From a virus, in IMG/VR virus record IMGVR_UViG_3300047323_000138, positions 23,352 through 87,351 of that record: a stretch of DNA of 64,000 nt. The stretch is one strand, 5' to 3'. The notes beneath the pieces were generated by a model. It was not told where the DNA came from and ran no database searches. It worked only from the letters and a program-made list of their open reading frames with translations. A program made the position numbers and the translations under genes. How positions within the stretch are numbered: position 1 is the stretch's first letter; every line of letters begins with the position of its first letter. Below, piece by piece: positions 1 through 64,000 of the stretch.

Positions 1-533
1 TCTTTGGTCTTGTGATAACTAACGCCACGGTACTTTGATGTTGTATCACTTTGTTTTCTTTTATTTCTAAGATTAACTTTCCGAGTTACCCACCGGCAAT
101 TTTCTTTGCAGTAATTACCTTCGTTGTCTTCTCTATCTAAGTCATAACCTTTTATATAGGTTGGGGACATATCTTCAATAAATTGTTTTGGAGTTAAAAG
201 CCACTCATCACAAACACCAATTCCACGACCACCATAGTTATGGAAATCGGGATATTCTGGATTAGTGCAGCGCTTAACCATATCTACCCAAGCTTGGTAA
301 ATAACATCTTTTGACAGTCCGTGTGTTGTTAACCTTTCAGCAGATACTTTGTTTCGGTGGCATCCACAGGAGACTGTGCTTCCCTTCTTAATATCTTGAA
401 GGTTTGGGGATGTTTCCTTACCGCAATCACATAGGCATACGGCCACTTTCTTCCGGTATGTACCAAAATCTTTTGTGTAAATTTCTTGGATAGTAAGATA
501 ATTTACTTTATCACCAACTTCAAATGTACTCAT
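1..533 (-). CDS. HNH homing endonuclease (YGGRGI type), 3'-partial at window edge
   Basis: Not in ORF track. Manual translation MSTFEVGDKV...VAVCLCDCG...VSCGC...THGLSK...AWVDMVKRC...HNYGGRGIGVCDEW...DLDREDNEGNYCKENCRW; SD GGAG at 544-541. Confidence 0.9.
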   Translation of the reverse strand, partial: MSTFEVGDKVNYLTIQEIYTKDFGTYRKKVAVCLCDCGKETSPNLQDIKKGSTVSCGCHRNKVSAERLTTHGLSKDVIYQAWVDMVKRCTNPEYPDFHNYGGRGIGVCDEWLLTPKQFIEDMSPTYIKGYDLDREDNEGNYCKENCRWVTRKVNLRNKRKQSDTTSKYRGVSYHKTK

Positions 534-542
534 TTTTAATCT

Positions 543-613
543 CCGTTCAGATTGAATAGGCGGTGACTATCTAGCGAACGGGCTAGAGGGAGTTGCAATC
601 TCTTTTCATCACC
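543..613 (-). promoter_or_regulatory. Structured 5' leader RNA whose hairpin loop is complementary to the HNH gene RBS
   Basis: Closing stem GGUGAU/GUCACC; hairpins GAG-AUUGCAA-CUC and UCUAGC-CCGUUC-GCUAGA; loop CCGUUC complements GAACGG (548-543) overlapping the SD. Confidence 0.55.
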
Positions 614-623
614 ATGAAACATT

Positions 624-2051
624 TTAAAAATTAAACTCATTCATCTTACCGAGTGCCGGTATTGAGAATGTCGGAATATTCAGTTTTTGTGCAAGTGTGA
701 TAAATGCATCACTCGTAGCATCGACCTGATCATCCTTGTTATTTCTGGAGCCATCAAAGCCTTCCAACTCACTAAAATAGTCTTTATTCCACTCTGCGTC
801 AACATAATCAACTAGCCCTGCCTCAGCAGCAGCAGCAAATGGTTGAAATCTCACCGTTTTGCTCTTATTCGTTGGACGCATTCTTGCGTGGAAACCTTCA
901 GCTAGAAGGTCTTTAATCATCATTTGACCAGCAGCTTTACCGGCTTGACCGGGCTCCTGCGGGAGTAGGATGTTTGTCCCTTCAGGATCATTAACAGCAC
1001 ACTCAATAATCTTCTGCATTACTTCGCCGTAACGTGCTCTAAAACGAATAACATCTACAACAATATAGTGTAAAGATTTTGTCTTTGCCATTAGGACACC
1101 AACAGTCCAGTCAGGATTTGGATTCAAGTCACTAGGAAGTGTTCCTGCAATATCCCATGCTCTGCAATATGAAATAATGTTTTGTTCAAACATCTTCACA
1201 GGTTGCATCCAATCTTTTTTCAGCATGCCCGACCCGGAAGGCCGTACAAACCAGTTGCCGTAGAGGTAGCGTTGCACATCTACAAACGGCTTGGCTTTAA
1301 GTGTGGAGATGTAGCCCCTGTCATTCGCAAGAAGTACAGGGTTGTCATAGCAGGTTGCACTAATGAAAGTAAAAGTTTTAATACCACTCTCTTCACCTTC
1401 ACCATATATATCTTCTAATTCTTTTCTATCATCTGCCCAAATGTACTTACCGTCTTCAACTACATAGTAGCGAATTTGCCCATCTTTCGACTGATCAGGT
1501 GTACCATCTTCTTGTAGATAAGGTCGAATCCAATCTAGGGCAAACCAATCTGGATCAGGGTTGCACGTAAGCACCATCTGTTTCTTGTGCTTAGCTCTTG
1601 CAGAACGAATACGAAGTCCAAGATACTCAATACAAACTTGAGAGAAATGTGTGGCCTCGTCAAATAACACAAAAGTATATTGAGCGCCTTGGTGCTGGAA
1701 CCGATTTTGGTCGTGTTCCATGTGGGAGAACTTAATACTACCGCCTGATGGAAATGTAATCTTCAGGTGTTTTTGATTAACTTTAATGTTCTCTTTACCA
1801 AAAACATAGGCATAAAGTTCACAAGCTGTTTCCCACAGACCACCTTGAGCTGTAAGTTCGCCTGTGGTCTTACGAAAGATAACCCCACGCAGATATGGAT
1901 CTGATGCGAACTTAAGAGGATAAAGCAAACTTACGTAACTTTTTCCGGAGCCCATAGCTCCCCCTACAATAGCCGTGTCAGCCGACTGATGCAGGATGAG
2001 GTTTTGCTTAGGACTACTTGGCCCAATAGGAGTTTGTTCTAAATCGTCCAT
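624..2051 (-). CDS. terL: Terminase large subunit
   Basis: Walker A GGAMGSGKS, Walker B FVLFDEA, TCNP motif, nuclease motifs RAWDIA and DDQVDA. Confidence 0.95.
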   Translation of the reverse strand: MDDLEQTPIGPSSPKQNLILHQSADTAIVGGAMGSGKSYVSLLYPLKFASDPYLRGVIFRKTTGELTAQGGLWETACELYAYVFGKENIKVNQKHLKITFPSGGSIKFSHMEHDQNRFQHQGAQYTFVLFDEATHFSQVCIEYLGLRIRSARAKHKKQMVLTCNPDPDWFALDWIRPYLQEDGTPDQSKDGQIRYYVVEDGKYIWADDRKELEDIYGEGEESGIKTFTFISATCYDNPVLLANDRGYISTLKAKPFVDVQRYLYGNWFVRPSGSGMLKKDWMQPVKMFEQNIISYCRAWDIAGTLPSDLNPNPDWTVGVLMAKTKSLHYIVVDVIRFRARYGEVMQKIIECAVNDPEGTNILLPQEPGQAGKAAGQMMIKDLLAEGFHARMRPTNKSKTVRFQPFAAAAEAGLVDYVDAEWNKDYFSELEGFDGSRNNKDDQVDATSDAFITLAQKLNIPTFSIPALGKMNEFNF

Positions 2052-2099
2052 CTATAGTCCTTTAGAAAATTAGCTTCCTCTTCTAAAGGAATGCATTAC

Positions 2100-2438
2100 T
2101 TAAACTTTATTATTAACTTCCAAGAAATCTCGTATCATTTGATTTTTATCTCTTCCTGTAATCCCACGAGTGGCTACAATTGGACGTAGATCTTCAATAC
2201 GCATTTCTTGCAAGACTTCCTTAGTCCACTCCTCCCTAACAATCACAACCTCAACACTAGGCTCTGACTTAAGAAACTCTTCAGTCTCAATATTCATCAC
2301 ACATGCATGAGGGTAGTCATTAAAGAATCGCTCTTTCTTGTCCAACACACCACCCTTCACAGAGTATTTAATGATGTTGTCAATAAAGTTATGACCGTAG
2401 TAGTCTTGGCTTGTAATAAGCAATTTATATTTGTTCAA
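2100..2438 (-). CDS. Hypothetical protein with C-terminal Rho-N/HeH-like segment
   Basis: SD GGAG; C-terminus WTKEVLQEMRIEDLRPIVATRGITGRDKNQMI fits a helix-extended-helix pattern. Confidence 0.6.
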   Translation of the reverse strand: MNKYKLLITSQDYYGHNFIDNIIKYSVKGGVLDKKERFFNDYPHACVMNIETEEFLKSEPSVEVVIVREEWTKEVLQEMRIEDLRPIVATRGITGRDKNQMIRDFLEVNNKV

Positions 2439-2573
2439 TTCTTCTCTCCGTTGTTTCTTTCTTTGATATTGGAGATTCTACAGACTTTATATCTGGAAGT
2501 CAAGCTTTTGGAATATTTATTTCAATTATTTTAATAACAAGCACTCGATTAAGAATGCTTGCGATAAAACAAC

Positions 2574-2918
2574 TTAACCGCCAGTAGAAGTTTCACCAAT
2601 AACAGTGACTTGTATAACGGTGCCGTCTGGAACAGTCCTTGTGGTCGCACCAAGAGCTAGCAAGTTAGCACCTCTAAGTCCGTACCCACTAGCACCGGTA
2701 GTAGTTGGTGCAGTACTCAATGTAGCCCAAGCTCTATCATAAACGTTAGCTGAGGATAGAATTGCTGTAGCTTGTACAACAGGAGCACTAATAAAGCCTG
2801 CTGCTGTGTAGTCTACGCTCCAAGCACCACCAGAAGTTGTAGTTGTTCCAATCCAAACCACAGGACCGTTCATAATCCCATTAGAATTATAGCCCCAAAC
2901 AGCAACATGATCAGTCAT
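2574..2918 (-). CDS. Putative virion structural/fibre-associated protein
   Basis: G/T/A-rich beta-type sequence, abuts the fibre gene stop. Confidence 0.6.
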   Translation of the reverse strand: MTDHVAVWGYNSNGIMNGPVVWIGTTTTSGGAWSVDYTAAGFISAPVVQATAILSSANVYDRAWATLSTAPTTTGASGYGLRGANLLALGATTRTVPDGTVIQVTVIGETSTGG

Positions 2919-2919
2919 C

Positions 2920-5130
2920 TTAAATTACCCTGTAAGTGAAGGTGAATACATGGTCACGAGCAGCGTTGGATCCAGCTTGGAACTCCATCAATGCCCTATC
3001 AGTTGTTGTATTGGCAGAGAGGGCACCAGATTGTGTAGTTTGCCCACAAGAGCTAACACCAACCAAATCACCGATAGCTCCAAGGTTGGATGTAACAGGA
3101 AGGGTCATTTCTATCGCTGTAGCACTGCCGTTGGTTGTTGGGTCAATGTTGATACGACCACTCACAGTAACCATTGTACCAATTTGAGTGAACATACACA
3201 CAGCGGCTGTCACAGCTTGGATGTTGCTAATGTTTGTGATTGTTGGTGTATATGTACTGGAAGTAATCCCAAGGTTTGTACGTGCATTTGCTGCTGTACT
3301 GGCTCCAGTGCCACCATCTGCTATATCTAGGTCAGTGATACCAGTAATGCTACCACCTGTAATGGTAACGCTATTACCGTTCTGTACAGCCATTGTACCA
3401 AGACCTAGTGTAGTCCTAGCAGATGGTGCATCCACATCATCAATCAAGCTACGACCATAAGTGGTCAGAGATGTTTCACCGTAAGCATCTACACCAGCAG
3501 AGTAGAACAATCTATCAGCCACAGTACCGAAGGTAGAGAACTGTTGTAGTGTATTATCCCAAGCCTGAACATCTGTACCAATAACCAATCCAAGATTGCT
3601 TCTAGCTGCGCTAGCAGTTGAAGCCCCTGTCCCGCCATCAGCTACAGTAATATCAGTGATGCCTGTTACAGAGCCACCAGTAATACTTACGCTGTTGCTA
3701 TTCTGAGTAGCGATAGTACCCAAGCCAAGATTAGTGCGTGCAGTAGGAGCATCACTTGCCCCAGTACCACCATCGGCAATAGTAATATCCGTAATCCCTA
3801 CGACACTACCACCTGTGATAGCCACATTAGCAGCATTCTGCAATGCCATGTCACCAAGGCCCAATGTTGCACGAGTAGTGGCAGCAGAAGTGTCATCTAG
3901 GATTGTACGTGCAAAAGGAGTGAGGACTGTTTGAGCAAAGGTATCTACACCAGTGCTATAGGTCAGTCCATCAGAGGCTGTAACTTGAGCAGCTAGAGCC
4001 GTCAGTGTAGCATCAACTGGTTGAGCACCGATAGAGGTAGTTGTGATAACCACATCACCCGTACCGCCATTGATTGTATTTACTACGTCTTGAATGGCAC
4101 TTTTACTGAGCTTATTAGGGCTCAAAAGCGTTTCTAGTTTAGTTTTGATATCTGTGGCAGAGTAGACACGATCAGTGATTACATCGTCGAAAACACCGCG
4201 TTGAATCATACTAGCGAAGTATGCACTTCCAGCCGGACTACCTTTCAAAGCTACGACATCAGCTCTAATTTCAAATTGAAGTTCAACACCCGCTGATAGG
4301 ATTACAGGGCTGTCTGTGAAATCGAATGTGTTATCACCCAACACCCAAGTAAGCCCATCAGTATCCTTCTCGAATGAGGTCTTGTTTGGGATGTATTTTA
4401 AAGCAACGCCATTACTGGTTTGACTAACTTTAATCCTGACATTAGTCATTGGAGCATAAGTGCGGAACTTAATAGCGTTGGTTCTGGCATTGTTCTGCAC
4501 AACGTACAAGAATGTCAGCGGATTGTCTGGGAGATTTGTACTGTCAATAGGCTGAGCACCAAATTCAAATTCAGGCTCAATCAAATGAAATACAGTAGGT
4601 TCAGAAGATGCAGCAGTACGTGGAGTATAGAAGTCCACAATCGTGTACTGACGATCATTAAGAAGGTTGGATATACCGAGGAAACCAGCTACTTCAGACA
4701 GCTTCAGAACATCGCCGAAGGTAACGGAGCCGCTCTCCACGCCGAAGCCGGGCGGGGCTAGAATTGTACCGTCTTCCAGTACTCGCATCCCGGAGCCAGA
4801 GAAAGTACCGTCAATAAGCTTATATGGAATCTCACCAATGGGCACTCCCGCTAAGGAGACTACTTCACCATTTGGACCTTGAACAACAGGAGTAATGTCT
4901 ACCCATTGTCCGGCAATACGTTGCATGAAGGCAGAGGTTAGCACTACATCCGTATAGATCAACCTACCCAGAAGATCGCTGTTACCATCATAAATGGCTA
5001 AGTTGGAAGGGTTGCTAGCAAAGTAGCTATCTCGTGCAGCTTCTGCTGCTGTCCTATCAGCACCCATGAAGTCATGAGTCTGTGGACCCATACGAAGGGA
5101 TCTATTAATTCTGGAATCTGTTGCACTCAT
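2920..5130 (-). CDS. Fibre-like virion protein with internal repeats
   Basis: 736 aa; three ITGGS..GITD...ADGGTGAS.A..AR.NLG repeats typical of phage fibre shafts; SD AAGGAG. Confidence 0.75.
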   Translation of the reverse strand: MSATDSRINRSLRMGPQTHDFMGADRTAAEAARDSYFASNPSNLAIYDGNSDLLGRLIYTDVVLTSAFMQRIAGQWVDITPVVQGPNGEVVSLAGVPIGEIPYKLIDGTFSGSGMRVLEDGTILAPPGFGVESGSVTFGDVLKLSEVAGFLGISNLLNDRQYTIVDFYTPRTAASSEPTVFHLIEPEFEFGAQPIDSTNLPDNPLTFLYVVQNNARTNAIKFRTYAPMTNVRIKVSQTSNGVALKYIPNKTSFEKDTDGLTWVLGDNTFDFTDSPVILSAGVELQFEIRADVVALKGSPAGSAYFASMIQRGVFDDVITDRVYSATDIKTKLETLLSPNKLSKSAIQDVVNTINGGTGDVVITTTSIGAQPVDATLTALAAQVTASDGLTYSTGVDTFAQTVLTPFARTILDDTSAATTRATLGLGDMALQNAANVAITGGSVVGITDITIADGGTGASDAPTARTNLGLGTIATQNSNSVSITGGSVTGITDITVADGGTGASTASAARSNLGLVIGTDVQAWDNTLQQFSTFGTVADRLFYSAGVDAYGETSLTTYGRSLIDDVDAPSARTTLGLGTMAVQNGNSVTITGGSITGITDLDIADGGTGASTAANARTNLGITSSTYTPTITNISNIQAVTAAVCMFTQIGTMVTVSGRINIDPTTNGSATAIEMTLPVTSNLGAIGDLVGVSSCGQTTQSGALSANTTTDRALMEFQAGSNAARDHVFTFTYRVI

Positions 5131-5141
5131 TTAATATCTCC

Positions 5142-5417
5142 TTATACAAGTTGTTGTACGGAGACGTGAGTGTTACCAACTTTAATTGCTTTCCCCCAAA
5201 CAATATCTGTTTCGTTTTCGATATACAGGTATTTCAAAGGTTCAATTACTTGACCGTTTTCAGAAGATGCTGCTGGGAGGGATGCTGCAATAATAATACG
5301 TACAGGCTCACTACCCTTGTTCTGAATAGAAAGAGGAGTGCCAGTGATTAATGAGGTCGCGAGGTTAAGATTCTGGTATGCTGCACCAGTTAGAATTACA
5401 TCTGGCAATGATGCCAT
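5142..5417 (-). CDS. Putative small virion protein
   Basis: SD AGGGAG; co-oriented with the fibre gene. Confidence 0.6.
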   Translation of the reverse strand: MASLPDVILTGAAYQNLNLATSLITGTPLSIQNKGSEPVRIIIAASLPAASSENGQVIEPLKYLYIENETDIVWGKAIKVGNTHVSVQQLV

Positions 5418-5548
5418 ATTATTCTCCCTTCAGAGATGGTGGTTCTTATGAACCGACCTTATTGTTATTGTTACAAAGGGGAATATACACTGCAATTACA
5501 AAGCTATAATCACTCTATAATTGTATATAAAAGGTGTTGAAAGCCACG

Positions 5549-5691
5549 GCTGCCTGCTAATCAACTTGAGAGAACAAAGGTTTTTCTCTCCTCACCACAC
5601 TTGGTTGCATTACGAGGAACCACTCCGTCCAGTTCTTAAGCTGGCTAAGATTTGTGAGTCGCCAGACTCACGGGTTTCCGAACTAGGCAGC
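5549..5691 (-). ncRNA. Unclassified multi-stem structured RNA
   Basis: Closing stem GCUGCCU/AGGCAGC enclosing 3-4 hairpins, with two possible loop-tail pseudoknots; intergenic. Confidence 0.55.
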
Positions 5692-5704
5692 TCAGAAATT
5701 CTTT

Positions 5705-6109
5705 TTATTCGTCTTCATCAGGTTCAACGAACACCAACGACAAACGAGGTTTCATCTCGGACTTAATCTGTTCCGGGGTTTGTTCTTCCTCTTCAGGATC
5801 ACGCTTCCCTTCAGCACGGGCTTTGAAGTTTGTAATCTCATCGCTGCTAGCTGCTTTTTCAACGCTAACAATCGAGTTGATCACCCACTTTGCACTTGCA
5901 ACGGATTCAGAGTTAACAGTTTCGTTGTTAAGACTCTTATCAATCAAAGCTAGAGCAATATCTTCTCGTGTACGAAGCTTATCAGCCAACTCACGAAGTT
6001 TACTCTTTTTGATACGAACCTTACTATTTCCTTTCAAGTTTTGATTAGAGCGTTCCGCCCCGAATCGTGTACTTGGGCTAGGGTTTGGATTTGTAATCTT
6101 CTTGGTCAT
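5705..6109 (-). CDS. Putative terminase small subunit
   Basis: 134 aa upstream of terL; N-terminal TRF...N.KG..K pattern and helical core; assignment mainly by synteny. Confidence 0.55.
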   Translation of the reverse strand: MTKKITNPNPSPSTRFGAERSNQNLKGNSKVRIKKSKLRELADKLRTREDIALALIDKSLNNETVNSESVASAKWVINSIVSVEKAASSDEITNFKARAEGKRDPEEEEQTPEQIKSEMKPRLSLVFVEPDEDE

Positions 6110-6798
6110 ACTAGTTCCTTATACTTCTGATGGAATATTTTACGGGCTTGGATATCTTTAATACCAAGCTCTCTTTGAATTTGGATTATTTTATAACCTT
6201 TCTCAGCCAACTCACGTCCAAGTCTGTATCCTTTGCGAGTTAGAAATCCAAAGTGAGTTATCTTATCCAAATCTCTCCAATCAAAAGGTAGTACATCTGT
6301 ATGGACCGAGTAGTTGTCACCGTTAATTACTTTCTCAACAGCCCAGCGACCACAATCAAAGTATTTACTCAGTGCTTTCACATCTAGACGTTCTTCTCTA
6401 AATTCAGTTCGAATAAAGTAAACATCATCTTCCGTGAATAAAGCAGTTGCATTATTTTCACCTTGTTGACCAAACAACCACCTATCACGAGTGCCGTGCT
6501 TTACAGAATCAGCTTGATTCTCTTTGTGAGTGCCGGTTGCAAGATGCAGAGGGTTGTTGCACAGGCTGTTACCACACAAGTGGCGGACAACTAGTTCGTC
6601 TGGAACTTCACCTACGAACAACGTATAGAAAAGTCGATGTGTATGCCAATTTTTATTGTCGTGTTTTTGTTGACCATAACCATCACCTTGCTTGAAGATG
6701 CTTTTACGCCACAACCAACAGCCTTGATGATTCTCAATAACATTTTCCATCAAATGAATCTTTAATTCTTCAATACTTCTTGAGTTTGGACCGGCCAT
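6106..6798 (-). CDS. HNH homing endonuclease (HNH_3 type)
   Basis: GCWLW...THRLFY...VVRHLCGNSLCNNPLHLATGTHKEN. Confidence 0.9.
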   Translation of the reverse strand: MAGPNSRSIEELKIHLMENVIENHQGCWLWRKSIFKQGDGYGQQKHDNKNWHTHRLFYTLFVGEVPDELVVRHLCGNSLCNNPLHLATGTHKENQADSVKHGTRDRWLFGQQGENNATALFTEDDVYFIRTEFREERLDVKALSKYFDCGRWAVEKVINGDNYSVHTDVLPFDWRDLDKITHFGFLTRKGYRLGRELAEKGYKIIQIQRELGIKDIQARKIFHQKYKELV

Positions 6799-6804
6799 TT
6801 TAAA

Positions 6805-6893
6805 ACCCTTTTAGTCAAGTCACCGAATGTCGCAACGGGGACAATGTAACAAACCCACAAAAGGAGACTTGCTGAAAAGGTCTTACCGTTACG
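6805..6893 (-). promoter_or_regulatory. Structured leader able to occlude the HNH RBS
   Basis: Stem CGUAACGG/CCGUUGCG; internal ACCUUUUCAGCAAGUC (6881-6866) complements GACUUGACUAAAAGGGU (6821-6805), which contains the SD. Confidence 0.55.
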
Positions 6894-6949
6894 TTGTTTT
6901 TAAAGGTAGTTGCGCTACCTGATACACAATATCATACACTTAAAACTCA

Positions 6950-6966
6950 GGGCACATTGCGTGCCC
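6950..6966 (-). terminator. Possible terminator hairpin
   Basis: GGGCAC-N5-GTGCCC followed on minus strand by UGAGUUUU. Confidence 0.4.
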
Positions 6967-6987
6967 GTTGTCTTATTCAACCACAAA

Positions 6988-7062
6988 TTACTTTCTATTC
7001 GAACGTGGTCCATCAAACCTAGTATCAGGTGATGGGTTCGGATTTGTAATTTTCTTAGCCAT
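6988..7062 (-). pseudogene. 24-aa remnant duplicating the N-terminus of the putative TerS
   Basis: MAKKITNPNPSPDTRFDGPRSNRK* vs MTKKITNPNPSPSTRFGAERSNQ at 6109. Confidence 0.85.
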
Positions 7063-7091
7063 TTTAGTACCTTACATTAAAGCAGCTTGAA

Positions 7092-9599
7092 TTATGAAAC
7101 ATAAAGGTCCCCCAAAGTGCTTGTAAAAAAGTTCCAAGTAGCATTAGGGTTTGTTGATCCAATAGGTGTAGCCTTCAATTGTGAAGAGGCGTCAATAGAC
7201 CATGTGAACGATGGGAATGTTCCACCAGCACCAGTTAGAAGCCCAACAGCACTGACAGTTACCAATTGAGGAGCAAGAGACGTGGCTCCCTTAGCTACCT
7301 GAAGGATGTAATGTGCTGTCTCAGAAGCATTTGCATCGACTTGTTTAACTGTAATGAACAATACACCGGAAAAGTTGGTTGCTGTACCATCTTGTGAAAC
7401 ACAAGTACCAACCACGTTTCCGGTGGTTGTCAGGTTCTTGGAGATTGTCTGTGATGCAGTGTTGATCCTTTTAGATGAATAGTCCCTACGTGCTGTGCTG
7501 TTCTCGTCACGATTACCCACACCAGTGATAAAATCATAGGAAGTTCCCAGCGGGACGTTAACGGTGTTATATCTTGCTCTTGCTCCTTTGGAACCCTCAG
7601 AGTCAGTGGAGATAGATATCCCAGATGCTCCAGCAACGCCTGAGTGTAGATAACAGCCCTCAACAATAGCCTTACCTTTGTTTACCCTAATACCAGACCC
7701 ATTGAATTGGTATGCTGTTACGTCTTTTACAACAACATCGGGAAGAAGCTCAAGACCTCCGGTGGGGGAGATGTCACCGGTGACATCTGCCACGTTGTTC
7801 AGGAATGCACTAGTAATCATGTAGGCATTAGCTTTACTACCTACGGCAGAGCAGTTCTCAATGCTTGCATTTTGAGCACCGTATACCGAGAACGAATGTG
7901 ATCCGGAGGTGGGGTTCCTCTCTATAATATCAACACCGCGCATGACAACATGCTCGTGGTAGCCGCCAGAGGCCGCCGCGATAATAGCCACACCTGTTGC
8001 GGAGCCTGCTGCTGGAACATCACCTACACTGAGGGCAGACGGAAGAACTTCAATATTACTGGCGATACCACACTTGTACAAACGATGAGTACCTGTGAAA
8101 GCACCAATAGTTTTGTAAGTACCTGTGATAGCATCTTCCTTGGTTTCAGCTACTTTAATAGTGTTAGCGTCAACTACAATAGCGAAATAGTAATTGGCCC
8201 GTCCAAAACCAGTAATCGCTGTGTTGTTCTGGCGGGAGTAAATTAAAGGGTAACCTGTAGTCAATCCGTGCGCTGTCAGGGTGAGAGCATTTGCGGAAGA
8301 TGTGGTAAAATCGTATTTACCTAAAGTGTATGGCTCTATACCAATAACTTCACGCATAGTGTCGGTAGAGAACACCTGCATACTACCATGATCTACGTTC
8401 CCATATTGAAGGCCGAAGTTACCGCCTTTCTCACAGATAAGTTTTCCATAGCAGTTAGTGGACGGTCTGTTATATGGATAAAAAGCACTAACGCCTACGG
8501 CTCCACCCAAAGCAGTGCCATCTGAAATTACTTTCAAATCTAGGAATAGACCATCTGTATTATCTAGCAATATACCATGTTCAGCATGAGTACCAATACG
8601 AGCTACAGTGAATCCCTTCAAGGATATGTTCTTAAGTCTTGGTCCAGTGAATGGGCTTGCAAAGAACAGCTTACCAGAAGATGGAAACTTACAATAAATT
8701 GCAGGAGAATAGCTATCATCCCCCAAGATATCCATTGAAGACCACACATGTATTGTATCAGTGATCATGTACTTCTTGTTTCTTTTAAGCTTGATTGGTA
8801 AGCCCGAAGCTTCTGCTGCAAGGAAGGCTGGCGTACAATCCGTGCCAATCTGGGTATCTGGGTCATAGTCACCAACTGCACCAAACAATTCAATAGGCAC
8901 ACGAGAGTCACCAAGTATGGAGTAGATAGTGGCTGGTGTGCCATCAAGGTCAATACCGATCAAGGCCGCGCCTTTTAAATGATCGGAGTTGTTGGATAGA
9001 TCTGCGATATCAGCTTTAGTAGAAAGAAGCCCTTCAGTATACACAGCACTAGCTTCAGCGGCATTAGCCGAATCCAAAGAATCCTGTGCAGATGTGGAAG
9101 CTTCAGCAGCCTTAGTGGTGGATACACCCGCAGAAGTACTAGCAGATGATGCACTATTAGCCGAGTTAGTTGCAGAGGTTTGACTGGCTGTAGCACTGTT
9201 TGCAGATTGAGTAGCTGACGTACTCGCATTCGTAGCACTTACAGCAGCAGCATTCTTACTAGCCAATGCAGCAGCAGCGTCAGCTGCCACTTGAGCTACA
9301 AGAGGGTCTGAATGAGCTGTTTGACCAATCATCAACAGAGCATTAATAGTTGTCTCTGTTGTATCATCTGTAATTTCAATATTACCAATGCTTGTAAATG
9401 CATGGTAATCATTTACGAATACACTTACTTTATACCAGCCATTAGGGACATCAATTTCATATGCTCCATCCACATTTGTCTTAAAATCTTTAGTGACAAA
9501 CTGGAGAACATCTGGAGATGTGTTGTTAGCTGTAATCCGTACAAGTGAATTTGAATATGGAACACCTGTAGGGGTTAGAAGAATACCTGAAAGAATCAT
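7092..9599 (-). CDS. Tailspike/tail fibre, putative depolymerase
   Basis: Lambda-stf-like N-terminus, Ala/Ser-rich linker, ELFGAVGD...DCTPAFLAA beta-helix entry motif, beta-rich body. Confidence 0.8.
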   Translation of the reverse strand: MILSGILLTPTGVPYSNSLVRITANNTSPDVLQFVTKDFKTNVDGAYEIDVPNGWYKVSVFVNDYHAFTSIGNIEITDDTTETTINALLMIGQTAHSDPLVAQVAADAAAALASKNAAAVSATNASTSATQSANSATASQTSATNSANSASSASTSAGVSTTKAAEASTSAQDSLDSANAAEASAVYTEGLLSTKADIADLSNNSDHLKGAALIGIDLDGTPATIYSILGDSRVPIELFGAVGDYDPDTQIGTDCTPAFLAAEASGLPIKLKRNKKYMITDTIHVWSSMDILGDDSYSPAIYCKFPSSGKLFFASPFTGPRLKNISLKGFTVARIGTHAEHGILLDNTDGLFLDLKVISDGTALGGAVGVSAFYPYNRPSTNCYGKLICEKGGNFGLQYGNVDHGSMQVFSTDTMREVIGIEPYTLGKYDFTTSSANALTLTAHGLTTGYPLIYSRQNNTAITGFGRANYYFAIVVDANTIKVAETKEDAITGTYKTIGAFTGTHRLYKCGIASNIEVLPSALSVGDVPAAGSATGVAIIAAASGGYHEHVVMRGVDIIERNPTSGSHSFSVYGAQNASIENCSAVGSKANAYMITSAFLNNVADVTGDISPTGGLELLPDVVVKDVTAYQFNGSGIRVNKGKAIVEGCYLHSGVAGASGISISTDSEGSKGARARYNTVNVPLGTSYDFITGVGNRDENSTARRDYSSKRINTASQTISKNLTTTGNVVGTCVSQDGTATNFSGVLFITVKQVDANASETAHYILQVAKGATSLAPQLVTVSAVGLLTGAGGTFPSFTWSIDASSQLKATPIGSTNPNATWNFFTSTLGDLYVS

Positions 9600-9631
9600 A
9601 TTGTCCCTACTGGAATAATTATTGTTTTAGA

Positions 9632-9926
9632 ATTCTTAAGCGAACTTACAGGCAATGCCTTGCAATATTCATAATGAAGAAGAACGCTTAAGAAATGACC
9701 CTGTACTAAGCCTATACCGTAAGGAGAGGTACGTTACACGCTATCAAGGTCAGAAGACTAATTCACAGGAGAGGGAATGAATAGTCTTAATGCTGTCTGA
9801 GGAAGAGGAGAGAAAGACAGCTTTTGAAGATAATGCTTTATGTAGAATTTAAGTTCTTATCGCATTATCGGTGAAACTGGAATTAGTGCTCTGCTCACCC
9901 TCCCAACCGACATTCACTTTTGGAGG
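9632..9926 (-). ncRNA. Tandem hairpin array with anti-SD (CUCUCCU) loops, predicted 3' product of the hammerhead
   Basis: Seven consecutive inverted repeats; G-U wobbles favour the minus strand. Confidence 0.65.
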
Positions 9927-9928
9927 CT

Positions 9929-9975
9929 ACGCGACCTAATAAGGTTTCGACTTATCACAAAGTCTCATCAGGCGT
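9929..9975 (-). ncRNA. Hammerhead ribozyme (type I)
   Basis: ACGC-CUGAUGA-GACUU(uguGau)AAGUC-GAAA-CCU(uauu)AGG-UC^GCGU: full catalytic core, three perfect stems; cleavage predicted between 9933 and 9932. Confidence 0.92.
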
Positions 9976-10101
9976 GTTAAATAAGTGCGAATGCTGGATA
10001 CCTACTTGCAGAGCGGTGGTATCGTACGCTCGTAAATTAATGCTGGTGTTGTTTATCTCGTCTTTATCACGAGGTGGCAGAATCCAGCAACTGCGCATTC
10101 T

Positions 10102-10362
10102 TTAACAAGTGATCTGAACAGGACTTTGAAAGTCTGTCAACTTCCACTGTTTGAAGTAGTCTGAAGGATACACCCGAGTAGGTATGTCACCAACCCCTAC
10201 GAATACTTCTTTGTTACGATCAGGTGTACGCACTGGTGTGACCTTATCAAACACAAGCTTCAAATGATCTTTAATCATCAACCATTGGTTTTCAGAGATG
10301 GTGTCTGTGTCAGATAGTTCTACGAAGCCTTGAAGCCAGTATGTGAAGCTTTCGGAATTCAT
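10102..10362 (-). CDS. Hypothetical protein
   Basis: ORF track; SESFTYWLQGFVEL...IKDHLKLVF looks like a recurrent small phage protein; tightly follows upstream ORF. Confidence 0.65.
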   Translation of the reverse strand: MNSESFTYWLQGFVELSDTDTISENQWLMIKDHLKLVFDKVTPVRTPDRNKEVFVGVGDIPTRVYPSDYFKQWKLTDFQSPVQITC

Positions 10363-10364
10363 GG

Positions 10365-10499
10365 TTATTCTTCCATGCCAATTTCTTCACAACCAATATC
10401 AAGATATTCAAACAAAGCTTCTGGAGATTCAAAGTGAATAAGATTTTCACCACGATCTGTTGCTTCCATTACTTCTAGAGTTTTAGCACTTGGAATCAT
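10365..10499 (-). CDS. 44-aa peptide resembling the C-terminal segment of RelB/DinJ antitoxins
   Basis: Manual translation MIPSAKTLEVMEATDRGENLIHFESPEALFEYLDIGCEEIGMEE; SD AAGGA. Confidence 0.55.
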   Translation of the reverse strand: MIPSAKTLEVMEATDRGENLIHFESPEALFEYLDIGCEEIGMEE

Positions 10500-10558
10500 T
10501 TATATTTTCCTTTCGATATAAGAGTATAACATCTTTTAGATGAATTGTACACAATTAT

Positions 10559-10765
10559 TTAGTAGTCAATATGTTTTGAGCCGTCAGACTCAGATTCATA
10601 ATAAGCTTCAGTAATATCTTCAAATTGATATCGTTTAGGTTCATATTCATCAATATTGTAAACTACGTTTAGGCAAGCGGAGCAGAAATCCTCTTCTTGA
10701 CCATTTTCTTGCAACATTTTAAAGTTCCTCCACGTCAGAGGGACATTACAGCAACGACACCTCAT
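10559..10765 (-). CDS. Small Cys-rich (Zn-finger-like) protein
   Basis: CRCC...CSAC; SD AAGGA. Confidence 0.6.
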   Translation of the reverse strand: MRCRCCNVPLTWRNFKMLQENGQEEDFCSACLNVVYNIDEYEPKRYQFEDITEAYYESESDGSKHIDY

Positions 10766-10952
10766 CGGTGGATTCCTTTTGTTAGTTCAGGTTAGGTTCC
10801 ATTATACTCACATGGATATGTGTTCTGTCAAGTAAATTGAAAAATAAATATTATTTCTTATCTACCTTACAGAATGTTGTATCCCCCAATACTGTTTCCC
10901 AAGCTAAAAACATAGCTTCTCTCCTAAAAGCACATCCTTGTGCATAAATAAA

Positions 10953-11618
10953 TTATCTGCCGCATGAACCTACAAGGCTACAATTCGGAAAGTTTGGACA
11001 GCCAGCATGTAGGTAGGAAAACGCATCAGAATACCTCTTGTCCAAAACTAATGCTTTATTGTTACCTATTGATGCTAGATGAATTGTTAATCCGCACTTA
11101 TGCAACCAATGAGATAAATTCTCATATGAATGCTCATCAATGTCTGGTGAAACTTTAGCCAATTGCTTATAGAATTCCTCATGACTTGCATCTTGGTCAA
11201 TCACTATACCTTTAATTTTTGAGATTATAGGTTGAGATGCCATGTTAGGGTTCAACAATTTATTATAAATACCATTATCTTTTTCCTCCCAAATCATATC
11301 TGTCTCAATTCCTTGAGCCTCAGATTGGGTGAGCTTCTCTACCACCTTCGTAACAACCAACTCCTTCCCTTCGTGGAAATCTTTATTCAATTGAGAACAA
11401 GAGCTTTTACCACTTACACAGTGGCGGGATCTGTTTCCTTTACCCATCCCAATATATCTGAGTACACCATCAACGTGGCAAACATACACGTAGTAAATAT
11501 TCTGATGCTCTGGCGAAACAGGTGTTTGCATTTTAACTCTTTCTTCTTCGGTTGTCTTGCGGTTAGGACGCTCAATAACTCGTTTGATTGGGTCCATAAA
11601 GTCTTTACTAATTTTCAT
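10953..11618 (-). CDS. GIY-YIG family endonuclease
   Basis: YYVY-X9-YIG..K..R...H motif and downstream conserved E (QGIETDMI). Confidence 0.7.
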   Translation of the reverse strand: MKISKDFMDPIKRVIERPNRKTTEEERVKMQTPVSPEHQNIYYVYVCHVDGVLRYIGMGKGNRSRHCVSGKSSCSQLNKDFHEGKELVVTKVVEKLTQSEAQGIETDMIWEEKDNGIYNKLLNPNMASQPIISKIKGIVIDQDASHEEFYKQLAKVSPDIDEHSYENLSHWLHKCGLTIHLASIGNNKALVLDKRYSDAFSYLHAGCPNFPNCSLVGSCGR

Positions 11619-11626
11619 GTTTCATC

Positions 11627-12109
11627 CTAAAAAGGTAGTTGTGAATCATCCCAATCATCAACGGGCTGGTGCTTGTATGGTTTTGGTGTTTGCGCGGGTT
11701 TAGGTACTACTTTCTCCACATACTTAGGCTTTTCTTCCTCAAGTATCTTGAAGGCTGCGACACTACCTTCCCACAAAACTAAATCAGAATGCACCTTGTA
11801 GTAAAACCACCGCCATTGACCAGAATCGGGCCTCAACTTCTGACCTTCCATAATTCCATGATCAAGAAAGGATCTTAGGATTGTTCCTGCGGATTTATAC
11901 TCTACACCACAACATTTAGCGATTGTTGCTTGTGCTTCATAATGTTGACCTTTCAAGGTTTCAGTAAAGAACTCATTCTTACTGAGCATATAGGCATAAA
12001 TAATCTTACCACTTGCTGAGAGCTTTACAGCTTCTCCTGTCTTCTTACTAATGTACCCATCTGCCAATGCTAGGCTTTTGGGTAGTTTATAGAATTCATC
12101 TGTGTTCAC
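11627..12109 (-). CDS. Winged-helix protein resembling RepA_N/replication-initiator N-domains
   Basis: FYKLPKSL, LSASGKIIYAYML, HTH QATIAKCCGVEYKSAGTILRSF; acidic DDWDDSQLPF tail. Confidence 0.55.
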   Translation of the reverse strand: MNTDEFYKLPKSLALADGYISKKTGEAVKLSASGKIIYAYMLSKNEFFTETLKGQHYEAQATIAKCCGVEYKSAGTILRSFLDHGIMEGQKLRPDSGQWRWFYYKVHSDLVLWEGSVAAFKILEEEKPKYVEKVVPKPAQTPKPYKHQPVDDWDDSQLPF

Positions 12110-12165
12110 ATTGTTGTACCTTTAGTTATATTATTGTAAATCTAGAGTTTTTATGTTGCTATTTT

Positions 12166-12291
12166 CTATTTTGTCATATCTTGAATCTCCTTTAGTTTGA
12201 ACATGCATTTCAGAATAAAAGATTGTCGACTCATCTCACCACGATTCTCATCAATCCAAGAAAGTAGTGGTCGAGGGATAATCAAGCTCAT
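12166..12291 (-). CDS. Ribbon-helix-helix (CopG-like) protein, 41 aa
   Basis: Not in track. MSLIIPRPLLSWIDENRGEMSRQSFILKCMFKLKEIQDMTK with strand-helix-GxSR-helix pattern; SD AGGAG. Confidence 0.6.
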   Translation of the reverse strand: MSLIIPRPLLSWIDENRGEMSRQSFILKCMFKLKEIQDMTK

Positions 12292-12321
12292 TTTGTATCT
12301 CCTACGTTATTTATCTCATAG

Positions 12322-12588
12322 GTATAGGACAAAAGATCCCATACTCGTTTCTTTCTCTATCACTTCGTTCTTGCACCAAACAATGAATAAAAGAACAAAA
12401 GCTTTGCACTCTTAAATCAAGATCTTGCTGAATACCACAATCTTACGCTCTACCGAGCTGTTTGTAAAGTATAGGATATTAAATCCTATTAGCTTTTAAA
12501 ATCTATATTTTCTTTCTATCTTAATCATTCTATATAAAGAGACATTTTATCCTATACATATAACCTTAAATGTCCCATACCTATAGGA
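12322..12588. repeat. Palindromic operator/iteron-like sites GTATRGGA-N7-TCCYATAC
   Basis: Full sites 12322-12344 and 12469-12491; half sites 12550-12557, 12573-12580, 12581-12588; AT-rich intergenic DNA. Confidence 0.7.
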
Positions 12589-12640
12589 TAAATTAAGTAG
12601 CTTTTTAATTCCTTTCATCTTTGTTTCTTCATTCCCATAA

Positions 12641-12766
12641 AGATTAGCACCCTTCCCATGTATCTGTCAACCCTCACACCAAAATAATCCCTATTCCAAA
12701 TCAACCTAACCAAATATAAATTCTTTTAGCAATCCGCTTGCTTTCCACAAATCTGTAGCGTAATAT
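12641..12766. promoter_or_regulatory. Divergent sigma70-like promoters
   Basis: Minus: TTGACA(12670-12665)-N18-TAATCT; plus: TTGCTT(12738)-N17-TAATAT. Confidence 0.55.
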
Positions 12767-12803
12767 AGGTTCATCAAATACAGAAACACACAGGAGAGAA
12801 GAA

Positions 12804-13085
12804 ATGAATGTGCATTTTGAAGTCTGGACAACTGAAATTACACTGAACAAAGAGATGACCTTCTATAATCATTTGTGGTGGGATATGAAATCCAATCGAT
12901 ACGGTATCACACATTTTATTGAAAAATACGATGACGTTTGTGAGCACACCGCTTCGTATGAATTCTTCAGGAATGGTGAGATGTTGTGTTCAGGTGAAGG
13001 TGATCCAATTCCTCAAGATAAAATTGGTACAGGTGGGGTTAGTGTTATGGTGCAGATTGATTATGCGGAGTACGTGTTCAAATGA
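12804..13085 (+). CDS. Hypothetical protein
   Basis: SD AGGAG; first gene after promoter. Confidence 0.7.
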   Translation: MNVHFEVWTTEITLNKEMTFYNHLWWDMKSNRYGITHFIEKYDDVCEHTASYEFFRNGEMLCSGEGDPIPQDKIGTGGVSVMVQIDYAEYVFK

Positions 13086-13540
13086 GATATACACGCGGTA
13101 AATGGGTCGCTAGCTACCGAGATACATTCTCCCTAGACATCACCCTATCCCCAATCATCTACGCCGGACTCTCACGTTTCCACGATGTCTTAGAACAAAA
13201 GAATCGCGAAGGGAGATGTCTAGGTATCCCAAACGAATATATGAAAGACGAATCCAAGTGGGTGACAGACTCTGACGTACAAAATTGGCTAGACGACATC
13301 AAGAAGATGATGTATGCTTTCGAGAACAAAGAGCCTGATATAAGTTTGTATGGGTTTAAGCTAGAGATGGTGCCAGTTCCGGGAGGTGTTGCTAAAGAAG
13401 GCTGCTCAGTTCCCTACACAATCGAGTGTGATAATCTGGAAGAGAAAGCTAGATATCGTGCTGATTGTGTTGAGCATGAGAGGTTGGTGCAAGAAGGGTT
13501 GAATCTACTAGCACTTCGCTGGAAGTCTCTTTGGTGGTAA
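13082..13540 (+). CDS. Hypothetical protein
   Basis: ATGA overlap with upstream gene; 152 aa. Confidence 0.7.
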   Translation: MRYTRGKWVASYRDTFSLDITLSPIIYAGLSRFHDVLEQKNREGRCLGIPNEYMKDESKWVTDSDVQNWLDDIKKMMYAFENKEPDISLYGFKLEMVPVPGGVAKEGCSVPYTIECDNLEEKARYRADCVEHERLVQEGLNLLALRWKSLWW

Positions 13541-13563
13541 ATTAATTTAATAGGAGAAAGGAA

Positions 13564-13728
13564 ATGAGTGATTATATTGAAGCTGGCTACGAAACACGCA
13601 AACACTATCTAGAATCTCTAGCTGATGAATATAATGTAGATATTGAGGTAGTGTTTGCACTAGCTTCTCTACTTGGACGGAATGAAGACTTTGATGGTTT
13701 GATTAGCGCTTTGGAGGATTCACAGTGA
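13564..13728 (+). CDS. Small acidic hypothetical protein (54 aa)
   Basis: Manual ORF MSDYIEAGYETRKHYLESLADEY...; SD AGGAG; GTGA overlap with MTase. Confidence 0.65.
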   Translation: MSDYIEAGYETRKHYLESLADEYNVDIEVVFALASLLGRNEDFDGLISALEDSQ

Positions 13729-14402
13729 TTGACTTGTATCATGGTGATTGCATTGAACAACTTATGAATGTTTCAGATAATTCGGTTAACCTTATTCTAA
13801 CTGACCCACCCTATAATATTGCACGAAAGAATAATTTTCATACAATGGGGCGAGCTGGGATTGACTTTGGTGACTGGGATAAAGGCTTTGATTTATTCTC
13901 GTATATTAAAGAAATTCCCCGTATCTTGCACAAAGACGGATCTGTGATTATATTTAATGACTGGAAAAATATTGGCGAGATTGCACGTTGCTGTGAAGAG
14001 AACGGTTTGGTGATTAAAGATATGTTGCGTTGGGAGAAACTTAACCCTATGCCTCGTAATAAAGATCGTCGTTATATTACAGATTATGAAGTTGCTGTTT
14101 GGTGTACTAATACCAAAGCTAAATGGACATTTAACCCTCAGGCTGATACATATGATCGTCCAAAGTTTGTTGGTAGCCTGACTCCGGGAAAAGAAAAGAC
14201 TGGACATACTACACAGAAGCCAGTATATCTTATGGAGCAACTATTGAAAATTCATAGTAATCCTGAAGATGTTGTATTGGATATGTTTATGGGTAGTGGT
14301 ACAACTGGTGTAGCTTGTAAGAATCTTAATCGTAAATTTATTGGTATTGAGCTGGACGAAGCTTATTTCAACATTGCAAAGAATCGTATTATGGAAGTAT
14401 AA
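13725..14402 (+). CDS. DNA N6-A/N4-C methyltransferase (beta class)
   Basis: DPPY, HTTQKP, DMFMGSGTTG motifs in beta order. Confidence 0.93.
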   Translation: MIDLYHGDCIEQLMNVSDNSVNLILTDPPYNIARKNNFHTMGRAGIDFGDWDKGFDLFSYIKEIPRILHKDGSVIIFNDWKNIGEIARCCEENGLVIKDMLRWEKLNPMPRNKDRRYITDYEVAVWCTNTKAKWTFNPQADTYDRPKFVGSLTPGKEKTGHTTQKPVYLMEQLLKIHSNPEDVVLDMFMGSGTTGVACKNLNRKFIGIELDEAYFNIAKNRIMEV

Positions 14403-14404
14403 TA

Positions 14405-16531
14405 ATGATCTACATTCTCTACTACCTAATCTGTGCAGTATCGAGCTTTTATATCACTAAAAACTACGTTGAGTCCAACCTTAGACGTGTAGGCATCCAA
14501 GACGCTAGCATCGCTACCGCTATGAGAAATGCCGCTAAGAAAGACGAAACAATTGATCCAATGCATGATTGTCCAGACCATGTAGCTTCAGCTTTGTTTT
14601 GGACTATTCTTTTGGTGTACACTGGTGTATTGGCAAATTAATAAACAAGACTTTTCAGATTTTAGGGGGTAATATATGATTACTAAAACTGACGACAAGA
14701 AACACAAATACCAAAGCTGGGAAACTCTCCTGACACTTAGCTATGGAGGTGCTATGGATTATATTACATTTGATTTAGCTGCTTGGGGTTCTACAGAACA
14801 AGAGTCGGTAGACAATTTCAAATTGGCTTGGGAGACACTAAAGGATAAAGTAGATGAATTGGTGGCTCAAGAATGAAACGTCTAATCATGTACCGCTACA
14901 GTTCTTGGACAGAAGGTTGTGGATGTTGCTCAAATAGTGAATCACTCTATGATGTCTATGAAGATGGTGTGTTAGTGTCAGAAGCTAATTGGTGTGATCT
15001 ATTTAGTAACGAGCAAGAATTACGTGAAGGTTTGAAACACCTTGAACCTTTTTATGTTGATCCTGATTGTTGGTGGTTTTGATGATTGATCCCTTTAACA
15101 GTGTAAATTGGAACAAAGAAATTATTGGTGTAGATGCTGAAGGTGAGCATCTAAAGGTTATGATTAGTAATGTGACAGGTACACCAACTATGTGGGGCTG
15201 GTCAGTATTTCGTAGACAAGGAGGTTACAGGACTTACGGTTTGAGTGTAGAGACTATGCTGAGTAGAGGTTGGAGGTTTTATGAAAGTATGTTGCGGTAG
15301 TGGTAAACCTTATGACACTCAAACAGATATCCAAAAACTTGGTTGTTATTCTACAGATCACTGTGTAGGACCAATTGAAGTGGAAGACTTCGATCTTCTG
15401 CTGACAGGGCTTGGAACATTCGACACAAACGATTGCATTAGTCACGAAGACATGCGACATTTATTTAACAAGGCTGACAGTTGGGAAGAATGGATAACCT
15501 CACAGGTTGAACAAGAAGGGATTGAGAAATATAAGGCGTGGTATGCTAGAATGAATTCTCGCTGTGATCTACACCCTGAGTTGATTGAAGCTCATAATGA
15601 ATTATTTGGAGAGGAAGGATGACACAAGAACAGAAAGAAGAGATTCTTAAACAGTACCTTCAATGGGTTGATCAAGTGTGTGATGATTTCCCTGAAAAGA
15701 TGCATTTCAACCCAGAGGAAATCGTTATGAAAGTGTTAGGGTTGGTGGAGGAATATTCTGAATGAAGCAACAAGAGATTCAGAAGATCAGGGCTTTAGAT
15801 CCTACACAATGTAACGGGACTTTTGCGAGTGTACTCTTAGACCCCAACATTAACCAAGCACATTATGCAGAAGTGTTGTATTATTTGTTGAGTAAGGTGC
15901 TTGAAGAGAAATCGTATCTAGAACGCGTCAGTAATGCTATGACGCGAGTATTGCAGTCGAATGGGTTGCTGGATGAATTGAATAAATGTCTTGAGTTGGA
16001 GGAGAAATAAGTGAAGATTAATTTTGAAGCTACAGCGGCAGAGTTGCAAGCAGCATATGGTGATGACTTTGATTGTACAAAGCCTATTGAAATCACATTT
16101 GGTAAAGAAACGTTTACTTGCTGGGTGACTAATTATGACTTGCGAAAAGAACATTGGAGGAATGAAACACTGATTCAAGTTCATTCTGAAGGACGTTCTA
16201 AGCGGCTACAGGATATTACTGATGCTAAGGATCTTGTGAACAAGACTAAAGAAGCTCACAAGGAAGCGCAGCGTAAACTGGCAGAGCTTCAGGAGGGTAA
16301 ATGAGAAAGTCTAATATGGAAGTGAGTGTGTCGTTCCTAGCCGGTACATCATTCCAAGACGCTTGCGAGGAAGCTAAGGGTTATGCAATAAAGAACAACC
16401 TTGCATACGTTCGGTTTGACTTTAATGGAATTCATTGTGCAATTAGTCAGCGAGCTGATGTTGACAAAGCTTATGATAAGTTCATGAATGCGCTTAAAAC
16501 TGAATCAAAGTATAAATTCTTTTGTGAATAA
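14405..16531 (+). other. Run of small hypothetical CDSs
   Basis: Abutting ORFs 14405-14641, 14676-14876, 14873-15082, 15082-15300, 15281-15622, 15762-16010, 16011-16304, 16301-16531 with SDs or stop-start overlaps. Confidence 0.65.
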
Positions 16532-16646
16532 ATATGTGAAGGATTTGTTTAGAAAAAGCTTTACAAAGCAACACAGGTGTGAGATTCTAGGTTCGTAGGA
16601 AATGTGAAGCAAAGAAAGGCGGTATAATTTAAATAACGTAAGTGAG

Positions 16647-17351
16647 GTGGTATCTTGGGCGCACGTGGGGGGCAGTCAAAAGGGTCGGACTGTTAATCGA
16701 CCTAAATTTGAAAAAGGATATAAGCGAACTAGACTTATCCAAGGTTTTGGTGTTAATGATGCTGATTATTCTTTGGGTAATAGTAAAGGAGACACTAAAT
16801 GCCCTATACATAAGAAGTGGTTAGATATGATTTATAGGTGCTATCGGCCAAATAATGAAGAAACGTCTTATAGGGACAAGACAGTCTCACTAAAGTGGAA
16901 GCGTTTCTCTGACTTTAAGATGTGGGTAGATATGCAAGTCTTTAGTAAAGAAATGGATTTAGATAAAGATATTCTAATCAAAGGTAACAAAGAGTATGGT
17001 CCAGATACTTGCGCATTTGTACCGGAATATGTAAACCTATCCATCAGTGGATTTAAATCTAAAGAAATAAACCCTTGGCCTATTGGTGTACATTGGTCAA
17101 CACACCTTAAAGGTCGACCCTTCGAATCGATGTGTCAGATTGGAGATAAAAGAAAACGACTAGGTAGGTTTGCAACTCCGGAAGAAGCTCATGCTGCATG
17201 GCAGCTAGGTAAAGTAGAGGCTTTAGAACTTGTTATTAATCGCTACGCAAAAGAGGAGTGTTTTCGTACAGACGTTGCAGATGCTTTGATGTGAAGAGTT
17301 TGGGATTTGAGGTTGGACCATGCAAACGGCGTAGAAACTAAATCATTGTAA
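16647..17351 (+). CDS. HNH-type homing endonuclease with in-frame TGA at 17292-17294
   Basis: LDKDILIKGNKEYGPDTCAFVP motif plus AP2-like LGRFATPEEAHAAW; paralog-like tail continues past the TGA to TAA at 17351. Confidence 0.75.
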
Positions 17352-17362
17352 GGAATTAAATT

Positions 17363-18109
17363 ATGGCAAAGCGTAGCTTGGAACAAACTGTTCAGAATCG
17401 TTGGGAAAAGAAAGCGGATGTTGGGCGTGTAATTAAAAGCAAGTTTCAAGATGAAAATTATCTTGCTGTTCCAGTTACCGCAAAGACTGAAGTTCAAAAA
17501 CAGTTCCTTAATGCGTTGAAAGAGTTTGATGTTGTAGTCTTTTCAGCTCCGGCTGGCGTAGGTAAGAGCTACCTTGCTATGAGCGAAGCTTCAGACTGGT
17601 TGAAGAAAGGACTTTACGATAAGATTACTTTGTCTCGTGCAGTAATCCCGATGGGTCGTAGTCTGGGTATGCTTCCTAATAATCTTCAGCAGAAGTTCGA
17701 ACCGTTTCTAATGCCTTTGTTGGAAGTATTGTGGAAACGTTACGGGAAAAGTTACTACGAAAATTGCTTGGCACTAGGTACTGTCGAATTGTTGGCGCCA
17801 GAATATGCTCGCGGTCGGTCGGTATCTGGGGTAATGATCATCGACGAAGTACAATGTATGGATCAGAATGAACTCTACACAATGCTTACTCGTATGGAGG
17901 CCGGTGCTAAGTTGATTCTCATCGGTGATGGCACTGGACACCAAACAGATATTAAAGGTGTCAATGGTATTGAGTGGCTTACTAAGTTTGTAGAGAAGAA
18001 TCCAGAACTTCAGAAGCATATTAAAGTAATTACAGCAACTAGCGAAGATATTGTTCGCGGTGGTTTGTGCAAAGCAATGGTTAAAGCCAAAGAAAAGGAG
18101 AGTAAATAA
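17363..18109 (+). CDS. phoH: PhoH-family ATPase
   Basis: APAGVGKS, LSRAV, YARGRS, IIDEVQ, LTRM, LIGD, DIVR motifs. Confidence 0.93.
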   Translation: MAKRSLEQTVQNRWEKKADVGRVIKSKFQDENYLAVPVTAKTEVQKQFLNALKEFDVVVFSAPAGVGKSYLAMSEASDWLKKGLYDKITLSRAVIPMGRSLGMLPNNLQQKFEPFLMPLLEVLWKRYGKSYYENCLALGTVELLAPEYARGRSVSGVMIIDEVQCMDQNELYTMLTRMEAGAKLILIGDGTGHQTDIKGVNGIEWLTKFVEKNPELQKHIKVITATSEDIVRGGLCKAMVKAKEKESK

Positions 18110-18110
18110 T

Positions 18111-18884
18111 ATGAAAAACGAAGATCTGATGTTGTTGCCACAGAAGTCCCGTATCTCGTCCAGTCACAATGGTGGTATGACTCACGTCATCCGAATTCAT
18201 GAGGATATCTCCGAGCCAAGTAACTGGAGCGATGAACTTGACTTGATTAACGGAGCATCTGAACAGGACACAATTGTATTAGACGTATGCTCGCCGGGTG
18301 GATATCTTGACACAGCAATGCTCTTTCATCGTTCATTGAATAGTTGTGCAGCACACACTGTTGCAATTATTGGTCCTGAATGTGCAAGTGCTGCCAGCGT
18401 GATTAGTTTGAGCTGTCGGGAATGGATTCTTGACGACACTTCAAGCCTAATGATTCACACATCGAGCTATTCACTCGGAGGAAAAGATACAGACATTCTG
18501 GAACATGCAAACTTCTCCCGTGGTCAGTTGAAGCGTCTTTATGAAAATGTGTATTCGGGCTTTCTCAGCCCAGATGACCTTAGCGATGTAATCAAAGGAA
18601 CACCATTTTACTTTGACGCGGAGAACATTGCTGACCGATTGGATAATTTGCAAGAATACCGTGCAAGCCTTCCTTGCCCTTGCGGTGATAGTAATTGTGG
18701 GAAGAATCCTCCAGTTGAAGACGAAGAAGACTTTGACGAAATGCCTTCGCTAGCCGACATCGTTGCCGGTGCAGTAAAAGATGGAATTGCAGCCTATGAG
18801 AAGTCTCGCCTTGCTGCCGAACGTAAAGCTTCTAAGCCAAAGGCTGCACCAAAAGCTACAAAAGTAATAGAAAAAGTCGAATAA
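18111..18884 (+). CDS. ClpP-like (S14) protease
   Basis: SPGG, CASAAS catalytic Ser, MIH; start re-set to ATG with SD AGGAG. Confidence 0.85.
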   Translation: MKNEDLMLLPQKSRISSSHNGGMTHVIRIHEDISEPSNWSDELDLINGASEQDTIVLDVCSPGGYLDTAMLFHRSLNSCAAHTVAIIGPECASAASVISLSCREWILDDTSSLMIHTSSYSLGGKDTDILEHANFSRGQLKRLYENVYSGFLSPDDLSDVIKGTPFYFDAENIADRLDNLQEYRASLPCPCGDSNCGKNPPVEDEEDFDEMPSLADIVAGAVKDGIAAYEKSRLAAERKASKPKAAPKATKVIEKVE

Positions 18885-18952
18885 AGAGCTTGCATAGAAC
18901 CGATGTCCGGGCTTACAATAGACGGACATTAACAAACAAAGGAGAGCATATT

Positions 18953-19165
18953 ATGGGTGAATTTTTCGGATGTATGTTTATACTTGCTGTAGTTATTATA
19001 ACGACAGTCTCTAACACAACATTCCGCTTTGATGCAAACGAAACAGTGAAGATGTTGAATGAAGTTTGTATTAAGAATAGTGGGATTGAATTCTCAAAGA
19101 TTGATGTTGACTCGTGGCAGTTCAAATGTAAAGATGGTGCAAGTTTTGTGGTCAAGCGCCCATGA
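18953..19165 (+). CDS. Small membrane-anchored protein
   Basis: Hydrophobic N-terminus; SD AGGAG. Confidence 0.6.
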   Translation: MGEFFGCMFILAVVIITTVSNTTFRFDANETVKMLNEVCIKNSGIEFSKIDVDSWQFKCKDGASFVVKRP

Positions 19166-19283
19166 ACGACTACGAATACAATGATCAACAAGAAGACTTA
19201 GCTTGTTTGAATGAACCAGTATTTGATATTGACCCATATATCTATCTAGAATACGATTTGGAATATATGCAAGGAGAAATGTA

Positions 19284-19568
19284 ATGACAAATGAAATTAT
19301 CAGCAAGTTTATTGAACATCTAGTAAAACCAGATATGTTTCTTGAAGAAATTTGGTTTGAAGATAAATATGGAAATGTCCACTGGAATGGTGAAAACAAT
19401 ATTGACGACCTGATAAATGGAGATGGGGATACCTACTCTGGCGATATCCGTACAGAAGTAGTTGAGATAGATGGTTTTGCGCTATACACTATGGGTGATG
19501 ACTGTGGTGGTGAAGGGCAGCTGATCTTTAAACTTAGTAATAAAATTGACCCAAAGGATTACGAATGA
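19284..19568 (+). CDS. Acidic hypothetical protein, paralog family copy 1
   Basis: DLINGDGDTYS...EIDGFALYT...QLIF shared with 36816-37091 and 54633-54944. Confidence 0.75.
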   Translation: MTNEIISKFIEHLVKPDMFLEEIWFEDKYGNVHWNGENNIDDLINGDGDTYSGDIRTEVVEIDGFALYTMGDDCGGEGQLIFKLSNKIDPKDYE

Positions 19569-20324
19569 ATTACGAAAACAACGAAGTAGTTATTGAAGGT
19601 TTGGAAAGTTCGATGAACACTTGGATCTTGTCTGATGAGAATGATGTACGAGATACGTTTGGAGAAGACCTAGTATCTGCTGTAAAGGAAGCACTAGATG
19701 AGCAGTGATTACGACAGGTGGCTTGAAGAGGGTGATTATTATCTAGATGAAATTTATGTTCCTGAAGAAGACTGGAATGATTACGAACCGAATGAATATC
19801 CAGATGAGGATTGTGATTAATGGAAGAGCCTGTTGGTCCACTTTGTGGGAAAGTAAATAAAATCATCCCTCACATCCCTTATTACTTAGCCGAAGGAAAC
19901 GTTGTACAAAAGAAATGGACAGAACCTTTCGTAGACAGAGTTGGAAACAAAGCAATACTTACAAAAGTAGAAGTGCTTACGAAGAAAGGTAAGTTGGTGG
20001 AGTATGTTATTCAAGTGGCTTGGGAGAATTGAGATAATGGTTAAAGAAAAAGATATTGATGTTGTAATTGTTTCCTTTACAGACTACACTTCATATGACT
20101 TTGTTGAGCCGGGGACTTATTTCAGTGTTAGTGCAATGCAGGATTATTATTTCTACAAAACATCCGACAGAGCTGCTGCCCAGTTAAAATGTGACGAAAT
20201 CTTTGGCCCAAATCGTTACGTGGTCAAAACGTCAAAGATTATAAAGACTAAATCTAAACTAGAGTCAGGAGGCCAGAGCGTTTACGCGACGGCAACAACT
20301 AAAGGTCAAAAGAAGTATAACTAG
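19565..20324 (+). other. Small hypothetical CDSs
   Basis: 19565-19708, 19698-19820 (very acidic), 19820-20032, 20037-20324; chained overlaps. Confidence 0.6.
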
Positions 20325-20333
20325 GGTGGGATT

Positions 20334-20837
20334 ATGGCAACAACACACGGAATGTCTGAGACGAAGGTGTACTTCTCTTGGTGGGAAATGAAAAGACGTT
20401 GCACCAATGACAGTAGGTCCGAATTTGTAAACTACGGAGGAAGAGGGATCAACTTTCCAGAGAAATGGCTAACATTCGAAGGTTTCTGGGAGGATATGGG
20501 TGATACTTACTCACTCGGATTAACCTTGGAAAGAAAGGATGTTAATGGAAGCTACTCTAAAGAAAATTGTGAGTGGATACCACTAGAAGAGCAGGCTAAG
20601 AATAAAAGAGCTTATAAAAGTAACACAGTGGGTTTAGGAGGGTGTTGTCTTTTTGAGTCTAGGGGGAGAGTTTACTTGCGGGCGAGAATTCAAGACTCGA
20701 CAACAAAGAAAAGAGTAAGTAAACTTTATAATCTAGCAAAGGTGCATATCTCAGAGGCAATAATTCTTGCAGAAGAGTGGTTGAAAGTTAATCGTCTGCA
20801 AATGGGATATAAAGAGGGTCACGGCAGTGAAGGATAA
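20334..20837 (+). CDS. HNH homing endonuclease (YGGRGI type)
   Basis: THGMS...MKRRC...NYGGRGI...LERKDVNGSYSKENCEW. Confidence 0.85.
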   Translation: MATTHGMSETKVYFSWWEMKRRCTNDSRSEFVNYGGRGINFPEKWLTFEGFWEDMGDTYSLGLTLERKDVNGSYSKENCEWIPLEEQAKNKRAYKSNTVGLGGCCLFESRGRVYLRARIQDSTTKKRVSKLYNLAKVHISEAIILAEEWLKVNRLQMGYKEGHGSEG

Positions 20838-21231
20838 ACACATTCAAGCCTGCATGAAATGTGCTGAAGCTTGGGCTGAATGTTCTTCAGCAGAACGCCT
20901 AAAGGTTGGTGCAATTGCGTATAAGAATGGTCATATTATCGCAGAGGGGTATAATGGACTCCCAAGCTCAATGCAAGGCTCTTGTGAGGATGAACACGGA
21001 CATACAAAATCAGAAGTTACTCATGCAGAAGATAACCTTTTGAGAAAGCTGACTCGTAGCACAGAAAGCAGTGTTGGTGCCTACATCTTCATCACTCATG
21101 CTGCCTGTAAAAATTGTTCAATTAAAATTGTTGACGCAGGCATCACAAAAGTCTACTATCGTAATGAGTATCGCAGCACTGAAGGATTAGAATATCTTCG
21201 TGCAAACAATATTGAAGTAATTAAAATTTAA
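20827..21231 (+). CDS. dCMP deaminase
   Basis: KVGA, GYNG, HAE, ACKNC zinc motifs. Confidence 0.92.
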   Translation: MKDKHIQACMKCAEAWAECSSAERLKVGAIAYKNGHIIAEGYNGLPSSMQGSCEDEHGHTKSEVTHAEDNLLRKLTRSTESSVGAYIFITHAACKNCSIKIVDAGITKVYYRNEYRSTEGLEYLRANNIEVIKI

Positions 21232-21242
21232 AGGAGAACAAA

Positions 21243-21668
21243 ATGAGAACCAATGAATCGTTGTGGGCGGCAGAAGACATTGTAGACACTAAACATCTCC
21301 AATTCTTCAGTCTGTGTCAAGTAATGCGTGCCTTACATTATGACTATGTAGAATATCGGTCTTGTGCATCTCGATTTGAGAGCAAACACTATTCCAATAA
21401 AGGTCGTGAAGTAATCTCAATCTCTAAAGCTGTAAAATTATATAATGGTGACACAGCTAAATGTGTATTTGGTCGTCCTCCCAGTCACCTAACAATCTGG
21501 AGCTTTAACGACTATCAAGTTGCACAGGCTAAGGCTGCACGTATTGTCAAGAAAGTTAAGATCCAGCATTGTCGTGCTACAAATACTCTGATTATTCAAG
21601 ACCACCGAGTAGAGTTCGTTCTTCCTTCATTCTCAAAGTTGTTTCTCAATAATAAGTATTTAGGGTGA
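21243..21668 (+). CDS. Hypothetical protein
   Basis: SD AAGGAG; 141 aa. Confidence 0.7.
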   Translation: MRTNESLWAAEDIVDTKHLQFFSLCQVMRALHYDYVEYRSCASRFESKHYSNKGREVISISKAVKLYNGDTAKCVFGRPPSHLTIWSFNDYQVAQAKAARIVKKVKIQHCRATNTLIIQDHRVEFVLPSFSKLFLNNKYLG

Positions 21669-21671
21669 CCC

Positions 21672-21860
21672 ATGAATCGCTCAATCATATACGTTTGGTC
21701 ATCAGGATTTTGGCTTTATGGTGTAGACTACCATCACGGTACGCATTCAGCTCTGGGTAAGTATCAAGAAGTTATTATTGGCGAGGGGTGGCATAAACAA
21801 GAGATTACTTTGATGGTGAATGATTTCATTGAAGAGAATCTATTGATGTGGGAAGATTGA
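21672..21860 (+). CDS. Hypothetical protein
   Basis: ORF track; abuts upstream gene. Confidence 0.6.
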   Translation: MNRSIIYVWSSGFWLYGVDYHHGTHSALGKYQEVIIGEGWHKQEITLMVNDFIEENLLMWED

Positions 21861-21871
21861 TAAGAATTTAT

Positions 21872-21913
21872 AAGGACTCTGGCGCTTGCTTGAGTCCTTT
21901 TCTTTTGCCATAA
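21872..21913 (+). terminator. Intrinsic terminator overlapping a sigma70-like promoter
   Basis: AAGGACTC...GAGTCCTT plus T-run; TTGCTT...CATAAT within it. Confidence 0.55.
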
Positions 21914-21938
21914 TGAATCACAAATTAAAGGAGGCTAC

Positions 21939-22442
21939 ATGGCTAACGTATGGTTCACATCAGATTTACATTTAGGTCACAAAAACATTGCTAACTTCCG
22001 CACTCAGTTTGAATCTGAACTACACCACCGAGAAGTTATCAAAGAGAACTACCACAAGGTTGTAACGAAACGAGATAAAGTGTTCTTCTTAGGTGATGTT
22101 GCATTCACACAGGAAACCCTTGAGGATGTCAGCACTTGGGTTGCTGAGAAGAGGGTGTTAATTGTTGGTAATCACTGTACAGATCAGGTGAGTATGAAAG
22201 AAGTGGTTAAACACTTTGATGAAGTGTACAGTCTAAAGAAGTACAAGGAGTTCTGGTTATCTCATGCACCTATCCACCCACAGGAGTTACGAGGTAAGTA
22301 TAACTTACATGGTCATATGCACTTTGAGACAGTAGACGATCCTCGTTACTTGAATTTGTGTCTTGAACATACTGATTACACACCAATTGACTTGAGTGAA
22401 GTTCGCAAACGACTCAATATTACTGAAAAGGTTTACAAATGA
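21939..22442 (+). CDS. Calcineurin-like metallophosphoesterase
   Basis: SDLHLGH, LGD, GNH, SHAP, HGHMH. Confidence 0.9.
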   Translation: MANVWFTSDLHLGHKNIANFRTQFESELHHREVIKENYHKVVTKRDKVFFLGDVAFTQETLEDVSTWVAEKRVLIVGNHCTDQVSMKEVVKHFDEVYSLKKYKEFWLSHAPIHPQELRGKYNLHGHMHFETVDDPRYLNLCLEHTDYTPIDLSEVRKRLNITEKVYK

Positions 22443-25400
22443 CACCAGACAAAATCAAGAAACAAATAGAACTGCTCTGCTCGGACCTTGAGCGCTGCGA
22501 TAAACGTTGCCGTAAGATATCCAAAGCAATCGGCCTAGAAGATAATCATCTTATTTCTTGGGCTAGGAAAGAGGCTGAGAGTGTGTTAGAGTATATTGAA
22601 TTGTTGAAGGAGAAAGAAGGTGCTGATAAAGAGATTTAAAGAAAATACTGCCGGAAGGGACTTCTTCACAACAGATATACATGGTTGCTTTGACCTGTTG
22701 CATGAACAAATGAGGCTACATGCTTTTGATACAACCAAGGATAGATTGTTTGTAGGAGGGGACAACGCGGACAGGGGTCCATATTCAGACACAGTATTAG
22801 ATTACATCTATGAACCTTGGTTTCACAGTATTAGATCTAACCATGAAGAGATGCTAATCACTGCTTTTGAGAATCCAACAAGCCGTAACGCTTATGAGAT
22901 GCTCTATTGTAATGGTGGTGAATGGTTCTATGATTGTACACATGAGAAGCAGAAAGCTATCTATGAGGCTTTCAAGTCTTTACCATTAGCAATTGAAATT
23001 GAAAATCCTCAAGGCCTGATCGGTATCATACATGCCCAAGTTCCTATGGATGATTGGGAAAAGTTTAGAGGCATGTCTGAACAGGATCTTTACTGGAGTG
23101 GGTACGCTATTGCACAATGGTCGAGAACCAAGTATGATAAACAAGATGTAACAGATGTGAAGGGTTTGTATAAGTGTTTCGTGGGACATAGCCCAACTAA
23201 CTCAGGCGAGGTTGAACAATTAGGTAACACTTACTACTCGGATCTGGGCAGCTTCTTTCGAGATAAAATATCTTTCATTGAGATCAACTAAAATGACACA
23301 AGAACAATATTACCTTCTAGAACGACTACGTACAAACCTCCTAGACGCTGCATCTGAGCTAGAACTTCTAGGCAAACTGCCAAGGTTTACACAGAATATT
23401 GATTGGATGTTGGATGAACTTGAAGAGTATATTAAATTGCAGAAGGAGGTTGATAAATGAAAGAGAAATCAGACGGTGAGATTTATGAAGATGTTAGCCG
23501 TAAAGCTAATCCAGAGCTACATGCACAAATAGATGCTTGGATACAAAGTCTTCATGAAGGGCAACAACAGCTCATCAATGAAGATGCACAATTGATTGAA
23601 GATAATTATTGGGAGTTAATATTGAAATGAGTAATGTAAACTTTAAACCGATGGATGATAAGCAACGAGAGCAGGTGCGGCTCAAAAGGGCTGCTGACCA
23701 AGCTTATGCTAAAGAGAACTTGATTACAGATTTCAAAGACGAGCAGTTCTGGCGAGAGAATGCCTCCAAAGTGGCGCTACGCCTCCCCGGTTGGTGGATT
23801 CCTAGTAGCGAAACAAAATACATTCGACGTGCATGTAAAGCTTTAGGTGTAGATATTAATTTATTTGTGGAAAGCACAGGCTTTTCTAACTTAAATCAGC
23901 TCGTAAAGGCTAATTCTAAGTGGTCGGCTGTGGGTATGGTTGGGTTGTGTGTGGAATTTGCCATCGAAACTGGAAAGTTGGCGTAGTTTTTACCCTGCCA
24001 ATCAACGAAAAACTAAAATTCATCTCCGTACACAGGGGTATACTAAAATGACAATTCTTGCTATATATTTAATCGGTGTAATCTTCACATTCTATTATGA
24101 GACAGAGGATATCTTCCTTGGATCGCTCCCTACATCTATTCAAGGGACAATTATATTCTCTTTATGTTGGCCCTTTAGCATAATCTTCGGAGCTGCTATC
24201 ATGTGGAAAGAGATTATTAAGAAACGTGGAGAGAAGAAATGACTGCTAATCGCACACTTGCTGAACAACGTGGATTATCTGAGTCCCAAATCCAAGAGAT
24301 TGATCGTCTGCACGAACATCTTGACAAAACAATAAACTATTTCATTGAACAAGGCTGGACACAGGCACGAGAAGATGAAATTCATGATATCGAATACCTC
24401 CTACAACAAGCTTGGGGATTTCCTAAAGACTGTGGATATCATCGTTATGCACACCAATATGCTTTTGTCTGTCAGTGGTTTGGTCGGACATTCAAGTGTG
24501 TAGAAACTGGGAATCAAATTACGTTAGGGAAGGACATCTACGAACGTCAGTATATTCCTTTCGGTAATTGTGCAATTGACTTGGGTGTCTTGAATGGCTA
24601 CTCTCGTCGTATTGGAAATATGGAGGAAATTAAGAAATGACCCAACAATATTCACCCGAGAAACAATTGATCAAAGACTTCATCCGCTACATTTCTGATA
24701 ATCATAAGTGCTGTGTGGTGAGTTTTCCAGATGAGTTTGCTGCTGACAGCTATTTGAACTACAAATTTGTCAATACGTGTGAATTGCTGGATGAATTTAT
24801 TAGGGAGAGAAAGACATGAGTTGGGTTCAAGTAGATGAAAAGACTGCTGAGTGGTTGTTACGACAACGTAATGACGACAACATCCTATACTCTTCGAACT
24901 CTTTGCACTGCTGGGATGAGATATTCACAGCAGGAGGTTGTAGATTTAAGGTGGAAGGTTCGTTCTACTCAGATGAAGTATCAGTCTATAAGGAAGAACA
25001 ACTATGAACCAAACAATTGAAGAAAGATTCCAATCCATAGAAGACCAACTCAAAGAGCTTCGCAAGGAATTGGAGAGTGACCTTGCGAAATATAGGGATA
25101 GTAGTTATTTAATTAAGAGGGAGAAATCATGAACAAAACAGAACTCATTGGAGTGGCAATAGCTATAACACTTATGCCTTATATTATTGGGGTGTGGTTA
25201 GTTTACAACATCAGGGGTGGGAAATGAATCAGAAAGCTATTGAAACTTATGCGGTACATCTCTATAGAACACGAAAGCCTTGGTCTGATCCGTATGCATA
25301 TTACATTGAGTACACTGGTAACTATTATGGAGAAGACTCCGATGGAACAAGGATCTACAATTGGCAAGAATACGAACAAGAGTCTAGCGATGCTGTGGAT

Positions 25401-25893
25401 TATTGGTCAGGAGAAAGTAAATGAAAGGTGAGCCACCAAAACCTCCACTTATGCGTGTAGGTGCTAACGGCAATCCATGCCCTCTATGTGGTAGTGGAAT
25501 GAAGCCTAATTGGCTGTGGCTAAAATCTAAGGGATGTTATCAGCCCGAGTGTGAGAATTATTGGAGGAACAGATGACAGACACATACGAACGTTGTTCCT
25601 GTGGTGCTAGAGATAGGGCTAAGTGTAGTAAAGAGAGTGAACATGGTGGGAAGCTGTGTTTGAAGACAGAAGACAGTCTGTTTAAGAACTTTCGAGAAAC
25701 ACTTAATGGTGGCTTCTGTGCTGATATTGATTACGAGTCAGATGCTTGGCAGAAGGTTGTTGATGATTGGTCTGAGTTTAAAAGTCAGTGCGTGCCTATT
25801 CCTAAAGAGTTGTTTGAACGTATGGGTGTGATTAAAAAGAAAGCTGAAGAGAATAGGAAGAAGGACTTAGACAATGAAACCACTAATCATTAA
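22439..25893 (+). other. Run of small hypothetical CDSs
   Basis: 22439-22639, 23293-23460, 23627-23986, 24048-24242, 24239-24640, 24637-24819, 24816-25007, 25224-25424, 25573-25893. Confidence 0.6.
22620..23291 (+). CDS. Ser/Thr protein phosphatase (lambda NinI/PphA-like)
   Basis: DIHG, GDNADRG, SNHE, HA, GHSP. Confidence 0.88.
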   Translation: MLIKRFKENTAGRDFFTTDIHGCFDLLHEQMRLHAFDTTKDRLFVGGDNADRGPYSDTVLDYIYEPWFHSIRSNHEEMLITAFENPTSRNAYEMLYCNGGEWFYDCTHEKQKAIYEAFKSLPLAIEIENPQGLIGIIHAQVPMDDWEKFRGMSEQDLYWSGYAIAQWSRTKYDKQDVTDVKGLYKCFVGHSPTNSGEVEQLGNTYYSDLGSFFRDKISFIEIN

Positions 25894-26049
25894 AACACCA
25901 GAAGGACTTTACGTCTGTGAAATACCAATAGAGAATGAACCTGAAGACAATGCAACAGATGCGGAATGGTGGATATGGGCTGCAACTGGTGTTGGCAGTA
26001 GTCCTGTAGAGGCTTATAATAATTGGGTGAAGGATTGGGAGGATAAGGT

Positions 26050-26256
26050 GTGAATCTTAAACCAGAAGACTTAGAAATCACCACATACCCACCCTATAAA
26101 ACTGGAGGACAACATGTAGGACTTACACATAGTGGTGTTCTTATTGTGCATAAACCTACAGGATTGGGTGTTGTGTCTATTAGTGAGAGAAGTCAGTATA
26201 GGAACAAAGATAGGGCTTTAGTTATGTTGGAAATATTGGTTGAGTTGGAGCTATGA
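26050..26256 (+). CDS. Stand-alone class I release-factor GGQ domain (peptidyl-tRNA hydrolase-like)
   Basis: DLEI...GGQHV...SGVLIVHKPTGL.V...ERSQYRNK..A. Confidence 0.85.
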   Translation: MNLKPEDLEITTYPPYKTGGQHVGLTHSGVLIVHKPTGLGVVSISERSQYRNKDRALVMLEILVELEL

Positions 26257-26556
26257 AAGGTCTATTCATACTAGCGTGCTGTTGTCTTTTCGCATATTGT
26301 ATAGCTGAGAGTTTAGACCAAGCTAGAAAAGAATGTGATAAGAAGCAAGGGTATGAATTTATTAAACCCATTGGTAGAAACCAACCTTGGCAGTGTATAC
26401 GGGAGGGTAGGTAATGTACGATAGACAACCACAAAGCTATGCTGAGATGTTTCAAATGGCAATGCAAGAGTTAAAGAAACAAACAGACTTGTACTTTGAA
26501 TTTAAGAAGAAAGAGTTTGATGCGTATGTGGATAGGAAGTTAGAGGAGGTGAAACA

Positions 26557-27117
26557 ATGAAATACTATAGTGGAATAGGGAGCAGACAAACACCAAAAGA
26601 TATCCTAAAGCTTATGGAAGACATTGCATTCAAGCTTGCACAGAAAGGCTATATCTTACGGTCAGGCGCAGCAGGTGGTGCAGATACTGCATTTGAGACT
26701 GGTGCTAAATATTACGCTGAACAGATTGATGAACGTGTAACACTTGCTCAGTTGTATATTCCTTGGGCTAGCTTTGTTAGCTATGATGAATACTATAAAG
26801 ATTGGTATAAGGTGTTGGACAGAATGACCAAGAAAGAGGAAGCTTATCAATTAGCCTCTGAGACACACCCAGCTTGGGATAAGTGTTCTAAGGGAGCTAA
26901 AGCTCTACATGCACGTAATACGTTTCAGATACTAGGACCAAACCTTAACAATCCAAGTAGCTTTCTTATCTGTTGGGCTAAGGTAGATAAACATGGGCAA
27001 CTGAAAGGTGGTACCAGGACAGCTTGGGAGTTGGCTAAGGCTCATGGTGTTCCTTGTTTTAATTTGTACAATGAAGAAGATAAACAACGATTGATTAAAT
27101 TTGTGGAGAGTGAATGA
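26557..27117 (+). CDS. SLOG/DprA-like protein
   Basis: YSGIGSRQTP, LRSGAAGGADTAFE, ARN, GGT motifs. Confidence 0.8.
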   Translation: MKYYSGIGSRQTPKDILKLMEDIAFKLAQKGYILRSGAAGGADTAFETGAKYYAEQIDERVTLAQLYIPWASFVSYDEYYKDWYKVLDRMTKKEEAYQLASETHPAWDKCSKGAKALHARNTFQILGPNLNNPSSFLICWAKVDKHGQLKGGTRTAWELAKAHGVPCFNLYNEEDKQRLIKFVESE

Positions 27118-27347
27118 TGGAAAAGTATAAACTGACTTACGAGATTACTGAGTACGGCGGAAGTATTCAACTGCTGAGTGTTGAACCTAAATCTAATTAT
27201 GTAGAGCAATGCTTCTATGAAGGAGAGATTCTACAGCAGGTGTACTTGGATGATGACGGTGTGTATGAACTAACTGTGGTTCACGTCTTTGAAGAGGACT
27301 ACGATCACTTCGGTATTGTTAATCTAGAGAAGGTGTATGGACGTTAA
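27114..27347 (+). CDS. Hypothetical protein
   Basis: SD GGAG; overlaps neighbours. Confidence 0.6.
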   Translation: MMEKYKLTYEITEYGGSIQLLSVEPKSNYVEQCFYEGEILQQVYLDDDGVYELTVVHVFEEDYDHFGIVNLEKVYGR

Positions 27348-27891
27348 GGAACAAGCTGTAGCCCTGCGAAAGCAGGGATTAACGTATGCCCAAATATCAA
27401 GCTCCTTAAACGGGGCTTTGTCTGTTGATTGGTGTAAGAGAAATCTGAAGGGTGTAAAAGCTGTAGATAAATACACACTACTTTACGAACAATCCCTTAT
27501 ACTTTCTAAAAGACAAGAGGGTGTAACAGATAAAGAGCTTAAGGATATTGCATTCAAGGTATTAGGGACAGTTGAGAAAGGAGATATATCCAGATTGAAA
27601 GCCAAGATTAAACGGAAGAAAAATGATGACCAAAACTCGGTACTTGTTCGACCTGCATGGATGTCGCCCACCACTCCAGCAAAGAGCTTAGTTATGATGA
27701 ACGAACTATCTCATGAGTTATATGAAAATATCCAGCACCTAGTGGACATGTACATTGAGCAATACCCAGACACGGATAGAAAGAAGGCTTTAGAAGAGAT
27801 GGTGTACCTATCCAATGGATGGGCATTAAAAGAGAGTCTGGAACGTCGTATGGAAAGGAACTACAGGACAGTAGAACGTATAGAGAAGTAG
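27337..27891 (+). CDS. DNA-binding protein with N-terminal HTH
   Basis: AVALRKQGLTYAQIS...SVDWCKR. Confidence 0.65.
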   Translation: MDVKEQAVALRKQGLTYAQISSSLNGALSVDWCKRNLKGVKAVDKYTLLYEQSLILSKRQEGVTDKELKDIAFKVLGTVEKGDISRLKAKIKRKKNDDQNSVLVRPAWMSPTTPAKSLVMMNELSHELYENIQHLVDMYIEQYPDTDRKKALEEMVYLSNGWALKESLERRMERNYRTVERIEK

Positions 27892-27893
27892 CC

Positions 27894-28070
27894 TGCACTT
27901 TCTTTACTCCTATACAACACAAGAGTGCACGACCTGATTACACTGGTCTTTAGGTGCACTTTATCCGCACCTTTTGTCTACGCACTTTACTGAAAGCCTT
28001 GTAAATTAAGGGCTGTAGGTGAGTGCACTTCTTTTACTATAATATTAATACTCTCACAGTAGTGCACCTT
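27894..28070 (+). repeat. Cluster of seven (G)YGCAC(YTT) repeats, possible origin or protein-binding array
   Basis: Copies at 27894, 27925, 27954, 27966, 27981, 28023, 28062. Confidence 0.65.
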
Positions 28071-28401
28071 ACTAAATAAAATCACATGGGAAATATCCCA
28101 ACCCCTCCAGAAGGCACTTAGCTTGTATCAGTAAGTGTCTATTTCTTTGTCTAGAAAATATGGCAGTTGGTCTGTAAGCCTTTATTTATAAGGATCTTCT
28201 AGTTTCCTATAATTACCAGAGTTCTAGTTGTAGCGTTTAACAGCTTACTACCCCGTCACCTATATGTCAACCATAATATCAAAATATCTGAAGAATTCAT
28301 TAATCGGCCTGCCCTGATAGAGACAATGAATAAAATGCAATCCATGTACCAACCCCTCCATCGATAGCTATAACTCATCATCTACCGTTCCATAACGTAA
28401 C

Positions 28402-28429
28402 ACTACGCAGAACATAGCTTATGTTAAAT
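28402..28429 (+). other. dif-like XerC/XerD recombination site
   Basis: ACTACGCAGAA-CATAGC-TTATGTTAAAT: 11-6-11 geometry with a perfect canonical XerD arm. Confidence 0.8.
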
Positions 28430-28788
28430 GCTACTGAATAGACTCATCCTATCAACATACTGAGCGACTACCACACCTGTAGCTACCTTGTCAAGAACAT
28501 CTATTAGCCTACATGTATAGGGCTGGATAGTGTGTTGGTGAGGTAATGTCAAGGGTTTATTGGGAAGTTTATAGTGTAAAGGAATCGTTACGGTGTGTTA
28601 ACGCGCTCAGGAGGGCGCTATGCTTAACTTGATACGTAGTATCGACTATGCTTATGAAAGACTAAATAGTGACTAATACATCTATTTCAGTCACATTGTA
28701 GACTAGAGAGAATAAAGCTTAGGAGGAGTTTAGAAGGTTATAGGAGGGTGGTATTTGAAAGGATACATGTTGATACTCATAAACAACT

Positions 28789-28808
28789 AAGGCCCCGTGA
28801 GGGGCCTT
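28789..28808 (-). terminator. Intrinsic terminator ending the minus-strand cluster
   Basis: AAGGCCCC-N4-GGGGCCTT 20 nt after the stop at 28828. Confidence 0.75.
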
Positions 28809-28827
28809 GTAGACTTTCCTGCTTGAA

Positions 28828-29133
28828 TTACTTAGCTACAAGTAACTCTTTAGGAATGTATGCAACACCATCACATACATAAACTTGATCAAAGAACTTA
28901 GTTTCAGAGTAGCCGTAGGTGCGAACAATCTTAAAGCCTTCCACTTTAGCTGCAAAGTGCCATTTAGCAAAACCTTCCTCCTGCTGAATTGCAAACTCAT
29001 CAGCCACTACATACTCAGTCTTCACGCGTTTCTGTGCAGGAGCCACTTTCTTGATGCAAGTGTAGCCATAAGGCTTGCCATTGAAGAACTGTGGGCAGGT
29101 AACTTCAGAACCACAGCAAGTGCAAGTAATCAT
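28828..29133 (-). CDS. Zn-ribbon-containing hypothetical protein
   Basis: CTCCG...GYTC; start re-set to ATG with SD GGAG. Confidence 0.7.
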   Translation of the reverse strand: MITCTCCGSEVTCPQFFNGKPYGYTCIKKVAPAQKRVKTEYVVADEFAIQQEEGFAKWHFAAKVEGFKIVRTYGYSETKFFDQVYVCDGVAYIPKELLVAK

Positions 29134-29933
29134 GGCTAAATCTCCCGAAGAGGGTGGATCTGGATGACCCTGTCTCCCTTTCATGTTTAAATTGTAGCAC
29201 AGCTAATGGTTATGTACAGGAGAATTTGAAAGAAAATAAAGATATTTTTATTATAGACAGGTGGCGCTCATCCCTACCATTCATTGAAGACGCATATCCA
29301 CCACAATTACAATAATTCTTATAGCTTGTGATACCTTTTGTAGACAACCAGAGTAGATAAGTCATTTCTCTATTCCTATGTTTTCTGATTCGGTAGGCAC
29401 CTTATATAGATTTGTCTACCCTGTAAAGCTTTTTATTCAATTTCTTTCAAAGCTTCTCAAACCTAACAGCCGTATGCTCCAAATAATCATCTGTCATACA
29501 TAGGAATGATTTGTACATGGAAGCTCTGAATGAATGGCCTCACTAGAATTGTTTCAAGATAGAACGGATGTTAGACACATCATCAATCAGACTGTGCAGC
29601 TTCTCGATAGCTTCCCGCTCAGAGTATGAATGTATGAGTATCCACAAGTGTCCTTTGCAGTATGAGGTGTCATAATTGATGATGTACATGTTATCACCCT
29701 TTTAGAAGTAGTTATTAGTGGACGATTGTTTGCAGGCCTTTAGCATAATCAGAGGCTGGATAGCCTTCCACTTCGTCTTTCCATGTTTTGTGATATATTG
29801 GTGCTGGTTTTGATGAGCTATCTTGAAATAAGACTTTGTAGAGGACTACTAGTGAGATGATCATGACAATTTCCTTCTTGTATGTTTTGTTTCAGTAAGA
29901 TAATTATAGCTTATCTCAGAGAGCAGTCAACCT

Positions 29934-32871
29934 TTATTTCACTTCAGGAATACAATTAATTTCCCAGGCCACCACTTCGCCAGCCATATGCTCTGCCTTG
30001 AAACTTGTCATGTACTGCCGATAGGCTTCCTCTACAGGCATAGACATAATGAATTTACGTTCTTCTTGCATACGTTCGATGCAGTCAGAGTGTGTTAGGG
30101 AAGAGGCTTTGCCTCCGTCAACAATGTACTCTTCACAAGTGATGACAGAGCAGAACGAGATAGCTAGTAGGAGGGACATGATTGTGATTCCTGTGTTTGT
30201 CTGAGAGAATCTCTTTCCTCTCTTCTTGTGTTCTATTGTACAGCTTCTGGTGTGGTGTGCAAGGGATCCTTTCATAAAGTTTAATTTATTTTTTAAACAA
30301 AAGAAAGCCCCATAATTGGGGCTGTCCGCTAGTTAACCTTTAGAAACTTCTTCGTGAAACCTCTCAGGTACTTTTGCAACCTTAACACCGTAAGCGTCTT
30401 CAAAGTGACTGGGAAGCTCTCCGTCTTCAAGATAGGCCCAAGATCTGCCTTTGTCATCGTCTCGCACTAAGACAATACGAGATGTCATACCCTCTTCACA
30501 AGGGATTTCATTAATAGCTTTGGCTTTAGCAAAGCTGTCTGTATGGTTGTGATTCTGGATGTCCTCATGCTCATCCACTTCCTCTACATCCCACTCATAG
30601 TATACAGTCATTTTGTGTCTCTCCTTTGGAAGCTGTTTTGCTTCCTTCTGGTTTTAATTCTAATGACCTTCACACCACACGTCAACAAGTATTTCAAACA
30701 TTATTCATTGAAAGATTCTATCAGGTAAGCTTGTCTCATCACTCCAAATAATCATAAATCACCGTAACATCTTCAGGCTTGTATTTAGCCATCACACCCT
30801 CTTCACTCAAACTCCCTTCCACAATGTCATAAGCCTGCACCTTCGCATTAAACACATATAGCTTCTTTGACTTCCTGTCGTATTTGTATAGGAGGATTGT
30901 GTCAGAGCTTGGATAGCTGTCGGATTTAAGCCAGATTGTATTGTCTTCGATGTATGTGCAAACTAGCTTTAGAGGGCCAAGTGTGTAGACAGCATCTGTT
31001 TTGAATTGGATAGTCATGATTGTTTATACTCATTAGAAAATCGTCTATTCCAACGCTCAACTAGTTCAAAAGCTTTATCTCTAGATTGAATGAATCGTAA
31101 AGGTTTGTCTACTTCATCTGTGTATTCCATAGCACTAATCTCTTTATCAGAGTAGCACAGGCTAATGGCGTAGCCTTTACGCACAGCATGACCTTCAATA
31201 AAGAGTTTCATACTTTGCACACCTCTTTTTCTTTAGACATCTTGACAAGGTTTGTTTCTTTGTGTTCATGAGAGTAAAGGTAAACTTCAATAAATTTAGC
31301 TGTCTCTTTACCAAAACCTTCAACTGTACTGAGCAAGCCGAAGTTAAACATCAGGACATCACCTTTCACAAGCTCTTTAACCTTAACTGTGTCCACTTGA
31401 CCTACGTTCTGGATGCTGATCATGATGTCTGTCCCTATGGTTTGCTTGGGTGTGGGGTAATTATAATCTACCCTCAAGCTCTCGTAAACACATATTTTCA
31501 ATTATTTACGGATAATCCACGTAAATAATCTTCCTAGATTTCTTCTTGTTTAGTTTGACAACAGACTCAGCTCTGTATTCAGCTTGCCTGATGATCCATT
31601 GATCAATGTGACGTTGTGCTTCTTTGATTGTGTCAAAATCAGCTAAGGTTTCAAGGTCTAGGTGCATGTCTTGCCACCACCAAAAGAAGCCACAATAATA
31701 CTGACACTGATAAGACACACTGTTGCAGTCTGTTGTAATCTTGATTCTTGTTTTGTTCATTATCATTCACCACTCCAATTCCGCTTCATATCCCTACTCA
31801 TCCTCCAACCTCGCTTAACACAGATATGCTTATTGTGTCGTTCGCTGTGTTCGTCTAAGGGTGTGTCTAGAGAGTGTTTGCTAGGACGTTTACGTTCGTA
31901 TTTTTGGAATGTTTCTGTTGTGTAGGTGTTCATTTGGTTTGTGTCCGTTTAAGGTTATGAAAAGATTCATTGTAACCAAACTCAATCAGACGTTTTTCTA
32001 ACTCTCCAATGTACTCTAGTAAGGAATCTTCAGAACGCTTCCACACATCAGGATTCCCGCCTACATCCCAAACTAATTCTGCCACCAGATTCATTGCATG
32101 TTCGCTAATCATTTGTAGCTACTCCAATACCACCCCATTCAGAATTCATATGGTGCAAGATCTTACCTTTTGCTGTCAAGATATAAAACTCTTCGGCGTC
32201 CCAATCGATGTTATCGGTTTTCCATTGCTTGCTGTAGCTTTCTTCGTGGCGGTACACTGCTACATACTCAGTCTCAAGCGTGTTATTCAAGCTTCTGCAT
32301 GCCCGATTGTCCTTCTTGAATACGCCGTTGTATTTAGTGCGAAACTCTAATACGCCTTGAGGTTCTTTCAAGAAATCTTCATAGCTAATCATTTCCTTCT
32401 CCTTAGCTCATTGTGTGGACAGCATTAACAATTACGTTCCAGACCTTCCCTTCACTGCGATATAATTTGAAGCTCTGGTGGCCTTGTGAGATTAGGTCTT
32501 CGATGGTTGATAGGGCTGCGTTGAGGGTATCATACTGAGTGTGTTGAGTGCTCATTGTTGGTTTCTCCATCCGGGACCATGTCCGATAGTATCATGTATT
32601 GAAATTGCCAACATTAAATAACAGATAGATAGAAGAACTACCATAACTCTTTACCTCCTCATGCATCCCTGTCATCCTCAGATGGTGCTTTCGGCATCTG
32701 CATCCAATGAGTGTAGAATTTAACCTGATCAAGACGTTGCAAGGATGTCCACTGAATAGCTGTCCAGATGTTATCACCGTAAGCTAGTACTTGTCCACGT
32801 TCGTCTGCATCAGCTTTGTACGGCTGAATGTCAGAGGTTTTGAAGTAGTACATTTGTTTGTGCTCGATCAT
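29934..32871 (-). other. Small early-type hypothetical CDSs
   Basis: 29934-30179, 30333-30611, 30739-31017, 31014-31220, 31208-31423, 31506-31766, 31930-32112, 32105-32392, 32659-32871. Confidence 0.6.
30306..30323 (-). terminator. Intrinsic terminator
   Basis: AGCCCCA-N4-TGGGGCT followed by UUCUUUUG on minus strand. Confidence 0.7.
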
Positions 32872-33034
32872 TTTAAAGCCTCAAGGTTGATAAATAATTA
32901 CAGTGGTTTCTGGGTCAATCTTATAAGTTACTCCACCGCAACCCGGTTTACAGCCACCACGAACTCTTACAAACACCGCACCATTTTGTTCAAATTGGAA
33001 TGGAGTTCCAATTTTAATAGATTTAAATTTCATC

Positions 33035-33778
33035 TCACACCGCCTTCAATTCATTCCAGTAGGATCTTGCTTTGTGTGACCAGTGTAATGCTGTCTTGAT
33101 CAAGGTGCAAGCTATTTTTAAAGGTTTCTTGAAAGAATTATTCGAAGACAATTCATCGATAAATTCCACACCGCAATCTTCGTATTCCTCTGAAGCATAT
33201 CCGTCATTAGGCTGAGGGCTAAAGCCGCTGGATGGGGTGTATTCTGCCTGCACAAGTGCAGAATCTTCGTCTGTTTCTGATGACTTTGGCTTAACAGATG
33301 CAGCACGTTTGTACAAGACCTCTTGACGTTGGATCTTCGTGACAATGATATCCCTCAAAAGGCTGTACTCAGAGATATTCATCTCACCAGCACGATAGCT
33401 AGTTTCGAGTTCAAACATCTGGTCACGTAATACAGACAGGCGTTTAAGCTGAGGTAAGATCTTATCTTTAATGCTGACTTTAGAGATTGGTTTACGAACC
33501 ACAACAGGATCACCATAAGCAGCCAAGTTTGCCTTACCTGATGGCAATACATGGGCAAGACTAACAGTCTCATTGACAGCATGCAGTTCTTCAGGGACAT
33601 CATAGCTATCAGTCAGTTGCTTTCTCATATGCCAATAATCAGCACCAGAAAGGTCACGGGTTTGCATGGTGATAGGGTTCTTCCATTGCTTGCCATTACG
33701 AGACAGGCAAGACCAGTCATCGTAATCGCCTAGAGTGGATGATTCACCGTAGCCTGACCTTCCTTTACCTTTCCACAT
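33035..33778 (-). CDS. Hypothetical protein (247 aa)
   Basis: SD GAGG directly after promoter 33846-33818. Confidence 0.7.
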   Translation of the reverse strand: MWKGKGRSGYGESSTLGDYDDWSCLSRNGKQWKNPITMQTRDLSGADYWHMRKQLTDSYDVPEELHAVNETVSLAHVLPSGKANLAAYGDPVVVRKPISKVSIKDKILPQLKRLSVLRDQMFELETSYRAGEMNISEYSLLRDIIVTKIQRQEVLYKRAASVKPKSSETDEDSALVQAEYTPSSGFSPQPNDGYASEEYEDCGVEFIDELSSNNSFKKPLKIACTLIKTALHWSHKARSYWNELKAV

Positions 33779-33836
33779 GTTACACCTCTAAAGCTTTGTT
33801 TGTTTCTGATAAGACTAATTCTATAGGTATAAAGAA

Positions 33837-33853
33837 GCCCCGTCAAGCGGGGC
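33837..33853 (-). terminator. Intrinsic terminator overlapping a -35 box
   Basis: GCCCCG-N5-CGGGGC plus UUCUUU. Confidence 0.65.
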
Positions 33854-34063
33854 GTAGTGTTTATTTCAAAGTTTATTTATCGTTCCATCCCTTCCATTTA
33901 CCTACTCGGGCAAGTTCCTCAAGTGCGGCTGTCTGCCGTTCCTGAAGCTGTCTATCTTACCGCTTCTTAGTGTTACCAGCACTTACTGCGCAGATGATCC
34001 ACAGCAAGGCAAATGGTGGGAAGATGATTGTTAGAATCAGGAACACCACATGACTTAGGCCGC

Positions 34064-34258
34064 TCATGACAACACCTCATATTTAAAGTAAACATTCCAA
34101 GCATCAGGACCACTAGCCCGGAACATATGAACACCGGTTTCAGTCTTCTGATAAATTTCACCGTGAGCATTGAGCGAGAAGTCATACACTCCCCCGGCTT
34201 TGAAAGCTACACGGGCATCTTTGGTCATTACGACATCACGGATACATTTGAGTTTCAT
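34064..34258 (-). CDS. Hypothetical protein
   Basis: MKLKCIRDVVM...; SD GAGG. Confidence 0.6.
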   Translation of the reverse strand: MKLKCIRDVVMTKDARVAFKAGGVYDFSLNAHGEIYQKTETGVHMFRASGPDAWNVYFKYEVLS

Positions 34259-34481
34259 GTTACACCTCTTTCGAGTAGATGGAACGGACCACGTATCGAA
34301 CTGCTCCGTACTGCAAATCTTTCTTGTTAGCAAAGGCACGAGCAGTGCTACCTTTACCTTCGCCGTACGACTTGACAACAGCTTTGGTTTGGTTGTCGAT
34401 TACGTCGTAGCCGATTACTGTGTTCATGTCGTTCTCCGTGATTCGTTTGTTTTGCTTCAGTAAGGTAATAATAGGCTCCTT

Positions 34482-35207
34482 TCAGAGTTCTGTCAACAGG
34501 TATTTCCAAGAAAGTCTTCGTTCGGGATAGTAGAACAACTCAGCAGATTTCCTAGCACACGCAGCGTCCAAAATGTTGTTGTAAGCTCCGAGTTGAATCT
34601 CTTTACCCATGAATGTGATACGAGCAACCCAAGGATTGTAGATGTTCCTCACACTATACTTTACTCCAGATACGCCCGTCTTGTTTCTAGAGCTAATCCT
34701 TTTATTGAACCCTTGGATTGATAGTGTAGCCCACAGGCAATTGTCTGGTGAATAGTCACCATTAACATCAACCCTGTCTAGAGACATACCCTCTGGTGGA
34801 TGCCCCATATCCTCAATAAAGTTTTGCAGACCTTCGATATCTGGCCCTTTCCACCTATCACAGATACTGATCCCCCGACCACCGTAGTATGGATACGCTG
34901 CATCCTCTATATTATTACATCGTTGGTGCATACTGTTCCATCTCCAGTACATCGTAGTTGCTGAAAGTCCGTGCTCTGGTAAGCTACCACGAGTGCAACC
35001 ACATCCAGCTTTAAGATTATCTTTTATACATTTCCTCAGCCGCTTGGTAGTGTGGACACATTCGTTACCACAAGCACAAATACAATTCCACCATCTGTAA
35101 TCTCCTTTTTGGTGAGAGAAGGATATCACTTTTAGTCCGTTTACTTCTACTCCAACCATGTCTATCGCTACTGGCACTTTACTTTCCTCATAGATTAAAC
35201 CCCGCAC
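34482..35207 (-). CDS. HNH/AP2 homing endonuclease (YGGRGI type)
   Basis: CICACG, YYGGRGISICDRW, LDRVDVNGDYSPDNCLW, AP2-like NKTGVSGV...WVARI...LGAY. Confidence 0.9.
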   Translation of the reverse strand: MRGLIYEESKVPVAIDMVGVEVNGLKVISFSHQKGDYRWWNCICACGNECVHTTKRLRKCIKDNLKAGCGCTRGSLPEHGLSATTMYWRWNSMHQRCNNIEDAAYPYYGGRGISICDRWKGPDIEGLQNFIEDMGHPPEGMSLDRVDVNGDYSPDNCLWATLSIQGFNKRISSRNKTGVSGVKYSVRNIYNPWVARITFMGKEIQLGAYNNILDAACARKSAELFYYPERRLSWKYLLTEL

Positions 35208-35249
35208 GAGACGGGGTTATTTTGTAGACTGAAAATCAGTCAGTTAGTT

Positions 35250-36819
35250 TTACTTCTCTACCTCTTTTAGTCTATCACGCAAAGCTTTAATTTCAGCCTC
35301 TTGCAACAGATAAAGCTCCATCAACAACTGTCTACTATCTTCACACTCAGCATAAGCTGTTGACTGTTCACCTTTAGCGACAAGCTCCGTCACCTTGTAA
35401 TTGACATCCTCAACAGCCCACTCAACCTCTGAGCGTTCACGTAGAAACAAGGTTCTTCCTTCACACTGGACAAGCCAACCTAGAGTTTTCATAGTCTTAG
35501 CCTCAATTTTCGCGACGGATAGTTTTGAACGCATCGGCCAGCAGGCGTTTGGTTCTCCTTTTTCCATCTTTGAGGCGAAACACACTGTAGCCTTTGTTAC
35601 TATCAAGCTTCGTGATCGTACCTAAGAACATGCCTGAGTCGTTGAAGACTCGACGGACTTTGCTACCGGCTACAGGACTGAAGCTGCTGTTGATTTGTGT
35701 AGTGCTCATGATATCACCTTAAAGAGTAAGATAACCAACCTAAAGAACCATTTCTTCAGGCTTGTCTCCATGTCTGTCAGATGGCTAACTTCTTAATCGC
35801 CGTCTCTTTGCTCCTTTCATGACTTAATAGTAGCCGATGTCCTACACGGCGTCAAGAAAATTGTTAGGATTTATTTCAGTCATTGTAAATCAATGATTCT
35901 TCTACCAATTTCTCCTCAATCACCCCAAGCTGAATCACATAATCCAGCTCACCACCCTCATAAGCTGGTGTATCCTCGCTGACCCACAGCCAGCTCAGCA
36001 GGTGCTCCTCCAAGGTTTTTTTAGATAGATTCAGCAGATTACGACAATCCACCAAAGCTTGGTTGTACACATTAGGATTGTGCAGGGTTTCCAAAGCTTG
36101 CTTGATTTCTTCATTGATCATTTCTAAGCCCTCTACGTTGGTATTAACTGTCGTTGTGTTACGTTCTTAAGACGCTTTGTAAAGCAGATCTTACACTGAT
36201 TTAGGATCCAATCAACAATTATTTCACAAGATTTTCATGAATTTTTAAAACAGCCCGGTAATCTGGTGCCACTTTTCTTCTACAAATGCAACACCTTGTA
36301 AGTATTTCTCATCTATTTGACAGTCAATAGGTAGCTCGTCGTTTGCTGTCCAAGCCTCACACCAGCCTTCTAGTGCTTCATGTGAGCCGAGAGTACAAGC
36401 ATAAATACCATCATGAATAGCTTGTCTGTAGTAATCGTTCTCAGGCGATTCATTCAGAGATTTCTGTAGCTGTTCTTTCAGGAATTCAAGAGGACTTGTC
36501 ATATCTTCTCCACAATTTTTGTACTCAAGTATTGGACTAACTCAGTAAAACTAAAATCACCCCGTTCATGCCGCTTACGCAAATTCCCTTGTGCTGTGTG
36601 GTGACAGATAATTTTCCTTGCACCTCTTCCAACCTCTACACTGAATCCGTCTAAACCATAGTAAATCTCATCCAACTGCGTCCAACCAAGAGGGTTAGGA
36701 TAAAGTTCTTCATACTCTTGTTTGGTGATGATGCTGGTGATTGTGTAAATACCATTCCCTTCAGGGTAATTCTGTGCTTGGCGTATGACTGATTCGCCTA
36801 TTGAGAATAGTTGTTTCAT
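35250..36819 (-). other. Small hypothetical CDSs
   Basis: 35250-35492, 35503-35709, 35876-36121, 36245-36502, 36499-36819. Confidence 0.6.
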
Positions 36820-37091
36820 TCTTCATAGTCCACTTTCAAAGCTAATGAAAAGATGGCTTGATAATCCCAACCGCATTCAGAATCAAGAGTGTACATCACA
36901 TAACCGTCAAGCTCAACAGCTTGCCCTTTGATAAGACCTGAATAAGTATTTCCATTCTGCTCAATCAAATCCTCCAGTTTGTTATCCGTGTTGTAGATAA
37001 CTTGACAGTCGTCAGCATACCAACATACTTCCGTACAGTCTTCTGGAAAGTTAATATGATCTTGAAACAGCTCTAATAGTTTACTATTCAT
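36816..37091 (-). CDS. Acidic hypothetical protein, paralog family copy 2
   Basis: DLIEQNGNTYS...ELDGYVMYTL...QAIF. Confidence 0.75.
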   Translation of the reverse strand: MNSKLLELFQDHINFPEDCTEVCWYADDCQVIYNTDNKLEDLIEQNGNTYSGLIKGQAVELDGYVMYTLDSECGWDYQAIFSLALKVDYEE

Positions 37092-40000
37092 CAGGCACCA
37101 TCCTCACAAAATAAAGTTTCTTCAACATAATCACGACAGGCCAGTGCATAATTATAGCGACACTGCTTCAACTCTTCTTTGGCCAAAATCAGGGCCAAAG
37201 ATCCCTCTAAGGACGAGTGAGCCCCTTTGTATTCTTGTTCAGCAATAAGAAGTTTATTGCGTAGTTCTGTTAGGGTTTTCATTTACTCATCTCCCAACGC
37301 TCTAAATGAATTCGATCACTAATGCAGACATGAAACTTATCACAGGCTTTACCTACACCATCTCGCCTGTCATCTGCTTGAACGTGACCTAGAAACTTGT
37401 TGTTGATATAGACTGCGTAAGTGATCATTTAACACCCCTAGCCAAATCAATCGCCTTGTTAATATCCTCTTCGGACGACTGTGTATTTCCCATCACTGCA
37501 AAGAAGTCTTTAGAATGATCTGTCAAATTATCCCATTCGACTGCACACTGAGATAGAAAGAAGTTCCAGCGATCAGAGTTTTTAAGCTGACTGTCCGACA
37601 CCTTCTTAGACACAACGGCAGTCTTTGTTTTAACGGCCATAATTATTTCTCCTTACCAGTCAATATCAATAGTGTATGTGCCAGCTTCAATCAAACCTTT
37701 TTCATGTAGATCATTTGCGATCATTTCAACAGTTGGGTAGAAATTTCGTTCCCACCACATACTCAGACCATTTTTACGATCCCACTCATCAGGTGAATTA
37801 AGTGTTTGCTGAGAATCACGTTCAATCCAAGCTTTGAAACTAACACCCATATCATCGTGGTTTACAACTTCAGGAACAGTATCATTCTCATAATCTTCAG
37901 CGTATTCATCGGGAATTGTAACCTCAACACGTTGACGCTCTTTACAACCATCTTGTTGTTGAAAGCTGTAAGGACGCTCATAAGTGGTTTTTACCAAATT
38001 ATCCCAATCACCTACATCAATGACTTGTTCTGTTCGGGTTGTAATCTTCATAATCTTCTCCTAAATAATTTGTTTTACACATGTCTGTTGTGTGCATGGC
38101 TGTAAGATTAGCCGATTAGATTGGATGCGTCAAGCTTTTCTTCATTATCTACAAACCATTTACATTTCTCGTTCGGATTCTTGCAAGCCACGCACATAAC
38201 CAAGAACGCTTGGTACTTTGGTAATGATTCTTGTGTGAATCTGGTGCAGGATAGGCGTCTATCACAATCTGTACCGTGGCATTTGACGAGCTTTGTCATT
38301 GTGTCCCCTTGATCGTATCGGTAATCCTCTGATAAGCAAGCGTTGCATTCTCTTGAGTGTCAAACTGTAGAGTTTCCCAAGTGTCGCTATATTCAAAATA
38401 CACCCGTCTGTCTGTACCGAGATAGAATGAACGCATGTGTGCAAGGTTCAATGCAAAGGACTTGTTACCAATACCACTATAATCATCACTAAAAATGTAC
38501 ATTAATTACTCCAAAAGAATTTAGATTCTGTATCAACTTCATATGGACCCTCTGAGACATGAACATCACCACCTTCTGCCTCAATCTCATCAGCGAAGTC
38601 TTGTGCCTCTTTCTCTGTCTTGAATCGATTAGGTGTGTAATAGCCGTCACAACCTGTTGTCACTTCAAACCATTTCATTTTATTCTACTCCTAAAATCAA
38701 AGACCTTTTTGTTTGACGTGATTGCATTTGAGGATCATCAAAACACACAGCTTCTGTAACAGAGACTTCCTCGCTACCGAATGCACCATCTTCAGTTTGA
38801 GTACTGTTTTCAATAACACTCACCTCTAGGTGTTGTGGTTGCTTCTCAAGCCATTTAATAAAAGTTGCTACGTTCATTCTTCCTCTCCAAGATCAAACTC
38901 TAACGACTCAATAATATTCTCAATCTCGTCTGTCACTGAATAGTCATATTGCAACTCTTTTTCCAACAAGTGTTTAGCCTGTTGGAGTAGGGCAATAGCG
39001 TCTTCGATAGTTTCTTTACGTTGGGTCATTTGGGAGACTCCTCTTCAGGATGTTGTTCGTTAAACCACTCATAGATTTCATCATTAACGTATTTGTTCAC
39101 ACGTTCCATTGTATGTCCGGGATTGTTGGCTTGAAGTTTATTCAAGATTTCAATTACCACATCCCAAGGGATCATCTTTTTATCACTCACCATAACCTCC
39201 AAACTCATAAGGAATTGCATTCAAGAAAGAGATAAGACTTTTTATAACAACTTTAGCATCCTCCGGTGTACGAATATCAACCACACCATGATTCTTGTCT
39301 ATGATAGCACAGATAGGCTGCGGATACTCAAAGATTTTAATGTTGTCTGATTCATAAAATGGCTTGAAGTCTGTCATTTAAGCTTTCTCCTCAAAACTAT
39401 AACAGTGGTTTATCCCATCATGATTTCTGATATATGTACACGTCAAGTGATTCATCCTACCACCGACGTTAGTCATATCATTCGTATACTTAGGTGATGT
39501 ACATCTCCACTCAAACAGCTTTATGTATCGCCATTGTGTTGTTAGGGAGCGGTGTTTGCAATCTGAGCATTTGTTCATTTAAGCTCCACAGTAGGACGAG
39601 CTGTCCACTGCCATTCTTTACAGTTCTCTTGCCAAGCTTCTTGGAACCAATCGTTGGTGTTTTCAAGACATGCCCAATATTTCCCATCATCCTCGTCTTT
39701 GTAAAACCAAGCTGCGTTAACCAAACCTGTAGCTGGTTGATACCATTGTGCCTCTTTAGGTGCTTTGTTCCAATCAATATTCATTTAATCAACTCCTTAA
39801 GTTTTTCTGCATCAACATGATAACCTAGATCAATCCACTCTGCATAGGAATATAGATTACCATCAGGGTATTTTAGTCCCGGATGTTGTATGTGCCATTC
39901 GTCCCAATGCTCATCAAACGTCTGAGGATTCAACACTTCCAAAGTGATTTGCATAGGACCACCACTGTAGCTATCTCCTTCGATTTCTAGATTGGCTTTG

Positions 40001-41690
40001 TATCCTTCTAGTAGTCTGGAAAGTTTTGTTAAGAATTCTTTGGTGTGGGTGTTCATACATCACCATACACAGGATTTTCTAAGTCTTCAATAAAGTTCAG
40101 TAATTCCTGAATAGCTTCAATTCGACCAAGATCCCAACCGATATCAAAACCACCCTCTTCTGCACCTGACTGGTATGCATCAAGATTGTTAGTTTCATAT
40201 TGATTCCAAAGCTGTGCATCTTCTTCAGTAATCAGTCCTTGGAAGTGTTCTTTAAGCCAAACCATTTTCTTTGGTAGCTTCATTCTATAATTTCCTCAAA
40301 ATCTTCTTCTAGAAATACTTTATTGATCCTTATACTTCCAAAGTTCTCACCACATCGCTCTACACTTAGGTAATAAAAATCCGCATCCTGATTAGTTATA
40401 GAGATAATATCATTCTCAAGTACTGGGTCATTATTAGTTGTATGCCACCAACCATCACCACCTATCTTATACTTCATCACTTACACTCCTCACTTCCCGT
40501 ATGCAAAACATAACATTTGCCGCTAGTTTTGTCCACTCCAATCACGCAGACATGCATCCCCTTACCTAGCTCATCAGGAGTTGTTCCAACCTTAATTAGT
40601 AGCTCTTTTCCCGCCAACTCTTGCCATTTGAAGATGGATTTGGATAGGATGTCTTGGCTGAATACCTCACTCATAGTCAACCTCTAATTCGTCTAGGTCA
40701 AACTCTGCAAAACCGATCAGCTCATTGATAGCATCAATTACCTCATATCCATAACACAACAACTCTGCCCTGAGTTTTGCAGAGATAAGATGTTCACGCA
40801 TTTTTAACAAGTGGCGTTCTCGTTCATTGATTGTAGTCATTCTATCAAATCTCCCTTAAACACAAAACAGTCTTCGCAAGCATATACATACAATCGCTGC
40901 TCAGTTCTGTCTGATGGACAATCACGTTCAAATGGGTGTCCTGTTGATTTCGCTTCAAGTCCAGATGTCTGTAGCTCTTTACCACAAGCTGTGCAGATTG
41001 GTGTGATCTTAATGTTGATTGTATGCATTATTTTTCTACTCCCAACATATTAAATAAAGCTTCTCGCTGTTTACCAACGATGCCTTGTTCATCTGCAAAA
41101 TCTTTATATCGTTGAATATGGAGGTCATCAAGGATAGGTTTGTACTTGTTAATAATCTCAACCATTCGTTTGAAATCTCCAGCACAAGAAATCAAACCAA
41201 AGAAGCCGTTAGTTTCTTCGTGCCACTTTTCTAAAAACTCTGTTCTAGTCATTAGTCTTTCTCCACAGCAATGATTTTAAAGTCCACATTATCAGCCATA
41301 GCCTTAGCTCTGTCCAGAATATCCATAAACTGATATCCACTCTGCCTACTCCACACAAGGACAATAGCATTTCCTAGATGCTTGCGTAAAGACTGGGCAT
41401 CTTGTCCATAGGGTGTGAAGTTTTTAATTGAGTACATTCAATTCTTCCTTAATCTCTTTCCAATGCTTTGGTTTACGATCATTCCTACGACGACCATATT
41501 CATACTTATGCTGATTAGACTCATAGATGGTTGTACTGCAATCATCGTCTGACCAATCTACATAAGCAATCCAACCAAGTTCCTCATCCTCAACAATTTT
41601 AGTTACAATGAAGTCACTAGTGGCGGTTTCACCTTCAGACCAATGCCGGATGATTCGTGAACCTATCTTAAGCTTACTGATATCAATCAT
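37091..41690 (-). other. Dense run of small hypothetical CDSs
   Basis: 37091-37282, 37425-37640, 37653-38051, 38108-38299, 38296-38502, 38680-38877, 39183-39377, 39378-39578, 39575-39784, 39781-40056, 40053-40283, 40280-40480, 40477-40680, 40837-41028, 41028-41252, 41252-41437, 41424-41690; mostly stop-start overlaps. Confidence 0.65.
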
Positions 41691-41698
41691 TTAGCACC

Positions 41699-43024
41699 TC
41701 AAACAATAATTTTATATTCTTGCACAATACCAAATTCATCCCGATACCCAACGCCGACTGGAACAGGAACGTCAACCTGAAATAACTTCCTGAAGCATTC
41801 CCCCATTGTTTCCTCAAGGATTCGTTGGTACTGACGCTCACATATTACGCTATCATGAATAGGTAAGCAAGGGATATTCTTGTTAGCCATGACATCCAGC
41901 ACACAAGCTGTTAGCTCACTATCATAATTCTGTAGTACACTACCATAGCCATCACCTTGACAAAACACATTCTCAAACTGCGGGTATGCTTTCTTGATAC
42001 GATTGAAAACTTCAGCTCCGGTCTTAAGCGTAAGGTCTTGTTTTCCGTTGAATTTGAAATTAATTTCTTTCTGAATTGCGCTGATTGCCTTCTCATCTTT
42101 TAGTGAATTAAACATGATATTGACACCAAGCTTCACTATCGCACGATTAGAATCTGTCTTTTCATGCTCTTCAAGAATTCCCATATAGACATCAGATGCA
42201 ACATCACTTAAATCAATTCGCTCTCTGATAGCAGCTATACGAAAGTGAAGATTACCATAATCAATTTCTACTACAGGATTACCATTGATAGTAATATCAT
42301 ATCGACCTAGACGCCCTTCGCTGTGTGGAAGTCGGAGAACATCAGCACGATAGAATCTACCACCGTGACCAAAATCATTGTTAAATACCCGACAATAGAA
42401 GTTGTTCAACACATTTCCAAACTTATCGCGTACTGTGCAGATGTCATTCAGAAGGTTGATCTTCTTTACTACTTCCTCAAGTCGTTGTGTTTGTTTGGTA
42501 TTGCGAAATGGAACAGGCTCTTTGTCCTCGTTACGAAGTTCGATATAAGCATAAGCTTCTTGATACGCAAGTTCAGCCATACGCTGTACCTCTGTTGAAT
42601 CACAGAATTCTTCTACAAATTTCAGTGTGGGGACGATATAGCTCACTTTACGTTCATCCTTATCTCTATTGGGTGGTGCAATAAAGTTGACAATATACCC
42701 TTGTTGCTCAAGCCAGTCAACCACTTTCTTTACTTTATAGACGGAAATCTTCTTCTTGTTCTTGCATTTCTCTGCTGTATTACGAGAATACACAAGCTTT
42801 CTGTTCTTACGAATACAAGAAATAAGATTATAGATGATACAAGCTAGGGTGTTGTATTCCTTATGCTCTAACATCTTAACCTTCTCAGATACATCTCTCT
42901 TTACTACGATATCGTATATCATTAACCTTGTATTGGTTACATTATATTCTATCTTCTGATTCTCTATTACTTCATATTTATCCTCGTCTATCCTGTAGGT
43001 ATTCCATTCTTCCTCTACATCCAT
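41699..43024 (-). CDS. PolA/T7-RNAP-superfamily polymerase-like protein (TV-Pol-like)
   Basis: GGRFY, motif A VEIDYGNLHFRI, motif B RAIVK, LQNYDS, motif C PIHDSVI in 441 aa. Confidence 0.7.
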   Translation of the reverse strand: MDVEEEWNTYRIDEDKYEVIENQKIEYNVTNTRLMIYDIVVKRDVSEKVKMLEHKEYNTLACIIYNLISCIRKNRKLVYSRNTAEKCKNKKKISVYKVKKVVDWLEQQGYIVNFIAPPNRDKDERKVSYIVPTLKFVEEFCDSTEVQRMAELAYQEAYAYIELRNEDKEPVPFRNTKQTQRLEEVVKKINLLNDICTVRDKFGNVLNNFYCRVFNNDFGHGGRFYRADVLRLPHSEGRLGRYDITINGNPVVEIDYGNLHFRIAAIRERIDLSDVASDVYMGILEEHEKTDSNRAIVKLGVNIMFNSLKDEKAISAIQKEINFKFNGKQDLTLKTGAEVFNRIKKAYPQFENVFCQGDGYGSVLQNYDSELTACVLDVMANKNIPCLPIHDSVICERQYQRILEETMGECFRKLFQVDVPVPVGVGYRDEFGIVQEYKIIV

Positions 43025-43382
43025 ACATAATCTCTCTATATCAAGAAAAAACTAGCTAATAAAATGTCCTCTAGGCCACGTCCCATAAGGGCTGTAGCCA
43101 TATTCGATGGAATTTAAATTTGAAAGTCAAGCACTGTTCTCTCAAATTCATAAGTGAATTGTCTCATATCTCAGACTACAGGTGCAAGTCAAATTATCTT
43201 TTGTTTGGGGTATTTAGAGAGAATTTATCTTATTTAATCCTCACCCTCCAACACCCTCAACATCTCTTCAAGATCCTCCCTACTCAGCCACAGTGGAGGC
43301 ACCATTTCATGGTAATCTTGCTGTTGGTGATAGATGATAATTGCATTACCTACTTTGTCCCAATCTGTACCGTTGACTGTGT

Positions 43383-43914
43383 TCATTTCCAAACTCCTGC
43401 CGTCTCTTCATGGAATTTCTCAGCATATCCATTGTAGTCTGTCCAACCAGAAACAACCACTTGGTAGTCAACATTCTTAGCATCGTAACTGATCAGAGCA
43501 AACTTGTCTGTCTTAGGGTTAATGATGAAATAATAATCACGGCCTCGTACGGTTTGATAATTCCAATCATTCGCTGTAATGTGCCCAGTTCTATCACACC
43601 AATCTTTAAATTCTTTCTTGTTCACGCTTTCCCCTCCCCAAGCTTAAGTTTCTCTCCAGAAGAGGTGTCAATAATTTTAAATTTGTTTTTCATTTCAAGC
43701 CTCACACATTCCAGTCAAGGAATATTTTAATTTGATCTAGCTTGGAAATCTCATCAATCTTCTTGTAGATGTACTCTACAAACAACACCCTACCACGACC
43801 ATCTGACGGAAGGTCTACAAGATCCCCAACTGAAGGAATAATGTCAGACCTAACCCAATGATTCCAATTCTCAGAAACCATGTCTGTGTATTCAATATAG
43901 TATAAATCTTTCAT
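43383..43914 (-). other. Two small hypothetical CDSs
   Basis: 43383-43625 (SD GAGGGG) and 43702-43914 (SD GAGGAG). Confidence 0.6.
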
Positions 43915-43943
43915 GTTGTTGTCTCCTCAATTAATGTAGGCCA

Positions 43944-44057
43944 ATCATAACAGATCAAGGGGTGAAGTCAAGGGGGAGATGTGAATAAATTCACAAAGAT
44001 TCTTGGGATATTTTTGTTGGGATGAGGCTTGACAGGTGGTTTTGAGTAGCGTAGATT
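43944..44057. promoter_or_regulatory. Divergent sigma70-like promoters
   Basis: Minus TTGACT(43971-43966)-16-TATGAT; plus TTGACA(44029)-17-TAGATT. Confidence 0.7.
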
Positions 44058-44088
44058 AGGACGTATCAACCAAGCAGAGGAACAGACC

Positions 44089-44319
44089 ATGTACTTTCAA
44101 ATCACTTACAAAGCTGGTAATGGCGAGCTTCTGAACGATTACCTTATGGAAGAAGACAACCTCAAGAAAGCTCGTTGGTTTGCTGAACACAAGGTTGATG
44201 GTAGCTATGGAGAGACAGACCTGAAGCTCCATGCTGTCAAGCGTATCTCGAAAGCACAAGCAATAAAAATGTTTGACAGCAACTGCGTAGCATGGTGTAA
44301 TGAACCGTATTGGGATTAA
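44089..44319 (+). CDS. Hypothetical protein
   Basis: SD GAGG after promoter. Confidence 0.65.
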   Translation: MYFQITYKAGNGELLNDYLMEEDNLKKARWFAEHKVDGSYGETDLKLHAVKRISKAQAIKMFDSNCVAWCNEPYWD

Positions 44320-44405
44320 CCTCTCAATGTCGCTGACATTTCGAAGAAACAATATACGTATGTGGTGTATGCAAGATTAATTTAAATATAGGGGTGGAGA
44401 GAAAG

Positions 44406-45263
44406 ATGAACATTGAAGCTTACGCATGCCAGCACTGTGAAAGTATCTACAAGACTCAACAGAAAGCTGTAGCCTGTGAGAAGAAATGCGTTGCACGAAA
44501 TAAAGAAGAGATTGCAGAACAAGAACGCAAAGACAATCTTGAAACTCTTATGCATTACGTCAGGCTGAATGCTGAGTCTGTTGAGGATGTCTGCAAGCTG
44601 TCTAAGGAAGTGTCTGAAAAGCTATTTCCTAAGTCAACGATTAAAGACATGAAGCTTCGTGTGGGCTATAGTGTTCATGCAAGCAACTCTCATTCTAGCC
44701 CGTTCGGTGGTGTTAGTAATTTTAGTCCAAGGCAGAATCCAGAGAAACCTAAAGGCTATCCTGCACTGACAGGTACAATTAAAGTTGTCTTCAACAAAGA
44801 GCCTAAAGGTTTTAGTTCGGATGTCTTTGACAAATACAACGGCATTGCAGGAATCAATACAGGTTCAGGCGGTTATCGAGGTAATGAAGGTGGCTACACC
44901 GTAGAATATGGTGTGACATTGTGGCTCAATGATTTTCCTAAAATCAAAGATAGGATTGAAAAGCAGTTGCAGGCTAATGAAGATTATGAAACACTGCGAA
45001 AATCGTTGTACGAAGAGTACACTGATGCTGTGAGTTGCAATGAAGAGATTAATGCTTCCAAGAAAGCTATGTCGGAATGGCATAAACAGATCGCAACCCT
45101 CCAAGCTAAAGTCCGTGAAGAGGAAACAAAGATTGCTCAAGTGAAAGAGAGTATTGGCAGTCCTAAACAAGACATCTTGAATGTTGAGTATGAGAAAACT
45201 TTGAATGACTTTGGTCTGCCAAGTGTAACTAAGAACCTCTGCAATTATTGGAGCTATCAATGA
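44406..45263 (+). CDS. Hypothetical protein with Cys motif and coiled coil
   Basis: CQHC...CEKKC; C-terminal heptads; SD GGAG. Confidence 0.7.
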   Translation: MNIEAYACQHCESIYKTQQKAVACEKKCVARNKEEIAEQERKDNLETLMHYVRLNAESVEDVCKLSKEVSEKLFPKSTIKDMKLRVGYSVHASNSHSSPFGGVSNFSPRQNPEKPKGYPALTGTIKVVFNKEPKGFSSDVFDKYNGIAGINTGSGGYRGNEGGYTVEYGVTLWLNDFPKIKDRIEKQLQANEDYETLRKSLYEEYTDAVSCNEEINASKKAMSEWHKQIATLQAKVREEETKIAQVKESIGSPKQDILNVEYEKTLNDFGLPSVTKNLCNYWSYQ

Positions 45264-45426
45264 GTACAATCTACGAAATATATTACGAAAATAAACAAGG
45301 TGAAGTAGTATTCTGTAGCGACTTCATCACCACTGAAATGAGTGCATGGAAAGAGATTGAGCAGTTGCGCGCTGATTTCCCTGAGCATGATTATTGGTAT
45401 GAATGTATTTATGAGGATGAGCAATA

Positions 45427-45912
45427 ATGATGCTACGAACAGAAAGTGATTTCATTATTGCAAGCAATCAAGCGTATGATCTTGCTGGGATTGTTGTTGC
45501 ATATTTAAAATTGCACAGGCAATATGTGAACGGATACAATGGCGTCAGTGTTCCTGATAAAGAATTTGCAGTGACGTTCAAGCCACCATCCAAAGAAGGG
45601 TTTGTGACAACTATTCTACATTGGACTGACTGGCAAACGCACACTGAAACTCAATATTATGATGTAGACAGCGACTACTTTAGTGAGTCTTGGGGTGCTG
45701 ATAACTCTTGTGGGGAAACGTCTTACACTGTAGACTATGCTGAATCTAAAGGGATCGATATTCCTATTAAACACCTTATGATGACTAAAGATCAGATGGT
45801 GGGTTTCTTCAAGGATAAGAAGATTAAGGTTGAAGCTGAGTATAAGGAAATTGCTCGCAAGAAAGAGATTGAAAGGCTTGAGAATGAACTTAATAAATTG
45901 AAGGTGATATAG
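45427..45912 (+). CDS. Hypothetical protein
   Basis: 161-aa ORF in operon. Confidence 0.65.
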   Translation: MMLRTESDFIIASNQAYDLAGIVVAYLKLHRQYVNGYNGVSVPDKEFAVTFKPPSKEGFVTTILHWTDWQTHTETQYYDVDSDYFSESWGADNSCGETSYTVDYAESKGIDIPIKHLMMTKDQMVGFFKDKKIKVEAEYKEIARKKEIERLENELNKLKVI

Positions 45913-46175
45913 TGGCCATAATCGACATCAAGAAATCCTACAGACACATTAGTCCTGAAGAACTTCGCTCAGCGGCTTATTCGGGGATTTTGTATTGTGG
46001 ATCTAGTGATCTTAGTGACTTCTTGGAATATATTTTTCAAGACTTCTACACTCAACAAGACATTGACAAGCTAGTCAAAGAAGCTGTAGAAGAAGGTCGT
46101 GATTCGTATTCTTCTGTGGAGAGTCTTAAACAGAATATTCGTGAGGCTATTGAGATTTTGGAAGATAGTCTGTAA
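45912..46175 (+). CDS. Hypothetical protein
   Basis: Overlaps upstream stop. Confidence 0.65.
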   Translation: MAIIDIKKSYRHISPEELRSAAYSGILYCGSSDLSDFLEYIFQDFYTQQDIDKLVKEAVEEGRDSYSSVESLKQNIREAIEILEDSL

Positions 46176-46216
46176 GCTTGAAGATTGTGGCGAAGAATAT
46201 TGATTAGGAGATTGGT

Positions 46217-47956
46217 GTGGCTGAATACGTTGTAGGTAAGAATCCTTGCCCCAAATGTAGGCGCCAAGGAAATGACCGGGCAGGTAATAACTTCCATTTC
46301 TACGGGGAGGGTCTTGGAGGTTATTGCTTTGTTTGTGAGTGGACCCTTCCAAGTGATGCTTGGCTGGAAGAGAATGGTGAAATTAAAGATGAAGAAGAGG
46401 AGTTTGTAGTGGGAAGTTATTTCGATCTAGAAGTTAATGAGAAAATTAAGAAACAAACGGGGACAGACAGTAAAGGTTATCGGGGAATTCGTAGCGATAT
46501 CTCCCGACCTTTTGGTGTTCGTTACTCTTACGACGAGGCAGATGGTAGTGTGGCAGCAACCTACTACCCGGCTACTCAGAACTATGAGATTTCAGGGTAT
46601 AAGGTTAGACATCACCCCAAGCGATTCGAGGCAATTGGTGAAACTGGGAAGGGCTGTGAGTTGTTTATGCAACATGCGTTTAAGAACACCACTGAACAGC
46701 GTGTAGTTATCGCTGCTGGTGAAATTGACGCCCTCAGTTGTTTCCAAATGCTGGCTGACTATCAGAAAACAAAAGGTTATGAACCAATTCCAGTTGTAAG
46801 TTCAACCATTGGTGAGGCTGGCACAGCAAAGCAGATTCAAGCTCAATATGAGTGGTTTTCTCGGTTCACCAAAATCATCATTTGCGCAGATCAAGATGAG
46901 GCAGGTAAGAAAGCTGTAGATAAAATTGCAAAAGTTCTGCCCAAGGGTAAAGTTTTTGTAATGAATCTGTCAATGAAAGATGCAAATGAGCTTTTGATGG
47001 CAGGCCGTGAGAAACAATTTGTTAATTCGTTTTTTACAGCTAACTCCTACACACCGGACGGTATTGTGGGCAGTGGTGAACTGATGGATCGGATTAAGGA
47101 AGCTGCGCTGGTTCCTCGTATTCCGTTGCCACCTTTTATGCATCGTCTCCAAACTCTGATGGCCGGGGGGATTCCACTTGGAACCATCCTAACTATGGGG
47201 TCAATGAGTGGTGCAGGTAAGTCAACTATCTCAGAGGAAATGGTTTACTATTGGGTTTTCAATAGTCCTCATAAAATTGGGATCGTGAGTCTGGAAAGTG
47301 ATTGTGCCCAATACGGTACAAAAATTCTCTCTCGGCATATTAGTAAGAAGATTGACCTTATTGATGATTCTCAGTTAAAGGTTAACTTCCTTAGCTCTGA
47401 AGAAGTTGAAGAAAAAGCAAATGAACTATTCCGAAACAATGACGGTTCACACCGTTTCCACTTGATTGATGAACGGGACGGCGGGCTTGATAGTCTTAAA
47501 AATCAGATCATGGAATTGATTGTTGCATGTGATTGTCGTGTGTTGATTCTTGACCCACTGACTGATGTTCTTGATGGAATGAGTAATGATGAGCAGTCAG
47601 TATTTATGAAGTGGCTGAAGGGAATGGTGAAGAGTCACCAAGTTACTTTTATTCTGATTAGTCATGTCAGAAAAAGCTCTTCGGGAGCAAAAGCAAACTC
47701 AACAGGGGCAGATTTGCATGAAGAGGATTTTATGGGGTCTTCTTCGATTTTTAAGAGTAGTGCATGTAATTTGCTGTTTACCCGAAACAAAGAACATGAG
47801 GATGATGTACTCAGGAATGTAACTACAATGAAAATGACTAAATGTCGATGGACTGGGCGAACTGCACCGATTGCCGGACAGTTCTTTTATTCAAATGAAA
47901 CACACACACTTTCTGATTATGAAGATTGGTTGTTGGAAAATCCACAGGAGTTTTAA
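46217..47956 (+). CDS. T7 gp4-like DNA primase-helicase
   Basis: CPKC...CFVC Zn finger, TOPRIM GEIDALS and DQDEAG, Walker A GSMSGAGKS, SLE, LDPL, ISHVRK, KCR. Confidence 0.95.
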   Translation: MAEYVVGKNPCPKCRRQGNDRAGNNFHFYGEGLGGYCFVCEWTLPSDAWLEENGEIKDEEEEFVVGSYFDLEVNEKIKKQTGTDSKGYRGIRSDISRPFGVRYSYDEADGSVAATYYPATQNYEISGYKVRHHPKRFEAIGETGKGCELFMQHAFKNTTEQRVVIAAGEIDALSCFQMLADYQKTKGYEPIPVVSSTIGEAGTAKQIQAQYEWFSRFTKIIICADQDEAGKKAVDKIAKVLPKGKVFVMNLSMKDANELLMAGREKQFVNSFFTANSYTPDGIVGSGELMDRIKEAALVPRIPLPPFMHRLQTLMAGGIPLGTILTMGSMSGAGKSTISEEMVYYWVFNSPHKIGIVSLESDCAQYGTKILSRHISKKIDLIDDSQLKVNFLSSEEVEEKANELFRNNDGSHRFHLIDERDGGLDSLKNQIMELIVACDCRVLILDPLTDVLDGMSNDEQSVFMKWLKGMVKSHQVTFILISHVRKSSSGAKANSTGADLHEEDFMGSSSIFKSSACNLLFTRNKEHEDDVLRNVTTMKMTKCRWTGRTAPIAGQFFYSNETHTLSDYEDWLLENPQEF

Positions 47957-48532
47957 ATGCAAGAAGAAGTTTGGAAAGATTACCCGCCGTATCCAGATCG
48001 ATATCAAGTGAGTAACTTTGGAAATGTGAGAAACAAACCTTTTATGAAGCAGTCTTCGAACAAGGGAGGCCCATATAGTTTCTTAACTAAACAAAAACAG
48101 TTGATTCCGCTATTAAACGAAGACGGTTATTGGCAACTTCGCTTGATGGTTGATGGCTTTAAATTTACAAGAAAGATACATAGGATGGTGGCAGAGACTT
48201 TTATTGAAAATCCTGAGAATTTACCTTGTGTAAATCATAAGAATTCCAATAGAGGTGACAACTCCCTAGAAAACTTGGAATGGTGTACAGAACAATACAA
48301 TGTGAAGCACAGCTATGACACGGGAAGTAATTCAAATGCTGGTGAAAAACATCCTAAAGCTTTGCTGAACAATGAAATTGTTTTAAGTATTAAAGAGCTT
48401 GAAATTGAGGGTTTGACCTGTAAAGAGATTTCTGATAAGCTTGATTTCAAATATCATACCGTCCACAAAGTATTGCATAGGAAGAATTGGAAAAATGTTG
48501 AACCAGAAGGCAGCAAGTGGGTTTTTCTATGA
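47957..48532 (+). CDS. NUMOD4-HNH homing endonuclease
   Basis: EEVWK...YQVSNFGNVR; HRMVAETF...VNHKNSNRGDNSLENLEW. Confidence 0.92.
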   Translation: MQEEVWKDYPPYPDRYQVSNFGNVRNKPFMKQSSNKGGPYSFLTKQKQLIPLLNEDGYWQLRLMVDGFKFTRKIHRMVAETFIENPENLPCVNHKNSNRGDNSLENLEWCTEQYNVKHSYDTGSNSNAGEKHPKALLNNEIVLSIKELEIEGLTCKEISDKLDFKYHTVHKVLHRKNWKNVEPEGSKWVFL

Positions 48533-50615
48533 CATAGAATGTAATGGATTCATTTTTGAATCAACAGTCATTTGGACAATTTGCTTCACTGATCTAGATA
48601 CGGGTGAGAAACTTAAGCTAAACCCATTCAAAGATAGTGAAGCAAAATCCAAGTTCCTAAAATGGTTGGACAGGTATGACACTCCAATTGTGGGGGGCCA
48701 TAACATTCTGGGCTTTGACCAGTTTGTATTGCTTAATCTGATGGACCTGAACTTTTCTGTTGGTAAGGATTTCATTGAAGGCCGCCCAGTTCAGTTTGTC
48801 GATACATATTATCTCAGCATGTTCCTCAACCCTGATCGTGTTGGACACAGTGTTGAGGCTTTTGGTGAAACTCTTGGACTGCCTAAGATTGACTGGCGAG
48901 AGAAAGCTATTGAGCTTGGCCTTATTGAAAAAGATAGTCCAAAAGGCCAGGAGTTTATGCAGTGGCATCCTGAGATGGATGTCTACTGTGAGCGAGATAC
49001 TGACGTAAACGTTTTGCTGTACCAATATCTTGCAAAAGAATGGAAAGATGTTTATGGGAAAGATTTCACAATCACTGATGCATTTAAGTGCGGGCAAAAG
49101 TCTTTCTACCTGATGTCCTGCCAAGAGCTTACAGGCTTTAAGTTTGATGTTGAAGGTGGCTTGAAGCTTAAAGAACGTATTGGTTTGATGATGGAAGAGA
49201 TTCGTGCAGAGGTTGAACCTAAACTTCCCCCAAGGGCTTTGAAGAAGTCTGAGGAAAAGTATTACAGTATGCCAGCTAAACCTTGGAAGAAATCGGGGGA
49301 TTATTCTTCTGCGTGGGAAAAGTTTGTTGAGAGGCATAGTGGTGTTCTAGATACAAACACAGGGTTGTGGGAATTCTATGGTGAAAAGTATCCGGTAGTT
49401 GCAGGAGCTATGCTGAACATTAAGCTCCCGATGGAGATGGCTAACCAAGATCAGATGAAAGATTGGTTTCTTGAACAGGGCTGGAAACCTACGCTCTGGA
49501 ATTTCCAGCGTGGTCCGGACGGTAAGCCAATGCGCGATCCTAAGACACGGCAATTGATTCAGACAAGTCCTAAGATTCAAGAGCAGGGTAAGATTTGCCC
49601 TAACCTTATGAAACTTGAGGGCGATATTGTTAAGTTGGTGGTAAAGTGGCTGAGTCTTCGTAATCGTCAATCTGTACTGGAAGGTTGGCTTACTAATGAT
49701 CGTTTGCAGATGGATGGCCGTATTGGTGCAGGACGTACAGGGATAGCCTCAACCCACAGACAAAAGCATAAAACCTGCGTCAATGTACCGAAAGCATCGG
49801 AGAAAGTATTACTCGGCAAGGAGTTCCGTTCTTTGTGGATTTCAGGCGATGGGATGCTTATTGCTGCCGGGGATGCCGCTGCGTTAGAGGGAAGGGTTCA
49901 AGGACATTACTGTTTTAAATACGATGATGGTGCAACTGCTGAAGAATTGCTGAAAGGTGATGTACACTCTAAGAATGCTTTTGCTTTCTTCGGTCACGAA
50001 ACTGATCTGCAACAATTTGATTTGCACAGTCCTGACTTCAACAAGGAACATCCTAAGTTCAAGCCATATCGGGATAAGAGTAAAAACGGGTATTATGCCT
50101 GTATGTATGGGTGTGCTGGGCCTAAATTAGCGTCCACTCTTGGACTCCCTGTTAAGATGGGGAATGACAAGTTGGAAGCTTTTTGGGAGGCAAATCCCGC
50201 TACAAAAGCCTTGAAAGAGAACTTGGAAAAGTATTGGACAAGTACAGGACGTGAGAAGTATCTTCCTGCAATTGATGGGCGTATGCTTTGCACCCGTAAG
50301 AAGTCTGCACTGCTCAATACAATTTTTCAAAGCTGTGGTGGTATTTCCATGGATTATGCGCTATGCTTCATGGACGCATGGCTTGGTGGTTTGAAGTGGA
50401 AAGATCGTAAACCTTACTATTTGTATAAAGGGCATTTGGTAATGCGTGTTTGCTATCAGCACGATGAGGTGGAATTTGAGTGTGAAGAAGTGATTGCTGG
50501 CGAGATTTCTCAGATGATTGAGAAAGCGATTGAAAAAGCTGGACTATATTTGAAACTTAAAGTACCATTAGCTGGTGAAGGGAAGACTGGAAAATCGTGG
50601 TGTGAAGTTCACTGA
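48495..50615 (+). CDS. DNA polymerase family A (T7 gp5-like) with 3'-5' exonuclease
   Basis: DIE, GHNILGFD, YCERD exonuclease motifs; DAAALEGR, RDKSKNGYYACMYG, HDE; start placed at ATG 48495. Confidence 0.95.
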   Translation: MLNQKAASGFFYDIECNGFIFESTVIWTICFTDLDTGEKLKLNPFKDSEAKSKFLKWLDRYDTPIVGGHNILGFDQFVLLNLMDLNFSVGKDFIEGRPVQFVDTYYLSMFLNPDRVGHSVEAFGETLGLPKIDWREKAIELGLIEKDSPKGQEFMQWHPEMDVYCERDTDVNVLLYQYLAKEWKDVYGKDFTITDAFKCGQKSFYLMSCQELTGFKFDVEGGLKLKERIGLMMEEIRAEVEPKLPPRALKKSEEKYYSMPAKPWKKSGDYSSAWEKFVERHSGVLDTNTGLWEFYGEKYPVVAGAMLNIKLPMEMANQDQMKDWFLEQGWKPTLWNFQRGPDGKPMRDPKTRQLIQTSPKIQEQGKICPNLMKLEGDIVKLVVKWLSLRNRQSVLEGWLTNDRLQMDGRIGAGRTGIASTHRQKHKTCVNVPKASEKVLLGKEFRSLWISGDGMLIAAGDAAALEGRVQGHYCFKYDDGATAEELLKGDVHSKNAFAFFGHETDLQQFDLHSPDFNKEHPKFKPYRDKSKNGYYACMYGCAGPKLASTLGLPVKMGNDKLEAFWEANPATKALKENLEKYWTSTGREKYLPAIDGRMLCTRKKSALLNTIFQSCGGISMDYALCFMDAWLGGLKWKDRKPYYLYKGHLVMRVCYQHDEVEFECEEVIAGEISQMIEKAIEKAGLYLKLKVPLAGEGKTGKSWCEVH

Positions 50616-50700
50616 TTATTTTTGATTAAAAAATAGTGCTTTACAGAGTTTCAAAATCGTGTCAAACTAGATGTACAAATTAAATCTGAGGAGAAATAAA

Positions 50701-51113
50701 ATGAAAACTATCTACACCTACCTGATTGCAGATGACAGCAATGTATACGCTGAAGCATCTACGCGAGAGTCCGCACGACAGTACTTGAAAGAAGTGAAAG
50801 CTACGGGTAATAAATCTGTGAAAATCTTTCGGGAAGAGTATGTCCGTCTTTCCTCTACACAGGTGCGATAAGAAGCATGGGTAAAATCACAGTAAAAACA
50901 AAAGAAAGTGCTGGACAAGTGTGTTACGAAACTGAGACAATCTACGAAAGCTCTGAAGATTACTTCTATATTGAGGAAGAGAAACGAGCAGCTTTGAGTA
51001 AAAATATTCAAAGTTTCGTTGGTGGTTTGTATCCAGATGGGTATAATGAAGAACCAGAGCCGATGGTTGCTGATGTAGTGGTAACTAGGAAAGCTAAAGA
51101 AACGAAACACTAA
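50701..51113 (+). other. Two small hypothetical CDSs
   Basis: 50701-50871 (SD GAGGAG) and 50877-51113. Confidence 0.6.
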
Positions 51114-51212
51114 AAGAATTTGTGAGAAATCACAGATAGCCATAAAGGCAAAAGCGACAACAAATGTTTGGGGAACGATCCCCGTCAATAGAAATAAATG
51201 AGGATTCACAAG

Positions 51213-51821
51213 ATGGCTTTGATTGAAAACGTTGTATATCTGTACGCTAAAGTTCAGAACCCAGTTCCAGCATTCAACAAGATTGATAGTGAGTGGTCTG
51301 TAGATGTTGTGGCTTCTAAGGCTGATGCCAAGAAGATCAAGAAAGAGTTTCCTAAGACTTCGTTGAAGGAATTTGATAACGCTGACTTCACTGAGAAGTT
51401 TGGTATTGAACCACCATTCCCAAAACAAGATGAACAGTTTATCCTGAAATTTAAGAAGTCTCACATCAAGAACGGTAAAGAAACTCCTGAGAAATATCGT
51501 CCACGAGTTATCCAACAACTGGAAGATGGTTCTCGTGAAGACATCACCTTTGATAAATTGGTTGGTAATGGTAGTAAGGGTACTCTGAGCTATCGCATTA
51601 AAGAGACTGACTCTTATGGTAACTTTGCAGAACTTCAAGCAATTCTGGTAACTGATTTGGTTGAATATCAGTCTAAAGCTGGCGGTGTTACTGATGACTT
51701 CGGGCCTGTAAAGCTAAAGGATGCTCCCGTACAAGAACGAGTAGCACCGAAACAAGGTCCAGTACCAGTTGTGCAGGAAGAGGTTGAAGAAGAGGATATG
51801 TCCTCGGAATTACCGTTCTGA
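51213..51821 (+). CDS. Putative ssDNA-binding protein (gp2.5-like)
   Basis: YAKV..P, VGNGSKG, QAILVTDLVEY; acidic tail ending ELPF. Confidence 0.7.
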   Translation: MALIENVVYLYAKVQNPVPAFNKIDSEWSVDVVASKADAKKIKKEFPKTSLKEFDNADFTEKFGIEPPFPKQDEQFILKFKKSHIKNGKETPEKYRPRVIQQLEDGSREDITFDKLVGNGSKGTLSYRIKETDSYGNFAELQAILVTDLVEYQSKAGGVTDDFGPVKLKDAPVQERVAPKQGPVPVVQEEVEEEDMSSELPF

Positions 51822-51842
51822 TCTAACTTATAAAGGCCAAGG

Positions 51843-52511
51843 ATGGCCATTTCTCAAGAGAGTGTAGTTATGCGTGATATTATAAAGATTCTTAATGTTC
51901 CTGATTTCCAAGATGATAATGGTTTGTGGTGTAGAGAAAAGACTACAACAGAGGGTGATGTATATGTCCGGAGAGTTACACGCTCAGGATTACTTTGGGG
52001 TAATGTGACTTCAAGATGTAAACAACCTTACTGGAACCAATATCCAACTTACTCAGGAACACAGAACAACTTTGATGACTATCAAGATTTTACTGAGTGG
52101 TGTCAAAGTCAGTTTGGATACATGAATAAGGATAGGAGTGGGAGATATTGGGCGTTAGATAAGGATCTAATTGACCCGAATGCAAAGTCCTACTCAAAAG
52201 AGAGTTGTATTTTCGCCCCTAATTGGATTAATACGATTTTGATTTCTTGTAATTCTGTCAGGGGTGAATACCCGATAGGTGTAAACCTTCACAAAACAAC
52301 CGGTAAATTCATTGGTAAGTGTGAACAGTATCTGGGTTTATTTGATACTCCGATGGAAGCACACAGAACTTGGCAAGAAAAGAAGTTAGATATTTTGCAA
52401 GATGCTGTTAGGCATTCAGATATTGAGAATCATGACGCTCTCGTAAAGGCAATTTATAATCAAGCTGTAAAACTACGTTATCAGTTCGATAACAATTTAG
52501 AAACTATCTAG
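51843..52511 (+). CDS. HNH-type homing endonuclease
   Basis: WALDKDLI...YSKESCIFAP; YLGLFDTPMEAHRTW; paralog of 16647 and 58509. Confidence 0.75.
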   Translation: MAISQESVVMRDIIKILNVPDFQDDNGLWCREKTTTEGDVYVRRVTRSGLLWGNVTSRCKQPYWNQYPTYSGTQNNFDDYQDFTEWCQSQFGYMNKDRSGRYWALDKDLIDPNAKSYSKESCIFAPNWINTILISCNSVRGEYPIGVNLHKTTGKFIGKCEQYLGLFDTPMEAHRTWQEKKLDILQDAVRHSDIENHDALVKAIYNQAVKLRYQFDNNLETI

Positions 52512-52520
52512 GAGAACACC

Positions 52521-52754
52521 ATGATTAAATATTACGCAGACCTCACACTTGAAGAAATTCAAGCAGTACAAAAGCTTCTGGGGTTCGTTTTGTTCCACAC
52601 AAGTGAAGAGCTGTACTCAGTATCTGGTAAGCTTGAGAGGCTGAGTAATCCAGATAAAGTTGACTATGATTCGGTTGTGTTTTATAAGAATGATAAAGGC
52701 GGAAGTCCAAGTAAAGAATACCAACACAATCGCATTTCGATTGCAATTAAATAA
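52521..52754 (+). CDS. Hypothetical protein
   Basis: SD AGGAG. Confidence 0.65.
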   Translation: MIKYYADLTLEEIQAVQKLLGFVLFHTSEELYSVSGKLERLSNPDKVDYDSVVFYKNDKGGSPSKEYQHNRISIAIK

Positions 52755-52767
52755 TTAGGAGATTCAC

Positions 52768-53019
52768 ATGAAAGAGAAACAAGCGCTGTTTGATCGTACC
52801 TATCAACTAGAACAAGAAATCCTGACTCTTCAAGAAGATCTGAAGGAGCTAAAAGGTGAATTTGTATATCATAAAGAATACAATACCGATGGCTTCGACA
52901 AAGATGAAGTAAGTGATTTGATGAAAGCGACTAAAGCCAAAGCTAAGTCCGACGACTTGAAAGGTAAGGCTGATGAGTTGAATAAACTTCAAGAGTTGCA
53001 AGACTTGTATTCTAAGTAA
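52768..53019 (+). CDS. Putative GapR/T4 DsbA-like dsDNA-binding protein
   Basis: LFDRTYQLEQE...DLKEL...GFDK pattern. Confidence 0.5.
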   Translation: MKEKQALFDRTYQLEQEILTLQEDLKELKGEFVYHKEYNTDGFDKDEVSDLMKATKAKAKSDDLKGKADELNKLQELQDLYSK

Positions 53020-53027
53020 ATTTGATT

Positions 53028-53048
53028 GCCCCGGAAGGGGCTTCATTT
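53028..53048 (+). terminator. Possible intrinsic terminator
   Basis: GCCCC-GGAA-GGGGC plus TTCATTT. Confidence 0.55.
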
Positions 53049-53060
53049 CAGGAGAAAGTT

Positions 53061-53369
53061 ATGGGTATTGAATATCGTGGTGTTGTTTGTGTTGGCTACA
53101 ATCATGACCAAATGGAAAACCTTATGGAAGAGGTTGAATATGAAGAGGGAGTTTATGAATTCTATGAGAGTCACAACCTAGAGTCTTTCAGCCCTTATTA
53201 TGATGCAGACTCTGAAGATTGTATTTATGGCGTAGTTGTTGCAAAGTCTGGCGACTATCAACATAGAGAAGTTTCTGATCTAGATAGTAAAATTGCAGAA
53301 GCTCAAGCCAAACTTCTGAAACAGTTTGGGATTCAACCTAAAGCTTATCTTATGGCTCATGGGTGGTAG
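53061..53369 (+). CDS. Hypothetical protein
   Basis: SD AGGAG. Confidence 0.65.
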   Translation: MGIEYRGVVCVGYNHDQMENLMEEVEYEEGVYEFYESHNLESFSPYYDADSEDCIYGVVVAKSGDYQHREVSDLDSKIAEAQAKLLKQFGIQPKAYLMAHGW

Positions 53370-53370
53370 G

Positions 53371-54291
53371 ATGAGTAAGCTTCTACTGATCGATGCAGAT
53401 ACGATTCTGTATGCTGCTGCACAACAACAGCAAAGTAATCAATGTCTAGCTACAAACATTGCACAACAACGAACTAAACTCTTCGAGTCCAAGACTGCAT
53501 TCAATGAGTGGGCTAAAGAGAACAACCGAGATAAATCAAACTACTCGTTTGAAACAGTGAGTGAGATTACTGGGGAACCTCGATTTGCTTTCCAGACAAT
53601 CAAACAAAAGATTGACACGATTGTTGAAGCTTCAGGTTGTAAAGATTACCGTGTGTGCATTCAGGGTGATGGGAACTTCAGGAAGTTCTATGAGTCAAAG
53701 TTTGTAGATTATAAAGGGCAACGTACTGCAAAGCCTTTACTGTTTCACGAATGCTTTGATTACATGGAAAAGAAATATAAAGCAAAATGTATTGTCAGCA
53801 AAGGCCAAGAAACGGATGACTATGTAAACATCGTTGCTTGGAATGCTCTGCGAGAAAGCACAAGCGAGAATCTTGTGGTCGCATACTGCGATAAAGACAT
53901 CACAGCGAATGGACAAGGACAATATCTCAACTACAATAAGCTTGATAAAGGTGTGTTCTGGCAAGACGAAGTTACACAGTACACAGAATATTGGACTCAA
54001 GTAATTTGTGGAGATTCAGCAGACAACCTGATGGGATTGGAAGCAGTTCATAAGGACACTAAAGCGAAGTATGGAATCAAGACAAATGGTGCTGGACCAG
54101 TAGCTGCAAGTAAGCTTCTAAACGGTATTACATCGGAGAAAGAGGCTGCTGAAAGGGTGATGGAAGCCTACTCCTTGTCATGGCCCGAAGATTGGTTTGA
54201 AAGGCTTTCAGACAACGCTTTCTTCCTATACTTACGCCGTAAAGAAGATGAAATGTTTAACTTTAAAGACTATATGGAGAGTTTGAAATGA
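53371..54291 (+). CDS. 5'-3' exonuclease (T7 gp6/RNase H-like)
   Basis: LIDAD, NFRK, YKGQR, ETDD, DKD, GDSADN. Confidence 0.92.
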   Translation: MSKLLLIDADTILYAAAQQQQSNQCLATNIAQQRTKLFESKTAFNEWAKENNRDKSNYSFETVSEITGEPRFAFQTIKQKIDTIVEASGCKDYRVCIQGDGNFRKFYESKFVDYKGQRTAKPLLFHECFDYMEKKYKAKCIVSKGQETDDYVNIVAWNALRESTSENLVVAYCDKDITANGQGQYLNYNKLDKGVFWQDEVTQYTEYWTQVICGDSADNLMGLEAVHKDTKAKYGIKTNGAGPVAASKLLNGITSEKEAAERVMEAYSLSWPEDWFERLSDNAFFLYLRRKEDEMFNFKDYMESLK

Positions 54292-54629
54292 ATAAAATTA
54301 CCGAAGATTACCTGCTGGAATACGTATCAGACGTAGGTGAGTTTGAAAAAGAACATCGCAAATATTCTAGCTTCTGGTGTACAGTTACACACCGAATCAC
54401 TCAGGAAGATGTTGACGCACTTGCAGAAGATGACGTTGATGCAAGTGACTTCCTGAATGTATTGATTACACGTAATGGTATGTGGAGTGATAGTAACGGT
54501 ACTGATTGGGATAGCACTACTTACGAGAAGCTGCAAGAGTATCAAGAGCTTGTTCCAGAAGTTGTGATTCCTGAGCACTACGTGACGAAGTATAAGACTT
54601 CAGCTTTTAAGCCTGTGTTCGGGGAGTAA
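54288..54629 (+). CDS. Hypothetical acidic protein
   Basis: ATGA overlap; SD GGAG. Confidence 0.65.
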   Translation: MNKITEDYLLEYVSDVGEFEKEHRKYSSFWCTVTHRITQEDVDALAEDDVDASDFLNVLITRNGMWSDSNGTDWDSTTYEKLQEYQELVPEVVIPEHYVTKYKTSAFKPVFGE

Positions 54630-54632
54630 ATT

Positions 54633-54944
54633 ATGACCGATATTTATAAGCTGTTTGAAAAAGAAACTTGGACACCTGATGATTGCACACCATATATTTG
54701 GTACAGAGCGTGTGTTGATGAGTTGTCCTTTAACAAAGATGATGATGTCAATAATCTAATGAATGGTGATGGTCTTACTTACTCTTATAATGTAAGCAGC
54801 GAAGTCGAACGTGATGGCTTTGTAATCTACACCCTACAGAATGATTATGGTGGCGAATCGTTTCAAGCTATCTTTGATATTTCTAAGAAAGTTGATGAGG
54901 ACAAGTACTGGGAAGAAGTTGATAGTGAAGATGAAGAAGAATGA
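54633..54944 (+). CDS. Acidic hypothetical protein, paralog family copy 3
   Basis: NLMNGDGLTYS...ERDGFVIYTL...QAIF. Confidence 0.75.
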   Translation: MTDIYKLFEKETWTPDDCTPYIWYRACVDELSFNKDDDVNNLMNGDGLTYSYNVSSEVERDGFVIYTLQNDYGGESFQAIFDISKKVDEDKYWEEVDSEDEEE

Positions 54945-55471
54945 AAGAACCTTGGCTAAACTACCCTCACATCTGGCCGACTAAAAGTTCTTTTCTTAGT
55001 TTTCTGCGTGGTGGTATCAGACGTGCTTTATGGAACCGCTCACCGATTAAATTAGAATTCATTAAGAAGTACAGACGTAGGATTAAGAATCCAAACCCCA
55101 GAGGTAAGGTGAAAGAAGTTTGGGGTGGTACTTGCAATCTGTGCGGAGATGAATTTCCAAGCAATCAGTTGAATGTTGACCATCGGGAAGGACAGAACAG
55201 TCTCAAGGAGCTTTCTGATTTACAATCTTTTATGGAAAGTATTGTACTTGTGCAGGAAAGTGATCTACAATTCGTTTGTCTGCCTTGCCATAAGATTAAG
55301 AATTTACAGGAAAGAACAGGAGTAGATTTCGAGACAGCAAGAATTGAGAAAGCTGTAATTGAAATATGTAAAAATAAGCAAGATAAACAGTGGTTACTTG
55401 ACAGAGGCATCGCACCACTTGGTAATGCTAAGTTGAGACGCCAACAAATAACTGAGGAGATGATGAAATGA
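54941..55471 (+). CDS. HNH endonuclease (core replication/recombination type)
   Basis: CNLC...VDH...LQFVCLPCH. Confidence 0.8.
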   Translation: MKEPWLNYPHIWPTKSSFLSFLRGGIRRALWNRSPIKLEFIKKYRRRIKNPNPRGKVKEVWGGTCNLCGDEFPSNQLNVDHREGQNSLKELSDLQSFMESIVLVQESDLQFVCLPCHKIKNLQERTGVDFETARIEKAVIEICKNKQDKQWLLDRGIAPLGNAKLRRQQITEEMMK

Positions 55472-56208
55472 CTAAGTTCACCAAAGAGAAGCTCTATACG
55501 GAGTTGTCCATTAAGATTGCAACGCTTGACATGAAACTTGATGCTATTTTGAAGTTGCTGAATAAGCCTGAAGTAGAATATGAGATTGACCAACAAATTC
55601 GTATCATGGGTGCTCGACCCGGACATGGTGCAAGTTGGAGTGGTGTTATTGATACAGAAACTTTTGACAGGGAGTTTAAATAAATGATTAAAGATTATTG
55701 GACAGCAATCTTCTGGTGTGAATTTATCCAGTTTAGTACGATGTTTCACATCTGGACACAACAACTTGGTGTTTAGCTTGAGAGGTGGGTATGTCAGTTA
55801 TAGAGATGTTTCCGAAGAAAGAAGTTAAGGGTGAAGTAACAGTAGAAGTTGATCCTCTGACGTATTGGAAGCTGCGTAACGACCTGATTTCTGATGAATT
55901 TGTGCGATACAATGCACATGAGAAACAGGGGATTCTTGACACTGTTTTGCAAATGAATCTGGAACTGTACACTTTGGTAGTTAAATTGAAGGAGAGACTT
56001 GGTGAGTAAAGAACTACTAGAATACGCAATCGAAAGTTATTTAAATACAATCATTGATTTAAGTGAACATAGGCTACCTCTTGATTCTCCAACTTTGCAC
56101 TATCTTAGCCAAAGGATTTATAGCGCATTCAGCTATGAGCTTAAGGGGCAACAAGTTAGTTTGCAACCAGATGAAAATCGGAATATTATTTTGACATTAA
56201 TTAACTAG
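55468..56208 (+). other. Small hypothetical CDSs
   Basis: 55468-55683, 55791-56009, 55999-56208. Confidence 0.6.
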
Positions 56209-56382
56209 GAGAAATTTAATGAAAGATTCACGACAACATGAAATTCTGTTTCTACTGTGGGTGTTGTTTGGTACAGTTCCACCAACAAGTCCTTTCATTA
56301 TGATTGCAAGCGGTATTGTTGCGTTTGGTCACTTGGCTGCTGGTTTGTACTATGTTTATAAAGAAGGTAAGGAGAAAACAGT

Positions 56383-57324
56383 TTGATTAGTAAAGAATGG
56401 CACAAAGAAGCTTTGAGTCTGCGTGATAAAGGTTTTAGTGGTCGAGCTATTGCCAACATTATTGGAAAGAGTAAATCACAAGTTAACGAGTTTCTTAAGA
56501 ATAGTATTTACACATGGGTGGACGATGTTGTTGAACTTAGCAACTCCATTATTCCAGACGGTCCAAAGGTTCTTGTATATGATATTGAAACGGCTCCAAT
56601 GCTTAGTTATTGCTGGGGTTTGTGGGATCAAAACATTGGCCTGAATCAAATTCATACAGATTGGCACCTATTGAGCTGGGCAGCTAAATGGTTGCACAAT
56701 GACGATATCTTTTATGAAGACCAGCGTAATGCTGAAAACATTGAAGATGACTTTGTAATTCTACAGGGTATTTGGAAGCTGTTGGATGAGGCTGATTTTG
56801 TTATTACTCAGAACGGTAAGAAGTTCGACCAGAAAAAGCTGAACAGCCGCTTTGTATTTCATGGTATGAAGCCACCCAGTAGCTATCGGCATATTGACGT
56901 ACTACTGATTGCAAGGGCTCAGTTTGGCTTCAGCTCAAATAAACTTGCTTTTATGACAGACAAGCTTTGTACCAAATATAAGAAGTCTACTCATGCTAAG
57001 TTTCACGGTTTTGAGTTGTGGCGGGAGTGTCTAGCTAAGAATGAAGAAGCTTTTGATGAGATGATGGATTACAACTGTCTTGACATTCTCAGTCTTCAGG
57101 AGTTGTTTGAAATTCTCGCTCCGTGGGACACTAAACTCCCTGTGTTTGAAGTGTATAAGGAAGAAGTTGTAGAAAACGATGAGTGGGTTAAGTCTGGGTA
57201 TGTGTACTCCAATGCGGGTAAATATGACCGATATCGGAATACTAAAACTGGACAACAACGACGAGGTAAGGTAAACTTGTTGTCGAAAGATAAACGCAAC
57301 AGTTTATTGTCTAATATTGTGTAG
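56383..57324 (+). CDS. DnaQ/RNase H-like 3'-5' exonuclease with N-terminal HTH
   Basis: YDIET, QNGKKFD, YNCLD; N-terminal GFSGRAIANIIGKSKSQV. Confidence 0.85.
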   Translation: MISKEWHKEALSLRDKGFSGRAIANIIGKSKSQVNEFLKNSIYTWVDDVVELSNSIIPDGPKVLVYDIETAPMLSYCWGLWDQNIGLNQIHTDWHLLSWAAKWLHNDDIFYEDQRNAENIEDDFVILQGIWKLLDEADFVITQNGKKFDQKKLNSRFVFHGMKPPSSYRHIDVLLIARAQFGFSSNKLAFMTDKLCTKYKKSTHAKFHGFELWRECLAKNEEAFDEMMDYNCLDILSLQELFEILAPWDTKLPVFEVYKEEVVENDEWVKSGYVYSNAGKYDRYRNTKTGQQRRGKVNLLSKDKRNSLLSNIV

Positions 57325-57333
57325 AGGGTTTAA

Positions 57334-57489
57334 GTGGAAGACTACAAACTAAAGAACACTGTCAATCGCTTGGAGAATTCGGTTGACAGCCTGACTAAAG
57401 AAGTCTATACTTTGAAACAACAGTAGAAAGACTTGATCGAACAAATTCGCAGACTAAAGGAGATGAATAATGACGGTAGCGGAAAATAA
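57334..57489 (+). pseudogene. Small coiled-coil ORF interrupted by in-frame TAG
   Basis: MEDYKLKNTVNRLENSVDSLTKEVYTLKQQ*KDLIEQIRRLKEMNNDGSGK. Confidence 0.45.
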
Positions 57490-58009
57490 AAGATTTGCAG
57501 AGGGTGATCGTGTAATCTCCGTAAGAGATACATCAGATGTTCCAGAAGGTTTTATTGGCACTTTGCAGCACAATTGGGGTGTGTTTGATTATGAAGTGAC
57601 TGATGACAAAGGTAAGATGGAATTGTTTAATGATGATGAACTTGAGTTGTTGAGTGTTAGTCAAAGTTCTATTGCTCGACCGGTTCTAGAAGAACGTAAA
57701 GTTGGTAAAGTTCAAATGGATTTGTTTGACCAAGGCTTTCCTAACGCCGTCTTTGAAGTTGCAAAGGTAATGACTTGGGCTGCTGAGAATAAAGGTTATA
57801 AACCTCATGATTGGGTGAACCTTCCAGACGCCGAAAGTTCCTTTCCAGCAGCAGCTAGTCGTCACCGAGTAAAAGGTTTGATTCAAAAGGTCAGTGGAGT
57901 TTCTGTAAATGAGCGTGTAGACGAAGAGTCTGCAATTCTTCATAAAGCCCACGAAGCTTTCAACGTACTTGCTGAGCTTGAGTTGATGGTACGAGGGAAG
58001 ATTAAATGA
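57470..58009 (+). CDS. dATP/dGTP diphosphohydrolase-like (DUF5664) protein
   Basis: EVAKVMTWAA..Y...W...AASRH...DEES..LH.AH. Confidence 0.7.
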   Translation: MTVAENKRFAEGDRVISVRDTSDVPEGFIGTLQHNWGVFDYEVTDDKGKMELFNDDELELLSVSQSSIARPVLEERKVGKVQMDLFDQGFPNAVFEVAKVMTWAAENKGYKPHDWVNLPDAESSFPAAASRHRVKGLIQKVSGVSVNERVDEESAILHKAHEAFNVLAELELMVRGKIK

Positions 58010-58443
58010 GACTACTCGGCATTGACGTAGACGGCGTAGTTGTAGACACACTAACCCTCTACAAACAAGCTTCACCTCACTTGGAAGATCCTCTAGACTT
58101 CTGGCGAGATGAAAACCTTTATGATAACCTTGTTCCAATGGAAGGTGCTGTAGAGAAACTTGAGCAGCTTAGTAAATACTTTGGTATAGTGTTTGTGAGC
58201 CGGTTGAAAGGTAATCATCACCGTTCGAAGGTTTACTTTCTGAAGAAGCACTTTCCGTTTATGACTGGCTTTATTGGTAGCCATGAGAAGTGGATCCTTA
58301 ATGATTCGTTAGTAGCTATGATTGACGACCTACCCGAGAATCTGGTAAAGTTCGATCCTGACAAGCGAGTACTGTTTGGTAGTAAAGACTTTAAAGATTG
58401 GAAGTCGTTTGATGTTAAATATTTCTGTGAAAAATATTTGTAA
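58006..58443 (+). CDS. HAD-family 5'(3')-deoxyribonucleotidase
   Basis: IDVDGVV, PMEGAVE, MIDD. Confidence 0.85.
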   Translation: MRLLGIDVDGVVVDTLTLYKQASPHLEDPLDFWRDENLYDNLVPMEGAVEKLEQLSKYFGIVFVSRLKGNHHRSKVYFLKKHFPFMTGFIGSHEKWILNDSLVAMIDDLPENLVKFDPDKRVLFGSKDFKDWKSFDVKYFCEKYL

Positions 58444-58458
58444 TTAAGGAGAGTTTTG

Positions 58459-58521
58459 GTGTCAAAGAAAGAATGTATTAAGTTTGGTTATGCAATCGGT
58501 AATCAACAATGGCAAGATTAA
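58459..58521 (+). pseudogene. 20-aa remnant duplicating the N-terminus of the MazG-like gene
   Basis: MSKKECIKFGYAIGNQQWQD* vs MSKKECIKFGYAIGNMP at 59195; SD AAGGAG. Confidence 0.88.
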
Positions 58522-59183
58522 AGACAAAATCACAAAGGGGTCTATCAGACTTCAAAGATGCTAATGGCTTGTGGGTTCGAAGTTATACGCTGAGAACAGA
58601 CGAAGATACCCAGACTCAGTACCACACAAGGGCTGGTGTTTTATTTTCTCACATCAAAGATCGTTGTAGATCCGACAGTTACTATGTAAAGAACAAACCG
58701 GCATACAAAGATTGTGAAAATGATTTTAAAGACTTTCAAAGTTTTACTGACTGGTGCCAAGATCAGTATGGGTACATGAATAGAGAGGATAAGCTCAATC
58801 AATATTGGTCAATTGATAAAGATATTCTAGTGCCCGGCAACAAAGTCTACAGTGAAAGCACTTGTATTTTTGTGCCGTCTTATATAAACTCTGTATTTGC
58901 ATACAGTCAGGCAACAAGAGGCGAGTACCCAATTGGTGTAGACTTTAAATCTAGGGAAGGTAAATTCAGAAGTTCCTGTAGAGACAATGATGGGAAACAG
59001 AGGCACCTTGGGTATTTTACAGAGCCCTTTGAAGCACACCGAGCATGGCAGCTATTTAAAGTGGGAGTTATTAGGAAATGGTCAGAAGACATTGACCTAG
59101 GAGTAAAACTACAAACTGCTTTAGTGGATAGAGCTGAAATCATTGAAAAAGATCACGCCAATAAAATCATTACGTTATACTGA
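58509..59183 (+). CDS. HNH-type homing endonuclease
   Basis: WSIDKDILVPGNKVYSESTCIFVP; HLGYFTEPFEAHRAW. Confidence 0.8.
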   Translation: MARLKTKSQRGLSDFKDANGLWVRSYTLRTDEDTQTQYHTRAGVLFSHIKDRCRSDSYYVKNKPAYKDCENDFKDFQSFTDWCQDQYGYMNREDKLNQYWSIDKDILVPGNKVYSESTCIFVPSYINSVFAYSQATRGEYPIGVDFKSREGKFRSSCRDNDGKQRHLGYFTEPFEAHRAWQLFKVGVIRKWSEDIDLGVKLQTALVDRAEIIEKDHANKIITLY

Positions 59184-59194
59184 GGGGAAGGGTT

Positions 59195-59680
59195 TTGAGT
59201 AAGAAAGAGTGCATCAAATTTGGATACGCAATTGGGAACATGCCTGCAATGGGCGACCACTGGGAAGTTTGGAAGCAAGTGAAATCTCAATCCAAACTTA
59301 TCCTAGAAGAAGTGAATGAACTTGAGGATGCTTGTTCAGAGGAAGACCTTCTAGAAGTGTTGGACGCTGTAATGGATATCAAATATCTGAACACATACCT
59401 TGAACATTTGTTGGAAGCTTACGGCTGCAAAACTAAGCTTGCTTGGGAAACAGTATGTTCGAATAATGCTCAGAAGATTACAACTAGCTACACCTACGCA
59501 CAAAGTAGTAAAGAATATCTAGAATCTCGTGAAGATGGTGAATTCTATATTGATGAAACTTTGTTTGAAGGTGAACGTCTGTACACTGTGAAGCGTATGT
59601 CTGATAATAAAGTAATGAAGCTGAAATCCCATGTACGGCCTGAGCTTAATGGTTGTATCCCTGAAGAGTTTAAAGTATGA
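59195..59680 (+). CDS. MazG-like NTP pyrophosphohydrolase
   Basis: EEVNE...EVLDAVMD..Y, VCSNNAQK, KVMK. Confidence 0.8.
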   Translation: MSKKECIKFGYAIGNMPAMGDHWEVWKQVKSQSKLILEEVNELEDACSEEDLLEVLDAVMDIKYLNTYLEHLLEAYGCKTKLAWETVCSNNAQKITTSYTYAQSSKEYLESREDGEFYIDETLFEGERLYTVKRMSDNKVMKLKSHVRPELNGCIPEEFKV

Positions 59681-59845
59681 TCCACGCACATGTCCCAACA
59701 CCGCGACCAAAGCTTGTATGGCAAGATATTATAAAGTCGAAAGAAGACTATACAAACCTAGCTAAGTCAGGCATGATGTACGTATACTTTCCAGATATTG
59801 GTACTTGGAAAGATTGTGAAGAATATTTGAATAAGGGGATAGAAG

Positions 59846-60505
59846 TTGTTTGATTTTATCAAATGTAAAGTTATTGGTGTAACACAACCTGTAGTAGACT
59901 TCATTCCAGACAGTGAAGGTATCATTTCATACGCAGCACGAGTCAGCGCACCACAGAATCAAAGTAATTTCGACACAGCAGCAAAGCTTCTCAAGTATTG
60001 TGTAGACCATCAACATTATTCAGTGTTTGAGACTTGTAACATTACAATGGAAATTGAAGCACCACGGGACATTGCAAGGCAGATTCTTCGTCACCGTAGT
60101 TTCAGTTTTCAAGAGTTTAGCCAACGTTATGCAGAATCTACAGACTTCATTACTCGTGAATGTCGTTTGCAAGATGAAAAGAATCGTCAGAACAGTATTA
60201 GTACAGAAGATTGGATGCTGATAGACTATTGGGAAATTGCACAGCAAGAAGTGTTAGAGCTTGTAAAGTTTCATTATGAAAAAGCTTTGATGTTGGGTAT
60301 TGCTAAAGAAGTTTCTCGTTGTCTCTTGCCAGAAGGTCTTGCAATGAGTAAGATGTACATGAATGGCACAGTGAGGAGTTGGTTGCATTACATTCAACTT
60401 CGTGAAGAGAACGGTACACAGCTTGAACATACTGATGTAGCTAAGAAGGCTAAAATAGAAGTATTGAAGTATTTTCCATTCCTTGAGAATGTATTGGAGA
60501 AATAA
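59846..60505 (+). CDS. thyX: Flavin-dependent thymidylate synthase
   Basis: HYSVFE, RQILRHRSFSFQEFSQRY, KEVSRCLLP. Confidence 0.95.
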   Translation: MFDFIKCKVIGVTQPVVDFIPDSEGIISYAARVSAPQNQSNFDTAAKLLKYCVDHQHYSVFETCNITMEIEAPRDIARQILRHRSFSFQEFSQRYAESTDFITRECRLQDEKNRQNSISTEDWMLIDYWEIAQQEVLELVKFHYEKALMLGIAKEVSRCLLPEGLAMSKMYMNGTVRSWLHYIQLREENGTQLEHTDVAKKAKIEVLKYFPFLENVLEK

Positions 60506-60506
60506 A

Positions 60507-61069
60507 ATGAGTTTCCAGAACGTAGAAGATTCACCAATTGAATATTACATCCTTGAAGCTGCTGCACTGATTGCCGTTAGAGAAGGTATTCAGAAGCGTG
60601 AAGCTCATATAAAGATTCTTGAGACACTGAGTGAATGGATTAGTTATTACGAGGCCGCGCTGCCAGTAAAGAGTGCTTATAATAAATTTCGGAGTAGTAC
60701 TGTATGAGTGTAGGATTTAATCTTTCTTTGTCAGATTTGCTTTTGGTTCAAGGGTTTGCCCAAGCATTTGGTGAAGATAATAAACCAGCAATTAATAAGT
60801 TTCTTTTTGATAACGGTCTAGATGTTTCGATGGGGGTAGATGAAGTAGTTTGCAAGCATCGTAATCTTCGTGGGAATGTTGTAGACTGTTTGATGTATCA
60901 AGGGCATGAACGTAGTTGCAAAGAGTGGTTGTCTGGTGGCTCAGCCAGTTGGGATAATGTTGTGGACAACTGTAGTTTGGATCTTCGGATTGATCTTAAG
61001 ACAATAGGCGCTCAGTCTAATAACACAGGTATGATCCTTGATCAACTAGAACGACATGCAAGTAAATAA
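60507..61069 (+). other. Two hypothetical CDSs
   Basis: 60507-60707 and 60704-61069 with SD GGAG. Confidence 0.65.
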
Positions 61070-61109
61070 GCTTAAAGAATTAATTAGAAATTATTAAATA
61101 AGGAGTTGT

Positions 61110-63329
61110 ATGAATACCGCTGGCAAAGATATGATGTCGTCCTCTAAATTTTACATGGGCTATTCTCGTTGGGATGAAGCTAAGGCTGGATACGAAACTT
61201 GGGAAGAATCTGTTGAACGTGTAATGAATATGCACCGACAGAAATATGCTACTGTAATGACACCAGAACTTGAAGAGTATATTTCTTTCGCAGAACAAGC
61301 TTATAAAGATAAGGCTGTGTTGGGGGCACAACGAGCACTTCAGTTTGGTGGAGAACAACTGTTTAAACATGAAGCTCGTATGTACAACTGCTCTGTTAGT
61401 CATTGTGACCGAGCAACATTCTTTCAAGAGTGCATGTACCTTCTGTTGTGCGGATGTGGGGTTGGGTTCTCTGTTCAATCACATCACATTGCAAAGCTTC
61501 CAAAAGTACACAAACGTTATGAAAAGAAAGTAAAAGTATTCCAAGTTCCAGATACAATTGAAGGTTGGGCTGATGCTTTCGGTGTACTGTTCAGTAGTTA
61601 CTTTGTAGATGGTGGTAGCTTCCCTGAATACAAAGGTTGTCAAGTACACTTTGACTTCAACAAGATTCGTCCTAAAGGATCTTTGATTAGTGGTGGTTTT
61701 AAAGCTCCCGGTCCAGATGGTTTGCGTAGTGCGTTGGTCAAGTGTGAAGCGTTGCTAGAAGCATTAGTTGAGGGGAAAACAGAAGCTGTTAGCGTTCCTA
61801 CCATCACAGCTTATGACTTTGTTATGCACATGTCTGACGCAGTTTTGAGTGGTGGTGTTCGTCGGTCTGCAACTATCTGCATGTTTGACAAAGACGATGA
61901 GTTGATGTTGAAAGCGAAGACTGGTGATTGGTTTGTTGATAACCCACAACGTGGTCGAAGCAATAACTCTGTAATGCTTGTTCGTCACGAACTGAGTCGT
62001 GAGGAGTGGGCTAATATTATGAAGTCTGTTAAGGACTTTGGTGAACCCGGTTTTATCTTCACGGAGAATAAAGAGTTCTGTTTTAATCCTTGCGTAGAAA
62101 TTGGGATGTTGCCAGTTGCAGAGAATGGTGAATCAGGCTTTCAATTCTGTAATCTTACGGAGATTAATGGTGGTCAGTGCGTAGATAAAGAATCGTTCTT
62201 CCGGGCTTGTAAAGCTGGTGCAATTCTTGGTACTCTCCAAGCTGGCTACTCTAACTTTAAATATCTTTCTGATGCTACACGGCGTATTACAGAGAAAGAA
62301 GCTTTGCTTGGTGTGAGCATTACGGGTTGGATGAATAATCCAGATGTACTGTTTGATCCACAAAACATGATTGATGGTGCAACTGTAGTTAAAGATATTA
62401 ACTCTGTTGTTTCTATTCTTCTTGGTATCAATCAGGCAGCACGAACTACAGCAGTAAAACCAAGTGGCAATGCTTCTGTTGTATTGGGTACAGCTTCAGG
62501 TATTCACGGGGAACACAGTCCTAAATACTTGCGTAATGTTCAGATGAATGTGGGAGATGAAGTTACTCGTATCATCACTAAGACTAACCCTAAAATGGTT
62601 GAACCTAGCGTATGGAGTAGTAATGGCACAGACGTTGTAGTTAGCTTCCCAGTTGAGAGTAAAGAAGGTAGTATTTACAAATCTGATTTGATGGGCGTGA
62701 AACAGCTTGACTATGTTAAAACTGCTCAGGAATATTGGATTGAACATGGTACTAACTACGAACTGTGCGTTGACCCTGATCTTCGTCACAACGTAAGTAA
62801 TACTATTACAGTTGATGATTGGGACGAAGTAGAGGAGTATATCTACAATAACCGTAAATGGTTTGCTGGTATCTCCCTTCTGAGTTCGATGGGTGATCGT
62901 GCATATGCTCAAGCACCATTCACTGAAGTATTCACCGCACAACAGATTGTTGATATGTATGGTGACTCTTCCATGTTTGCATCTGGCCTGATTGTTGGAG
63001 CATTGCAAGCATTTGGTAATAACCTGTGGATGGCGTGTGATACGGCACTTGGGTTTGGGTTGAAACTTGACCCAGAAGATTCCAGTGATTTGCTCAAACG
63101 TGATTGGGTACGTCGAGTTAAGAAGTTTGCAGAACGCAACTTTGATGGGGATGTTATGAAGCTTACTTTTATGTTGAAGGATTGTCATAACCTTCACAAA
63201 TGGGTTGGTATTAATAGTAACTTCGTTGATGTGGACTTCTCGACTGATCTTTCTCAACAAAGTTACACAGAAGTAGACACAATGGGTGCTGTAGCCTGTA
63301 GTGGGGGGATTTGTGAAATCAGCTTTTGA
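61110..63329 (+). CDS. nrdJ: Class II (adenosylcobalamin-dependent, RTPR-like) ribonucleotide reductase
   Basis: YNCS, GCGVGFS, SGGVRRSA, NPCVEI, CNLTE, VKPSG, C-terminal CSGGIC; no nrdB seen nearby. Confidence 0.8.
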   Translation: MNTAGKDMMSSSKFYMGYSRWDEAKAGYETWEESVERVMNMHRQKYATVMTPELEEYISFAEQAYKDKAVLGAQRALQFGGEQLFKHEARMYNCSVSHCDRATFFQECMYLLLCGCGVGFSVQSHHIAKLPKVHKRYEKKVKVFQVPDTIEGWADAFGVLFSSYFVDGGSFPEYKGCQVHFDFNKIRPKGSLISGGFKAPGPDGLRSALVKCEALLEALVEGKTEAVSVPTITAYDFVMHMSDAVLSGGVRRSATICMFDKDDELMLKAKTGDWFVDNPQRGRSNNSVMLVRHELSREEWANIMKSVKDFGEPGFIFTENKEFCFNPCVEIGMLPVAENGESGFQFCNLTEINGGQCVDKESFFRACKAGAILGTLQAGYSNFKYLSDATRRITEKEALLGVSITGWMNNPDVLFDPQNMIDGATVVKDINSVVSILLGINQAARTTAVKPSGNASVVLGTASGIHGEHSPKYLRNVQMNVGDEVTRIITKTNPKMVEPSVWSSNGTDVVVSFPVESKEGSIYKSDLMGVKQLDYVKTAQEYWIEHGTNYELCVDPDLRHNVSNTITVDDWDEVEEYIYNNRKWFAGISLLSSMGDRAYAQAPFTEVFTAQQIVDMYGDSSMFASGLIVGALQAFGNNLWMACDTALGFGLKLDPEDSSDLLKRDWVRRVKKFAERNFDGDVMKLTFMLKDCHNLHKWVGINSNFVDVDFSTDLSQQSYTEVDTMGAVACSGGICEISF

Positions 63330-63529
63330 GGTGTGAAATGGACTACATTGAACTAATGGAAAAGGTTGGTACACAATCTAACGTAACCCACTCTTGCCCA
63401 CGCTGTAATTCGCCAGTTAGATGCGACATTATGCAAGGAAAGAACTTGTGCTGGTGTTTCAACGTACAGAGCAAGGGGCTAGAGCTGAACGACGTTTGTA
63501 TGTGTAAAAACTGCCTTAATAAAGCTTGA
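63326..63529 (+). CDS. Cysteine-rich CWC family protein
   Basis: CPRC....C......CWC...CMCKNCL. Confidence 0.75.
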   Translation: MRCEMDYIELMEKVGTQSNVTHSCPRCNSPVRCDIMQGKNLCWCFNVQSKGLELNDVCMCKNCLNKA

Positions 63530-63553
63530 CACCATAATCTGATATGCTATATT

Positions 63554-63585
63554 GGCTCATATCTCTTCGGGGATGTGGGCCTTTT
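63554..63585 (+). terminator. Intrinsic terminator with UUCG loop, adjacent to a promoter
   Basis: GGCTCATATCTC-TTCG-GGGATGTGGGCC-TTTT; TTGACA(63526)-16-TATATT just upstream. Confidence 0.7.
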
Positions 63586-63599
63586 ATTGGGAGAAATTT

Positions 63600-63845
63600 A
63601 TGTTAACCGAAGATTGGAACAAACTAGAAATAGGTAGCGTTGTCTACGCACTCAAGAACCTTTATAATTCTTGTGATGTTTATGGTAATTCGTGCTATGC
63701 TAAGAAACATGATAAGCTGATTGTACGTGGATTCTCAGAATACAGAGCACACAGTCCTTGGGTAAGTCATGAGGATGTTACAGACAACACAGGATTTTAT
63801 ATCAGTAAGAATGAAGTCTCAATGATGAAACACTTTGAGCACTAG
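63600..63845 (+). CDS. Hypothetical protein
   Basis: SD GGGAG; start re-set to ATG 63600. Confidence 0.6.
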   Translation: MLTEDWNKLEIGSVVYALKNLYNSCDVYGNSCYAKKHDKLIVRGFSEYRAHSPWVSHEDVTDNTGFYISKNEVSMMKHFEH

Positions 63846-64000
63846 GAGAATAAATCATGAAAGGTTATGAAGACATTGCAGCCACACTAGCTTTACTAGT
63901 CGTTGTACTAGTAGGAGGTTACGTTTACCTGAACAGTGAAGTAATCAAACAACAACGAGAAGAATTACGTACAGCACCAAAGAAACATGTAGAGATGAAG

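Follow-up and report, generated by a model that had tools for sequence, protein, structure and literature searches.

A conserved phage RNA module of five hairpins that exposes an anti-Shine-Dalgarno word in pyrimidine-only loops, preceded in one phage by a hammerhead module

Positions 9878-9632 on the minus strand of the window, that is, the whole stretch of DNA analysed here (64,000 nucleotides of IMG/VR record IMGVR_UViG_3300047323_000138), are one copy of a conserved phage RNA module that has no entry in Rfam. The module, referred to below as the array, consists of a 9-nt tag followed by five hairpins (H0-H4) and occurs in a single copy per genome. It has been found in 19 members, all of them uncultured phages of 80-93 kb; the source record is a complete phage genome of 87 kb. 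We consider it most likely that the array is a 5' leader, processed and possibly trimmed further, of a tail-fibre and packaging operon.

The tag, AGUUUCACC (9878-9870), opens the module and is invariant across the first 14 members found. H0 (9869-9829) contains a small inner stem, and its apical part, which resembles AAAUUCUA, is conserved; H1 (9821-9792; helix 1 of the covariation alignment) has a 7-bp stem and a 16-nt pyrimidine-only loop, UUCUCUCCUCUUCCUC (9814-9799); and H2 (9788-9754) combines a conserved base, AAGA/UCUU, with a covarying inner stem and the loop UCCCUCUCCU (9776-9767), compensatory changes being found in 11 of the 12 pairs of its helices 2 and 3. H3 (9752-9696; helices 4 and 5) is a long hairpin with the loop CCUCUCCU (9729-9722). 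H4 (9694-9633), the last element, has a closing stem, UUCUUAAG/CUUAAGAA, that encloses two small hairpins, and 14 of its 20 pairs show compensatory changes in a plain MAFFT alignment. A candidate sigma-70 promoter within H4 (TTGCAA ... TAAGAA) was rejected for its poor spacing, its poor -10 hexamer, and a negative scan. All five hairpins are present in every relative, and their boundaries are exactly those of five of the seven back-to-back stems that the first-pass annotation of this DNA had drawn downstream of a ribozyme cleavage site. All seven are supported except the second, but they belong to two modules rather than one. The first (9926-9899) covaries (helix 7) and lies outside the array as part of the hammerhead module, whereas the second (GGUGAG/UUCACC, 9899-9870) bridges the two modules, attains pair probabilities of at most 0.07 in the cleaved RNA, and is missing from the relatives.

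The fold of the minus strand exceeds chance. Scored against shuffles, the segment 9600-9945 yields z = -4.09 on this strand and z = -0.75 on the plus strand, and for the array module alone z is -5.1 in the window and ranges from -5.4 to -7.8 across five relatives. With the window as its only input, a covariance model recovered all of the 14 members then known (E 3e-46 to 2e-4) and matched none of 15 control loci. For array covariation, a model-guided alignment of these first 14 members replaced MAFFT alignments, whether of the module as a whole or hairpin by hairpin, in which the stems fall in different columns and RNAalifold detects only H4. In the model-guided alignment, 95.8% of the pair cells are paired and compensatory changes occur at 33 of 40 pairs; the covariation score is 0.684, as against 0.207 after shuffling (none of 500 shuffles as high) and 0.08 or less with the partners slid. 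Covariation across related phages, which the first-pass annotation had named as a check on the structure, is thus present.

The same annotation had placed the RNA on the minus strand on the basis of G-U wobbles, and a census of 65 distinct hairpins bears this out: read in the sense direction they hold 71 G-U pairs and 2 A-C mismatches, and in the antisense direction 21 and 18, with summed minimum free energies of -848 versus -730 kcal/mol. These counts also dispose of the alternative that it had offered, in which a plus-strand RNA with AGGAGAGG loops would serve as a sponge for CsrA/RsmA. On the plus-strand reading the loops do contain GGA, the core of CsrA/RsmA sites, but the fold of the plus strand does not surpass that of shuffled sequences, the antisense strand folds more weakly in six of six modules tested and is less stable by 118 kcal/mol over the 65 hairpins, and the neighbouring tRNAs and genes are all encoded on the other strand. 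Since both the structure and the G-U pattern sit on the minus strand, the sponge can be regarded as excluded, the probability left to it being vanishingly small.

Selection within the array acts on the loops, the stems being free to change. The stems of H1-H3 differ from one another and the loops are all pyrimidine-only and contain CUCUCC, so that the three CUCUCC(U) loops described earlier are indeed present, and the prediction that they would be conserved in relatives holds; their predicted mean unpaired probabilities are 0.92, 0.95, and 1.00 for H1, H2, and H3, respectively. Across the 52 loops scored in the 19 members, CUCC is found in every one, UCUCC in 50, and CUCUCC in 45, and not a single G occurs among 604 loop nucleotides; CCUCC is found in some loops only, e.g. 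H1 of L292. The number of CU loops per array is constant at two or three, and the position of CUCUCC shifts within the large H1 loops from member to member, a variability more in keeping with a seed that pairs as a single strand than with a fixed fold bound by protein. As had been claimed, the loops copy the anti-Shine-Dalgarno (anti-SD) core, through the (C)UCUCC word and, in H3, through CUCCUUA, which forms the final seven letters of the loop when it is extended to 9720.

The last of these sequences, which we take to match the 3' end of 16S rRNA, invites a reading of the array as a decoy of that end, absorbing a host factor that recognises or cuts the anti-SD tail, for example a MazF-type toxin with CUCCU/UCCUU specificity released in abortive infection. 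A specificity of this kind is reported for MazF-mt3, and phage RNA decoys against toxin-antitoxin systems exist (pseudo-ToxI). The resemblance extends to the H3 loop regions of L013 and L273, which also read CUCCUUA, and of six further members, which read CUCCUU, and each RNA exposes several copies. Nevertheless, the loops of H1 and H2 match the 16S tail less well than that of H3, a cleavable decoy would be consumed as it works, and the host is not known to carry a toxin of this kind; we therefore consider a decoy improbable.

The array is found across a large clade of soil phages that are uncultured; the window stretch itself was found mainly in soil, rhizosphere, and root metagenomes. Contigs of other samples part from the window sequence at 9878 and at 9629-9633, and the array behaves as a cassette exchanged between phages, where it stands ahead of either a tail-fibre gene or the unrelated gene of a 131-143 aa protein; the protein encoded behind the array has at least 160 homologues. 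Contigs from RNA libraries (one RNA library and two runs guessed to be RNA, with DNA possibly included) cover 9629-9878 only, at a depth of 2-6 that is uninformative on ends, strand, and expression. Pattern scans with three CTCTCCT words or with GTTTCACC..AAATTCT returned, among the matches listed, mostly chance occurrences or coding repeats, the only real arrays among them being those of L069 and L078. A tblastn search of the phage records with the N-terminus of the tail fibre gave no match, and Rfam run over the whole window gave nothing at gathering scores and, at permissive thresholds, a weak hammerhead match and chance matches only.

What precedes the array differs among its carriers. In most relatives, tRNA genes occupy the place where this phage, in whose genome no tRNA gene was found, has the hammerhead. 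The array directly follows a tRNA CCA end in five relatives (L010, L012, L257, L265, and L273), the first A of the tag AGUUUCACC being the last A of the CCA end, and it follows tRNA-like ends in three; in four members neither a tRNA nor a ribozyme lies directly upstream, and a defined 5' cut may thus be non-essential. The swap of tRNA genes for a hammerhead in this phage suggests in turn that the upstream cut may matter, and the window amounts to a natural experiment in which the hammerhead stands in for the tRNA genes that usually precede the array. Ribozyme and array are two independent modules, most relatives carrying tRNA genes in place of the ribozyme, and the ribozyme-released array cannot be upheld as the single unit that the first-pass annotation had proposed.

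The upstream ribozyme itself, which that annotation had also called, has a complete hammerhead core (CUGAUGA...GAAA...UH) just before the array. The module (10031-9886, minus strand) is pseudoknotted, has a type I core, and is conserved separately from the array. It opens with a 5' hairpin (10023-10018 paired with 10002-9997) whose loop, 10014-10008, pairs with 9894-9888 to form the pseudoknot, and continues with stem I (9975-9972 with 9932-9929), CUGAUGA (9971-9965), stem II (9964-9949), GAAA, stem III (9945-9934), and the hairpin at 9926-9899 described above. The predicted cleavage site, read from the sequence as GUC / GCGU, lies between 9933 and 9932, and the downstream RNA would begin at 9932 with a 5'-OH. 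Over eight sequences of the module, 91.6% of the cells are paired and 19 of 35 pairs show compensatory changes, and covariation stands at 0.496 versus 0.146 after shuffling (none of 500 as high). Compensatory changes fall at three of five pairs in stem II and one of three in stem III; stem I is invariant but uninformative because the search pattern had fixed it. The pseudoknot between the loop of the 5' hairpin and the 3' tail is paired throughout (100%), with five of seven pairs covarying, whereas a second one, CACUU/AAGUG, is plausible by eye in several sequences but not established by the MAFFT alignment, on which it is 48% paired.

The module shares with the type I hammerheads of Rfam clan CL00010 the full core, the covarying stems II and III, and a position 17 that is never G (C in the window; C, A, or U in relatives), and differs from them in its conserved 5' hairpin pseudoknotted to the 3' tail. 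The gathering score of any Rfam hammerhead model was not reached, Hammerhead_3 scoring 22.7 bits on the window against a gathering score of 48.5 and HH9 scoring 23.4 bits on the module of a relative. The module is present in unrelated phages, including a cultured Klebsiella phage; when the region was compared by blastn with 50,697 phage records, the single partial match was to Klebsiella phage 05F01 and was confined to the hammerhead part. The window has thereby brought to light a hammerhead variant that is conserved in its own right and has a pseudoknotted periphery.

Upstream of the region, the minus strand has a single promoter match, sigma-70-like and located at 10551-10523 (9 of 12 consensus positions, with a TG extension), which is a consensus match only; such matches are no more numerous in the region than in shuffles. 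It is a possible start, judging from its sequence, of a transcript carrying two small ORFs, the ribozyme, and the array. No promoter-like and no terminator-like site was found on the minus strand between 10523 and 9300, and the RNA continues directly into the RBS of the next gene. With neither a terminator nor a promoter to delimit the array, a processed operon leader is more likely than the self-processing sRNA of the first-pass annotation, and the bounding promoter and intrinsic terminator that mark a stand-alone gene for a trans-acting sRNA of the LhrC/RNAIII type are both missing. Beyond H4, a linker with a weak RBS, AGUAGGGACAAU (9632-9597), leads to the AUG (9599-9597) of the first cistron past the array, an 835-aa tail-fibre gene (9599-7092, minus strand; Pfam phage_tail_N at 39.5 bits and several PHROG tail-fibre families); its SD is partly paired with UUCC just upstream and has an unpaired probability of 0.27. 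In 11 of 14 members, 16-51 nt separate the end of H4 from the start codon that follows, and the cistron after the array has a weak, non-GGAG RBS in all 14 examined. In nine of the 14 the array stands directly upstream of a small protein in the small-terminase position, and in five the 2.5-kb tail-fibre gene lies between the two. The 134-aa protein has no Pfam match, and the label terS, tried for it, was dropped for want of support from Pfam, PHROGs, or source names.

This placement directly before a protein in the small-terminase position, together with the occurrence of one 6-8 bp word as two or three direct repeats at a spacing of 29-42 bp, raises the question of a signal at the DNA level, in which three direct CCTCTCCT repeats would be recognised, as a cosB- or pac-like site and perhaps in the form of extruded hairpins, by the small terminase or some other DNA-binding protein. 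Sites in double-stranded DNA need no flanking inverted repeats, however, yet the stems covary strongly; the one-strand excess of G-U over A-C (71:2) indicates RNA; the small protein has no match to a terminase family; and in the five members with an intervening tail-fibre gene the repeats are far from it by that 2.5 kb. A DNA signal is thus highly improbable.

A cis-acting leader whose loops are bound by an RNA-binding protein of host or phage origin is a more serious proposition, although we still rate it as rather unlikely. The protein might be ribosomal protein S1, acting as a translational enhancer for the weak RBS behind the array; Rho, which would load or be trapped at the YC-rich loops, so that read-through from upstream genes into the late operon is gated; or a regulator encoded by the phage and controlling how stable the tail-fibre/packaging mRNA is or how well it is translated. 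Single-stranded pyrimidines are favoured by S1 and by Rho at its primary binding site, and the array RNA is C-rich and G-poor (56 C versus 39 G in the window, 51 versus 28 in L012). The invariable position of the array just upstream of the first cistron of the operon, with its weak RBS, the absence of a promoter and terminator of its own, and the constant copy number of the loops are also as expected for such a leader. On the other hand, the sequence preferences of S1 and Rho are loose, yet UCUCC is exact in 50 of 52 loops; the wandering position of the motif in the H1 loops is unfavourable to a structure-specific protein; the cassette is swapped between phages ahead of two unrelated genes; and no RNA-binding domain was detected among the neighbouring genes scanned.

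The explanation that we favour, and to which we assign a little less than an even chance when it is taken as a whole, with the module, the leader, and the cut, is that the array loops pair with GGAG-type RBSs and block ribosomes; cleavage, the RNA ends, SD pairing, and the choice of mRNAs hit are parts that we infer. The module would be co-transcribed with its neighbours on the minus strand and form the 5' part of the tail-fibre/packaging operon RNA. The upstream cut would be made in this tRNA-less phage by the type I hammerhead at 9933/9932, and in relatives by processing of the tRNA CCA end or, putatively, by RNase E at AG/UUUC. The loops would then act like those of NfeR1/CcsR, LhrC, and RNAIII, pairing with GGAG-type RBSs of phage or host mRNAs and keeping ribosomes off them, and the cistron behind the array would escape by virtue of its non-GGAG RBS.

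Within the phage's own genome, sites complementary to the loops are mildly enriched (161 8-mers versus 97 +/- 26 with shuffled loops, 5 of 200 as high), an enrichment that is trivial in part, since purine-rich RBSs are matched by any CU-rich word. The top sites are true RBSs, at 24804, 44396, and 12789. GGAG is used by ~44% of this phage's genes, and GGAG RBSs occur in every gene module with no clean split between early and late or structural and non-structural genes, so that no target class stands out; PHROG annotation of the nine genes with the best loop-complementary RBS and of the 134-aa protein likewise gave no common class. The idea that the RBSs of this phage are specially GGAGAG was discarded, given that AA is commoner than AG after GGAG (18 versus 10 of 74), at about the genome background. 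As counterpoints to RBS occlusion, it is unusual for a trans-acting regulator to be a leader attached to a long mRNA, and strict conservation of a hexamer would also suit a sequence-specific protein.

A function is known for only a few of the regulatory RNAs of virulent phages, and the design of the array, with its conserved loops, freely changing stems, and one copy per genome, is unusually clear. If the loops mask RBSs, phages would have a cheap, RNA-only means to reprogramme translation, and the multi-loop anti-SD design would be found both in bacteria (Cuckoo, LhrC, RNAIII) and in phages with no detectable sequence homology. It is tempting to extend RBS occlusion to a clade of soil phages with RNA-only control of translation, in which released loops would mask GGAG RBSs genome-wide, host or early-phage translation would be turned off, and the late cistron would escape. 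Release would be effected by whichever cutter is available, mostly tRNA processing and here the pseudoknotted hammerhead, and the device would be a counterpart of RegB built on a Cuckoo-type design that apparently arose independently. This wider picture is speculative, and we judge it unlikely.

The closest analogues of the array are the alpha-r14/Cuckoo sRNAs (RF02344), which include NfeR1 of Sinorhizobium meliloti and CcsR1-4 of Rhodobacter sphaeroides; the design is alike, but the array falls outside the family. In the alpha-r14 sRNAs, one anti-SD motif recurs unchanged in three hairpins whose stems are unlike, and the three redundant anti-SD sites of NfeR1 silence mRNAs by RBS occlusion (PMC10746234). 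Tandem hairpins, unlike stems, and a single unpaired anti-SD word are shared features, seen in the array as three hairpins, compensatory changes at 33 of 40 pairs, and CUCC in 52 of 52 loops. RNase E excises the CcsR RNAs from a UTR, one of them at GUUUCC (PMC8034643), a cut comparable to the array tag AGUUUCACC. The two differ in the word itself, CCUCCUCCC in alpha-r14 and (C)UCUCC in the array, and in the two conserved hairpins, H0 and H4, that the array has in addition. They also differ in location, alpha-r14 being encoded on alphaproteobacterial chromosomes, often beside a DUF1127 gene (CIN1 context; PMC8034643), whereas the array is phage-encoded, follows tRNAs or a hammerhead, precedes tail-fibre or packaging genes, and has no DUF1127 neighbour. 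The Rfam ar14 model gives weak full-length matches to the arrays of two relatives (24.0 and 23.6 bits; gathering score 58.8) and no match in 9400-10300 of the window at E up to 10.

Among Firmicutes, LhrC1-5 of Listeria, RNAIII, and RsaE/RoxS of Staphylococcus and Bacillus use UCCC/CCCC loops or single strands to target many mRNAs. They differ from the array in motif, host range, and architecture, and have their own promoter and intrinsic terminator, whereas neither is seen for the array, which continues into an mRNA. The C/U-rich loops of these CU-loop anti-SD sRNAs seed on SD regions (PMC13350326). In phages, ncRNA1 and ncRNA2 of PAK_P3 are abundant late RNAs with no transcription start of their own, processed near tRNA and terminase genes (PMC10914365). 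The array can be likened to them, and to the species 1 and 2 RNAs of T4, as a processed ncRNA beside tRNA genes; as actual relatives, ncRNA1 and ncRNA2 were rejected, having no CU-loop hairpins and no similarity. T4 also reprogrammes translation through RegB, a protein endoribonuclease aimed at GGAG in the RBSs of early mRNAs, a parallel that is functional only: RegB cuts the site that the RNA described here would mask.

The window comes from a complete phage genome of 87,351 bp with direct terminal repeats; its large terminase shares 43% identity with the enzymes of Pseudomonas Otagovirus-like myoviruses, and DNA of the window was found mainly in soil, rhizosphere, and root metagenomes. The array, present as one copy in this genome, and the hammerhead module lie inside a 502-nt minus-strand gap bordered upstream by an 86-aa ORF (10362-10102, minus strand) and downstream by a gene for an 835-aa tail fibre with a Pfam phage_tail_N match (9599-7092, minus strand). 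A single promoter-like match (10551-10523, minus strand) is located upstream of the hammerhead, and a minus-strand signal scan found no terminator-like site ahead of the tail-fibre gene. Positions 9600-9945 fold on the minus strand with an energy of -96 kcal/mol (z = -4.09), and the plus strand gives z = -0.75. The first-pass annotation was right that a structured RNA resides here, as judged from the minus-strand z-score and from five of its seven proposed back-to-back stems, whose borders are identical to those of hairpins in a base-pair-span-limited fold: H0 (9869-9829), H1 (9821-9792), H2 (9788-9754), H3 (9752-9696), and H4 (9694-9633), all on the minus strand. Its stem 1 belongs to the hammerhead module, and its stem 2 (GGUGAG with UUCACC), which would bridge two different modules at pair probabilities of at most 0.07, is not supported. 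The loops of H1, H2, and H3 read UUCUCUCCUCUUCCUC, UCCCUCUCCU, and CCUCUCCU, with mean unpaired probabilities of 0.92, 0.95, and 1.00 calculated over the cleaved-RNA ensemble. In the minimum-free-energy fold of the cleaved RNA, the hammerhead 3' tail ACUAAUUC (9893-9882) pairs with the H2 3' arm GAAUUAGU (9765-9758) and displaces H2; this alternative is peculiar to the window, and the loops are open in both folds.

Relatives were first found by a tail-fibre N-terminus search of IMG/VR contigs, and the upstream regions of the matching contigs displayed the same layout with different stems. Pattern scans, and then the downstream-encoded small protein used as a query, brought the total to 19 distinct members, every one from an uncultured phage contig of 80-93 kb. 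Single-sequence folds of every member returned the tag AGUUUCACC, H0, two or three pyrimidine-loop hairpins, and H4, in that order. In a more distant subclade (L293 3765-3925 and L294 3770-3975), H0 and H4 are separated by just two pyrimidine-loop hairpins. Because MAFFT failed to align stems without shared sequence, a covariance model was built from the window's H1-H3 alone; it recovered all 14 members then known (E = 3e-46 to 2e-4) and matched none of 15 control loci. RNAalifold on the plain alignment had already counted 14 of 20 H4 pairs as compensatory. The model-guided alignment is fitted to the model and thus biased towards structure, but independent single-sequence folds agree with what it returned: standard pairs fill 95.8% of 498 pair cells (shuffles, 66.8%), both partners have changed in 33 of 40 pairs, and the covariation score is 0.684 vs 0.207 for shuffles, none of 500 of which reached the real score, falling to at most 0.08 when partners are slid by 1-3 columns. 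The covariation across related phages that the first-pass annotation had proposed to look for is present, and the existence of a structured RNA family is close to certain.

Conservation resides in the loops and not in the stems, since each of 52 pyrimidine-rich apical loops scored across the 19 members contains CUCC (UCUCC in 50, CUCUCC in 45), with no G among 604 nucleotides. Three additional H1 loops, flanked by A residues, likewise contain CUCUCC. Across 65 distinct hairpins, the sense strand accommodates 71 G-U pairs and 2 A-C single mismatches, vs 21 G-U and 18 A-C on the antisense strand, which is 118 kcal/mol less stable in sum; these counts and the energy gap settle the strand as minus, as originally assigned. 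In six members the z-scores range from -5.1 to -7.8 on the sense strand vs -2.1 to -4.9 on the antisense strand. Two other readings run against both the covariation and the strand data: that the loops, read on the plus strand as GGA motifs, form a CsrA/RsmA sponge, which the strand counts effectively rule out, and that the repeats are a packaging signal acting as double-stranded DNA, which is very improbable.

Contigs from other samples depart from the window sequence at 9629-9633 and at 9878, and in one DNA contig 9612-9887 is swapped for 435 other bases; given this divergence at its borders and this replacement, the array behaves as an exchangeable cassette. In three relatives (L013 2815-3000, L279, and L281), H4 is separated from the next gene by an additional stretch of 118-292 nt, which is flanked by an inverted repeat (AAUAUUUCUCAUGUGUU ... 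AACACAGCAGAAAUAUU) and may be another inserted RNA element.

Most array-bearing relatives carry clusters of 1-6 tRNAs ahead of the array. The tag's first A doubles as the final A of a tRNA CCA end in five members (L010, L012, L257, L265, and L273); tRNA-like ends occur at the tag in three more, and a protein-coding gene precedes the array in four. No tRNA gene was found in the whole 87,351-bp genome of the window, where the tRNA position is occupied by a module of ~150 nt (10031-9886, minus strand) with a complete type I hammerhead core and a predicted cut between 9933 and 9932 (minus strand), all Rfam hammerhead models scoring below their gathering scores (Hammerhead_3, 22.7 bits). This module is separately conserved in unrelated phages (L002 2515-2655, L003, L005/L007/L008, L006, L009), including cultured Klebsiella phage 05F01, in which it comes after the final member of a tRNA array. 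Two contigs have it directly upstream of a terminase-small-subunit-like gene. It precedes two tRNAs and then the array in L010, and sits ~190 nt ahead of the array in L292. An alignment of 8 sequences of the module has 91.6% of its cells paired, compensatory changes in 19 of 35 pairs, and a covariation score of 0.496 vs 0.146 in shuffles, stem I and the core being fixed by the search pattern and hence uninformative on conservation. In a pseudoknot joining the 5' hairpin loop to the 3' tail, 100% of cells are paired and 5 of the 7 pairs covary. That loop has an alternative partner in a 5' GAGC(N); this pairing covaries by eye and hints at a possible switch. The L292 core (3535-3545) reads CUGACGA, with C at position 7, a position that is variable among hammerheads. 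Describing the array as ribozyme-released is thus fair for the window's phage; the ribozyme itself is a separate mobile module, occupying the site where tRNA processing serves in relatives.

Downstream, the next start codon follows H4 by 16-51 nt in 11 of 14 members, and the gene concerned encodes a tail fibre in 5 of the 14 and a conserved basic protein of 131-143 aa in the other 9. The window encodes the same small protein (134 aa; 5705-6109, minus strand) behind its tail-fibre gene and an HNH endonuclease gene (6106-6798). At least 160 homologues were found in similar phage contigs, none with a source name, and Pfam and PHROG gave no match, so the label 'small terminase' reflects position alone. 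A weak ribosome-binding site (RBS) without GGAG (UAGGGA, UAGGAA, AAGGUA, UAGGUA) follows the array in all 14 members; by crude gene calls, ~44% of genes in this genome have a GGAG RBS. One RNA-library contig spans H2-H4 through such a weak RBS to the start codon, a weak hint that the array is co-transcribed with the next gene. The fixed position ahead of a weak RBS, together with the C-rich, G-poor composition of the RNA, would suit a cis-acting leader that binds S1, Rho, or a phage protein, but the hexamer is near-exact and its position shifts inside H1 loops, and we consider such a leader rather unlikely. L012 (2978-3003), like L266 and L287 at the same place, has a fourth CUCUCC immediately 5' of the Shine-Dalgarno sequence of the tail-fibre gene (..CUCUCCA..AGUAGGGAC..), with which this CUCUCC is predicted to pair; the window carries UUCC there.

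We tentatively favor a reading in which the array is transcribed as the 5' part of a late operon RNA, its upstream release would depend on the hammerhead in this phage and on tRNA processing or RNase E in relatives, and its loops would pair with GGAG-type RBSs. Loop-complementary 8-mers occur 161 times in the phage's own genome vs 97 +/- 26 times with shuffled loops, 5 of 200 shuffles reaching the real count, and the top-ranked sites coincide with true RBSs (24804, 44396, and 12789). GGAG sites are spread over all gene modules, and no annotation common to the candidate target genes was found. The CUCCUUA in H3 could instead mimic the 16S 3' end as a decoy for a nuclease directed against the anti-Shine-Dalgarno (aSD) sequence, an improbable alternative.

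The array shares its design with the alpha-r14/Cuckoo sRNAs: a series of hairpins whose stems differ but whose open loops all carry the same aSD word. NfeR1 uses three sites for redundant mRNA silencing through RBS occlusion (PMC10746234), and RNase E excises CcsR RNAs from a UTR, in one case at GUUUCC (PMC8034643). No Rfam family reached threshold; the ar14 model had no match in the window and gave full-length but weak matches on two relatives (~24 bits vs a gathering score of 58.8). With this sub-threshold score, a different motif (CUCUCC, vs CCUCCUCCC in alpha-r14), and a different genomic context, the array resembles alpha-r14 in its proposed working but is not a member. No comparable phage RNA was found in the literature searched. 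The published ncRNA1 and ncRNA2 of Pseudomonas phage PAK_P3 (L256, record 85,348-86,477) likewise have tRNA genes around them and the terminase shortly downstream, but have no CU-loop hairpins and no sequence relation to the array. The array represents a multi-loop aSD RNA design, in phages, without detectable homology to known ones, to which the present analysis adds a member that lacks tRNA genes and has a hammerhead in their position, strand statistics, members with two loops, and a separately conserved, pseudoknotted hammerhead module.

Follow-up and report, generated by a model that had tools for sequence, protein, structure and literature searches.

A type I hammerhead ribozyme predicted to lie within a conserved, doubly pseudoknotted RNA of unrelated phages

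Results

The window analysed here is a stretch of 64,000 nt (positions 23,352 to 87,351) of IMG/VR record IMGVR_UViG_3300047323_000138, the 87,351-bp genome of an uncultured virus with 127-bp direct terminal repeats and a GC content of 40.8%. Tail proteins relate this phage to Otagovirus-like Pseudomonas phages, it occurs in soil and rhizosphere metagenomes, and no tRNA genes were found in its whole genome. On the minus strand, sigma-70-type promoter-like sites are present at approximately 10831-10800 and 10551-10523, and genes of 68 aa, 44 aa and 86 aa (the last at 10362..10102) precede, in that order, the element described below. Directly after the element come approximately 290 nt of hairpins with UCUCC-rich loops, followed on the same strand by a tail-fibre gene (9599..7092), an HNH gene, a terS-like gene and the large terminase gene. 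No terminator was predicted on the minus strand between the 86-aa gene and the tail-fibre gene. A preliminary description had placed a hammerhead ribozyme in this intergenic region and termed it late-strand; the ribozyme does share the strand of the flanking genes, but the late assignment is uncertain, the nearest upstream promoter-like sites being of the sigma-70 type.

The hairpin series, with UCUCC/CCUCC-rich loops at 9633-9880 of the minus strand, precedes late genes and was also observed at phage loci L012, L013, L016, L071, L133 and L014, the copy in L013 giving a sub-threshold Rfam match to the alphaproteobacterial ar14 RNA (38.8 bits, E 9e-4). In the close relatives L012, L013, L016 and L071 the hairpin RNA is present and the hammerhead absent. 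The only contig obtained from an RNA library spans 9631-9795, which is the hairpin region and lies outside the ribozyme. At the position of the hammerhead element, L016 (approximately 3330-3560) has a tRNA-like sequence ending in CCA, with no ARAGORN call, and after it a stretch of approximately 80 nt closed by GAAGUGU/ACACUUC. The related contig L071 also contains a group I intron at 5556-5821 (RF00028, 88.3 bits, E 2.6e-21).

Reading of the sequence, a descriptor scan and covariation identified a complete type I hammerhead at 9975..9929 of the minus strand, and its letters, core, perfectly paired stems I-III and GUC cleavage triplet are exactly those given in the preliminary description. Stem I consists of four pairs (ACGC/GCGU, 9975-9972/9932-9929) and leads into the core sequence CUGAUGA (9971-9965). 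Stem II has five pairs (GACUU/AAGUC, 9964-9960/9953-9949) and a 6-nt loop (UGUGAU), and is followed by the core sequence GAA (9948-9946) and by the four pairs of stem III (ACCU/AGGU, 9945-9942/9937-9934) with a 4-nt loop (UAUU). C17 lies at 9933, the predicted scissile bond is C9933/G9932, and the 3' product would begin with G9932. Pairs G10.1-C11.1 and A15.1-U16.1 both occur and all three stems are free of mismatches, the proximal stem I being only 4 bp long.

The motif was found once in the window by a descriptor scan of both strands. With all stems of at least 4 bp it occurred in none of 300 first-order Markov simulations of the window, and on relaxation to 3-bp stems it occurred in 6 of 300. 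This chance control would by itself be weak for a scan of many windows; conservation decides. An Infernal search with the Rfam hammerhead models, the check proposed in the preliminary description, had a mixed outcome, with no match for the locus at the gathering score in Rfam 15 but sub-threshold hammerhead matches in a permissive search. These comprised a partial match to Hammerhead_3 (RF00008; 22.7 bits against a cut-off of 48.5), a match of the window hammerhead to RF00163 (17.1 bits against a cut-off of 34) and a match of the copy in locus L009 to RF02275 (23.4 bits against a cut-off of 52). Because Rfam hammerhead matches of such low score were also obtained in 13 of 14 control genomes, a sub-threshold match proves nothing alone. 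For the window and its relatives, gathering and permissive searches of Rfam 15 yielded only sub-threshold hammerhead matches and no family for the flanks, and BLAST queries with the window locus and the L014 copy found nothing relevant among 50,697 phage records. The Rfam shortfall concerns a database score rather than a structural feature, the models having been trained on other subgroups, and the window hammerhead, which carries every structural feature of the class while scoring below the Rfam cut-offs, is on structural grounds a genuine type I ribozyme.

Loci encoding the 86-aa protein family were searched and yielded two further copies, L009/L010 and L014. L009/L010 is nearly identical to the window copy, with one base of loop II changed from G to A and a C-to-U substitution by which stem I gains a fifth pair. 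L014 is distant, all three stems being changed yet paired (CUAAGA/UCUUAG, GCCGG/CUGGU and ACUAUG/CAUAGU). In both L009 and L014 tRNA genes begin 6-15 nt past the conserved block. A fourth copy, L133, has U7 changed to C and lies approximately 190 nt behind a TTGACA-17-TATAAT promoter of a type that drives tRNAs directly in relatives. The element is absent from eight of ten near-complete related genomes, which marks it as an accessory, patchily distributed module. The L009-type variant was found in soil and rhizosphere DNA sequencing runs, and subfamily-specific patterns applied to viral, metagenome and genome collections returned only the four close copies and none in prokaryote genomes. The Otagovirus phiPsa374 has a large tRNA array at the syntenic spot and no hammerhead by Rfam, and no hammerhead was found in the region of PaP3 upstream of its tRNAs.

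Two features of the neighbouring sequence were observed in the close relatives. The near-consensus sigma-70 promoter TTGACA-17-TATAAT, followed by AGGTACTGTGAA, is present in L133 (approximately 1460-1500, reversed), L291 and L293, and its cargo is the hammerhead element in L133, tRNAs directly in L293, and approximately 330 nt of RNA and then tRNAs in L291. In L009 (2505-2700) a tRNA-Pro and a tRNA-Leu lie between the element and CCAGUUUCACC. The window junction reads ...AAUU-CCAGUUUCACC, and L009 has the CCA end of the tRNA-Leu ahead of an identical GUUUCACC; the minus strand of the window (9876-9895) retains a CCA there, so that the tRNAs appear to have been cleanly deleted.

Members beyond these relatives were sought in 120 loci drawn at random from IMG/VR by means of a generic type I pattern. 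A structurally valid hammerhead was present in 86 of the 120, many of which had several and few of which were near tRNAs. A hammerhead-anchored descriptor demanding four scaffold helices around the hammerhead (Ha, Hb, Hc and Hd, described below) matched none of 360 shuffled-flank controls and one of the 120 sampled type I loci, L320. This locus is 63% GC and has no genes in common with the window phage, and its helices follow the same order, with both linkers (AAGUA and GUGA) kept and with Ha and Hb altered in a compensatory way. A pattern built from the features common to L320 and the window retrieved 13 true members together with obvious chance matches. A covariance model of the three closest copies scored the distant copies at 68-111 bits and detected nothing else in the DNA searched, and a descriptor combining linkers and helices found only the 16 members in 3.7 Mb of fetched loci. 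The pattern yielding most members required the hammerhead core, and no hammerhead-less copy of the scaffold was found in the 3.7 Mb of loci, most of which had been fetched with patterns requiring that core. The carriers belong to at least seven unrelated phage groups with GC contents of 39-63%, most have no genes in common with the window phage, and by this sampling the family spans unrelated soil and water phages.

Two search tools were abandoned. An unanchored double-knot descriptor gave thousands of matches, the top ones in AT-rich or coding sequence, and was replaced by the hammerhead- and linker-anchored versions, and CACUUAUU was rejected as a family marker because of a chance occurrence in L083, where it lies in coding sequence ahead of an unrelated hammerhead. 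As a separate observation, type I hammerheads proved very common in IMG/VR contigs, and arrays of four to seven of them a few hundred bases apart were often seen (L307, L368, L390, L410 and others).

Conservation was assessed in an alignment of 16 distinct sequences, namely the window copy and 15 others. The core is CUGAUGA in 13 copies and CUGACGA in three, the change falling at position 7, where the hammerhead core tolerates any base. GAA is present in 16 of 16, the A15.1-U16.1 and C15.2-G16.2 pairs occur without exception, and H17 is C in eight copies, A in five and U in three, and in none G. Stems I-III are 92-100% paired, with compensatory changes at two of four pairs in stem I, four of five in stem II and two of four in stem III, and both RNA ends exit via stem I, the defining trait of type I. 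The first six bases of the predicted 3' product are GCGUAG in 10 of the 16 copies. Some members have a mismatch at 10.1-11.1 (U.U in three, A.A in one) and may be slow ribozymes.

These data bear on whether the motif might have arisen by chance, have decayed to inactivity or simply form part of a 47-aa ORF (10098..9955), a reading to which the sub-threshold Rfam scores and the overlap of the ORF with the 5' part of the motif lend some colour. It is extremely improbable, because the motif was absent from all 300 simulations and its core is kept intact in 15 other, diverged copies while every stem covaries with compensatory changes. The ORF itself, which begins with ATG on the minus strand and overlaps the 5' half of the larger element, has no PHROG match, is frame-shifted in L133 by an extra T and lacks a counterpart in L014; it was rejected as a coding candidate and is most likely spurious. 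The element is real and conserved, and almost certainly functional.

The conserved RNA around the hammerhead extends over 136 bases, 10023..9888 of the minus strand. Its four scaffold helices form two interlocked H-type pseudoknots (Ha with Hb, and Hc with Hd), the hammerhead being situated in the loop of the inner one, and the complete helix order Ha5-Hb5-Ha3-Hc5-[hammerhead]-Hd5-Hc3-Hd3-Hb3 is present in the window copy. Ha pairs GAUACC (10018..10023) with GGUAUC (9997..10002) through six pairs, which are 100% paired in the 16 sequences and compensatory at four of six. The loop of this hairpin holds the 5' strand of Hb, GCUCUGC (10008..10014), which pairs with GCAGAGC (9888..9894) at the 3' end of the conserved element to make pseudoknot 1. 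All seven Hb pairs are 100% paired and four are compensatory, the central pair being GC, UA, AU or CG, and in L133 the similarity stops a few bases beyond the 3' strand. Hc is a distal extension of stem I in which CAUUCGC (9987..9993) pairs with GUGAAUG (9911..9917); its seven pairs are 95.5% paired in the 16 sequences and six are compensatory.

Hc is separated from stem I by an internal loop of 11 x 11 nt. The 5' side of this loop, ACUUAUUUAAC (9976..9986), contains an ACUUAUU that the four closest copies share and that is not constant in more distant members, and a tertiary contact between this side and loop II is possible. The 3' side holds CCUCC (9922..9926), the 5' strand of Hd, which pairs with GGAGG (9899..9903) and so makes pseudoknot 2 with Hc; Hd is 98.8% paired across the 16 sequences and all five of its pairs are compensatory. 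Two linkers, AAGUA (10003..10007) and GUGA (9895..9898), are each present in 16 of 16 distinct copies.

Taken over the 16 distinct sequences, 98% of 603 pair cells are paired, compared with 35-37% when partners are slid by 1-3 columns, and compensatory changes occur at 27 of 38 pairs. Because a covariance model fitted the alignment to the nested helices, these are favoured; Ha and Hd lie outside that model yet are supported. The four closest copies alone have 152 of 152 pair cells paired and 16 of 38 pairs compensatory. A likeness of the outer 7-bp helix to a tRNA acceptor stem was considered and rejected, there being no equivalents of the D-arm or T-arm and an ACCA after the element only in L446; it stands as a speculative lead.

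For the window copy, the minimum free energy structure given by ViennaRNA (-43.7 kcal/mol) is an inactive hairpin, the core being paired to the region of stem III; the nested hammerhead fold is at -28.5 kcal/mol in an energy model that does not count pseudoknots. This raises the idea of a conditional ribozyme, one in which cleavage would answer a signal by exchange of an inactive fold (a AAGUAGGU/ACUUAUUU helix plus pairing between core and stem III region) for the active knotted one. As well as being the minimum free energy fold of the window copy, the inactive structure has both strands of its AAGUAGGU/ACUUAUU pairing invariant in the four closest copies. ACUUAUU is not kept in distant members, however, the competing pairing of core and stem III region is not conserved and is absent from L014, and all covariation backs the single knotted fold and none the alternative. 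The AAGUAGGU/ACUUAUUU switch helix was dropped for want of support in the wider family, and regulation of this kind is quite unlikely.

Upstream of the conserved element a 5' extension (10024..10101) starts with GAAUGCGCAG right after the stop codon of the 86-aa gene, contains a branched hairpin domain and ends in GAGC-GUAC. Its structure is a prediction, the covariation covering 10023..9888 only. The block is identical in L009 and in L133, though the upstream context in L133 differs, and the GAAUGCGCA motif and the AGAGC junction recur ahead of the element in L320 and L446. It was further observed that the motif at the head of the extension, GGUGAAUGCGCAG(GCUGA)UGCGC, also heads a second, unrelated-looking structured stretch, situated approximately 130-150 nt downstream of the elements in L434, L442 and L449 and just after them in L320 and L446. 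A GCCGG...CCGG hairpin followed by CACCACA likewise recurs in several carriers. The carriers seem to possess bays for modular small RNAs.

The surroundings of the element differ among the phages. It lies approximately 30 nt ahead of a terS-like gene in L445, L435 and L452, and ahead of tRNAs in L014, L009 and L446, the tRNAs being 6-164 nt downstream. In L440, L449, L442, L434, L441/L447 and L320 a terminator follows within approximately 50 nt; the one in L449 was confirmed by a terminator scan and the rest were read by eye, L320 and L441 not being flagged by the scan and L440, L442 and L434 lying outside it. In L449 the element has a promoter-like site approximately 140 nt ahead of it and a terminator beginning 8 nt past its end, an arrangement that looks like a stand-alone small-RNA gene, and the presence of terminators soon after the element in several phages suggests the same.

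Discussion

The element at 10023..9888 of the minus strand is a member of a conserved phage RNA family in which a type I hammerhead sits in a scaffold of two pseudoknots and probably serves primarily to mature the knotted RNA. Transcription would start at the sigma-70-like promoters that precede the small accessory genes, and the hammerhead would fold during transcription and cut between C9933 and G9932. Hammerhead cleavage 3' of H17 produces a 2',3'-cyclic phosphate and a 5'-OH, which are predicted here for the end of the 5' piece and for G9932, respectively. Stem I, Hc and Hb would together place 18 bp (4, 7 and 7, respectively) across the cut, so that the pieces would probably remain joined, as a knotted RNA of two pieces with a nick, and not separate into two free RNAs; a pseudoknot-free cofold calculation gave a net association of only about -5 kcal/mol. 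As the knotted RNA is the only constant product of the family, its maturation is read as the primary role of the ribozyme.

In the window phage the same cut would also split the message of the 44-aa and 86-aa genes from the UCUCC-hairpin RNA and tail-fibre leader. The preliminary description had made this processing of a longer transcript the function of the hammerhead, with the downstream hairpin RNA or the tail-fibre mRNA beginning at 9932. Cutting of a longer transcript accords with the strand of the flanking genes and with the lack of a predicted terminator up to the tail-fibre gene. Definition of such a 5' end as the purpose of the ribozyme fits poorly with an RNA that appears self-contained, with the terminators found elsewhere and with a hairpin RNA that relatives possess without the hammerhead. 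Approximately 45 nt of knotted scaffold would still be on the predicted 3' product, held to the 5' product by the 18 bp, so that this anatomy does not predict a hairpin RNA cleanly freed at 9932. Severing of the downstream RNA may be a side effect in the window phage.

The general form of that proposal is a hammerhead that acts as a transcript-processing signal for the 5' end of whatever RNA lies downstream, with the surrounding helices as a folding clamp suited to any sequence context. Its targets would be the UCUCC-hairpin RNA or tail-fibre mRNA in the window phage and tRNA precursors or terS mRNA elsewhere. Leader-type contexts do always put the element upstream of a same-strand feature (tRNAs, terS or the hairpin RNA), the stretch from it to the tail-fibre gene is free of predicted terminators, and a role of phage hammerheads in dividing long transcripts into pieces of gene length has been proposed (Perreault et al. 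2011, PMC3088659). The terminator 8 nt after the L449 element and those read by eye in L440, L442, L434, L441/L447 and L320, on the other hand, would leave nothing downstream to release, and the invariance of AAGUA, GUGA and much of Hb across unrelated phages is more than a generic clamp needs. Furthermore, the scaffold is missing from 119 of the 120 phage type I hammerheads sampled, and L012, L013, L016 and L071 have the hairpin RNA without the ribozyme. A processing signal of this kind is thus a tentative alternative, with perhaps a one-in-four claim, to maturation of the knotted RNA itself.

A more speculative extension, and an improbable one, is that the product is a self-nicking, two-piece, trans-acting RNA in which the hammerhead is retained to set a 2',3'-cyclic phosphate and a 5'-OH within a compact, tRNA-sized knot. 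With such ends the RNA could be a decoy for, or a trigger of, those defences of the host that cleave tRNAs, or enzymes that repair RNA. Anticodon nucleases leave these same ends on broken tRNAs. If true, such a role would explain both the travel of the element with phage tRNA genes and the invariance of its linkers across unrelated phages.

Hammerheads have been known in phages since 2011. The present ribozyme resembles the type I hammerheads of bacteria, prophages and phages (RF00163, clan CL00010; PMC3088659) in its core, three-helix junction, open stem I, an H17 that is not G, and an intergenic site in a phage genome. In the usual type I hammerheads stem I does not continue as it does here, through a large internal loop into a pseudoknot helix, with a second pseudoknot closing the whole. 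Frequent pseudoknot contacts between loops I and II have been described for phage and prophage hammerheads, which were proposed to cut polycistronic RNAs (PMC3088659). The usual phage pattern is of several ribozymes flanking genes, an arrangement described in 2011 (PMC3088659) and matched by the IMG/VR arrays above, whereas the present element occurs as one copy per genome.

HDV-like theta ribozymes located beside phage tRNAs have been proposed to trim tRNA 3' trailers (Kienbeck et al. 2024, PMC10879173). Like these (PMC10879173), the present family consists of small ribozymes, predicted to be self-cleaving, that are found in tailed phages near tRNA genes and for which RNA maturation independent of host nucleases is proposed. 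It differs in belonging to another ribozyme class, in lying 5' of the tRNAs with at least 45 nt of scaffold between cut and tRNA, and in often having no tRNA nearby. Compared by eye with the HDV-like topology (P1-P2-P3-P1'-P4-P2', a nested double pseudoknot cut at the 5' end of P1), the scaffold has no P3 hairpin and only the five nucleotides AAGUA in that place, and no Rfam HDV family matched 9700-10200 at E up to 10.

Another arrangement of hammerhead and tRNA was observed in L428, a 126.8-kb contig, where a type I hammerhead on the minus strand (approximately 1501-1540 of the reversed locus) has its predicted cut exactly before the first base of a tRNA-Tyr. The acceptor strand of the tRNA takes part in stem I of this hammerhead, and a knotted scaffold is lacking, in contrast to the present family, in which GCGUAG and the scaffold follow the cut. 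The L428 arrangement would make a tRNA 5' end without RNase P.

No description of a hammerhead inside a conserved double-pseudoknot RNA was found in the literature searched, and Rfam 15 has no such family. The type I hammerhead is itself known; what is new is the architecture, a hammerhead embedded in a knotted scaffold. Standard Rfam annotation misses this hammerhead subgroup entirely. In the window phage the element marks the predicted split of an accessory-gene transcript from the leader of the tail-fibre and packaging genes. Across the family, the ribozyme is a fixed part of a larger conserved pseudoknotted RNA rather than a free-standing cutter, and the whole is a candidate phage small RNA that would be matured by its own ribozyme and whose halves may stay joined after the cut.

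Follow-up and report, generated by a model that had tools for sequence, protein, structure and literature searches.

A candidate replication origin, a putative minimal RepA-type initiator with an SSB-like tip and a ribbon-helix-helix gene in an uncultured soil phage

Introduction

RepA of the Vibrio cholerae PLE is a tested replication initiator whose N-terminal domain has been solved (4RO3), and which binds semi-palindromic iterons of ~30 bp that converge on a poly-A tract (Barth et al., NAR 2020, PMC7145576). It fires only with the replisome of the phage ICP1 (PMC7145576; also PMC8263062). Domains of the RepA type have furthermore been re-used by ICP1 and by coliphages in anti-satellite nucleases (PMC8263062, PMC10448857). 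Acidic C-terminal tails have likewise been described in replication proteins: that of T7 gp2.5 contacts the T7 polymerase (PMC12339929), and the C-terminal tip of bacterial SSB (SSB-Ct) is a docking hub for many partners (PMC11253446).

Here we compare these systems with a short early region of an uncultured soil phage, taken from an IMG/VR record of 87,351 bp. All positions refer to the window, by which we mean the whole stretch of DNA that was analysed (64,000 nucleotides; bases 23352-87351 of the record). An earlier note on this stretch had likened the region to the copG-rep-repeats layout of a plasmid replicon. The analogy is a fair one in that both protein folds were confirmed, but it does not extend to a match with the CopG families or to capture from a plasmid.

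Like PLE RepA, the phage protein at the centre of this region has a homologous winged-helix domain, is found in the setting of a T7-like phage replisome, and has semi-palindromic, A-tract-centred sites in the non-coding region beside its gene. Unlike it, the phage protein is not satellite-borne but phage-encoded; it has 160 aa, with a linker and an SSB-like tip in place of the large C-terminal domain of unknown fold that is present in the PLE protein, and a ribbon-helix-helix (RHH) gene lies ahead of its own. The RepA_N initiators of Firmicutes plasmids (RepA of pSK41 and pTZ2162; 4PT7, 4PQL and 5KBJ) share the fold of the whole domain, and their iterons are also inverted repeats converging on an A tract; in contrast to these, the phage protein scores below the cut-off of the RepA_N family model, has no host-specific C-terminal domain, and has its iterons outside the gene. 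The copG-rep region of pMV158 presents origin repeats, promoter, small RHH gene and initiator gene in the same order, and CopG proteins of this type have ~45 aa, compared with 41 aa for the phage RHH protein, which is a bare DNA-binding fold. However, RepB of pMV158 is a rolling-circle HUH nuclease, whereas the phage winged-helix protein has no nuclease domain and the phage RHH protein no sequence-level match to CopG families. The tip itself resembles that of E. coli SSB (..DFDDDIPF) and the acidic, Phe-terminated tails of T7 gp2.5 and gp4 in its acidic run, its [ILV]PF-COOH end and its disordered linker, but it sits on a domain predicted to bind duplex DNA sequence-specifically rather than on an OB fold. 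Finally, Odn of ICP1 and the RepA_N-T5orf172 nucleases (PMC8263062, PMC10448857) are also RepA-type domains of lytic phages, and a GIY-YIG-like gene adjoins the module in some genomes; Odn, however, is one fused protein that targets a satellite origin, whereas the phage module consists of separate genes with a variable nuclease slot and the phage's own target sites.

Results

Genome setting

The 87,351-bp record has direct terminal repeats at its ends, and its large terminase is ~43% identical to those of ~95-kb Pseudomonas myoviruses. Among its genes are those for a T7-type primase-helicase, a family A polymerase whose exonuclease subunit is separate, a gp2.5-like SSB, a thymidylate synthase and a ribonucleotide reductase, in an order that matches that of the cultured Pseudomonas phage phiPMW. 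Leftward genes run from 12291 down and rightward genes from 12804, leaving a divergent intergenic gap of 512 bp (12292-12803) that contains a sigma-70-type promoter, four to five semi-palindromic sites and a very AT-rich stretch, with the RHH and winged-helix genes next to it. GC skew across the genome tracks gene orientation and transcription and gives no origin signal. The base composition of the module is unremarkable, a DNA search against cultured phages returned no match for 10900-12900, and Rfam on 11000-14000 gave nothing beyond a sub-threshold snoR28 hit, which we take as chance. A terminase or pac-site reading of the region was rejected: terL lies elsewhere, and the direct terminal repeats are at the record ends, ~35 kb from the module.

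Winged-helix protein

The winged-helix ORF (11627-12109, minus strand; 160 aa) is made up of two parts:

11741-12109, minus strand: DUF6945 / RepA-NTD-like winged-helix domain, residues 1-123 of the 160-aa protein, with a GTG start
11627-11740, minus strand: variable Pro/Lys-rich linker, followed by an acidic tip, DDWDDSQLPF (11630-11659), and a stop codon

The motifs that the earlier note had named in the winged-helix protein, FYKLPK and LS..GKIIY, are present, the second in the longer form LS..GKIIYAYML, and both are common to 4RO3. On the Pfam family DUF6945 (PF22182) the protein scores 27.6 bits against a gathering cut-off of 28; most of its homologs of 64-91% identity carry a precomputed PF22182 match, and distant members score 28.5-50 bits. 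It also matches phrog_8102, 'replication initiation protein', at 9e-10. A profile of 25 homologs found 4RO3 in the PDB at E 2.6e-8 over residues 3-87. In line with this, 4RO3 is the top structural match of the AlphaFold2 model (domain pLDDT 80-91) by both aligners (Z 10.1, rmsd 3.5, 107 residues aligned; Foldseek 4.2e-5), at an identity to PLE RepA of only ~21%. Besides 4RO3, which is the only solved relative in DUF6945, the whole domain is covered only by the plasmid RepA_N initiators 4PT7 and 4PQL (4PT7_B, Z 8.2, 108 aligned; 4PQL_B, Z 8.1, 110 aligned; Foldseek E 5e-3 to 2e-2), whereas generic winged-helix regulators (MarR, CRP, Fur) give Z 8-9 but align over 61-88 residues only. The structural comparison with RepA_N that the earlier note had proposed was thus borne out for the fold, which matches 4RO3, 4PT7 and 4PQL, but not for the Pfam RepA_N model (PF06970), on which the protein stays below threshold (11.9 bits, cut-off 30, E 0.22). 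Taken together, these profile and model comparisons indicate that the winged-helix domain and the domain with which PLE RepA binds its origin are homologs.

The C-terminal domain of the RepA_N type is absent, with ~37 residues following the winged-helix domain, and a search for longer fused forms (337-2000 aa) found none, which counts as weak evidence. The family is already labelled by homology in databases and its kind is known: the RefSeq record of phiPMW gp115 is named 'replication initiation protein', and one homolog elsewhere 'predicted transcriptional regulator'. Functional characterisation within the family is limited to PLE RepA. What is new here is a short form with an SSB-type tip, an RHH partner and a defined site architecture in lytic phages.

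RHH gene

The first gene of the leftward operon had been noted earlier as an unannotated RHH-like ORF:

12166-12291, minus strand: gene for a 41-aa ribbon-helix-helix protein, a probable autorepressor; AGGAG at 12299-12303

Conservation across 9 loci and 45 protein clusters shows that this 41-aa gene is real; it matches phrog_31326 at 1.9e-8, and residues P6, W12, D14, R17, G18, S21 and R22 are invariant among 26 sequences. The AlphaFold2 model (pLDDT 93.5) has residues 1-6 extended, followed by helices 7-16 and 22-40. Its top 50 structural neighbours (VIA) are almost all RHH proteins, aligned over 38-41 residues, and include NikR, PutA52, ParD2, AmrZ, Arc, ORF56, omega and ParG (Z 5.7-3.6, rmsd 1.2-2.5). 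The structural check of this protein therefore came out divided: the neighbours of the model identify the fold as RHH, but Foldseek with the 41-residue model gave nothing below E 2, and no CopG-family sequence match was obtained, since Pfam returned no RHH family at E up to 10 (26 members searched), the profile search against the PDB no RHH chain and NCBIfam no match. The ORF is present in the lineages of all 18 fetched loci except the three most distant (L016, phiPMW (L018) and L020), and it is far better conserved than the winged-helix protein. The RHH protein probably shuts the operon off as an autorepressor. A toxin-antitoxin reading was rejected: the RHH protein is without a toxin-binding extension, and its partner is a DNA-binding domain.

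Promoters, palindromes and AT-rich block

The elements of the gap are as follows:

12738-12766, plus strand: candidate rightward promoter, read from sequence; TTGCTT, 17-nt spacer, TAATAT
12641-12670, minus strand: P1, sigma-70-type promoter; TTGACA (12670-12665), 18-nt spacer, TAATCT (12646-12641)
12571-12600, minus strand: distal 30-bp repeat arm, carrying an inside-out pair of TATRGGA half-sites
12558-12580, minus strand: site S1; left half GTATGGGA, right half weak in this genome
12535-12557, minus strand: site S2; GTATAGGA-TAAAATG-TCTC.., with an A-tract centre
12460-12550, no strand: AT-rich block, candidate DNA-unwinding element; 78-82% AT, GATAGA-type repeats
12469-12491, plus strand: site S3; GTATAGGA-TATTAAA-TCCTATTA, abutting the -35 of P2
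12440-12468, minus strand: P2, second promoter-like site; TTTACA, 17-nt spacer, TAAGAT
12370-12409, minus strand: two GTGCAA(G/A) boxes (12403-12409 and 12370-12376), candidate RHH operator, inside a conserved TTGGTGCAAGAACGAAG block
12322-12344, plus strand: site S4, a perfect palindrome; the ribosome-binding site of the RHH gene follows ~20 nt downstream

P1, which reads towards the repeats, the RHH gene and the winged-helix gene, confirms the promoter of the earlier note: its -35 TTGACA is invariant in 7 aligned relatives and occurs in most other lineages examined, the phiPMW version being TTGACT. It is of the same class as promoter-like sites at 28242, 44029 and 57383. P2 matches better in L003, L007 and L008 and is not conserved in L006, L009 and L010. 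The candidate rightward promoter scores below the threshold of the promoter scan; it would serve the operon starting at 12804, back-to-back with P1.

The repeated palindromes were also found as claimed. The full GTATRGGA-N7-TCCYATAC is perfect once (S4) and occurs once with 2 mismatches (S3); S1 and S2 have the left half in common with the full palindrome, and extra half-sites lie at 12312-12320 and 12582-12590. The counterpart of S1 in the relative L006 is a full palindrome. Within the 64-kb window, all five exact matches to TATRGGAYA fall within 12323-12590, while GTATRGGA occurs 10 times against 3.1 expected, with half of the occurrences (5/10) in the gap. An inverted repeat of 30 nt (12302-12331 and 12571-12600; 83% complementary) brackets the region; S4 belongs partly to its proximal arm, and its distal arm is a conserved block in the alignment of relatives. 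Across the alignment of 7 loci the half-sites are invariant and the 7-nt spacers vary, a pattern that is the hallmark of protein-binding sites. In style the sites are like RepA_N iterons: semi-palindromic, with a GGA-N7-TCC core around an A/T-rich centre, both in this phage and in its relatives.

The AT content of 50-nt windows in the AT-rich block is as high as 0.82 (genome mean 0.59), which is the 99.9th percentile, and purines predominate on its transcribed sense strand. All lineages, RHH-less ones included, have a purine-rich block after the repeats. The GTGCAAG boxes have a different distribution: most lineages with an RHH gene have them, at about -85 and -115 relative to its start codon, and all three RHH-less ones lack them. 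A 17-mer of the box block is unique in the window.

These distributions bear on which protein binds which site. The repeats persist in the three RHH-less lineages, of which phiPMW carries GGACAAAATGTCC three times, upstream of gp115 at about 41.85-41.93 kb of NC_041880, with the GGA-N7-TCC core in common with the present phage. In addition, the type of repeat changes with the putative recognition helix in the winged-helix protein, YK..G.ILR occurring with TATRGGA and.RR... with TACGCA-N5-TGCGTA, the latter group including the RHH-less locus L016. From these patterns we infer that the winged-helix protein binds the palindromes; as the sites are confined to one gap, it would have a single target locus, beside its own gene. 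The RHH protein may bind the GTGCAAG boxes, which we put forward less firmly because a 7-mer is short.

SSB-like tip

The acidic, SSB-like LPF tail noted earlier is confirmed as ..DDSQLPF. The linker has a pLDDT of 47-58 and residues after ~125 vary between homologs, whereas the tail end [DE][DE]x.LPF is kept across this varying linker and F160 is at least 90% conserved. Among full-length representative clusters of the family, 55 of 134 (41%) end in PF and 52 of 134 in acidic-PF, compared with 15 of the 1187 phage ORFs that served as background; other clusters end in DEFLxGIxF-like or LPEW-like sequences. The tip shows the SSB-Ct pattern of acidic residues, [ILV]PF at the free C-terminus and a low-confidence linker. 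The SSB of the phage itself has a similar end:

51198-51821, plus strand: gp2.5-like SSB, ending ..EEEDMSSELPF; phrog_112 at 2e-9, residues 10-202

SSB-like proteins of relatives end in ..DIPF, ..EIPF, ..PLPF or ..LLPF. Two further readings of the tail were rejected. One was its strict co-variation with the SSB tail, as distant relatives keep IPF on SSB together with other tails on the winged-helix protein; the other was a clamp-binding motif in QLPF, as Q and L are not conserved family-wide, whereas the acidic run and PF-COOH are.

Conservation and synteny

Homologs of about the same length as the 160-aa protein form 71 clusters, many of them on 84-91-kb contigs. We compared 18 viral loci, 7 of which entered the site alignment, and found the order of TTGACA promoter, 2-5 repeats, purine-rich AT block and genes kept across the 18. 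The module occupies the same early-operon position in ~10 related phages of 84-103 kb, phiPMW included, and its position and order hold from 91% down to 32% protein identity, with flanking early genes shared too. Searched by tblastn, the winged-helix protein found phiPMW only among cultured phages and no match in 72,556 plasmids, and a pattern scan of 185,579 bacterial and archaeal species genomes found no relative of it. These comparisons of sequence indicate that the module is real, conserved and, given its shared early-operon position in the related phages, inherited, and that it is not a captured plasmid cassette.

In one relative, G002, the module is present as three paralogs, each of which has the tail ..DDEEGLPF; at least two of the three come with a promoter, palindromes, a purine block and an RHH-like ORF of their own.

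The gene that follows the winged-helix gene occupies a variable slot:

10953-11618, minus strand: 221-aa GIY-YIG-like ORF; motif YYVYV...RYIGMGKG..R..H

The GIY-YIG label given earlier is putative: it draws on this motif and on an ESM Atlas lead, the nearest cluster being LEM-3 GIY-YIG (0.89; a lead only), and no family model bears it out, as Pfam, PHROGs, NCBIfam and a PDB profile search all returned no match for the ORF. It is probably a homing endonuclease. A GIY-YIG-like gene fills the slot in 4 genomes, and unrelated genes do so in L003, L006, L009, L010 and L012; since the gene after the winged-helix gene differs between genomes in this way, the GIY-YIG-like gene appears to be a separate insert and not a part of the module with which it had been grouped.

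Discussion

We judge it on balance somewhat probable that this region is a phage origin with a minimal RepA-type initiator and an RHH autorepressor. This was one of the readings offered in the earlier note, and it is the best supported of them (PLE RepA homology, RepA_N-style sites, the AT block), the origin activity itself being putative. It builds on what is established here, namely the sequence features, both folds, the homology to the N-terminal domain of PLE RepA, the conservation of the tail and the synteny, from which we infer origin firing and a partner for the tail. Host RNA polymerase would read early from P1 into the four to five semi-palindromic sites (GGA-N7-TCC core, A/T-rich centre), between which lie the 90 bp of the region that are richest in AT. 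The 41-aa RHH dimer made from the first gene would repress the operon, perhaps through the GTGCAAG boxes, and the RepA-NTD-type (DUF6945) domain made from the second would bind the palindromes. Its flexible linker would then present the SSB-like acidic ..LPF-COOH tip, which could recruit SSB-tail partners, be they the T7-like polymerase of the phage, its primase-helicase or host SSB partners, and loading would take place at the neighbouring AT-rich element, perhaps with the aid of the purine-rich transcript from P1.

The main rival to this origin reading is a purely transcriptional switch, in which the RHH and winged-helix proteins would be early regulators at divergent promoters, the tail would contact RNA polymerase or a regulator, and there would be no origin. 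The promoter region does contain the sites, which are located between sigma-70-type promoters and downstream of them: S3 directly adjoins the -35 of P2 and S4 the ribosome-binding site of the RHH gene, and the first repeat of phiPMW overlaps the -10, all of which plain autoregulation would fit. RHH-first autoregulated operons are classic, as in P22 arc-ant, the winged-helix fold matches the MarR, CRP and Fur regulators at the Z scores given above, a homolog bears the name of a transcriptional regulator, and the three modules in G002 would suit regulators as well as multiple origins. However, iteron initiators commonly autoregulate too, so that promoter overlap does not separate the switch from an origin. 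Among the relatives, the one that has been characterised is an initiator; none of the other promoters in the 64 kb has such sites; and a repressor needs neither a conserved PF-COOH tip on a disordered linker nor an extreme AT block. We regard a purely transcriptional role as rather unlikely.

The remaining alternatives fare worse. A copG-rep-iteron layout and a RepA_N-type domain are both typical of plasmids, and the module could on that account be a maintenance replicon for low-copy theta replication of a circular episome with a dif-like XerCD site, the T7-like replisome serving lytic growth; we consider this improbable, as the ORFs examined include no integrase, partition or lysogeny genes, the genome has direct terminal repeats, plasmid and bacterial-genome relatives are absent, and dif lies 16 kb from the module in an 87-kb genome and not opposite it. 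Very improbable, in our view, is an anti-satellite or exclusion factor related to Odn, in which a nuclease-less RepA-like domain would compete for, or decoy, the origin of a satellite or co-infecting phage. Phages do use RepA_N-type domains in this way (Odn, Gp5 and coliphage homologs), and in some genomes the GIY-YIG-like gene is directly downstream, but the phage itself carries the cognate sites, which lie beside the gene and co-vary with it across lineages, the nuclease neighbour is variable and separate, and the winged-helix gene is core rather than accessory. As to recent capture of a plasmid replicon or of a mobile cassette (the earlier note had also entertained a captured replicon or a cassette), the module's resemblance to plasmid copG-rep and the adjoining homing-endonuclease-like gene are outweighed by a position, order and set of flanking early genes that are kept down to 32% identity, by the unremarkable composition and by the absence of relatives from the plasmids and species genomes searched. 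This last reading is largely refuted and scarcely credible.

Returning to the origin with a minimal initiator, we propose tentatively, and with less confidence than the origin itself, that the initiator impersonates SSB, its duplex-binding RepA-type domain tethering an SSB C-terminal tip at the origin. Polymerase, primase-helicase or host PriA, primase and clamp-loader chi would thereby be concentrated on an AT-rich element opened by transcription. We know of no initiator described as a site-specific DNA binder with an SSB-type tip. If the proposal is true, interchangeable tails (PF-COOH, DEFLxGIxF, LPEW) would re-wire one origin binder to different replisomes, and tail swapping could explain how the module moves between them. 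To our knowledge, little is known, beyond T7 and T4, of the way in which origins are chosen in large lytic phages that have a T7-like replisome, and the module offers a concrete candidate origin and initiator for widespread soil and Pseudomonas myoviruses, the cultured phiPMW included. It also suggests a possible source of PLE RepA-type replicons and of the anti-satellite nucleases with a RepA domain, such as Odn.

Finally, we note that the leader transcribed from P1 folds unusually well (z -4.1), owing to the 30-bp arms. As L010 has not retained the extended arms, we treat this folding as a likely by-product of the duplicated sites.

Paralogous modules and C-terminal tails

A single 90-kb related phage, G002 (IMGVR_UViG_3300014732_000001), carries three paralogues of the DUF6945 winged-helix (wHTH) gene, all ending in ..DDEEGLPF.

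wHTH paralogue regions in G002
5502-6213, minus strand: first paralogue
30878-31354, plus strand: second paralogue
60280-61295, plus strand: third paralogue

The third lies in a complete second module, with a TTGACA promoter, TAGGAAC-type palindromes, a purine block, a GTGCAAG box and a 40-aa ribbon-helix-helix (RHH)-like ORF. These paralogous modules could represent multiple origins or paralogous regulators.

Across the family (P0072-P0219), DUF6945 proteins display at least three classes of C-terminal tail, acidic-xPF-COOH, [DE][DE]FLx[GS][IV]x[FW] and [LIM]PEWx[KR]; apart from these short linear motifs, the proteins are homologous. Phe-terminated acidic tails seem to be common to several replisome proteins of this phage group.

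Proteins with Phe-terminated ends
46217-47956, window: primase-helicase, ..ENPQEF
51198-51821, window: gp2.5-like SSB, ..ELPF
65183-67336, relative G008: 717-aa protein, ..DDDVPF

Leader folding and purine-rich repeats

In a transcript from P1, the TTGACA promoter of the window's module, the leader at 12292-12640 (minus strand; fold z-score -4.1) would have the distal arm (CTACTT..) of the 30-bp inverted repeat paired with the proximal arm. Because the latter contains the RHH Shine-Dalgarno (..AAGTAGGAG), this predicted pairing might cause RHH translation to differ between long and short transcripts. Directly 3' of the palindromes, the sense strand carries purine-rich repeats of the GATAGA/GAGAAC type (window 12490-12540, with equivalent blocks in the related-phage loci L012, L018 and L020), which are kept in every lineage, including those without the RHH ORF. 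Their candidate roles are as a stable RNA-DNA hybrid, a host-factor site or an unwinding element.

Gene turnover and other features of the window

The slot directly downstream of the wHTH gene (window 10953-11618) varies, being occupied in the window and in related loci L003-L015 by a GIY-YIG-like gene or by unrelated ORFs (121-255 aa). This variation beside a core gene looks like turnover of the homing-endonuclease type, and the slot is a plausible birthplace for fusions of a RepA-type domain to a nuclease, as in the ICP1 anti-satellite nuclease Odn. Four HNH endonuclease genes are scattered among the replication genes (PHROG matches, 1e-39 to 1e-64).

HNH endonuclease genes in the window
47957-48532
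51843-52511
54941-55471
58509-59183

An Rfam snoR28 match within a coding region (13297-13369) reached 31 bits, below the gathering score of 45, and was taken as chance. The GGTGCAAG box also occurs at 43181-43188, within a second divergent intergenic region (43025-43410) that has neither an RHH nor a wHTH gene, and may be there by chance.

What the first reader, a model, noticed from the sequence alone, without database searches (positions are those of the whole stretch)
28402..28429. dif-like XerCD site in an apparently lytic phage, where transcription blocks converge
Seen: ACTACGCAGAA CATAGC TTATGTTAAAT in a ~0.9-kb non-coding gap. Established: gammaproteobacterial dif is 11-6-11 with XerD arm TTATGTTAAAT (E. 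coli GGTGCGCATAA TGTATA TTATGTTAAAT); plasmids and IMEX elements use such sites. The central hexamer differs from chromosomal TGTATA, which argues for self-resolution rather than simple integration. Inference: host XerCD resolves circular or multimeric phage DNA, or the site recruits XerCD/FtsK for another purpose.
Basis: partly seen in the sequence, partly recalled or inferred. Interest (0 to 1): 0.75.

Follow-up and report, generated by a model that had tools for sequence, protein, structure and literature searches.

The report
Host-type dif site in lytic phage
An uncultured 87-kb soil phage with no recombinase of its own keeps, in a gene-free gap, a real binding and crossover site for the bacterial XerC/XerD chromosome-resolving enzymes; related lytic phages carry the same kind of site, in E. 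coli phages inside the repeat at both DNA ends, so these phages probably borrow the host enzyme to join or resolve their own DNA.

Summary
It lies in a 936-bp gap where + and - gene blocks converge.

One such match is not proof: about 2.7e-4 are expected per genome, so tens are expected over the whole scan. Comparison settles it.
- Four relatives carry a site in the same gap. The XerD arm is 85% conserved, the XerC arm 68%, the centre 30% and the flanks 42-45%. This is the pattern of true dif sites.
- Natural dif sites have the same or nearly the same XerC arms: 10/11 with Shigella flexneri, 11/11 for L006 with Idiomarina.
- The phage and the 13 other site-bearing phages tested encode no tyrosine recombinase. 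None of those checked has an FtsK-gamma or XafT domain.
- No close relative of its terminase was found in 185,000 bacterial genomes.

The trait is wider. Integrase-less 80-150-kb myoviruses of the same terminase family have one such site each. All five Vequintavirinae genomes sampled have a perfect one. In E. coli phages both arms equal host dif (22/22) and the centre differs. In HdK5 the site lies inside the 459-bp terminal repeat. Pseudoalteromonas phage H101 copies its host genus's odd XerC arm.

The site is patchy: absent from five close relatives, Otagovirus and Ounavirinae. It therefore looks accessory.

Function is untested, and this phage's ends are unknown.

This scan has reported the same class on other phage DNA before. 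I found no paper describing it.

The parts
28402..28412 (+). XerC-type arm ACTACGCAGAA
   Evidence: T3, C5, G6, A10 and A11 are invariant in the five syntenic sites. It is 10/11 identical to the XerC arm ACTACGCATAA of Shigella flexneri chromosomal dif in Carnoy & Roten Table S2 (PMC2731167). The inner TACGCA is as in Pseudomonas syringae dif.
28413..28418 (+). Central hexamer CATAGC (crossover region)
   Evidence: It differs in every relative: GATACC, TCGGAT, TACACA, CACCCA. Mean pairwise identity is 0.30, which is near random.
28419..28429 (+). XerD-type arm TTATGTTAAAT
   Evidence: It is identical to the XerD arm of E. coli dif. It is the only exact copy in the 87-kb genome. Mean pairwise identity among the five syntenic sites is 0.85.
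28346..28452 (+). Island of homology around the site (conserved block CATCGATAGCTATAACTCATCA on the XerC side, the site itself, then G-TAC)
   Evidence: This is the only part of the gap that aligns with L005, at 81% over 107 bp. L005's phage has a terminase only 39% identical to this one. The upstream block is shared with L005 and L006 but not with L007 or L148. Logan contigs of three soil runs from another study hold 28349-28523 at about 88% identity.
27892..28827 (.). Non-coding gap between converging gene blocks that holds the site
   Evidence: A gap of 0.6-1.4 kb is present in all six IMG/VR relatives and in L148. Site-bearing cultured phages have gaps of 1.2-2.5 kb.
28230..28242 (-). Inverted partial copy of the outer XerD arm plus flank (TGTTAAACGCTAC); significance doubtful
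   Evidence: Inverted repeat I1, 12/13 with 28422-28434. My estimate is that about 0.4 such pairs are expected by chance in 1.1 kb. It is not conserved in relatives.
28789..28808 (-). Terminator hairpin that ends the minus-strand block
   Evidence: 8-bp stem with 6 GC pairs, followed by a T-rich tail.
26557..27117 (+). DprA-like gene used as the synteny anchor (not part of the site)
   Evidence: phrog_768, E 1.7e-69. It is 71-90% identical in L002-L007.

Best explanation
The motif is a real dif-type recombination site that selection maintains for the host's XerC/XerD recombinases. It belongs to a class of such sites found once per genome in the long gene-free region of many integrase-less virulent myoviruses that share one terminase family.

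Inferred mechanism. Host XerD binds the right arm and host XerC the weaker left arm. Two phage copies of the site synapse and exchange strands across the phage-specific central hexamer. That hexamer keeps the reaction between phage sites and away from chromosomal dif.

In cultured E. coli relatives the site lies inside the short direct terminal repeat. The most likely use is therefore to join the two ends of the injected linear DNA into a circle, or equivalently to interconvert concatemers, circles and monomers at repeat junctions.

The site is missing from several close relatives, so it is a dispensable helper rather than a core step.

Shown: the sequence, its conservation pattern, its wide distribution, the matching of host arms, the absence of any phage recombinase, and the location inside the repeat in phage HdK5.

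Inferred: binding, catalysis, the purpose, and the position of the site relative to this phage's own ends.
For: (1) Five sites were found by synteny: window, L005, L006, L007 (inverted) and L148. In these, T3, C5, G6, A10 and A11 of the XerC arm and T19, G22 and T24-T28 of the XerD arm are invariant, and the centre is unconstrained. Mean pairwise identities are XerD 0.85, XerC 0.68, centre 0.30 and flanks 0.42-0.45. Carnoy & Roten report the same profile for 161 true dif sites: the XerD arm is better conserved than the XerC arm, the inner parts are most conserved, positions 23-24 vary, and A25 is fixed (PMC2731167).

(2) The pattern TNCGYANAA-N6-TTATGTTAAAT with up to 3 mismatches gave 20 hits in about 3.5 Mb of phage genomes. 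The tool's reversed-pattern control gave 3.

(3) The variant XerC arms are natural ones. L006's ATTGCGTATAA equals the arm of Idiomarina dif. The window's arm is 10/11 to Shigella flexneri dif.

(4) Host tracking. In E. coli phage naswa both arms equal E. coli dif, 22/22. The naswa site matches one place per chromosome in 5,419 of 5,426 E. coli genomes. Pseudoalteromonas phage H101 has ACTACCTATAA, with the unusual CCTATAA that is also found in P. haloplanktis dif, ACAACCTATAA.

(5) No phage recombinase. PF00589 is absent from G000 and from 13 other site-bearing phages.

(6) Lineage. The pattern-found contigs G006-G009 carry one site each and have terminases 36-40% identical to this phage's. 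All 5 sampled Vequintavirinae have a perfect site, and about 121 cultured Vequintavirus records hold the region.

(7) In HdK5, bases 1-459 equal 138870-139328 exactly, and the site lies at 168-195 and 139039-139064. Korf et al. report 458-bp terminal redundancies with ends defined by reads that stop abruptly (PMC6563267).

(8) The arms do not covary as an RNA stem would, and no consensus structure is predicted.
Against: No experiment shows XerCD binding or recombination on any of these phage sites.

The window's XerC arm has G where nearly all dif sites have T at position 9. No genome among 185,579 species carries these exact arms.

The site is absent from five close relatives (L002, L003, L004, L137, L138). 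It is also absent from five Otagovirus, three Ounavirinae, and single Pakpunavirus and Nankokuvirus genomes. It therefore cannot be essential.

Recombination at dif normally needs septal FtsK. No phage FtsK-gamma or XafT-like activator was found.

This phage's physical ends are unknown. Its 'DTR' is only a 127-bp assembler overlap, so the link to a terminal repeat rests on analogy with distant relatives whose terminases are about 35-40% identical.

Part of the 17-site logo is biased, because many of those sites were found with a pattern that fixes the arms.
Confidence: 0.5

Rival explanations
1. Multimer resolution site of the cer/psi type. The phage passes through a circular stage, either an early theta stage or a plasmid-like carrier state. 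XerCD turns recombination-made dimers back into monomers. The site is not connected with the genome ends.
For: The centre differs from dif and differs in each phage, as in plasmid Xer sites. A 55-bp conserved block lies on the XerC side, where cer and psi carry their accessory sequences. The site sits at the cumulative GC-skew maximum, as dif does at a terminus.
Against: The genome has no ParA or ParB and no lysogeny or plasmid-maintenance genes. For a phage that packages from concatemers, resolving multimers is useless or harmful. The upstream block is missing in L007 and L148, and I saw no ARG box in it. GC skew in this genome simply follows gene orientation. In HdK5 the site is in the terminal repeat.
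Confidence: 0.2
2. Hidden IMEX-type attP. The phage can integrate at the host's dif through XerCD, as CTXphi, gokushoviruses and double jelly-roll vibriophages do. This would give a cryptic lysogenic or carrier state without an integrase.
For: Integrase-less phages that exploit XerCD are well documented (PMC4246890, PMC7062461, PMC9966536). In rV5-like phages the first two and last two central bases match host dif, TG..TA. That could allow a first strand exchange.
Against: No close terminase relative was found in 185,579 bacterial genomes. The relatives are classical virulent myoviruses. The centres differ widely between relatives, whereas dif centres are conserved within a species (PMC2731167). 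No repressor or lysogeny module was seen.
Confidence: 0.08
3. XerCD is recruited without recombination. The site would act as a docking or roadblock element, for example to stop FtsK, to attract topoisomerase IV for decatenation, to tether the DNA ends, or to titrate XerCD away from the host chromosome.
For: Both arms are conserved while the centre is free. Binding alone also predicts this. FtsK is known to stop at XerCD-dif (PMC2800217). Earlier notes of this scan report such sites next to other host-factor sites (DnaA, IHF, Fur) in other phages (untested here).
Against: The exact 6-bp spacing and the AA / TTAT bases next to the cleavage points are kept, and catalysis needs these more than binding does. 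The evidence here cannot separate this reading from the main one.
Confidence: 0.12
4. Not a Xer site at all. It would be a chance resemblance, or an operator or promoter for a phage protein, or part of a small RNA, conserved for that reason.
For: Flanking bases are also partly conserved: the upstream block and G-TAC after the arm. A weak sigma70-like promoter on the minus strand overlaps the XerD arm. One such motif per 250,000 windows is expected by chance many times over.
Against: Independent lineages keep dif-consensus arms while the flanks are unrelated (mean information about 0.23 bits). The arms track host-specific dif variants. There is no Rfam hit and no consensus RNA fold. The promoter hexamers are not conserved in L005.
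Confidence: 0.1

Closest known systems
Chromosomal dif with XerC/XerD/FtsK (E. coli and other Proteobacteria; Carnoy & Roten 2009, PMC2731167)
   Same: The architecture is 11-6-11. The XerD arm is identical, the XerC arm lies within the natural range, and the per-position variability profile is the same. The site sits in a non-coding zone where strand polarity switches.
   Different: It is on a virulent phage genome, not a chromosome. The centre is not TGTATA and differs in each phage. There is no evidence for KOPS polarity (6 motifs) or for FtsK involvement.
Plasmid multimer-resolution sites ColE1 cer and pSC101 psi
   Same: A host-XerCD site on an extrachromosomal replicon, with its own central region and a degenerate XerC arm.
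   Different: cer and psi need about 160-180 bp of accessory sequence bound by PepA plus ArgR or ArcA, and cer has an 8-bp centre (own knowledge). Here only a 55-bp block is conserved, and only in three of the five syntenic sites. The centre is 6 bp, and the replicon is a lytic phage.
IMEX elements (CTXphi, VGJphi, TLCphi, gokushovirus and DJR prophages, gonococcal island)
   Same: Phage or mobile-element genomes without an integrase that carry a dif-like site used by host XerCD.
   Different: Those are small temperate elements found integrated at dif. This is an 87-kb myovirus-type phage with a T7-like replisome. No integrated relatives were found and it has no XafT-like factor.
Phage P1 Cre/loxP cyclisation through sites in the terminal redundancy (own knowledge)
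   Same: A site-specific recombination site present twice in direct orientation in the virion DNA lets the injected linear genome close into a circle without homologous recombination. HdK5 shows that geometry.
   Different: P1 encodes its own recombinase and is a headful packager with long redundancy. Here the enzyme would be the host's and the repeat is short (458-459 bp). The geometry is not demonstrated for this phage.
dif-like sites in rV5-like (Vequintavirinae) and other virulent phages, reported earlier by this scan (e1-309443, e1-306807, e1-127633, e1-1959399, e1-5864169, e1-5865289)
   Same: The same class: one dif-type site in the long gene-free region or terminal repeat of an integrase-less lytic phage. 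I re-derived this independently before reading those notes.
   Different: This is a separate, uncultured soil clade whose nearest cultured relatives are Otagovirus, at about 58% identity in the primase-helicase. The XerC arm is weaker, the site is patchy among close relatives, and in one relative it is inverted.

Membership tests
Xer (dif-type) recombination site | Two 11-bp arms separated by a 6-bp centre | tested here: met
   The same spacing is kept in all five syntenic sites and all 17 collected phage sites.
Xer (dif-type) recombination site | XerD arm matches the proteobacterial consensus TTATGTTAAAT | tested here: met
   11/11 identical to the arm read in the E. coli chromosome.
Xer (dif-type) recombination site | XerC arm with conserved inner part (T-CG-A-AA; CGCATAA or CGTATAA) | tested here: met
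   6/7 of CGCATAA, with a T-to-G change at position 9. The arm is 10/11 to the Shigella flexneri dif arm. Relatives have canonical CGTATAA or CGCATAA.
Xer (dif-type) recombination site | Arms under constraint and centre free between lineages | tested here: met
   Pairwise identity is XerD 0.85, XerC 0.68, centre 0.30, flanks 0.42-0.45.
Xer (dif-type) recombination site | Cooperative binding and strand exchange by XerC and XerD | not testable with these tools
   This needs EMSA or recombination assays. The host is unknown.
IMEX (integrative element exploiting Xer) | Copies found integrated at chromosomal dif, flanked by dif-like sites | tested here: not met
   No terminase relative was found in 185,579 genomes. 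That search detects close relatives only.
IMEX (integrative element exploiting Xer) | Centre shares bases with host dif next to a cleavage point | not testable with these tools
   The host and its dif are unknown. The centres of relatives are all different.
Plasmid cer/psi-type resolution site | About 160-180 bp of accessory sequences on the XerC side binding PepA plus ArgR or ArcA | tested here: inconclusive
   A 55-bp block is conserved in window, L005 and L006 only. By eye there is only a half-match to an ARG box at 28328-28345, and it is not conserved in L005.
Recombination site in a terminal redundancy (P1 lox-type cyclisation geometry) | Site present in both copies of the direct terminal repeat of virion DNA | not testable with these tools
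   For this phage, the record's 'DTR' is a 127-bp assembly overlap and only assembled contigs of the runs were available. The feature is met in the distant cultured relative HdK5.

The most novel reading that the evidence does not exclude
A broad group of strictly virulent, terminally repeated myoviruses, including this soil phage and the E. coli rV5 group, use the host's XerCD on a private-centre dif copy in their terminal repeats. This would close the injected linear genome into a circle, or cut and join concatemer junctions. It would be the first case of a lytic tailed phage relying on a host site-specific recombinase for its own genome topology. The arms would co-evolve with the dif of each host.
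Probability: 0.3. Interest if true: 0.85.

Novelty: new variant of a known kind. Interest (0 to 1): 0.62.

Why it matters
In the papers I searched, XerCD exploitation is described for plasmids and for small temperate elements: filamentous phages, microviruses, double jelly-roll phages and genomic islands. If large virulent phages also depend on it, three things follow.

1. A host housekeeping recombinase becomes a host factor, and a possible resistance determinant, for phage groups that are used in biocontrol and therapy, such as the rV5-like phages.
2. The arms of the phage site could serve as a host-prediction marker for uncultured phages. Here the arms point to a Pseudomonas-like or enterobacterial-like dif.
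3. It offers an answer to how DNA with short terminal repeats is protected and circularised after injection.

The idea can be tested directly with existing E. coli K-12 mutants and cultured rV5-like phages.

Tried and rejected
- blastn of the gap against 50,697 phage records: no match.
- Rfam on 27500-29300: only sub-threshold noise.
- RNA reading: no consensus structure, and single folds are no better than shuffles.
- Promoter reading: a weak minus-strand sigma70-like site overlaps the XerD arm, but its -35 is not conserved in L005.
- Phage-encoded partners: PF00589, FtsK_gamma (PF09397) and XafT/DUF3653 (PF12375) are absent from G000 and from the site-bearing phages tested.
- GenBank annotates the 87-aa ORF naswa_156 as 'DNA translocase FtsK'. 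It has no Pfam support.
- Neighbouring ORFs (27114-27347, 27337-27891, 28828-29184 and others): no Pfam family above threshold.
- KOPS polarity: only 6 GGGNAGGG motifs in the genome, which is uninformative.
- Host inference from the tail fibre: only the N-terminal half matches Otagovirus phages, and the C-terminal hits are weak and mixed.
- Exact arms ACTACGCNGAA..TTATGTTAAAT in 185,579 genomes: none.
- Otagovirus, the nearest cultured relatives: no site in five genomes.
- Cultured relatives of the L035 region: none. The L078 region matches only Pseudomonas tolaasii phage phiPto-bp6g.
- Sequencing runs: no RNA holder is listed, and all runs are assembled contigs, so ends and depth steps cannot be read. 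In two soil runs the site-bearing contig has about twice the depth of neighbouring contigs (about four-fold in a third), and contigs of all three soil runs end near 28530. Strain mixtures explain this as well as a terminal repeat does, so I do not use it.
- The inverted partial copy at 28230-28242 is not conserved and is near chance expectation.
- Literature: no paper links Vequintavirinae or terminal repeats of lytic phages with Xer.

Full report
**Observation**

The window reads ACTACGCAGAA CATAGC TTATGTTAAAT at 28402-28429 on the + strand. The last + strand ORF ends at 27891, and the first - strand ORF, 28828-29184, ends at 28828. The motif therefore lies in a 936-bp gene-free gap. GC skew changes sign there.

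The window is bases 23352-87351 of an 87,351-bp IMG/VR virus record. The record's 'direct terminal repeat' is only 127 bp, which is an assembler overlap. The physical ends of the DNA are therefore unknown.

The genome encodes a terminase, tail fibres, a T7-like primase-helicase, DNA polymerase I and a ribonucleotide reductase. Its nearest cultured relatives are the virulent Otagovirus phages of Pseudomonas and Pectobacterium, at about 58% identity in the primase-helicase. It has no tyrosine recombinase, ParA or ParB. No close terminase relative exists in 185,579 bacterial genomes. 'Apparently lytic' is a fair description.

**Is it more than chance?**

An exact XerD arm with at least 6/7 of the inner XerC arm at the right spacing is expected 2.65e-4 times per genome. 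It occurred 0 times in 300 shuffles. Over a scan of about 250,000 windows that still predicts tens of chance hits, so the single motif proves nothing.

The comparative data decide. I fetched relatives through the neighbouring DprA-like gene, without reference to the motif. All have a similar gap. Four of them carry a dif-type site in it:
- L005: ACTACGCCGAA GATACC TTATGTTAAAT
- L006: ATTGCGTATAA TCGGAT ATTCGTTAAAT
- L007, on the other strand: CCTTCGTATAA TACACA TTATGGTAAAT
- L148: AGTTCGCATAA CACCCA TTATGTTAAAT, a perfect consensus site in a relative whose DprA is only 58% identical

Across the five sites, mean pairwise identity is 0.85 for the XerD arm, 0.68 for the XerC arm, 0.30 for the centre and 0.42-0.45 for the flanks. 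Carnoy & Roten describe the same profile for 161 chromosomal dif sites. In their data the XerD arm is better conserved than the XerC arm, the inner parts of both arms are most conserved, positions 23-24 vary, A25 is fixed, and the centre varies between species (PMC2731167).

The variant XerC arms are natural ones. L006's arm equals that of Idiomarina loihiensis dif. The window's arm is 10/11 identical to the Shigella flexneri dif arm ACTACGCATAA. Its inner TACGCA also occurs in Pseudomonas syringae dif.

The two arms do not covary as an RNA stem would, and no consensus fold is predicted. Rfam finds nothing.

As an empirical null, I scanned about 3.5 Mb of phage genomes with TNCGYANAA-N6-TTATGTTAAAT at up to 3 mismatches. 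This gave 20 hits, against 3 for the tool's reversed-pattern control.

**A wider trait**

A degenerate pattern scan of IMG/VR returned more than 118 stretches. At the unconstrained positions these mostly showed canonical CGCATAA or CGTATAA, so they are real Xer sites. Many lie on small, IMEX-sized contigs.

I examined four large contigs: G006 (122 kb), G007 (99 kb), G008 (102 kb) and G009 (137 kb). They have no integrase and exactly one site each. All four turned out to have a terminase of the same family as this phage, at 36-40% identity with E-values of 1e-51 to 1e-85. That is the same distance as L005's phage.

Two phages whose terminases are only 39% identical therefore share an 84%-identical DprA gene and an 81%-identical 107-bp island centred on the site, within otherwise unalignable DNA.

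The terminase family comprises classical virulent myoviruses: Ounavirinae, Otagovirus, Pakpunavirus, Vequintavirinae, Barbavirus, ICP1 and others. I scanned 18 cultured genomes:
- All five Vequintavirinae have a perfect site: E. coli naswa and HdK5, Klebsiella P8734, Erwinia pEp_SNUABM_01 and Cronobacter GAP31.
- Pseudoalteromonas H101 has a site with one mismatch, and Rheinheimera Barba8A has one with two.
- Three Ounavirinae, Pakpunavirus, Nankokuvirus and three others have none.

About 121 cultured Vequintavirus records hold the site region. In every annotated case the site lies in a 1.2-2.5-kb gene-free region. None of these phages encodes a tyrosine recombinase, an FtsK-gamma domain or a XafT-like domain.

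**Host tracking**

E. coli chromosomal dif reads GGTGCGCATAA TGTATA TTATGTTAAAT. Phage naswa reads GGTGCGCATAA TGGGTA TTATGTTAAAT. Both arms are identical and only the two middle bases of the centre differ. The phage site matches one place per chromosome in 5,419 of 5,426 E. coli genomes.

Pseudoalteromonas phage H101 has the arm ACTACCTATAA. It carries the unusual CCTATAA that also marks the dif of Pseudoalteromonas haloplanktis, ACAACCTATAA.

Arms that follow the host's own dif variant are hard to explain unless the host's XerC and XerD read them.

**Relation to the genome ends**

The HdK5 record (MK373780.1) has an exact 459-bp direct terminal repeat. The site lies inside it, at 168-195 and again at 139039-139064. 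Korf et al. report 458-bp terminal redundancies for HdK5 and EdH4, with ends defined by reads that stop abruptly (PMC6563267).

Each virion DNA of that phage therefore carries two directly repeated host-type dif sites, one at each end. A crossover between them would close the genome into a circle with one repeat copy and release a small end fragment. This is the geometry that Cre/loxP provides for P1 (own knowledge). The same reaction between molecules, or along a concatemer, would join or excise genome units.

**Best explanation and its limits**

I conclude with high confidence, about 0.8, that the window's motif is a genuine dif-type site maintained by selection. With moderate confidence I conclude that host XerCD acts on it in phage-with-phage reactions. 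The private centre would keep those reactions away from chromosomal dif.

By analogy with HdK5, end joining or concatemer processing is my preferred purpose, at about 0.3. It is not shown for this phage, because the ends could not be mapped: only assembled contigs of the runs were available.

Four facts count against a core role or a simple mechanism:
- The site is absent from five close relatives (L002, L003, L004, L137, L138) and from whole sister groups. It must be an accessory, frequently gained or lost module.
- The window's XerC arm has a rare G at position 9, and no bacterial genome has these exact arms.
- Recombination at dif normally needs septal FtsK, and no phage-encoded activator was found.
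- KOPS motifs are too few to test for polarity.

The rivals are cer/psi-like multimer resolution, IMEX-like integration, recruitment without catalysis, and a non-Xer element. They are weighed in their own sections of this report.

**Novelty**

The papers I found describe Xer exploitation for plasmids, filamentous phages, gokushoviruses, double jelly-roll phages and genomic islands. None links Vequintavirinae, or the terminal repeats of lytic phages, with Xer.

After I had derived the above, the scan's own index showed that earlier agents had reported the same class on other DNA: rV5-like phages, Certrevirus, CR3-like phages, phiPMW relatives and giant phages. One such report was later re-checked, with 'seen 90/100, bold reading 10/100'.

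This window adds four things:
- a separate uncultured soil clade
- the patchy, module-like distribution of the site
- an inverted copy in one relative
- the observation that XerC arms follow host-specific dif variants

**Verdict**

This is a new variant of a known kind, a Xer site in a new type of carrier and a new position. Interest is moderately high, because the idea can be tested directly with cultured E. coli phages and existing mutants.

Noticed in passing
L148:2586-2676 and L148:3512-3603: The 3.6-kb metagenome contig that holds the perfect site ends in a 91-bp, near-100% inverted repeat that brackets the whole gap, including the site. This is either a fold-back assembly or amplification artefact, or a real invertible segment. 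The site is inverted in L007 relative to the other relatives.
   Followed up: partly
window 26557-27117 and 28346-28452 versus L005: The DprA-like gene (84% aa identity) and the 107-bp site island (81% nt identity) are shared with a phage whose terminase is only 39% identical. This region appears to move between distant phages as a module.
   Followed up: partly
window 26050-26256: A 68-aa ORF consists of a stand-alone RF-1 (GGQ) domain, PF00472, E 2.4e-14.
   Followed up: no
window 27892-28070: A run of GCAC(T)TT repeats lies directly after the 184-aa ORF 27337-27891, about 330 bp from the site (also noted as e1-6066125). It could be a protein-binding array in the same gap.
   Followed up: no
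window 28093-28109 and 28344-28360: There are two copies of ATRTMCCAACCCCTCCA, 251 bp apart, and each heads a conserved module of the gap. Module A (28092-28303) is shared with L002 and L003. Module B (28346-28452), which holds the site, is shared with L005 and L006. The exact 12-mer occurs nowhere else in the window.
   Followed up: partly
L078, L089, L077 and L152, 7-15 nt after the XerD arm: A motif (G)AATGAGAA / AATGATAA follows the XerD arm in three different phage lineages (G007, G008 and the rV5-like phages). In naswa it is duplicated and annotated as a 34-bp repeat_region. It may be a second protein-binding element.
   Followed up: no
L152:410-673 (Escherichia phage naswa, naswa_156): GenBank annotates this 87-aa ORF beside the gene-free region as 'DNA translocase FtsK'. 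Pfam gives no support, so the label looks spurious.
   Followed up: yes
phage records MG065644, MG065690, MG065654 and others: Eighteen records named 'Campylobacter phage' (135-143 kb) carry the rV5-type E. coli dif-like region at about 89-90% identity. Their host labels look doubtful.
   Followed up: no
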